Source: Chiloscyllium plagiosum (taxonomy: Eukaryota). From it: 64,000 bases of DNA. This document shows, one piece after another, positions 1-64,000 of the stretch. The stretch is taken from assembly GCF_004010195.1 (NCBI RefSeq), contig NC_057752.1, positions 15,833,348-15,897,347 of the forward strand, in the 5' to 3' direction. Numbering within the stretch: position 1 is the first letter of the stretch; every line of letters starts with the position of its first letter. The notes beneath the pieces are model-generated. The model made no database searches. It saw only the letters and a list, made by a program, of their open reading frames with translations, and was not told the origin of the DNA. The position numbers and the translations under genes were made by a program.

Positions 1-2719
1 TACTTTGGTCTCTGGATTAACAGTCTAACGATAATACCACTAGATCATTGCCATATCAAAGAATGGTTGGCGGCACTGGATTCTGGAAAGTCTGAGTCCC
101 GATAACATTGTGGCAATAATACTGAAGGCTTGTGCTCCAGAATCAGCCATGCCCCTAGTAGAGCTGTTCCAGTACAGCTATAACAGTAGCATCTACCTGA
201 CAGCATGAAAAAATGCGTGTATACAAAAACTAGGGCAAATCCAACTCCGTCAATTATTGCTCCAAACAGTCTACTTTCATCAATAAAGAAATGACAAGTG
301 TCATCAACAGTGCTGTCAAGCTGTGATGTCCAGTTTGAGTTCTGCCAGGGCCACTCAATTCCTGACCTCATTACAGCCTTGGTTCATAAATAGAGAAAGA
401 TTAATTCACGAGGTGAGGTGAGAGCGATTGCCTTGACACTGAGTATGGCATCAAGGAGCCCTGGCAAAACTGGAAAGAGCAACCTCTCCTCTGGTTGGAT
501 CATACTTGGCACATGAAGAGATTGTGATTGTTGGAGGTCAGTCAGCTTTATCCCCATGGCATTTCTTCAGGAGTTCCTCAGGGTAGCGTCCTAGGCCAAC
601 TTGAGCTGCTTCATCAATGACTATCCCTCCATCATAAGATCAGAAGAGGGGGCTGTTTGGTAACAATCGTGCAATGTTCACCACTTGTGACTCTGTCACT
701 GAAATAGTCCAAGTAAAAATGCAACAAGACCTGTACAGTATCCAGGCTTTTCTGACAAGTGGCAAGTAACATTCACATCACACAAATGCAGGCAATGACC
801 ATCTCCAATAATGGATAATCTAACCACTACACCCTGACTGTTTGTGGTGTTACCATCACTGAATTCTCCAATCAACAGAGGGTATTATGGTCCAGAAACT
901 CAACTGGAGACACGGTCGCTCAGTGGTTAGCACTATTGCTTCACAGTACCAGGGATCCAGGTCTGATTCCATCCTCGACTGACTGTCTGTGAAGTTTGCA
1001 CGTTCTCCCCATGTCTACGTGGGATTCCTCTGGTTGTTCAGATTTCCTCCCACAGTCCAAAGATGTGCAGATTAGGTGAATTGGCCATGCTAAATTGCCA
1101 GTAGTGTCTAAGGATGTGTAGTGAGAGTGGATTAGCCATGGAAAATGCAGAGTTACAGGGATAGGATAGGAGGTTGGGATGCTGCTCAGAGGGTTGGTGT
1201 GGACTTGATGGGCCAAATGACCTACATCCACACTGTAGAGATTCTATGATTTGTTAAATAAAACTGAACTCACAATGAATAATGCAGCTAGAAGAGCAGA
1301 TCGGAGACTAGGAATACTGCAGCATGTAACTCACCACGTGACTCCAAAAGCCTGTCCATCATCTGCAAGGACGAGTCAGGAGTGTGGAATAGTATCCACT
1401 TGCCTGGGTGAGTGAGCTCCAAGAACACTCAAGAGCTTAATACCATCCAGGACAAATCAGCCCCCGCTTGACTGGCACCACATTCGCAAACATCCACTCC
1501 TCTACCAACACATACTCGCAGTGTGTGCCATCTGCAACATGCACTGCAGAAATCCACCAAAGGTCCTTAGATAGCACCTACCAAATCCATGACCACTTCC
1601 ATCTCAACGGGCAAGGGCAGCACAAACATAAAAACACCACCACTTGCAAGTTCCTCTTTAAGCTGCTGAAAAACATGACTTGGAAATGTACAATAGTCAC
1701 CCCATATCCAAAGCAAACCCTATATATAAGTCATTCCTCAGTTACATACATACCTATGATAAAGTTTAATTGATTATGCAAAATAAAGGCTAACTGGATG
1801 CGAGTAAAGCGGGCAGCATGGGTACAGAGGACAAAGTTGAGTGATGTATGAGTGCGACAGGGCCGGAAGGTTTCACCATGTTAATCAGATTGGGGTGCAA
1901 TTTGAAACTTACAAATCATTTATTTCTGGAATCTTCCAGTGAATTTTTGCAGGCTGTGGGAAACTGCAGAAACCTAATCCGCGGATATGGGGATTCTACT
2001 GTATTGCCATTTCTCCTTTGTTGCTGGGCCAAGATCCTGAAGTTCCCTCCCTGAGGGCATTGTGGGTCAACCTACGGCATTTGAGCTACTGTGCTTCAAG
2101 AAGGCTGGCCACCATCTTCTCTAGGGCAGCCAGAGACGGGCAATACCCATCCTTCAATGCCTATGTCTCATGATTGAATACATTAAAAGAAAACACTATC
2201 TTGGGCATTGCAGGAAAACAAAATCATAGCAGGGTCAGTACAGGCCTTGGGACATGATGGTCAACTAGTCTTCTGCACTGGAGTGCTTGACTACAGTAAA
2301 AGCAGAAAGAACTGGAGAAATTCATTGGGTCTGCCAGCATTTGTAGAGAGAAAACTAGAGTTAACCTTTTGAGTTTGAATCCAATGTGATGCTTTTCTTT
2401 GGGACTGAAGGTATATGGAAAATTAAATCAGACTTTGTTTACCGTTGGCTGGGTGGGGGGGATGGGAAGGAATGGGTGGAACAAATGGTGAGATTGTTAG
2501 AATCTAAAGTTAAAGGCAGTACTAAAAGCTTGGCCAAAATAGGTTTTAAGGAGCATGTTTCCTTTTATACATTTGAATGAGTGTATTATGCCCAGACCAG
2601 AATTTATTGTCTGGCCCAATTTGCTGTGGAGAAGGTCATAGTGAGTGGTGCCTCTCGTGTGGTGAAAGTCTTCAGTGCAGTTGTTTGTTACTGGATTTGT
2701 CATTGCAGTCTTGGGACTC

Positions 2720-3345
2720 TGCTACCCTCAAGCACCAACCCCCAGCCCCACGAAGGGGCAATTGCACTTCCCCATGATAGCCCTCAAAATTGGAGCCTCC
2801 AAGGATGCATTGTTAGACCCTTACTGTACTTTCTCTATACACAACTGTGTAGCCAAATTCCGAGTGAGTGCCACCTACAAGTTTGCTGATGACACCACCG
2901 TAGTAGGATAGATATTGAACAACAACAAGTCAGAATACAGAAAGGAGATAGAGGGCTTGGTGGCGTGGCACAATTATAACAACCTCTGTCAATGTTGGCA
3001 AAACAAAAAAGCTGACCATTGCTACGGAAAGGCTGCCATAATCATGAAAGACCCTTCCCATCCTGTTACAACTTCTTCCATCAGGCAGAAGATACCGAAG
3101 CTTGAACATGCGCGTCAACAGGTTCAAGAACAGCTTCTTCCCCTCTGTTATTAGACAGATGAATGAACGGTCAAACTTCAAATAATCTTGATCTTGTTTT
3201 GCGCATCCCCTGTGCAGTGTAACCTGTATTCTCACTCTGTCTAAGCACCCTATGATTGTATGTCATCGCTTATTAGATTTCCCTGTACTGCTCACAAACA
3301 AAAGCTTTTCACTGTGCTTAGGTGCACATGACAACAATAAATCAA
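2720..3345 (+). mobile_element. Rex1/Babar-type LINE 3' fragment
   Basis: YKFADDTTVVG, EYRKEIEGLVAW, IMKDPSHP; ends in aataaatcaaat. Confidence 0.75.
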
Positions 3346-3488
3346 ATATAATTTTAATTGATGTTAAATGTAGAGTATGCTGTAAATTGAGCGATTCTGC
3401 AATGTCATATTATACTTGAATCTTTCTGACTTTGGATATTTAGTTTCTCTCTCCTATGGTGGATTAATTTGTAAAAATTCTCATATAA

Positions 3489-32104
<28,616 letters not shown>

Positions 32105-32421
32105 AGTGGCTGGAAAGGGCAGTTCATTACTTGATTTCGACATTTCTTCATTGCTGTCAATTAGATTTCATGTGATGTATTATGCAGCATGCAGCAGTGT
32201 TGTTTCAAGGGTGCCAGTAGCAACCTTCAGGAAATATTGGAAATGAAATTATTCAAAAGAATATTGTTTGAATGTTTGTTTCATGATGCTATGGTTACTA
32301 TTGTATTAGGAACTGTTATGCTTAAAGAAATCTGAGCACCCAGCAATTAAACAACAGAACTATGCCACAGGATTTCATTGTTTTATACAAAAGAAAACCT
32401 GTTTTTTAACCAATAAGATTT

Positions 32422-32427
32422 AATAAA
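32422..32427 (+). terminator. Candidate PSMB6 polyadenylation signal
   Basis: First AATAAA about 320 nt after the stop codon. Alternatives at 32683-32688 and 32746-32751. Confidence 0.55.
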
Positions 32428-35400
32428 GTAAGGATAACTTATGCAACACTATAGCTGTTGAACATTTCTGCTATAACCTCAGCTGTAGTGTTTATTTCCC
32501 CCGTAACTTATGAACAGCCCACCACTATCAAACAGCCTCATGGCTGTGGATACCTCAGCTGTTTGTTTGGGTTGCCAAATCTGCTGACTACTTTAAGCCA
32601 TTTATGACTTTCTGAATCCTGTGCCCCATTTCTTTTATGGTTACAGCTTTAATTCCTAAAACTGCAAGTTAGTATTCTTAAAAATAAAAACTTAAATGAA
32701 GCTTTTGTAACACTATAGTTTGCAAAGTTCAGAGATCTGACTGCGAATAAATAGAACCTTATTGGAATATGTGAAATGGAGGCCCACTGGGGTTTTTGCT
32801 ATTTCAGCCATTCATTTTGATCATGATAGATGTTTCGGCTCTGTAATCCTTAATAATCTGGACTGACAAAAATATGCGTGTGTTTTGAATTGAAATTAAC
32901 CTCTGCTTCAACAGCTTTTTTGCGGGTAGAGAGGGTTTCTGATTTTTATGATATTTTTTGTGAAGAAGCATCATCATCGAACAGACTTGCTCTAATTTTA
33001 AGGTTCGTCTTGCTTCTCCCCAGCAGAGGAAGTAGCTTTTTTCCTTTTACCTTATCAAATACTTTATTCATTTTAAGCATCTTGATTAGGTTGACCCTTA
33101 ACTTTCAATGCTGCAGGGAAGACAGGTCTGTGTCTTTGCAGTCCAGTTCGCAGTCTGTAACCCTCTAAAAGACTGATTCATTCTACCTGAGGTAAGAAGT
33201 ACTTCTGAGATGGTCTATACAGAGCTAGTGTTTATCTGTAACAGAACTTCCATTTCTAAAGGAAGACATTCCATTAAACATTTTAATTGAGTTTAGTTCC
33301 GGGCTGCTAACATGAGGTTTGACTGATATTAGGAATTGCTCTTTGGGACCTCATGTGTGATTTCAGATCCATGACATCTCAAGACATTCACTCAAGTAGC
33401 CTGTTAGGAATTTCCTGCTGATCACCACCTAAAGCCAAGCCCAAACTCTGCTGTCAACCTCAGCTGATAAACTTGGAGAAGTACTGGATTAACAACACTT
33501 GGATGAAGCAGTGAGGGTGGCTTGACACAGAATATTCTCTGGTTGGGCAGAGTGAATGTGTAGTGCCAATACTTATACAAATACTGCAATAGGAGACCAA
33601 GAGATTGAAAAAAACTAACCTTGTCCACACAATTTTGCCAATCACAAGTGTCCCTGAACATGGCAATGACAGTAGTAGTAATCACTGCACGTTCACTTCG
33701 GGAGAAAGTCTCGACTTGACATTGGGGCAAGCTTTGAACAGATCTCTCCCCATTAATCTTAGCCTTCAGCTCTTCATGGATACTATCAGTGGTGAACTGT
33801 ATTCAACTGCAGTCTGTAACCTCATGGCTAGGCATATTCTCCACTCTATCATATGAGCAGGTAGGGAGATCAGGTATACTAAAAGTGAAGTGTCAATCTG
33901 GTGAAGTTCTGATGTAGAACTGTTGGCATGCAATGCAGTAGAAGGAGCATGCAATAGACAGAACTAATTGATTCCATAACCAATAATCAGATCAATGTTT
34001 GCCAGTTCCAATACTGAAGGCTGGTGGCCAATTAAATGCTGGAAAAGGAGGTGTCACATATATTCATTCTGCAACGAAGGAGGAATCACAACATTAGTGC
34101 AAAAAACAAGCTTTTGCATCCATCTTCAGCTGGAGGTACAGAGTGAATGATTCATCTTGGCCTCCTCTAAATAGGAACTAGAGTCAGCTGTTCATACCTT
34201 TGAGTCTACTCCACCAATCAATTGGATTATAGCTAATCCAACATTCTTCATGTATTTTTCCTGTAACTCTTGATTCCCCTACTGGTCAAGAATCTACCTA
34301 TCAGCCTTAACTAGACACGGATCTGTACCAACCATCCCAGACCTCCCAGCTCTTTGTGGTAAGGAGTTCCAAAAACTCCAACCGTCTGAAAATATAAATT
34401 TCTCCTCATCTTAGTCTTAAATTGGTACCCCTTTATTTGGTGACTATGCCTTCCAGCCAATCCAAATTCCTCTTTGTGATATCAAAAATAAAAGCTGGAG
34501 GCACTGATACTGCAAAAGCAATGGGTTCTGACACGGTTTCCAGTAACAGCAGTGAAGATTGCACACTAATCATACGCAGTAGGAGAAAGTGAGGACTACA
34601 GATGCTGGAGCTCAGAGTCAAGAGCATAATGCTGGAAAAGCACAGCAGGTCAAGCAGCATCTGAGGAGCAGGAGAATCAACGTTTTGGGCATAAGCCCTT
34701 CATAAAGAATCAGCAAAAACAGTACACAAAAGGCAAACATACTTAAACATACTGGAGATTTTTTTTGAGGATACAGCTCATAGAATAGACAAGAAGAAAA
34801 CCATAAGATGTGGTATATTTGGATTGGCAGATGGCTTTTGATAAAGCCAGTCATAAGATATTTGTGGGCAAATTTAAAGTACATGGGATGGGGGAAAAGA
34901 TTAGCATAATCAAGGATTGCTTGACAGAAAAAGAGAAAGATGGAAATAAATGGGTCCTTTTCTGAGTAGCAGACAGTGACGAGTGGGATATCACAAGGTC
35001 CCAGCTATTTGTGATATTTATGTATAAATAACCTAGATGGAATCAAATGCAACACTTCCAAGTTTGCGAATTGAACAAAATTGGGTGGGATGATGAGGAG
35101 GAGATATAGAGGCTTCAAGGTGGTTTAGACAAGTTAAGTGAGTGGCAAATAAATGCAGTCAAAGCATGTCTAAATATGAAGTTATGCACTTCAATGTGAA
35201 AGGCAGAAAGGAAGAGTTCTATAGGTGATGTATCAGGAAGCGTTGTGACGATGCTGCTCATTTAACAAGGTTGTGTTGTCCTCTGTATTTTTTCAGAAGT
35301 GTTGTATGAGGCAGACTGGCCAAAATGTCTGGATTTATCTACTTGAAGAAGCTTTTAAGATTTAAAAAAATTTGGAAAAGGGGAGTGGCCAGTTCCCCCA

Positions 35401-35524
35401 GCTCTGCTTGTCTCTTGTTGGATTTGTTATGATTTTAGCAAACAGTCTGTTTTTTGAGGCTGCTGGTCAAAGAAACAGTTCCATGCTGACCCTCCCTCTG
35501 AGACGATTAGTAGCTCAGGTTGAG

Positions 35525-36428
35525 AACTAGCCATTTAGATACAGAACTGGCTCAAAGGTAGAAGACAGAGGGTGGTGGTGGAGGGTTGTTTTTCAGACTG
35601 GAGGTCTGTGACCACAGGAGTGCCACAAGGATTGGTGCTGGGTCCTCTACTTTTTGTCATTTACGTAAATGATTTGGATGTGAGCTTAAGAGGTACAGTT
35701 AGTAAGTTTGCAGATGATACCAAAATTGGAGGTGTAGTGGACAGCGAAGAGGGTTACCTCAGATTACAATAGGATCTTGACCAGATGGGCCAATGGGCTA
35801 AGAAGTGNNNNNNNNNNNNNNNNNNNNNNNNNNNNNNNNNNNNNNNNNNNNNNNNNNNNNNNNNNNNNNNNNNNNNNNNNNNNNNNNNNNNNNNNNNNNN
35901 NNNNNNNNNNNNNNNNNNNNNNNNNNNNNNNNNNNNNNNNNNNNNNNNNNNNNNNNNNNNNNNNNNNNNNNNNNNNNNNNNNNNNNNNNNNNNNNNNNNN
36001 NNNNNNNNNNNNNNNNNNNNNNNNNNNNNNNNNNNNNNNNNNNNNNNNNNNNNNNNNNNNNNNNNNNNNNNNNNNNNNNNNNNNNNNNNNNNNNNNNNNN
36101 NNNNNNNNNNNNNNNNNNNNNNNNNNNNNNNNNNNNNNNNNNNNNNNNNNNNNNNNNNNNNNNNNNNNNNNNNNNNNNNNNNNNNNNNNNNNNNNNNNNN
36201 NNNNNNNNNNNNNNNNNNNNNNNNNNNNNNNNNNNNNNNNNNNNNNNNTACAATTGCAACATTTAAGAGGCATTTGGATGGGTATATGAATAGGAAGGGT
36301 TTGGAGGGATATGGGCCGGGTACTGGCAGGTGGGACTAGATTGGGTTGGGATATCTGGTTGGCATGGACGGGTTGGACCGAAGGGTCTGTTTCCATGCTG
36401 TACATCTCTATGACTCTATGACTTCATG
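35525..36428 (+). mobile_element. CR1/HER1-type LINE 3' portion (spans a 441-N gap)
   Basis: [21 protein letters not shown]...SKFADDTKIGG; (CTCTATGA)-type tail. Confidence 0.88.
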
Positions 36429-36429
36429 A

Positions 36430-39295
36430 CTTCTGAATGTAGGTCTGCTTGTTGAGCTGGAAGGTTCATTTTCAGACGTTTTGTCACCATGCTCGGTAGC
36501 ATCTTCACTGAGCCTCCGGATGAAGCACTCGTGGTGTAGCCCCCTTTCTATTTTTATGTTTGGGTTTCTTTGGGTTGGTGATGTTATTTCCTGTGGCGAT
36601 GTCATTTCTTATGGTGATGTCATTTCCTGCTCTTTTTCTTGGGGGTGGTAAGTGGGATCCAAGTCAATGTATTTGTTGATAGGGTGCCAGTTGGAATGTC
36701 ATGCTTCTAGGAATTCTGGTACGTGTCTCTGTTTTGCTTGTCCTAGGAGGATGTGTTTTCCCAGTCGAAGTCGTGTCCTTCCTCATCCATATGTAAGGAT
36801 ACTAGTGAGAGAGGGTCATATCTTTTTGTGGCTAGTTGATATTCATGTATCCTGGTTGCTAGTTTTCTGCCTGTTTGTCCAATGTAGTGTCAGTTATAGT
36901 TCTTACAAGGTATTTTGTAAATGACATTAATTTTGCTTGCCTGTATAGGGTCTTTCAAGTTCATTAGCTGTTGTTTTAGTGTGTTGGTGGGTTTGTGGGC
37001 TACCATGTTGCCAAGAGGTCTGAGTAGTCTGGCAGTCATTGCCAAGATGTCTGATGTAGGGGAGAGTGGCTAGGGTTTCTGGACGTGTTTTGTCTGCTTG
37101 TTTGGGTTTGTTGCAGAGAAATCGGCAGAGTGTGTTCATTGTGTACCCGTTCTTTTTGAATACCCTGTATTGGTGATTTTCCTCTGCTGTTCATAGTTCC
37201 TCTGTGCTGCAGTGTATGGTAGCTGGTTGAAATAATGTTCTAATGTAGCTTTGTTTGTGGATGTCGGGATGATTGCTTCTGTAGTTCAGTATTTGTTCCA
37301 TACGTGTTATTTTCCTGTAGATACTGGTTTGAAGTTCCCCATTGGCTGTTCGCTCCACTGTGACATCTAGGCAGTTCGTTGTTATTTTCCTCCTCTTCAG
37401 TGAATTTTATGCCAGTAAGGGTATTATTGATAGTCTTGAATGTTTCCTCTAATTTGTTTCATTTAGTGATGACAATAGTGTTATCCACATAGCGGACCCA
37501 AAGTTTGGGTTGGATAGTTGGCAGAGCTGTTTGTTCGAGTCTCTGCATTACTGCCTCCGCCAGGAACCCTGATAAAGGAGATCCCTTGGGTGTTCTGTTG
37601 GTTTGTCTGTAGATTTTGTTGTTGAAGGTGAAGTGAGTGGTAAGGCATAGGCCCACTAGCTTGATGATGTTGCCCTTGCTGATGAAGTTGGTGGTGTTTG
37701 GTGCATGTCTTTGGTTCTTCTAATAGTGTAGTCAGTGTTTCCTTCGCCGGGTTGATGTTGATGGATGTGAACAGGGCTGTTACACCAAAGGAGACCATTA
37801 TTTTATCCTCTTCTATCTTGGTGTCTTTGATGGTCTTCAGGAATTCTTGGGTGGAGTGGATGGAGTGGTGTGAGTCTTCTACTAAGTGTTTTAGTCTTTG
37901 GTAAAGCTTCTTGGCCAATCTGTAAATTGGTGTTCCAGGTAGCGAGACCATAGGTCTGAGGGGGGCTCCTGGTTTGTGAATTTTGGGTAACTCATAGAAG
38001 CCTGGTGTGTTGGATTTGTCTGGTTTCATTGTTTGGAAATCTTATTCTAAGATTTCTGAAGTTTTTTGAGTACTGCTGTGATTTGGTTCTCTAGTTGTGG
38101 GGTCGGATCTATTGCCACTTGTTGGTAAGAATTAGTATTTGCAAGTAGTGCATTCACTTTCTCAATGTAGTCTCTTTGATTTAAAATGACCGTCAAGCAT
38201 CCTTTGTCTGAGATAGGATAGCAATGTTTTTATCTTCTTTTGCTATTTCTAGTGCTTTTCTTTCTTGTATTGAGTGTGTTACCTTCCTTTTTCCTGCTTA
38301 ATGTTGGTGCGACAGTCTGTCTGATAGTTTGCTGGGTTTCCTTTGATAGTTGATTGTCTTTCAGCGATGTTTCTAATGCTGCTAAGAAAGCTTTCTTGTC
38401 CACAACCTGGAAAGTGTAATTTAATTCTTTTACTACGATGGCTTTTTCAGTGTCTGTTAAGGGTCGGTCAGATAAGTTTTTTTATCCTGTTTCTGTGTTG
38501 TCAGTGTTGTTATTTTGTGTAAGTTTGTCAATATGGCTTTTTCAGTGTCTGTTAAGGGTCGGTCAGATAAGTTTTTTTTATCCTGTTTCTGTGTTGTCAG
38601 TGTTGTTATTTTGTGTAAGTTTGTCAATTTTTTTCTGCAGGTCTAGTTTTGATCATTTTCTGTGTTTGTTGCTATCTAATGTCTATTGCTTGTTATACTG
38701 TATCTGTCCATTCATGGTCTGTTGCATTTCTGAGTAAAGATTTTTGGCACAATGTTTCCTGGTTGTATTTAAGGAGTCAGTTGTGGGCATCATTAATCAT
38801 TTCTCTCAGCATTCTGTGGCCATTTTGTTCTGCCAATCATTTGGCTAGTGGGGTGTTAAGGGGAGGTTTGTGGTATTTAGGTATTTAGGTAGTACATTTA
38901 GGTAGTATCTGTTTCCGTAGGCATTCGTGTAGGAAGTACAGCTATTCATTGGTGGCGCTCTGTTGGATGGTATTGGTTTCCCATTTTCAGGCCAGTTTTA
39001 GCATATTGCACTCTTAGGTGTTAGCAAGTTTTGAGAAGATTTGTAGCTCAGGTTGAAGTTCTGGATGTAGGTTTACTCGCTGAGCTGGAAGGTTCGTTTT
39101 CAGATGTTTCGTCATCATACTAGGTAGCATCTTCAGTGAGCCTCCGGGTAATGCACTGCTCATGTAGCCTGCTTTCTCATTGTGTGTTTGATTTTCTTTG
39201 GGTTGGTGATGTCATTTCTGGTGGTGACATTGTTCCTTATGGTGATGTCATTTCCTATTCTTTTTCTCAGGAGGTGGTAAATGGGATTCAAGTCA
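36430..39295 (-). mobile_element. Near full-length degenerate Penelope-like element (Penelope/Poseidon type) with direct terminal repeats
   Basis: RT motifs FYELPKIHKPGAPLRPMVS, GSPLSGFLAEAVM, WVRYVDN. Direct repeats at ~36430-36665 and ~39025-39295 both end in ...GGTAA(G/A)TGGGAT(C/T)CAAGTCA. The 3' region is homologous to the GIY-YIG fragment at 9700-10375. Confidence 0.88.
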
Positions 39296-41005
39296 CTGAT
39301 AAAACTACACAGTGATGTCAACAAGTTTCATTCCACCATCAAACTCACCATGGACTACTCTCTACTATCTGTCTCATTCTTGGACACATGCATCTCCATC
39401 AAGGACGGACACCTCAGCACTACACTCTACCGCAAACCCACAGACAACCTCCCAATGATACACTTCTCCAGCTTCCACCCAAAACATATTAAAACAGCCA
39501 TCCCCTATGGACAAGCTGGACAAGCCCTACACATACACCGGATCTGCTCAGATGAGGAGGAACGTGACGGACACCTGGAAGAACTCAGGGATGCCCTCAT
39601 AAGAATGGGGTACAATGCTCAACTCATCGACCGCAGTTCCGACGTGCCACAGCAAGGAACCTCAGGAGACAGAGACGCGCTGCAACCGACAGGGTACCCT
39701 TCGTTGTCCAGTACACCCCAGGAGCCGATGAACTATGCCATGTTCTTCGTGACCTACAACACATTATCAATGAGGAAGCACCTCGTCAAGTCCTTCCCCA
39801 AACCACTACTGCTTGCCTTTAAACAACCATCAAACCTCAAACAGAGCGTTGTTCATAGCAAACTGCCTGGCTTTCAGGACAACTCCATACAACTCTTTCA
39901 TGGTAGGCGCTACAAGACGTGTCAGAGTGTGGACATGGATACCATCATTACGCGTAGGGACACTTCCCACCATGTACATGGCAGGTACACATGCGACTCA
40001 GCCAGCATTGTCTATCTTATACGCTGCAGACAAGGATGCCCTGAGGCATGGTACATTGGGGAAACCGAGCAGAGGCGACAGCAACAGATGAATGGGCATC
40101 ACACAACAATCAACAGACAGGAGTATTCCCTCCCAGTTGGAGAATACTTCAGCGGTCCAGGACATTCGACCTCGGACCTTCAGGTGACCATCCTCCAAGG
40201 CGGACTTCAGGACAGGCAGCAGTGAAAAGTGGCCAAGCAGAGGCTGATAGCTAAGTTCCATACACATAGGGAGGGCCTCAACCAGGACCTTGGGTTCATG
40301 TCACTCTACAAGGTGACCACCATTGCACTATACATACACACAGACATTCCTACACACACACACTCACACACACACACATATGCACTCCTATACACACACA
40401 GACACTCCCATACACAAACACGCACACAGGCACTCACACACACTCCCACTCACAACCCCCCATCCCAGACATACACACACACACAAAACCCACATGCACA
40501 CATATACATATATGTGTGCATGTGTACTTGAAGAGTTACATTGTACTTTGCTCAAAAACTGCATGAATCCATGTCAGACCCTGTTAACTTAACTTTTAAG
40601 ATTAGAATCAGTCTAAACATTATGGCACAGACGATAGAACGCAGGGAGCTAACACCTTCAACCTCTTAACATCTTATCTGGATGACACCAATTGTTACAA
40701 TTAACTTGAGAATGTAACTTTTAAAAAAGTTTTGTGATTTACACATGAAAGAAATGAAACTATTATGGTCATTCTAACAGATGAGAGACTCAACAAACAA
40801 TCAAGGTATTAGTCAATGTATAATTTCAGTTACATTACACTGTAAACATTTGTTATAAATTCTGTGCCTTACAATTGTGCCCTCCACAACCACCTGATGA
40901 AGGAGCGTCGCTCTGAAAGCTAGTGCTTCCAATTAAACCTGTTGGACTATAACCTGGTGTTGTGTGATTTTTAGCTTTGTACACCCCAGTCCAACACTGA
41001 CATCT
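39296..41005 (+). mobile_element. Penelope-like element, second family (possibly Neptune-type), 5'-truncated
   Basis: RT C-terminus (VSFLDT, LYRKPTD, AIPYGQA) and GIY-YIG (IVYLIRC...WYIGET) in ORF 39281..40225. CA-rich tract at 40330-40525; 3' repeat with hammerhead motif at 40891-40925. Confidence 0.88.
40891..40925 (+). ncRNA. Minimal type-I hammerhead ribozyme motif in a PLE terminal repeat
   Basis: cac-CUGAUGA-a-GGAGC(guc)GCUCU-GAAA-GC-UA-gug: conserved core boxes, stem I cac/gug, stem II hairpin, palindromic AGCU in place of stem III. Motif only; activity untested. Confidence 0.75.
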
Positions 41006-41019
41006 CCAAATCATGAGTG

Positions 41020-44000
41020 TTTTTTAAAATATATTTTTATTGAAAAAAAAGTTTTTAAAAATATTACAACAAATATAAAACAATGCAATTCAAAACAATA
41101 CAAAGAAAAGAACAGAAAAAACCCAACCTGCCCTCATGTACAAATAAATAATATATGTAGAAAAATATATAATAAAAAACTCAACTAATTATTTAACTGA
41201 ATAAATAATAACTAACAACAAACTAATAGATAGTAATAACTCAATGCAACCAAACAAGACACTCATACATTCGCAGTTCCTTCTCCTTGGATATTGGACT
41301 CGTAAAACACAATAGTTATGCTTATATAAAAGTCCTTGTTAGTGTGGTAGGTAAATCTGTGCCCAGGTATTTCAAAAAGGGCTGCCATGTCTTATAAAAA
41401 CTCTCAGTTTTGTGGTGTACCATATTTGTGAGAAAATCATGGGGAATATGCTCTATAACAATCTTCTGCAAACCCGACAGGCTCAGGAGGTTTTCGGGTA
41501 TCCAACATAGAACATAGAACATAGAACATAGAACATAGAACCAGGCCCTTCGGCCCAAGATGTTGTGCCGAACATTTGTCCTAGCTTAAGCACCCATCCA
41601 TGTACCTATCCAATTGCCACTTAAAGTTCGCCAATGATTCTGACTCTGCCACTCCCACAGGCAGCGCATTCCATGCCCCCACCACTCTCTGGGTAAAGAA
41701 CCCACCCCTGACATCTCCCCTATACCTTCCACCCTTCACCGTAAATTTATGTCCCCTTGTAACACTCGGTTGTGCCCGGGGAAAAAGTTTCTGACTGTCT
41801 ACTCTACCTATTCCTCTGATCATCTTATAAACCTCTATCAAGTCACCCCTCATCCTTCGCCATTCCAATGAGAAAAGGCCTAGCACTCTCAACCTATCCT
41901 CGTACGACCTATTCTCCATTCCAGGCAACATCCTGGTAAATCTTCTCTGCAACCTCTCCAAAGCTCCCACATCTTTCCTAAAGTGAGGCNNNNNNNNNNN
42001 NNNNNNNNNNNNNNNNNNNNNNNNNNNNNNNNNNNNNNNNNNNNNNNNNNNNNNNNNNNNNNNNNNNNNNNNNNNNNNNNNNNNNNNNNNNNNNNNNNNN
42101 NNNNNNNNNNNNNNNNNNNTGCAGCCGACAACAGCCCTCCTCATTATCCACAACTCCACCAATCTTCGTATTATCTGCAAATTTACTGACCCACCCTTCG
42201 ACTCCCTCATCTAAGTCATTAATAAAAATTACAAACAGCAGAGGACCCAGAACTGATCCCTGCGGAATTCCACTTGTAACTGGGCTCCAGGCTAAATATT
42301 TACCATCTACCACCACTCTCTGACTTCGACCGGTTAGCCAGTTTTCTATCCAACTAGCCAAATTTCCCTCTATCCCATGCCTCCTGACTTTCCGCATAAG
42401 CCTACCATGGGGAACCTTATCAAATGCCTTACTAAAATCCATGTATACTACATCCACTGCTCTACCCTCATCCACATGCTTGGTCACCTCCTCAAAGAAT
42501 TCAATAAGACTTGTAAGGCAAGACCTACCCTTCACAAATCCGTGCTGGCTGTCCCTAGCAAGATATTCTTTCTTGTTTTGTTGAAAAGTTTTTTTATGCG
42601 CATCTGCAGGGAACGCACTGGGCAGGCCAAGAAGAAGAGAGATCGGGTCCTTCTCCACCCCTACACCCAAAATCCTCTCCATTGCACCCGCCACAGCACT
42701 CCAGTATGTTTGAAGCCTAGCACAGGACCAGAGACAATGGGTAAGAGTGCCCGTGCAGGTCTTGCACTTGGGACATGTTGAAGATATCCCTGGTTTAAAT
42801 TTTGACAAACAGTCCAGAGCCAAATGGACCTTACAGAGGATCTTCAACTGTAAAGCATAGATCCTATTGTAAATTGATAAGTTCTTGCATTTTCCAAAAT
42901 ATCTTCCCACGCCTCTGAGGAGACCTCAATGCCTAGCTCTCTCTCCCACCCCCTGCAGAGTTAATCAAACTCATCTGAGGGGACACCCCCCCAATTGACG
43001 ATATAAAGTGCTGACAGAAAGTGTACTCTTAGCACTGAGCATCTTCCCCTCTAGGTCAGATTTGTAGGGATCAGTCAAAAGTGTAGGTTTTTTTTGAATA
43101 AAATCCCTGACTTGAAAAAAATGAAAGTGGTCCCTGTTAGCTAGTGCATATTTCCATGCTAACTGATCAAAGGACATCATTGCATCTCCCTCAAATAAAT
43201 CGTCCATGCAAGACACATCCCTAGCAGCCCAATGTTTGAATCCTGAATCTATCATCCTTGGTTGAAAAGCTAGCATGCCCACTGTAGGTGTAAAAGAAGA
43301 TATTTTGCCAATATTGCCTTCCCTCTGCCAAATTGCCCTCCATGCTTTAATAGTATTGATAACTATTGGGTTCCCTAATTGTCCTCATTTTTTTCAAAAA
43401 CAGCAAGCTAGTAAGATGACACCTAGCCTGGGAGGGTTCGATATCTAACCATATTGAATGAGGGTCCCCACAGGCCACTCATAGGTATAGCCTCTGATAT
43501 TGCAAAATTAATCTTATACCTTGAAAAGGTGCCAAATGCACTGATGTGTTGTGTGAGGCAAGGCACCGAAACTGTTGGGTTTGACAAAAACATTAGGACA
43601 TCATCTGCTTACAACAAAATCTTATGTAATTTTGACCCCACTTCTGAAGCTGATATATTGGGATCCCTATGAATGACCTCCACCAATGGTTCAATCCCCA
43701 ATGTAAAAAGCAGTGGCGAAAGGGGACAGCCCTGCCGACTGCCCCTAAAAATGTAAAAATTGCTTGATCACACCCCACTGGTGATGACCGCAGCGAGAGG
43801 GTCTCTCTAGAGATTCTTTACTCATCTTATAAAGACTTCGCTCCAGAGTATAGAAAAGGTATGGCCACTCAACTCGGTCAAATGCCTTCTCTGTATCTAG
43901 AGAAATCACTCATCCCTGTATTGACTGTTGTTGATATGCTTGAATTATGTTAAGCATCCTCCTAACATCTGTGGCCCTTTATGAAGTCCGTCTGGTCCTC

Positions 44001-44770
44001 TTTAACAATAGAAGGTAACATCGTCTCCAGCCTTAACACAAGAGTCTTCAAGAGGATTTAAAGTCCATATTTAAGAGTGAAATGGGCCCTGTATGAAACA
44101 CAGTCCTCTGGGACCATCCCTTTTTTAAGAGTAAATGAAATATTGGCCTCTCTCAGAGATGGCGGGAGAAAATCATGACTGTATGAGTCATTAAACATGT
44201 TGAGCATCGGGCCTGACAGTATGTTTATAAATTCCTCATAGAATTCACTGGCAAGTCCATCAGGATTGGGTGCCGTTCCACTCTGAAGGTGCTTCATAGA
44301 CTCCTGCACTTCTTGCATACGGGAACATTGAAAAAAGACTCTTTGCGTGGGGTCATGTCTGGGAGTCCAGATCCTTAAAAAAAGACTCCAATTTGGCCCG
44401 CCCCTCCTCACAACCCTCAGATTGGTATAACAGAGTAAAATCCCTGGAATGCCACATTAATCTATTTGGAGTTGCATGTTAGGTTCCCAGACCCTTCTCT
44501 AATTGCTATACTGGCTTGAGGGGCACTCATTTTCCTGGCAAGATATGCTAAGTCTTTGCCTGGCCTGTCACCATGGTCATAAAAGCTTTCCTTTGCAAAA
44601 GTAAGCTCCTTCTTTACTGTCTGTGTGGAATTCAATGCAGACCGCAGCATTATAATCCTCTGTACCGTGACCAACGAGGGCCTGTCAACGTAAGCCTTTT
44701 TGGCTGTCTTCAACTGTACTTTGAGGAGAGGTTGCTGATAACCCTTCTGCCACTTCGTCTGGTAGAGTAG
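41020..44770 (-). mobile_element. Second L1-clade LINE, ORF2 portion only, interrupted by a CR1
   Basis: Fragments parallel the first L1 ([52 protein letters not shown]). A-rich 3' end near 41020; the 5' side stops at telomere-like repeats. Confidence 0.88.
41505..42560 (-). mobile_element. Young CR1 3' portion inserted in the second L1 (spans a 130-N gap)
   Basis: Uninterrupted RT frame [13 protein letters not shown]...[21 protein letters not shown]...SKFADNTK; (CATAGAA)n tail at 41505-41540. Confidence 0.9.
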
Positions 44771-44774
44771 GATA

Positions 44775-44907
44775 AAAGTAAGGGTTAGGATTATGATTAG
44801 GGTTAGGATTGGGTTAGGGTGAGGGTTAGGGAGGCCCGTGCGATAGGGTCAGGGTTAGGATTAGAGTTTAGGGGTGAGGGTTAGGGTTAGCATTAGGATT
44901 AGGGATA
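44775..44907 (+). repeat. Degenerate (TTAGGG)n-like tract running into a gap
   Basis: TTAGGG, TGAGGG, TCAGGG and TTAGGA variants. Confidence 0.75.
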
Positions 44908-45407
44908 NNNNNNNNNNNNNNNNNNNNNNNNNNNNNNNNNNNNNNNNNNNNNNNNNNNNNNNNNNNNNNNNNNNNNNNNNNNNNNNNNNNNNNNNNNNNN
45001 NNNNNNNNNNNNNNNNNNNNNNNNNNNNNNNNNNNNNNNNNNNNNNNNNNNNNNNNNNNNNNNNNNNNNNNNNNNNNNNNNNNNNNNNNNNNNNNNNNNN
45101 NNNNNNNNNNNNNNNNNNNNNNNNNNNNNNNNNNNNNNNNNNNNNNNNNNNNNNNNNNNNNNNNNNNNNNNNNNNNNNNNNNNNNNNNNNNNNNNNNNNN
45201 NNNNNNNNNNNNNNNNNNNNNNNNNNNNNNNNNNNNNNNNNNNNNNNNNNNNNNNNNNNNNNNNNNNNNNNNNNNNNNNNNNNNNNNNNNNNNNNNNNNN
45301 NNNNNNNNNNNNNNNNNNNNNNNNNNNNNNNNNNNNNNNNNNNNNNNNNNNNNNNNNNNNNNNNNNNNNNNNNNNNNNNNNNNNNNNNNNNNNNNNNNNN
45401 NNNNNNN
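44908..45407. other. Assembly gap of exactly 500 N, probably a fixed-size scaffolding spacer
   Basis: Round length and unrelated flanks. The other gaps (12701-13127, 35808-36248, 41990-42119) have irregular sizes and sit inside single repeats. Confidence 0.85.
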
Positions 45408-45589
45408 GTATGGAATGCTTTGCCTGCAACAATAGTAGGTTCGCCATCTTTAAGTACATTTAAGTCGTCATTGGACAAGCATATGGACGTACATGGAATA
45501 GTGTAGGTTAGATGGGCTTCAGATTGGTATGACAGTTCGGCGCAACATCAAGGGCCAAAGGCCTGTACTGCGCTGTAATGTTCTATATG

Positions 45590-45880
45590 ACCGCGGTAGC
45601 CAGGGGAAGGAGATGTGACTGTGGTAGCGAGGGGAAGGAGATGTGGCTGTGGTAGCGAGGGGACGGAGATGTGACTGTGGTAGCGAGGGGACGGAGATGT
45701 GACTGTGGTAGCGAGGGGACGGAGATGTGACTGTGGTAGCCAGGGGACGGAAATGTGACTGTGGTAGCCAGGGGACGGAAATGTGACTGTGGTAGTGTGG
45801 GGAAGGAGATGTGACTGTGGTAGCGAGGGGACGGAGATGTGACTGTGGTAGCAAGAGGATGGAGATGTGACTGTTGTAGG
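45590..45880 (+). repeat. 28-bp minisatellite, about 10 copies
   Basis: Unit GGAGATGTGACTGTGGTAGCGAGGGGAC; period confirmed at 45609 and 45637. Confidence 0.9.
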
Positions 45881-46019
45881 GAGGGGATGAAGAGCTTATG
45901 CCCAAAACGTCGATCCTTCTGCTCCTCGAATGCTGCCTGACCGGCTGTGCTTTTCCAGCATCAAACTCTCCTACACAGAATAGATGCATTCCAACAAGAA
46001 AGATGCCAATGGGAGGAAC

Positions 46020-46560
46020 CCAATATTGCGTGCAATTCTGGTCTCCTTCCTATAGAAAAGATGTTGTGAAACCTGAAATGGTTCAACAAAGATTTACAAG
46101 GATGTTGCCAGGGTTGAAGGATTTGAGCTATAGGGAGAGACTGAATAGGCTCGGGCTGCTTTGCTTGGAGCGTCAGAGACTGAGGGGTGACCTTATAGAG
46201 GTTTACAAAATCATGAGGGACATAGGGTAAATAAACATGTTATTTTCCATGGGATGGGGTGTCCAAAACTAGAGGGCACAGGTTTAGCGTGAGAGGGGAA
46301 ACATTTAAAAGGGACCCAAGGGCAACGTTTTACACAAAAGGTGGTGCATGAATAGAATGAGCTGCCAGAGGATGTGACGGAGGCTAGTACAGTTACAGCA
46401 TTTAAAAGGCATTTGGATGGGTATATGAATAGGAAGTGTTTGGAGGGATATGGGCCGGGCGCTGGCAGGTGGGACTAGATTAAATTAGGATATCTGGTCA
46501 GCATGGACGGGTTGGGCCGAAGGGTCTGTTTCTGTGCTGTACATCTCTATGACTCTATAA
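46020..46560 (+). mobile_element. CR1/HER1-type LINE 3' end
   Basis: YCVQFWSP...RLRGDLIEVYKIM and the same 3' tail as 36250-36428. Further decayed CR1 pieces continue to ~48540. Confidence 0.85.
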
Positions 46561-48879
46561 CCCATCATCCATGATCAACTCAAAATGTTAAAATATAAAC
46601 TGGCTGGGAGTCAGAAGATTGGACAAATTTTTTTAAAGGAAAGAATGTCTCAAAGGCCGGTGTGGAAAGGAAAAGGAGTATTGTAAAAGCTGAATCAAGG
46701 AAACCCCAGCTTCTACAGCCATTTAAAACAAAAGGAAAAAATAATTTAAAAGTGAGTATTGATCCAATAAAAAATGAACCTGAAAAGTAAGGAATGAAAA
46801 GCAAATGAATTGAACTGATATTTTGGGTCAGCTTTCAACATACATGATATAAGTAACATCCCAGAAATTGAAAAGGAGGGCAATAAGACTATAAGATACA
46901 GGAGCAGAATTAGGCCATTTAGAGTCATCGAGATGTACAGCACTGAAAAAGACGCTTTGATCCATGTCAATCAGATATCCTTAAATTAATCATAGAATCC
47001 CTATAGTGTGGAAACAGGCCATTCGACCCTATCGAGTCTACACTGACCCTCCGAAAAGCATCTCATCCAGACCTCTTGCCCTCACCCCCCCGCTTCCCCC
47101 CCCACCCTGACCATATTCCCTGTGACTAACCCACTTCCTTGCATATCCCTGGACAATATATGCAATTTAGTATGGCCAATCTTTCTAACCTGCACATCCT
47201 AGGACTGTGGAAGAAAATTTGCTAGCACTTGGCCCATATCTCTCTCAAGTCTTCCTATTCATTTGGCTCAGAGAATCCTCACGCACAAATCACAAAACAG
47301 TAGTATCCAAGTCCAGCAAGGAATTAGGGAAGGTAATAGAATGTTATTTATTGAAAGTTGGATGAAATACAGAAATAGAGAGGGTATGTTCCAGCTATAG
47401 AGGGCACTGTTGAGACTATGTCTGGCGTACTGTGGACGATCTGGACTAACATGACTGGTCACCTTACAAAGGTATGGATATAAACATGTTACAGGCTCTT
47501 CAGAGAAGGTTGATTGAAGTAATATGTGAAATGGGGAGGGTGGATTCTTATGAGGAAAAATTGCAGAAATGGAATATAATGTGGAGAAATGTGAGGTTAT
47601 GCACTTTGGGAGGAAGAATAGAAGAGCCAAATATTATTTAAATAAAGACAGACTGTAAAAATCCCTAAAGAACAGGGATTTGGAATCACTAGTATGAATC
47701 ACAAAAAGAATCATCCAAGATTAGTTGGCAATAAGGAAAGCAAATGGAACATTGCAGAAAGTGAGGACTACAGATGGTGTAGATCAGAGTCAAAGAGTGT
47801 GGTGATGGGAAAGCGCAGCTGGTCAGGCAGCATCCAAGGAGCAGGAGAATCGACGTTTCAGGCACAAGCCCGAAAGTCAATTCTCCTACTCCTTGGATGC
47901 TGCCTGACCGGCTGCGCTTTTCCATCACCACACTCTTTGAAATGGAATGTTAGCCTTTATTTCAAAAGGAATGGCACATAAGAATGGTGAGGTTCTGCTA
48001 AACTATGCAACTATTTAGAATGCACCTGGATTACTGAGATCAGTTCTGGGCCTCTTATTTAAGAAAAGATACACTGGCATTGGAGATAGTCCAGAGGAGG
48101 ATCACTAGGGCTGATCTCAGGTATGGAGAGACCATCTTACAAGGAGAGGTTGAGTAGAGTAGTCTGTATTAATTGGAGTTTAGAAAAACAAGAGGCAATC
48201 TTATTGAACTTACAAGGTTCTTAGGTTGGAATTGGGAAGGCTGTTTGCCGTTGTGAGAGAGTCTAGGAGTCTATAATCTTGGAGTAAGAAGATGCCTATG
48301 TAAAACAGAGATGAGGAGGAATTCCTTCTCTCAGACGGTAGCAAATCTGTGGGATTCTTTATGACAATAGACTGTCACGGTTGGGTTATTAAGCATATTC
48401 AAGGCTGAGAGACAGATTTTTAATCAGTAAGGGAATCAATAGTTATGGGAAATGCAGGAAAATGGAATTGAGGTTTATCAGGTTAGCAATGATCTCAATA
48501 GTGGAGCAGACGTGGAGTTTAAAAGGTGACTCGATTGAAACATACAAATCTTTACATGATCAGTCTACATACAACTCCAGACCCACAGCAAAGTGGTTGA
48601 CTCTTTAATTGCCCGATGAAAGCTATTTTGTCCAATGTATTTGTGCCAGCTCTCTGCAGGATTGAATCACCTAGTAATGTCTTTTCCACATCACAGCTCC
48701 CACATAAAAAGTTGCTGGCCAATTACCAGTTACCTTTAACTTTCTATCAAGTGATCACATGTCTGCATAGTTAAAAACAATTAAAAATCTAAATGAAGCC
48801 CCCACACAAGACAGACATTTAGGATTGGCAGCAAAATCTCAATGCTTTTTTAACAAAAAACAATCACATTTGAGGTAAA

Positions 48880-49655
48880 GTTAAAAATCACACAATACCA
48901 GGTTATAGTCCAATAGGTTTATTTGGAAGCACTAGCTTTCAGAGTCCTGCTCCTTCATCAGGTATCTAGCATGGCAGGATCATAAGACATAAGAATTTAT
49001 AGCAAAAGATCACAATGTCATGCAATTAAAACGACATATTGAACAAACCTAGATTGTTGTTAAGTCTTTCATTTTTAAAAATGGGTTGCAGGTTTTGGTT
49101 CATTAATATGTAAATCACATTCTCAAGATAACTTAAGATTTTATATAAAAAAAGGTGACACCTCAGTTCAGACAATGTATTAAAGGGGTGAGGTTAGAGT
49201 TTGTCTATATTCCATCTTGAGTCAGACTGATTCTGTTTCCGAAGTAGGAATTTATAAAATGTTATATGGATTAACTGCCTGCAGGTTGTGTGCTTTTTGA
49301 GCAAAAATAAAATGTATCTACAAATACAATTCTGCAAATGCAAATTCACCCGATAGACTTATGTGTGTGCTTGTGAGGGCGAGAGAGAGAAGGTGTGAGT
49401 GTGTATGTTTGCATATGTGAATGCTTGATAGAGTGTGTGCATGAGTGTGAGAGTATAAGTCTGTGAGAGGGTGTGTGCATGGATCACACTGTGATCTTTT
49501 GTTATAAATTGTGTTTTAAGATCCTGCCCCAATAGTTGCCTGATGAAGGAGCAGCACTCTGAAAGCTAGTACTTTCAAATAAACCTGTTGGACTATAACC
49601 TGGTGTTGTGTGATTTTTAACTTAGTCCACCCCAGTTCAACACTGGCACCTCCTC
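48880..49655. mobile_element. Non-coding derivative of the second PLE family with inverted termini
   Basis: The left ~600 bp is the reverse complement of ~40500-40980 (including the TG-rich tract). The right ~170 bp repeats the terminal segment on +. Confidence 0.8.
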
Positions 49656-50339
49656 ATTTGAGGTAGTTCACTTGATTGGGAGTAGAGGATTGTGGGCCAA
49701 TGGTCCCTCTAGGATGTGCAACCACTGGGAGGTTCCTTACAAGCTGATTAATGTGTCACACATTGGCTTCTGTTTGCATATGCCATTATTATGGTGGAAA
49801 GGTATTGTAGTAGTGAGTGGGGAGGGTATGGGGTAGGGAGCAAGGGGTAGATGGGGGCACGGAGTGGGGTCTTTTTTCGATTAACAGTGGGACAAGCTGG
49901 GTCCATTATCACTTGAGAGTTTGCAATCACAAGAGGTCATTTTATTGAACCATACAAGATCCTGAAGGGATTTGATAGGTTGAACACAGAGGATGTGGAG
50001 GGGCCAGCACTAGGCAATGCAGTTTAACAATAAGACAAAGTGAAAATAAATTGTTTCTTTGAGTCTTTGAAACTCTCTCCTCTAGAAAGTGGAGGCAGAT
50101 TCATCAATTTTTTTTAAGAAAGAGATATCTAGGCACTTGACCAATAAGACAGTTAAAGGGTATTAGAGATTGGGCAGGACAAACATGACTTTGTCAAATG
50201 CTAGGGCAGGCCTGAGGGGCCGAACAACTTATTCCAGCATCTGCAGTCATTGTTTTTACCTAGCTTATTTTTCTGCCAATTCATATATTCACATAATGTA
50301 AAGAATGAGAAGTTTGGTTCCTCTGAGGGTACACATTAC

Positions 50340-50593
50340 CTGCTGACTGGTCAGTCCTATTGCATTTCCCAGTTCTTGTTGCTGGGAAGCAGTGAGATAC
50401 CGCTGCAGCTGGAAACGTTGTTGGAGAACCCGCAGCTGCTCAGCACTGAAGATTGTCCGACCTTTGTATTTCTTTGATATGGATTCCTCAGTCAATTCTC
50501 TCTCTTCTACAGAATCTAACCAGGAGTCTCCATGGGCCTTGAGCCTTTCCAAATTATCCTGGGAATCTGCCTCAGATAGGGTGGTGTTGGAGG
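50340..50593 (-). CDS. Homeobox exon (helices 1-2) of an ANTP/NK-like homeobox gene, NANOG-like
   Basis: Acceptor tttatctttgttgattgcag|CC (phase 1); donor CAG CAG|gtaatg (phase 0). Encodes ...KYKGRTIFSAEQLRVLQQRFQLQRYLTASQQQELGNAIGLTSQQ with homeodomain landmarks R5, F8, Q12, L13, L16, F20, Y25, L26, L34, L40. The intron falls after residue 44, the position known in NANOG, DLX and related genes. Confidence 0.88.
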
Positions 50594-50774
50594 CTGCAAT
50601 CAACAAAGATAAACTCTTTGAAAACTGTTTCTAAATTGTAGCAGAGAACACACCTTCAAAATTAAATGCAAGGTTCTTTCCCATCTGCTGTGAACTGTTG
50701 AGCTGCTTGTTCAACATCCATTACTGGACAAACGATAGAAAAACTATGAGCAGTAAGTTTGGAAAAGCTGCATG

Positions 50775-51740
50775 CTTCAGTGTTATAAAGCACAGAAACA
50801 GGCCCTTCGGTTCAACTCATCCATGCCAACCAAGTTTCCAAAATTGAACTAGACTGAATTGCCTGTGATTTGGTTCTGAACCCTCTAAGCCTTTCCTATT
50901 CATCTACCTATCCAAATGTATTTTAAATGTTGTCATTGTACCTGTCTCCACCACTGCCTGTGGCATATACACTCCACTCTCTGTGTGAAAAAGTTGCCAC
51001 ACAGGACCCTTTTAAATTTTACCCTCTCACCTTAAAACTATGCTCTCAACCTTCAGCTTCCTATGCTCCAGGGAAAAAAGTCTCAGTTTCTCCAGACCCT
51101 TCTTACAAGCTTCTAATCTCAGCCACATCCTTGTTAATGGTTTTTCACATCCTTTCCAATTTAATAACATCCTTCCCATAGCAGAGCGATCAGACTGTAC
51201 GCAGTACTCCACATGTGGCCATACCAATGTCTTAGGTAAAAACAATGACTGCAGATGCTGGAAACAAGATTCTGGATTACTGGTGCTGGAAGAGCACAGC
51301 AGTTCAGGCAGCATCCAAGGAGCAGTAAAATCGACATTTCGGGCAAAAGCCGAAACGTCGATTTTACTGCTCCTCAGATGCTGCCTGAACTGCTGTGCTC
51401 TTCCAGCACCACTAATCCAGAATACCAATGTCTTGTACAGCTTTAACAACTCCTGCACTCAATGCTTTGACTGATGAAGGTAAGCAGTCAGATGTCTTCT
51501 TTACCACTCTACCTTTAAAGCCACCTTCCAGGAATTATGTACCTGCACCTCTAGGTCTCTCTGTTCAATAACACTCTCTAGGGCCCTACCATTAATTGTA
51601 TATGTCCTGCTGTAGTTTGTCTTATAAAACTGCAACACCTTAGATTTATCTGAATTAAGCTCCACCTGCCATTTCTCAGCGCGCTGGCCCTAGTTGATCA
51701 AGGTCCTGTATTACTCCGAAATAACCTTCTTCACTGAGAG
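50775..51740 (-). mobile_element. CR1 3' portion in an intron of the homeobox gene, with a nested hairpin insertion
   Basis: LKLYKTLV...PHVEYCVQ remnants and a CR1-type tail. Confidence 0.75.
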
Positions 51741-52633
51741 ACTCCAACTCTCTCTCACGAGAATTATCTTGAGGATGATCCAGGCTGTTTATTATTGGGT
51801 GTCAAATGTTCATAAGCCAATTTCCTAACCCATATTCACTTCATCAACAAGTATGCCTGCAATCAGTTCCATAACATCCCCTGTCTTTGGATCTGTTTCA
51901 GTTCTTTCTCTGGCTGAAACCCTCATTCACTTGTTTCTCATGTTACCTCTACACTCGACATTTCCAATATTTTGCACAGGATATTTTGTACCATTCTATC
52001 TACCCTCTTTCCATCTGCACTCAAGCAAAATACTGCTACCCATAGCTTAGTCCATGCCAAGGCCTGTTTACACACTTTATCTCCACCAGCTGCACTTGCC
52101 AACCTAAACTGAAATCATGATTAACTTCATTCTCAGATCACAAATTTTATGCCGGGGACACAATAACAAAAGTAGGGAGATCAAAAGTGATGGCTTCTAA
52201 AATTGAGTAGCCTTACTCTCAATGTAAGGTCATTGAGCAAGGCAGGAACCTGCGACCACATTGTAGTTAGTCATTGTCCTTGGGACAGAATTGAGAAAAC
52301 TGAAGGAAGGTAGCAAAAAAACCTTGCACCTGAGTTAAAAACCTACAAGGTTATATGTCAAGTGCTGGAACATGGGATTAGAGTAGATGAATGTTCAATG
52401 ACCATTGCAGAAATAATGGGCCAAAAGGTCTCTTTCTGTTCTGTAGAAACATTTGTGACTCTAGTACTACAATCTTCAAGTTTTCAGCAGAATGGTGTTT
52501 TCAGATTTACTAGCCTTGGCCCGTGGTATCTTTCTGATCAGAGCTGCTCTCCAAAGCAGTGCAGTCCAGAATATGCAATGTGCAGAACTCAGGCTCATAA
52601 GCCCTTGCTGCATGGATTTCATATGTTCCTTAC

Positions 52634-52762
52634 CCACAGATGCAAAGGTTCCTGTCATTACTTCTTTCACCACAAAACCCATGTCACTGGTCTCAGCAAA
52701 GTCTCTTTGTACTGAAGAATATTCGTATCCATAACCTCCAACAGATCCAGGAAATGCACCAG
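52634..52762 (-). CDS. Predicted internal coding exon (129 nt, phase 1-1) of the homeobox gene
   Basis: Acceptor gtcatgttttgtgcag|CT and donor GTG G|gtaagg in non-repetitive sequence. Open frame GAFPGSVGGYGYEYSSVQRDFAETSDMGFVVKEVMTGTFASV; phases fit both neighbours. No homology support. Confidence 0.55.
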
Positions 52763-55700
52763 CTGCACAAAACATGACATACATTTGTCTTGGTCTAACA
52801 TACTTAGGCAGCAATATCAAAAGTCTCGAATGTTGCCCAACACATAGGTCCTTTTGTATCTCTGGAAAGGCGCAGCAGGTCAGGCAGCATCCAGGGAACA
52901 GGAGAATCGACGTTTCGGGCATAAGCCCTTCTTCAGGAGAAGGGCTTATGCCCGAAACGTCGATTCTCCTGTTCCCTGGTTTCCTGAAGAAGGGCTTATC
53001 CCCGAAACGTCGATTCTCCTGTTCCCTGGATGCTGCCTGACCTGCTGCGCCTTTCCAGCAACACATTTCCAGCTCTGATCTCCAGCATCTGCAGACCTCA
53101 CTTTCTCCTTTTGTATCTCTACCTCATTTTCATTCAGGCAAATATTTTAACTACTACTGTAATTTGCTCTTTTTCTTCTGGCAATGAGAAGTGGGGTTGG
53201 GCAATGAGCGAGGTAGCTGGGTTGAAGGACCTTGAAATATTTAATATGGTTACAAAGATTAGATATGTATAATTTGTTGTTGTCTGGTCACTCAAAGTGA
53301 CAATGAGAGTCAGCAAGATAATAAGTCTACACACTCTCTGGTAGAGGCAACCAGATAGCAACATTTAATAGCTTGTCCTCATTACCCTTGGGCACCAAGT
53401 CATACAGGGGAAAAGCCCATCGAGTTTGCATCTACCTAATTTAATGCAATGATACAATAGTGGGATTTGGGGGGTCCTTCAGCTAATTATTTTGTCATCA
53501 ACAGGAAAATTCACAGTGGAGAAGAATAATAGGTACCCAATGGTGATCCTCAGTGGCTTGATTGGAAATGCCTCAAACTATCCAACTCCTAACCCCTTGG
53601 ATCAAGCAAAGTTTTGCAGATGCTGGAGTTATGAAACAAAAACAAACAAAAATTGCTGGGGAAACTGCAGACTCGCTAGTTTTTCTAACAATTTCTGTTT
53701 ATGTTCCTAACCCTTTGCCCTGCAGGGTGGATTGAATCCAGGCAAATTAAGGAAGTGCTGCACTATTAGGTGTTATCTTTTATGAGAGATGTTGATAGTT
53801 CATGGCACCATTGGAAAAATAGGACAGGATCTTCACCAACATTTAATAAAGAATGTCCAATAGATCTACTTAGATTTTCAGGAGACATTTTCATTATGTA
53901 TCCCAAGAATAAAAAGTCAGGTAGAAGGTTGAAGAGAAAATTGAGCAGCGTATTCAAAAAGGAAGACAGCCTTGTAATTATGGTGATGGTTCCCCAAGAC
54001 CTTTATTAGAGTGCAATGGGAGAAGGATTCAAACATTCACTTCCCTACAGATACTTAAACATGTAAGATCAGTGCTTACAATTTAGAAATAAAGAAAATA
54101 TTGAGGCCAGTTATTGTACTGGATACGGTTTTAATTAAAACCCAACATCAAAAGTAACAGATAGTATGGGATTATTCCAGGATGATGCTGCTAATGAGAA
54201 ACAATAGCTATAAAGGGCAACTGGTGGAATGAAGAAGGCCAGGAGATGTTTGTTAATTATTTGTTGACAGAATGGACAGAGAAAGACCACTGGCAAGTCA
54301 GTGACCAAGGGCCAAATTGGAATTGCAATTAAACTTGAATAGAGTATTAGGAAAATTATTGCATTATTGGAAATGTTTCTTGTTGGTCATGGTACATCAG
54401 CATCAAATGGTCTGAAGCAGCATTTTTTGCCAATCCCTTTTTGTCCTGATCAGCTGGCAAAGCCACTTCAGAGGGCAGTTATGGGTCAGCACTATTGCTG
54501 TGGGTCTGGAGTGACATCTAGATGAGCAGATTCACTTTCCTAAAGGGCATCAGTGAACCAGATAGGCTTTTATGATTGACTGTGGTTACACCATGGTCAC
54601 CATTAGAAGCAGCTTTTAATTCCCGATTTTATTTTTATTGAATTCAAATTTCATTATCTGACATGCTGGGTTTCAAAGTCATGTCCGACCAACATTAGAA
54701 CTCTTAATGACCAATCTAGTGATGTGGTGACCTCTTCTGATCTCCTTCCACACCGTGACTATCTAGGATTCTATCAGTAGTCAGCTCGACAGTGCTATTC
54801 TTTAAAGAGAGAACTACCAGGATTTGAAATAGAGACCAGACATGGTAAATGTTGATAGTGCCTTTGTAACTGGAAAACTATTTCCAGTGGGATGTTTGCA
54901 GACAACACAAAACCTTGCTGCTTAGTTAGTCATAAAAATGGCCGGAGACTGCTGCAAGATGTCAATGAATCAGTCATATGGGTAGAAAAGTGACACATTG
55001 AATTAATCTGATGAAGTGGGAGGGGAGAGATGCATTAGGGGAGGTCAAACAAGGCTAATGGAACACAATTAATGGGAAAATCAGTCATTGTACACTGAGG
55101 GGACATGATGACTTTGTCGTATTATCACTAGACTATTAATCAGAGACTGAGATAATGTTCTGGGGACCTGAGTTTGAATCCAGCTGTAGCAGTGAAATTT
55201 GAATTCATTTGGGAGTGGCACAGTGTCTGAGTGGTTAGCACTGCCTCACATCTCCAGGAACCCACGTTCGATTCCAACTTGGGTGACTGTGGAGTTGCAC
55301 ATTCTCCCCGTGTCTGCATGGGTTTCCTCCGAGTGCTCTTGTTTCCTTCCACAATCCAAAGATGTGCAGTTTAGGGTGGATTAGCAATGGGAAATTGTCT
55401 CATAGTGTTCTGGGATGTGCAGGTTAGGATGGATTGGCCATGAGAAATTGTCATTTCAGGCAAAAGCCCTTCATGAAGGGCTTTTGCCCGAAATGTTGAT
55501 TTTCTTGCTCCTTGGATGCTGCCTGACTGACTGTGCTTTACCAACAACACACTCTTGGCTCTAATCTCCAGCATCTGCAGTACTCACTTTCGACATGAGA
55601 AATTGTCCCCTAGTGTCCAGGTATGTGTAGGTTAGGGTGGATTGCCCAGGGGCAAATATAGGATATTAGGGTAGGGGAATGGGTCTGGGTGGGTTACTGT

Positions 55701-57057
55701 TTGGAAGGTTGGTGTGGACTTGTTGGGCCAAAGGGTCTGTTTCCACACTATAGGGGATTCTATGAAATGAAGGATCTTCCTTTGAGTCAGAGTCATACAG
55801 CATGGTAGGAGCCTGTGAAGGAGTGAGGATTGAAGGAAATTTGGTGTGTACGTCTGTAGGTCCTTGAGGACAACAAGGAAGGTTGATAGGGCGATTAAGA
55901 AAGCTACGGGATAGTTACCTTTATTAGTTGAGGCATAGAATACAAGAGCCGGAGGTTATGATGGATCTGAATATAACATTAGTAAGGCCACCACTGCAAT
56001 ACAGTTTCAGGTGCCACACCAAAGGAAATGTGTGATTGCATTAGTCAAGATGCAGAGGAGATTGGCCAGGATGTAACCTGAGTTGGAGTGACTCAACTAC
56101 GAACAGCAAGTGACAGTTGTTTGCGTTAAAGTAGAAAAACCTGAGGGGGATCCAATTGAGGTATACAAAATTGAGGGTTATAGATAGAGTAAATAGAAAG
56201 AAATTTCTCCCTATAATATGGACTTCAATAACCAGGGCCATAGATTGAAGGTAAAGGGCAGGAAGTTTAGCGAAGAAAGAATTTTTAAAAAACGCACAGG
56301 TTGGTGAATATCCAGAGCTCATTGTCTGAAAGGGTGACAGAGACAGAAACCATTACTACAGTCAATTGGTTAGATGAACAATTGAAATGCTGCAGCATAC
56401 AATGCTGGAAAATGGGACTAGGTTGGTTGGATACTTGTGACTGGCACAGACATGATATGCCAATGGGCCTCTTTGCATGTCACATAGCTGAGAAAAATGT
56501 GACAGGCTGAGGGTCTTCAATTGGGAAGAGAGAGGCAGACGGCCGGATTGATTGAGGTGTGCAAAAGTGTCAGGGGTGTGGACAGAGTGGATGGGGAAGG
56601 CACTGTTTCCCCCTAGCAGGGGGCTCAGTAACTGGGGTGGGAGGGAGCGAGGGAGAGAAGCACAGATTTGAAAGTGACTGATAGAAAGAATACAGCAGAC
56701 ATGAGGAATTTTTGAATTCAGAGGATGTTCAGCAGCTGGAACTCAGTGCATGAAATAGCTGCAGGGTCTGAAATCAATTTAAAAAGGCATCAGGACATGA
56801 CCCTTGAGCCCTGTAACTTGCAGCGGGAAGTGGGATCAGGCTGCTCTTTCAGCTAGTACAGACCCAATGGGCAGAGTGGCCTCTTTCTGCACCATAACTT
56901 TGACTCTAATGGCTATGGAGACCAAGAAGGTCCAACAGACAAAATGACCTATCTCTGATGGAGCTGTGGAAGCATGTATTGCCTATTACTTTCTCCAAAT
57001 TTTCAAAGTTAAAAATCACACTAGACCAGGTTACAGTGCAACAGATTTATTCGGGAA

Positions 57058-57093
57058 CATTAGCTTTCGGAGCACTGCTCCTTCATCAGGTGG
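57058..57093 (-). ncRNA. Minimal hammerhead ribozyme motif inside a short PLE-derived palindrome (57008-57190)
   Basis: Reverse complement reads ccac-CUGAUGA-a-GGAGC(agu)GCUCC-GAAA-GC-UA-aug, with a perfect stem II. Confidence 0.65.
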
Positions 57094-57229
57094 TTTGCTC
57101 GGAAAGCTAATGATTCCAAATAAACCTATTGGACTATAACCTGGTATTGTGTGATTTTTAACTTTATCCACCCCAATCCAACACTGGCTCCTCTCTCCCC
57201 AATCAATTATCAGTGCCTTCATTCAGAGG

Positions 57230-58072
57230 GTCTCCTTCCTATTGGAGAGATGTTGTGAAACTTGAAAGGGTTCAGAAAAGATTTACAAGATGTTGCCAGG
57301 GTTGGAGGATCTGAGCTACAGGGAGAGGCTGAACAGGCTGGGGCTGTTTCCCCTGGAGCGTCAGAGGCTGAGAGGTGAATTTTAGATTAGATTAGATTAC
57401 AGTGTGGAAACAGGCCCTTCGGCCCAACAAGTCCACACCGACCCGCCGAAGCGAAACCCACCCATACCCCTACATTTACCCCTTATCTAACACTACGGGC
57501 AATTTAGTATGGCCAATTCACCTGACCCTGCACATCTTTGGACTGTGGGAGGAAACCGGAGCACCCGGAGGAAACCCACGCAGACACGGGGAGAACGTGC
57601 AAACTCCACACAGTCAGTCGCCTGAGGCGGGAATTGAACCCGGGTCTCTGGCACTGTGAGGCAGTAGTGCTAACCACTGTGCCACCGTGCCGCCCACTAA
57701 TAGAACTTATAGAGGTTTACAAAATCATGAGGGGCACAGATAGGATAAATAGATAAAGTATTTTCCCTGGGGTGGGGGAGTCCAGAACTAGAGGTTTAAT
57801 ATGAGAGTGGAAAGATATAAAAGAGACTGAAGGGGCAATTTTTCATGCAGAGGGTGGTGTGTGTATGGAATGAGCTGCCGGAGGAAGTGGTGGAGGCTGT
57901 TACAATTGCAATATTTAAAAAGCATCCGAATGGGTATATGAATAGAAAGGGTTTGGAGGGATATGGACCGGGTGCTGGCAGATGGGACTAGATTGGGTTG
58001 GGATATCTGGTCGGCATGGACGGGTTGGACCGAAGGGTCTGTTTCCGTGCTGTACATCTCTATGACTCTATG
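57230..58072 (+). mobile_element. CR1/HER1-type LINE 3' end split by a SINE (57381-57696)
   Basis: The LINE sequence stops at ...aggctgagaggtga and resumes at cttatagaggtttacaaaatcatg; tail ctctatgactctatg. Confidence 0.85.
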
Positions 58073-58845
58073 AGAGAAATGTGTGCGAAACAGCATCTTT
58101 ATTCTAACCAGTGAGATCATTACATCTTTTGAACATGTGGAAGTCCGAGTTTTCTGAATGTAGAGATTGCTGTGTGGTTCAGAAGTTCGTCACCAAAGTT
58201 CGCACGCACACACACAGCGTTCCCTATGAATTCTGTCCACACTGACTCTCAGCAATAGGAGTTACACACCGAGAGCCGCCAGTGTACTGCCCAGAGTCTG
58301 CTACAATTCAGAGAAAATGAGATCTGCAGATGCTGGAAATCAGAGTCAAAAATGGTGGCGCTGGAAAAACACAGGCGGTTAGGCAGCATCTGAAGAGCTT
58401 GTGCTTCTCCAGCGCCACACTTCTTGAATCTGCTACAATTCGCAGCTCCCTCCGTGCTCAGGCCCAACATGTCAGCAGCAGGGGATTGAGCTGTGCCCAA
58501 TACAGGGCTGAGCCGGCAGGGGTTAGGGAGGGGATGGGAGCAGCAGGATGCTCCGCTGCTGTTCTCAGTTTGATCCAGGTAAAGCCCAATAAACTCCAGC
58601 AGGACAACAGAGGTATTATTTGCCAGACTAACACATCCAACCGCATCCTCATATCCACAGAATACAGCTATTCGGCCCATCGTGACTATGCCGTCCCTTT
58701 CAAACAGCCGAGGCAGTTGGAAGAGGAGGTTCATTTTTCCGAACCCTCTTTTGAAAGTACCTGCTTCCCGTCGGGAGCCGTGTTGTGTGGGCACCCACCT
58801 GGATCCGGTTTTCAGCCTCCGAGCCCGGTGGTCACTGCCCCTTAC

Positions 58846-59020
58846 CTGAATTCCAAGGCTCGCCCTCCACACGTTGGCGTGGACTTTCCAAGAAGTCTCT
58901 CTGGGTGACGGGAGTCTGGCCACAGCTGAAGGCACCCTTCCTTTGGTAACCGAAGCAGCAATCCTCCATCTTCGCAGATGGCTTGGTTTGGAAGTGGAAA
59001 TTCAGAGAAAGTTGGTCCAT
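58846..59020 (-). CDS. Predicted first coding exon of the homeobox gene
   Basis: ATG at 59020, with a second ATG in stronger context (aagATGG) 17 codons later. Frame MDQLSLNFHFQTKPSAKMEDCCFGYQRKGAFSCGQTPVTQRDFLESPRQRVEGEPWNS ends at a strong phase-1 donor TCA G|gtaagg. Lies in a unique, locally CpG-richer island. Confidence 0.6.
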
Positions 59021-62000
59021 GCAGCGGTCTTGGACAACAGAGAAAGAAGCAGAAATTCTCCCAGTGCAGTTAACTCCCCATTCCCCAGCCTCCTGTGGCG
59101 ATCAACTCGGACGATGTGTGAATTAGACGCTAATTACAGCTTTAGTCATGGAAATCTGTTTGGGCATTCCATGGACAACGGAATCGTCAATTTACAGCGA
59201 AACTGCCATCCTACATTTGCGAGATAATTCATTAATTATTCGATCTCAAGGAAGGTTTAAATCACAGCAGACTGTTTCTCAGCAAGTGACATAGCGACTG
59301 GAAAACCATTTCCGGCAGAGAATGGGTGGGGGAGCCTGTGGCAATCTCCGCCACAGAAAGTGGAAGAGGCCAAAGCATTTAATGTTTTCAATGAGGATTA
59401 ATGTTAATGATTTAGACGAAGGAACTGAATGTAATATTTCCAAGTGTGCAGATGACACACAGCTGGTGGGAGGGTGAACTATGAGGAGGATGCAGAGAGT
59501 TTGCAGTGTGATTTGGACTGGCTGAGTGAGGGGGCAAATGCATGACCATACGAGGATAGGCGAAAGTGAAGACTGCAAATGCTGGATCAGGATGGAGGGC
59601 TTTTGCCTGAAACGTCGATTTTCCTGGTCCCTGGATGCTACCTGACCTGCTGTGCTTTTCCAGCACTGCTGTAATCTAGACTCTGGTTTCCAGTATCTGC
59701 AGGCCTCACTTTCGCCTAGTTGATTTTAACCTTACTGCGAATCCTCTTACAAGGATGCCTACCATACAAGTGTAGACCATTCAGCCCATAAAGCCGGTTC
59801 CATCATTCAATGAGATCATGGCTGGTCTGTGGCCTAACTCCACATAACTACCTTTGGTCCATACCCCTTAATACTTTTGCTTAACAAAAATCTATCTCAG
59901 GTTTAAAGTGAAGAACTAATCTAGCATCCACTGCTGTTTGTGAAACAGAGTTCCAAACCTCTATCATCCTTCGTATATAGATGCACTTTCCAATATCCCT
60001 GCTGAATAATCAGGGCGGCACAGTGGTTAGCACTGCTGCCTCACAGTGCCAGGGACCCAGGTTGAATTCCCAACTTGGGCAACTGTCTGTGTGGAGTTTG
60101 CACATTCTCCCCGTGTCTGCATGGGTTTCCTCCAGGCACTCTGGTTTCCTCCCACACAGGTTAATTGGCCATTTTAAATTGCCCATAGTGTTAGGTGCAT
60201 TAGTCAGAGGGAAGTGGGTTACTCTTCAGAGGGTCGGTGTGGACTGGTTGGGCCGAAGTGCATGTTTCCACACTGTAGGGAATCTAATCTAATCTAAGTC
60301 TCAGATCCTTGTTCTAGAGTCCCCTACCAGTGGGAATAGTTTATCTTTATGTGGGCGAAAGTGAGTTTTGCAAATGCTGGAGAGTGTGGTGCTGGAAAAG
60401 CACAGTAGGTCAGGCAGCACCTGAGGAGCAGGACAATCAACATTTCGGGCAAAAGCCCTTCATCAGGAATGAGGCTGACAGGTCATGAGAACAGAACTGA
60501 GCTGGAAGGTTGGAACTGGGGTTGGGTGGGGGGAGACGAAATGATGAAACTGATGAAATCCACATTGGTGCCCTGGGATTGGAGGGTCCTGAGACAGAAG
60601 ATGAGGCGTTCTTCCTCCAGGCGCCGGGTGATAAGAGAGAGGTAATGGAGGAGGCCCAGGACCTGCATGTCCTCGGCAGAGTAGGAGAAGGAGTTAAAGT
60701 GTTTGGCCACAGGGCAGTGGGGTTGATTGGTCTGGATGTCCTGGAAATGTTCTTTGATGTTTATCTTTATGCACCCTGGCTTTTCCTGTTAATGGGGATA
60801 AATGTGATGTCATTCACTTTAGTAGCAAAAATAATAAGGTAGATAATTATTTGAGAGAAGAGAACACGGGTCAACATGGTGGCTCAGTGGTTAGTACTGC
60901 TGCCTCACAGCACCAGGGACTTGGGTTCAATTCCAGCCTTAGTGTTCAGGGATATGTAGTCAGGAGTAAATGTAGGATAGGAGAAATGGGTCTGGGTGGA
61001 CTTGTTGGGCTGAATAGCCTGTTTCCACACTGTAGGAATTCTATTAAAAAAAATTCTATCAACAAGACCTGAGTATCCTCATTGTCAAAGGTGCAGCAGG
61101 CAGTAAAGAAGGCAGACTATGCTGGCCTTCTTAGCAAGAGGATTCAAGTACAGGAACAAGGATATCTTGCTGCAGTTATGCACAGAACTGGTGAGGTCAC
61201 GCCTGGATACTGTGTGCAGTTGTGGTCTCCTTTACCTGAGGATGGACGCTCTTGCTGTCGAGGGAATGCAGCAAAGGTTTACCAAATTGATTCCTGGGAT
61301 GGCAGGACTGACAGATGAGAAGAGGTTAAGTCGATTAGGATTGTATTCGTTGGAGGTCAGAACAATGAGGGCAATCTCATTAAAACCAGTAAAGTTCTAA
61401 TAGGACTCGACAGGTTAGATGTGAGGTTATTCCTGACAGTGGCGGTGGTGGTGGTGGCGGGGGGATTCCAGAATTGGTGGTCATAATTCATGGATAAGGG
61501 GTAAACTTATCAGAAGTGAAGAGAATTTCCTTCACCCAGAATGCTAAGCCTGTGGAATTCACTACCACAGAAGATGGTTGATACCAAATTATTGAGTTTT
61601 CAAGAAGGAGGTAGATATCATTCCTGTGGCTAAAGTGATATGGGGAGCTGGGGTAGGATTAGGGTATTGAGTTCGATGATCTTTAGAAGAAAAATCATTT
61701 GTGGGATGTGAGTGATTCTGGCTGGCCAGTACTTATTGCCTGTCCCTAGTTGCCCTTGAAAATGTGGTGATCAGTTGACTTCCTGAACTGCTGCAGTCCA
61801 CCTGTTGTGGGTGACGTGTAATGCCATTAGGGAGGGAATTCCAGGATCCTGACCCAGCAACAGTGAAAGAACAGCCATATATTTCCAAGTTAGGATAGTG
61901 CAGGGGATGGTGTTCCCACGTATCAGCTGCCCTTGTCTTTCTGGAAGAGGTTGTGGGCTTATAAAATGCGTATGAAGATCTTTGGTAAATTTCTGGAAAG

Positions 62001-62934
62001 TGCCTTGTAAATAGTACACACTGCTGCTATTGAGCGTCAGTGCAAAGCAAGTGGGTTACTTTGGTCTGGGTGATATCAAACTTCTCAAGTATTGTTGGGG
62101 CTGCACTCATCCAGGCAAGGGGGGGATATTCCATCACACTCCTGGCTTGTGCCTTGTAGATAGTGGACAGGCTTTGGGGAATCAGGTTACTCCTGGGAAT
62201 ACTCACCACATTATTCATAAAATCATAGTGGGGGGCGGGCGGGGGGAAGCATGGTGGCTCTGTGGTTAGACTGCTGCCTCAGAGCGCCAGGAACCCTGGT
62301 TCAATTCCAGCCTCAGTGTCTGTGTGGAGTTTGCACATTCACCTGTGTCTGCGTGGGTTTCCTCCAGGTGCTCCAGTTTCCTCCCACAATCCAAAGATGT
62401 GCTGACTCAGTGGATTGACTGCGCTAAATTGCCCACAGTGTTCAGAGATGCATAGGTTAGGTGCATTAGTCAGGGGTAAATGTAGAGTAATGGGGATTGG
62501 GTTTGTGTGGGATGCTCTTCGGAGGGTCGGTGTGGACTTGTTGGGCCAAGGGCCTGTTTCCACACTGTAGGGATTCTAAGATTCTAAGCTGTACAGAATG
62601 GAAACAGACCCTTCGGTCCAACTTGCCCATGCTGACCAGATATCTTAAATTAATCTAATTCTATTTACTAACATTTGGCCCATATCCCTTTTCCTAGCCT
62701 GCTGTTGTAGTGACTGTATTTACGTGATCAGTCCAGTTGGGTTTCTGGTCAACAATAATCCCAGGATGTTTGATAGTGGGGAATTCAATGATGGGAACAC
62801 CATTGAATACCAAAGGGTGTGGGGTGATTAGATTATTGGTGATATGGATATTGATCATATCTTGTTACATTTGACATGGACTGCTTCATGAATACTGTGC
62901 AATTATTGGTGAACGAACACGCCTGCTTCTGAAT

Positions 62935-64000
62935 TTATTGTGTCTCGGTATTGTGTACCGAGGCACAGTGAAAAGCTTTGTCTTGCGAGCAATACAGGCA
63001 GATCACAGAATTAAGTAGCATAGAAAAGGAAATAATAGATAAATAGTGACAAAAACAAAAACACAGGTACAGGCGAATGTTAAGAGTTTGAGAGTCCATT
63101 CAGTATTCTAACAACAGTTGGGTAGAAACTGTCTTGAAACCGGCTGGTGCATGTGTTCAGGCTTCTGTACCTTCTCCCCGATGGTAGAGGTTGCAGAAAA
63201 ACATTGCCAGGGTGGGATGGATCTTTGAGAATGCTGGCAGCCTTTCCTTGACAGCGGGCCTGGTAGATGGATTCTATAGATGGGAGGTTGGCCTTTGTGA
63301 TTGTCCGGGCCGAGTTCACCACTCTCTGTAACCGTCTCTGATCTTGAATGGTACAGTTGCCGTACCAGGTAGTGATATATCCAGGCATAGGTGCGACATT
63401 GAGAGCATTCTAAAAGTTGTCGACGGTATTTGCCGTCATGCCAAATTTCCTCAGCTGCCGAAGGAAGAGACGTTGTTGGGCCTTTGTAGCAGTGTGTCCA
63501 CATGAAGAGTCCAAGAAAGCTTGTTGTGGATGACCACTCCCCAGAGCTTGACATTCCCCACTTGTTCCACCTCTGTGCTGTTAATGTGTAGTGGGGGGGG
63601 GCATGAGTAACATCCTGTCGAAAGTCAATAATGAGTTCCTTGGTTTTGCTGGCATTGAGAGCTAGGTTGTTCTCAGTGCACCATTTTTCCAGGTCTTCCA
63701 CCTCCCGTCAGTAGTCTGTTTTGTTGCCATCTGAGATTCGACCGACTATGTCAGCGAACTTGTAAATGGCATTAGTCTAGCATTTGGCGACGCAGTCATG
63801 GGTAATCAGTGAGTACAATAGGGGACTGAATACGCACCCCTGGGGGGACTCCAATGTTGAGTGTTAGTGAGGATGAAATAGTGTCCCTAATCTTCACTGA
63901 TTGTGGCCTGTGGGTCAGGAAACTGAGGATCCAGTTGCGGAGAGTGGGGCTTAGTCCGAGATCACTAAGTTTAGTAATCAGTTTCAAGGGGATAATAGTG
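62935..64000 (-). mobile_element. Rex1/Babar-type LINE 3' portion (runs off the window)
   Basis: [42 protein letters not shown]...LQRVVNSA...ILKDPSHP. Confidence 0.85.

Follow-up and report, generated by a model that had tools for sequence, protein, structure and literature searches.

A tandem pair of NANOG-like homeobox genes in the shark Chiloscyllium plagiosum

Introduction

The origin of NANOG bears on the time when the control of pluripotency arose in vertebrates. In NANOG genes an intron lies between homeodomain residues 44 and 45, and the pair Tyr42-Lys43 has been used to define the family; the same study describes an assay of reprogramming in Nanog-null mouse cells (PMC3201656). It is known that at least four independent tandem duplications of NANOG took place, and that its address differs between ray-finned and lobe-finned fish (PMC3894937). 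That 2014 survey by Scerbo found no chondrichthyan NANOG, and no outgroup was at hand to decide on the ancestral bony-vertebrate locus or on the lineage in which the function shifted (PMC3894937). Sharks are the missing outgroup, but, as described below, they come with a pair of genes, situated at a third address.

Later, a bamboo-shark Nanog homeodomain was listed by Scerbo and Monsoro-Burq (2020, Table S1B) together with those of six more sharks and rays (PMC7190326). The list gives the homeodomain only, and the second gene described here is missing from it; neither the list nor the tree includes bony-vertebrate NANOG, hence the tree did not test orthology. The legend names the threonine and the methionine of helix 3 as VENTX/NANOG marks and gives no synteny for shark nanog (PMC7190326).

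Results

Structure and expression of gene A

The window analysed here is a stretch of 64 kb of C. plagiosum DNA, whose minus strand carries the first three exons of a homeobox gene (gene A). Coding exon 1 (59020-58846, 175 nt) starts with the ATG at 59020, has a GT donor and ends in phase 1; exon 2 (52762-52634, 129 nt, phase 1-1) and exon 3 (50593-50340, 254 nt, phase 1-0) are both flanked by AG and GT. Exon 3 ends at homeodomain residue 44, the homeobox residues 1-44 (the arm, helices 1 and 2, and the loop with Ser42-Gln43) occupying 50340..50471. As an earlier note on this DNA had proposed, the three exons form one open frame, with 558 nt or 186 stop-free codons, cumulative phases 1, 1 and 0 and intact splice signals; its description of a 254-nt homeobox exon of phase 1 to 0, with Ser42-Gln43 in place of Tyr42-Lys43, was also correct.

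Exon 1 is 89% identical to residues 1-57 of protein P0001, and its junction to exon 2 (58846/52762) is based on the splice signals, on public protein models and on RNA contigs that extend 79 and 87 letters past exon 2. Exon 2 is covered by RNA contigs of runs X4, X6 and X12, and its junction to exon 3 (52634/50593), for which the note had suggested an RNA check, lies on a single RNA contig in two of the four runs examined (X4, record 17; X6, record 24). As the whale-shark model P0003 skips exon 2, this exon is likely optional. All seven listed differences in gene A exons are synonymous. Run X1 gave no depth over the exons, and several runs contained none of the words searched for, which does not count as evidence either way.

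The window holds gene A only in part. The helix-3 exon (102 nt, phase 0-0) and the last exon (426 nt), that is, exons 4 and 5, are situated on the unplaced contig G000:C99662, which also carries exon 1 of a second gene (gene B); within the window, no helix-3 exon was found by pattern, score scan or tblastn. The complete gene comprises five exons and encodes 361 aa, with 350 residues identical to P0001. The likely site of the missing 3' half and of gene B is a 500-N assembly gap (44908..45407), the placement being inferred from a common repeat: a 28-bp tandem repeat in intron 3 of gene A (45585..45893) also makes up the array that terminates C99662, with seven units in the window and 36 on C99662, compared with one in the rest of about 1.27 Mb of loci. 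Thus, C99662 likely belongs in this gap, although the join is imperfect, as the 177 bases separating the gap from the repeat have no match on the contig. The public model P0191 of the gene A locus runs into an intron.

The homeodomain of gene A

Exon 3 matches positions 2-43 of the Pfam Homeodomain profile (E 6.1e-9, 36 bits, cut-off 22.9). Among natural PDB entries it matches NANOG homeodomains best (E 1.1e-8), one engineered double-engrailed construct ranking ahead of them, and 23 of the 44 residues are identical to the primate NANOG homeodomain P0053, exactly as counted in the note. In the exon 3 search 131 candidates were scored, and eight reached the threshold of E 1e-3; since all eight are from sharks or rays and are 68-100% identical across the exon, the match is not due to chance. 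The search of other sharks and rays that had been proposed yielded orthologues in nine named elasmobranch species; no chimaera or cyclostome relative was present among the matches listed, including the best 120 of 559 in one search. Gene A is an intact, spliced gene of the NANOG homeobox lineage.

The 44/45 intron of the homeodomain is present in gene A; BSX and VENTX have it too, and hence it is not diagnostic alone. Arg5 and Asn51 are present, as are Thr47, Gln50 and Met54 of helix 3, with Ile47 in one ray orthologue. Residues 42-43 are Ser-Gln in all nine orthologues, so that Tyr42-Lys43 is absent; in NANOG itself the latter pair is not absolute, some bird copies having Tyr-Gln and one guinea-pig copy Cys-Lys. 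The loss of Arg31, which had been taken for a NANOG mark, does not characterize the gene: Gln31 is confined to three carpet sharks, while the other six of nine orthologues retain Arg, as do all five gene B sequences, and residue 31 is Met or Ile in 11/11 bony-vertebrate NANOG sequences.

A second gene in tandem

Exon 1 of gene B begins 8.4 kb downstream of the gene A stop codon, on one contig and on the same strand. Gene B is represented by P0074-P0077 and P0180, named in the sources NANOG-like, ceh-31-like, bagpipe-like or uncharacterized; on the whole, the naming of the two genes is inconsistent, with HMX3-like, Hox-B4-like, GBX-1-like, Dlx4a-like and ceh-31-like all in use. All five sequences have Pro28, Cys42-Lys43 and Gln60; Lys13, Arg31 and Tyr49 are oddities of this gene, and sawfish gene B has an SPDSST motif upstream of the homeodomain. 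Gene B is similar to gene A in clade, strand, locus and the positions of the introns flanking helix 3, but differs in Cys42-Lys43, Tyr49, the four-exon plan and the homeodomain as a whole, where 31 of 60 residues (52%) are identical. Outside the homeodomain nothing detectable is shared (best E 0.029), and each gene is closer to sauropsid NANOG (36-39/60) than to the other. Such low likeness is compatible with a duplication that dates back to the split between sharks and bony vertebrates.

In three other species the A and B proteins have a matching longest-contig figure, and an old catshark model from a 25-kb scaffold fuses gene A to the helix-3 exon of gene B. With a bird NANOG query, no third intron-split NANOG-like gene ranked ahead of A and B, and a homeobox profile applied to 1.06 Mb of sequence (859 kb at the end of scaffold C43, which carries gene A, and seven unplaced contigs; 142 kb of N) detected four exons, all of them from A or B. 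Gene B was not found in the literature searched, and a second NANOG-like gene of sharks appears to be new; the homeodomain of gene A is not, as residues 5-58 are letter-identical to the bamboo-shark Nanog entry of 2020 (PMC7190326), and the novelty that the note had suggested for a chondrichthyan NANOG thus falls.

Phylogeny

The tree comprised 60 columns; ray-finned fish were represented by one species, and amphibians, coelacanth, lungfish, chimaeras and cyclostomes were absent. Sequences printed in articles served for visual comparison only. Nine gene A, five gene B and 11 bony-vertebrate NANOG sequences formed one clade (support 97/97 with 55 rows and 95/98 with 30 rows), in agreement with the NANOG reading of the note. 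Thus, the tree supports the assignment of gene A to the NANOG lineage in the wide sense. The note had set DLX, VENTX and other families against this reading: grouping of gene A with BSX, BARHL or DLX/MSX was rejected (p-AU 0.005-0.008), while for VENTX the outcome was split, as the 97/97 clade does not include it but a forced A+VENTX grouping, with log-likelihood lower by 8, was not rejected (p-AU 0.14).

Within the clade, bony-vertebrate NANOG forms a group of its own (97/82 and 92/79), and no support unites A with B (45/0 and 78/2). Placing A or B alone with bony-vertebrate NANOG is equally good (p-AU 0.39 and 0.40), each variant being 0.04 log-likelihood units from the best tree. The gene A homeodomain is 55-63% identical to bony-vertebrate NANOG and at most 52% identical to other shark homeoboxes, including 45% for VentxA and 39% for VentxB. 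The language-model neighbours of gene A are Nanog clusters (score 0.96; gene B, 0.90). By blastp, no likeness between gene A and bony-vertebrate NANOG was seen outside the homeodomain, the best hit (E 7e-4) being out of register.

Genomic neighbourhood

Three exons of PSMB6 lie on the plus strand of the window (5016-5144, 17486-17614 and 19723-19866; Pfam Proteasome); their best PDB match is proteasome beta type-6 (E 2e-23, vs. 5e-19 for beta type-9). Of 210 candidates in the hunt for neighbouring exons, 208 went through a Pfam scan, and 20 more were chosen by eye. Besides PSMB6, the neighbours of the pair are a RING gene of the RNF13/167 type (RNF167-like), ALOX, a beta-type enolase (ENO3-like) and HES; further exons, for which the Pfam scan gave nothing, are putatively SPAG7-like. 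The human counterparts of PSMB6, RNF167, ALOX, ENO3 and the HES-type gene are 17p13 genes (PMC5791184). Such a setting of the shark pair was not found in the literature searched.

The pair is situated beside neither of the bony-vertebrate NANOG addresses, AICDA-SLC2A3(-FOXJ2) and TM9SF1-IPO4. On C43 there was no match to AICDA, forkhead or TM9SF; AICDA, TM9SF1, one SLC2A (9 of 164 candidates scored in the sugar-transporter search) and a FOXJ-type exon fall on unplaced contigs of the assembly, and the TM9SF1 contig (52.7 kb, of which 15.7 kb is N) yielded no recognisable IPO4. The only NECAP gene is on C34, and neither a triosephosphate isomerase candidate nor a gamma-type enolase was found in this assembly. 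Thus, the 12p13-type block appears to be poorly assembled. The true VentxA and VentxB are on a separate scaffold, C22, and BSX is on C35. The blocks 17p13 and 12p13 are duplicates, with ENO3/ENO2, SLC2A4/SLC2A3 and VAMP2/VAMP1 as paired members; no paper on this was found in the literature searched. In the catshark, AICDA, FOXJ2 and GNB3 are at 83-90 Mb of chromosome 16 (PMC9664204, Table S2); the gene A protein there is on a 16.1-Mb contig, vs. more than 89 Mb for the chromosome of the AICDA block. Sox-Oct element matches showed no excess (32 vs. 33.8 expected).

Discussion

The reading we prefer, at roughly even chances, is that A and B are a tandem pair, with gene A upstream, co-orthologous to bony-vertebrate NANOG and located at a third address, and that gene A would encode a TAAT-binding factor of the early embryo or germ cells. 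The pair would have arisen by a single tandem duplication in the shark lineage, earlier than the separation of sharks and rays; gene A would then have lost Tyr42-Lys43, and gene B Tyr42, and in two lineages or more NANOG would have moved from one chromosome block to another. Homeodomain residues 5, 47, 50, 51 and 54 set the rule of TAAT-core binding, and judging by these residues gene A could bind such cores. By analogy, it is likely a regulator of the early embryo or germ cells, and alongside POU5 and SoxB1 it may act in germ cells or pluripotent cells.

Hidden paralogy through whole-genome duplication is an unlikely alternative: the shark pair would be a sister gene lost in bony vertebrates, and the AICDA-linked copy would have been lost in sharks. 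The 17p13-type neighbours (PMC5791184), the duplicate nature of the 17p13 and 12p13 blocks, the separate places of gene A and the AICDA block in the catshark (PMC9664204), and the separate clade of bony-vertebrate NANOG (97/82) agree with it, but it needs reciprocal losses, the internal branches of the tree are short, and NANOG is a proven mover, with different ray-finned and lobe-finned addresses (PMC3894937). In its widest form, to which we give about one chance in five, shark Nanog is no orthologue of human NANOG but a tandem sister pair on the 17p13-type genome-duplication twin of the 12p13-type block of tetrapod NANOG, several early NANOG-type genes having been lost reciprocally; if true, this would explain the different addresses in ray-finned fish, lobe-finned vertebrates and sharks. 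It is also improbable that only one of the two genes, be it B or A, is the one-to-one orthologue, the other being a diverged sister of older origin that bony vertebrates have lost. Lys43, Pro28 and Gln60, the four-exon plan and the sawfish motif speak for B, its oddities at residues 13, 31 and 49 speak against it, and greater likeness in helices 1 and 2 with the higher language-model score speaks for A; however, the tree favours neither. The choice between an orthologue and a sister gene, as formulated in the earlier note, still stands, given the second gene in tandem and a locus resembling neither bony NANOG locus.

Quite doubtful is the sorting of an ancestral jawed-vertebrate pair, with the A type kept in ray-finned fish and the B type in lobe-finned vertebrates, which would explain both the different loci and the reported functional differences of their NANOG. 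A run of 12 residues in helices 1-2 is common to gene A and sturgeon Nanog, gene B resembles sauropsid NANOG at positions 24-28, and neither A+sturgeon (p-AU 0.077) nor B+sarcopterygian (p-AU 0.085) is rejected; but the mirror groupings score equally (0.077, 0.085), the groups were named after the alignment had been seen, monophyly of bony-vertebrate NANOG is favoured (97/82; 92/79), every ray-finned sequence in the 2014 alignment has Tyr42-Lys43 (PMC3894937), rays have Ser27 in gene A, and no match between gene A and sturgeon extends beyond the homeodomain (best E 0.053). We consider it very improbable that gene A belongs to the VENTX type or to another NKL family and only resembles NANOG: the A+VENTX p-AU of 0.14, Ala28 and Leu60 common to gene A and VentxA, and the intron shared with BSX and VENTX are outweighed by the higher identity to NANOG than to either shark Ventx, by the location of both Ventx genes elsewhere, and by rejection of the BSX, BARHL and DLX/MSX groupings. 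A decayed relic lacking the recognition helix, as the window without a helix-3 exon and the model reading into an intron might suggest, is ruled out by the intact exons 4 and 5 on C99662, the spliced contigs, the synonymous-only differences and the shark and ray orthologues.

The NANOG marks are divided between the two members of the pair, likeness in helices 1-2 residing in A, and Lys43 and the four-exon plan in B; thus, the Nanog-null reprogramming assay can test both the residues and the age of the reprogramming capacity. Users of the "shark Nanog" marker have likely examined one of two genes so far.

Comparison with known systems

VENTX, Ved and BSX share with gene A the NKL subclass, the intron 44/45, Thr47 and Met54. 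Unlike gene A, which neither has Glu42-Thr43 nor groups with VENTX, they have Glu42-Thr43 and a three-exon plan whose final exon encodes helix 3; in VentxA the helix-3 exon runs on to the stop codon, and there is no short phase 0-0 exon. Bony-vertebrate NANOG differs from gene A at Ser42-Gln43, Ala28 and Leu60, and gene A has one extra exon, no SPDSSTSP-type motif and no tryptophan after the homeodomain; its neighbours are PSMB6 and the RNF167-like gene rather than AICDA-SLC2A3 or TM9SF1-IPO4. On the other hand, both fall in one clade and share the intron 44/45, Thr47, Gln50, Met54 and a short phase 0-0 helix-3 exon followed by a further coding exon, NANOG exon 3 of the 2014 alignment being the counterpart of this short exon (PMC3894937). 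In its arrangement, the shark pair resembles the tandem NANOG duplicates of coelacanth, turtles and birds (PMC3894937).

Structure, conservation and expression of gene A

The three exons that the earlier note had claimed for the NANOG-like gene of the window (gene A) are present, with canonical AG/GT ends and 186 codons without a stop once joined. All lie on the minus strand: exon 1 (59020-58846, 175 nt), exon 2 (52762-52634, 129 nt) and exon 3 (50593-50340, 254 nt). Exon 3 has a Pfam homeodomain match (E 6.1e-9) and ends with residue 44 of that domain. NANOG homeodomains are the top natural matches of exon 3 in PDB, and our recount of identities to primate NANOG agrees with the claimed 23 of 44. 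The helix-3 exon is absent from the 64 kb searched. A search of the own genome (G000) with P0001, a full-length relative, located this exon (16042-15941, 102 nt) and the last one (14423-13998, 426 nt) on the unplaced contig C99662. The five exons (175/129/254/102/426 nt) yield 361 residues, 350 of them identical to P0001.

A 28-bp minisatellite in intron 3 marks the assembly break: it occupies the end of C99662 (18640-20448) and window positions 45585-45893, adjoining a 500-N gap, with 36 units on the contig, seven in the window and one elsewhere in approximately 1.27 Mb examined. As the array is common to the contig end and the gap edge, the truncation of gene A in the window is an assembly artefact, though the 177 bases separating the gap from the array do not match C99662. 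Two public models, P0191 and P0192, extend gene A into intron 3. Across the gap from the minisatellite lies a degenerate TTAGGG-like run (approximately 44780-44907). The window also contains broken retrotransposon frames on the minus (21514-25856, 41978-44456) and plus (9537-10280, 37481-38041, 39281-40225) strands, which by their look we take to be L1-type and Penelope-type, respectively.

Gene A is a living gene, and its being a relic is hardly worth considering. We compared window positions 50000-53000 with four sequencing runs (RNA by guess, or of unstated kind). The proposed exon 2-exon 3 junction was seen as adjoining pieces on one record in both X4 (record 17) and X6 (record 24); a contig of X12 also covers exon 2, and X1 has nothing on the exons in this interval. 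All seven listed exon differences are synonymous third-position changes. Gene A relatives constitute eight of the 131 scored candidates, every one from a shark or ray, and several searches combined give nine named species, covering carpet sharks, catsharks, sawshark, sawfish, skate and stingray.

The tandem twin

The second-best own-genome match of the gene A homeodomain exon is its tandem twin, gene B, whose four exons are scattered over three contigs. Exon 1 (C99662:5642-5486, minus strand) lies 8.4 kb beyond the gene A stop on the same strand; the middle exons (340-533 and 1449-1556, plus strand) are on the unplaced contig C79904; the last exon (15706303-15706953, plus strand) is on C43, the scaffold of the window, 127 kb to its left and inverted, a sign of a local scaffolding error. 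Four of 60 candidates are orthologues, and a sevengill shark adds another. In the bamboo shark, sawfish and cloudy catshark the longest contig is of equal size for both genes, and in P0006, an old public model from a catshark (25-kb scaffold), gene A is joined to the helix-3 exon of gene B. The sources give the two genes at least eight different names.

The homeodomains of genes A and B have 31 of 60 residues in common. Gene B has Cys42-Lys43; its Lys43, Pro28, Gln60 and four-exon plan resemble NANOG of bony vertebrates (bony NANOG), whereas Lys13 and Tyr49 are peculiar to gene B.

Family placement

In a tree of 55 homeodomains (60 columns; nine gene A, five gene B, 11 bony NANOG and 30 own-genome outgroups, six of them partial), sampled with one ray-finned fish and leaving out amphibian, coelacanth, lungfish, chimaera and cyclostome, a single clade (97/97) unites both genes with bony NANOG and is recovered also with 30 rows (95/98). 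The language-model neighbours of gene A are Nanog clusters (0.96). Topology tests reject BSX, BARHL and DLX/MSX as partners of gene A (p-AU 0.005-0.008) but do not reject VENTX (p-AU 0.14); the shark's own VentxA and VentxB, on scaffold C22, are 45% and 39% identical to gene A. We consider it very improbable that gene A is some other NKL gene. Gene A is real and belongs to the NANOG lineage.

The absence of Arg31, suggested earlier as a NANOG mark, does not hold, six of nine gene A orthologues retaining it. Positions 42-43 are Ser-Gln in all nine, versus Tyr42-Lys43 in NANOG, a pair said to be unique to Nanog orthologues and to raise reprogramming without being required (PMC3201656). As both Tyr42-Lys43 and synteny were tested and neither was found, gene A is not assigned as a strict NANOG orthologue.

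Genomic location

Three plus-strand exons of PSMB6 (window 5016-5144, 17486-17614, 19723-19866) neighbour gene A. C43 further carries a HES-type bHLH exon (15.74 Mb), an RNF13/RNF167-type PA-RING ligase (15.98-16.06 Mb), lipoxygenase genes (from 16.16 Mb) and an enolase (16.21 Mb). The enolase is assigned to the beta type by elimination: it scores 149 bits against alpha, 148 against beta and 139 against gamma, and the copy on scaffold C34 is clearly alpha. These neighbours lie within approximately 0.45 Mb, with gaps between genes. Human PSMB6, RNF167, ENO3, SPAG7, ALOX15/12 and HES7 are all 17p13 genes (PMC5791184). AICDA, forkhead and TM9SF had no match on C43, AICDA (on a 4.7-kb contig) and TM9SF1 being unplaced in G000; hence, and given the gaps, a second species matters for the address. 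In the small-spotted catshark, AICDA, FOXJ2 and GNB3 are at 83-90 Mb of chromosome 16 (PMC9664204), whereas the contig encoding its gene A protein is 16,133,577 bases long, assuming that the two sources use one assembly. Therefore, on that assumption, the pair occupies a third NANOG address, besides AICDA-SLC2A3 in lobe-finned vertebrates and TM9SF1-IPO4 in ray-finned fish (Scerbo 2014, PMC3894937).

Neither a triosephosphate isomerase candidate nor a gamma-type enolase was found in G000, and most of the 12p13-type block seems to be absent from this assembly. The unplaced contig C101902 (90 kb; L160-L165) carries a class I glucose transporter beside a Rel-family gene. The region near the C43 end (16.28-16.39 Mb, L185-L196) holds genes for a GPCR and RAMP4 and, on both strands, exons of ARS2/SRRT; other exons here are presumably SPAG7-like. 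A homeobox gene at 11.26 Mb of C43 (L157:2925-3113) we take to be POU6-type.

Origin of the pair

For the history, a single tandem duplication before the shark-ray split, with both copies diverging and the locus moving repeatedly, has in our view about an even chance of being correct. The blocks 17p13 and 12p13 are duplicates from the vertebrate genome duplications, and a genome-duplication sister gene rather than a NANOG orthologue is an unlikely alternative reading of gene A. Just as doubtful is that true orthology belongs to one of the two genes, its twin being an older sister; the A+B, A+bony and B+bony topologies are 0.04 log-likelihood apart. Sorting of A and B between the ray-finned and lobe-finned lines is less probable still; trees dividing bony NANOG between them are neither rejected nor preferred (p-AU 0.077-0.085). 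By eye, helix 2 of coelacanth NANOG2 is nearer to sturgeon and teleost Nanog than tetrapod NANOG is (PMC3894937 supplement 1 versus P0028), a possible sign that bony vertebrates had two old copies.

Relation to published work and possible function

Scerbo 2014 obtained no clear NANOG from chondrichthyans (PMC3894937). Of the seven elasmobranch Nanog homeodomains given by Scerbo and Monsoro-Burq (2020), one is identical to that of gene A; their sequence list and tree, as far as available, contain no bony-vertebrate NANOG, chimaera Nanog or gene B (PMC7190326). The accessible parts of PMC9331430, PMC9492771 and bioRxiv 10.1101/2023.12.21.572714 add nothing on the shark locus. No paper on the shark pair or its neighbours was found in a search outside which lay most subscription journals and bioRxiv supplements. 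The existence of gene A is already known. Neither its twin nor the third address turned up in this literature search, and these two findings make the question of NANOG orthology directly testable.

Homeodomain rules for binding TAAT-core sites are established. Gene A has an intact Gln50 homeodomain with a NANOG-type recognition helix, and its protein is predicted to bind such sites. By analogy, it could act with POU5 and SoxB1 in germ cells or in the early embryo. Mouse stem-cell self-renewal is supported by POU5 proteins of chondrichthyans (PMC9492771). Since the Y42E K43T mutant reprograms less well (PMC3201656), gene A with its Ser42-Gln43 would be expected to be a weaker reprogramming factor than NANOG in mouse cells.
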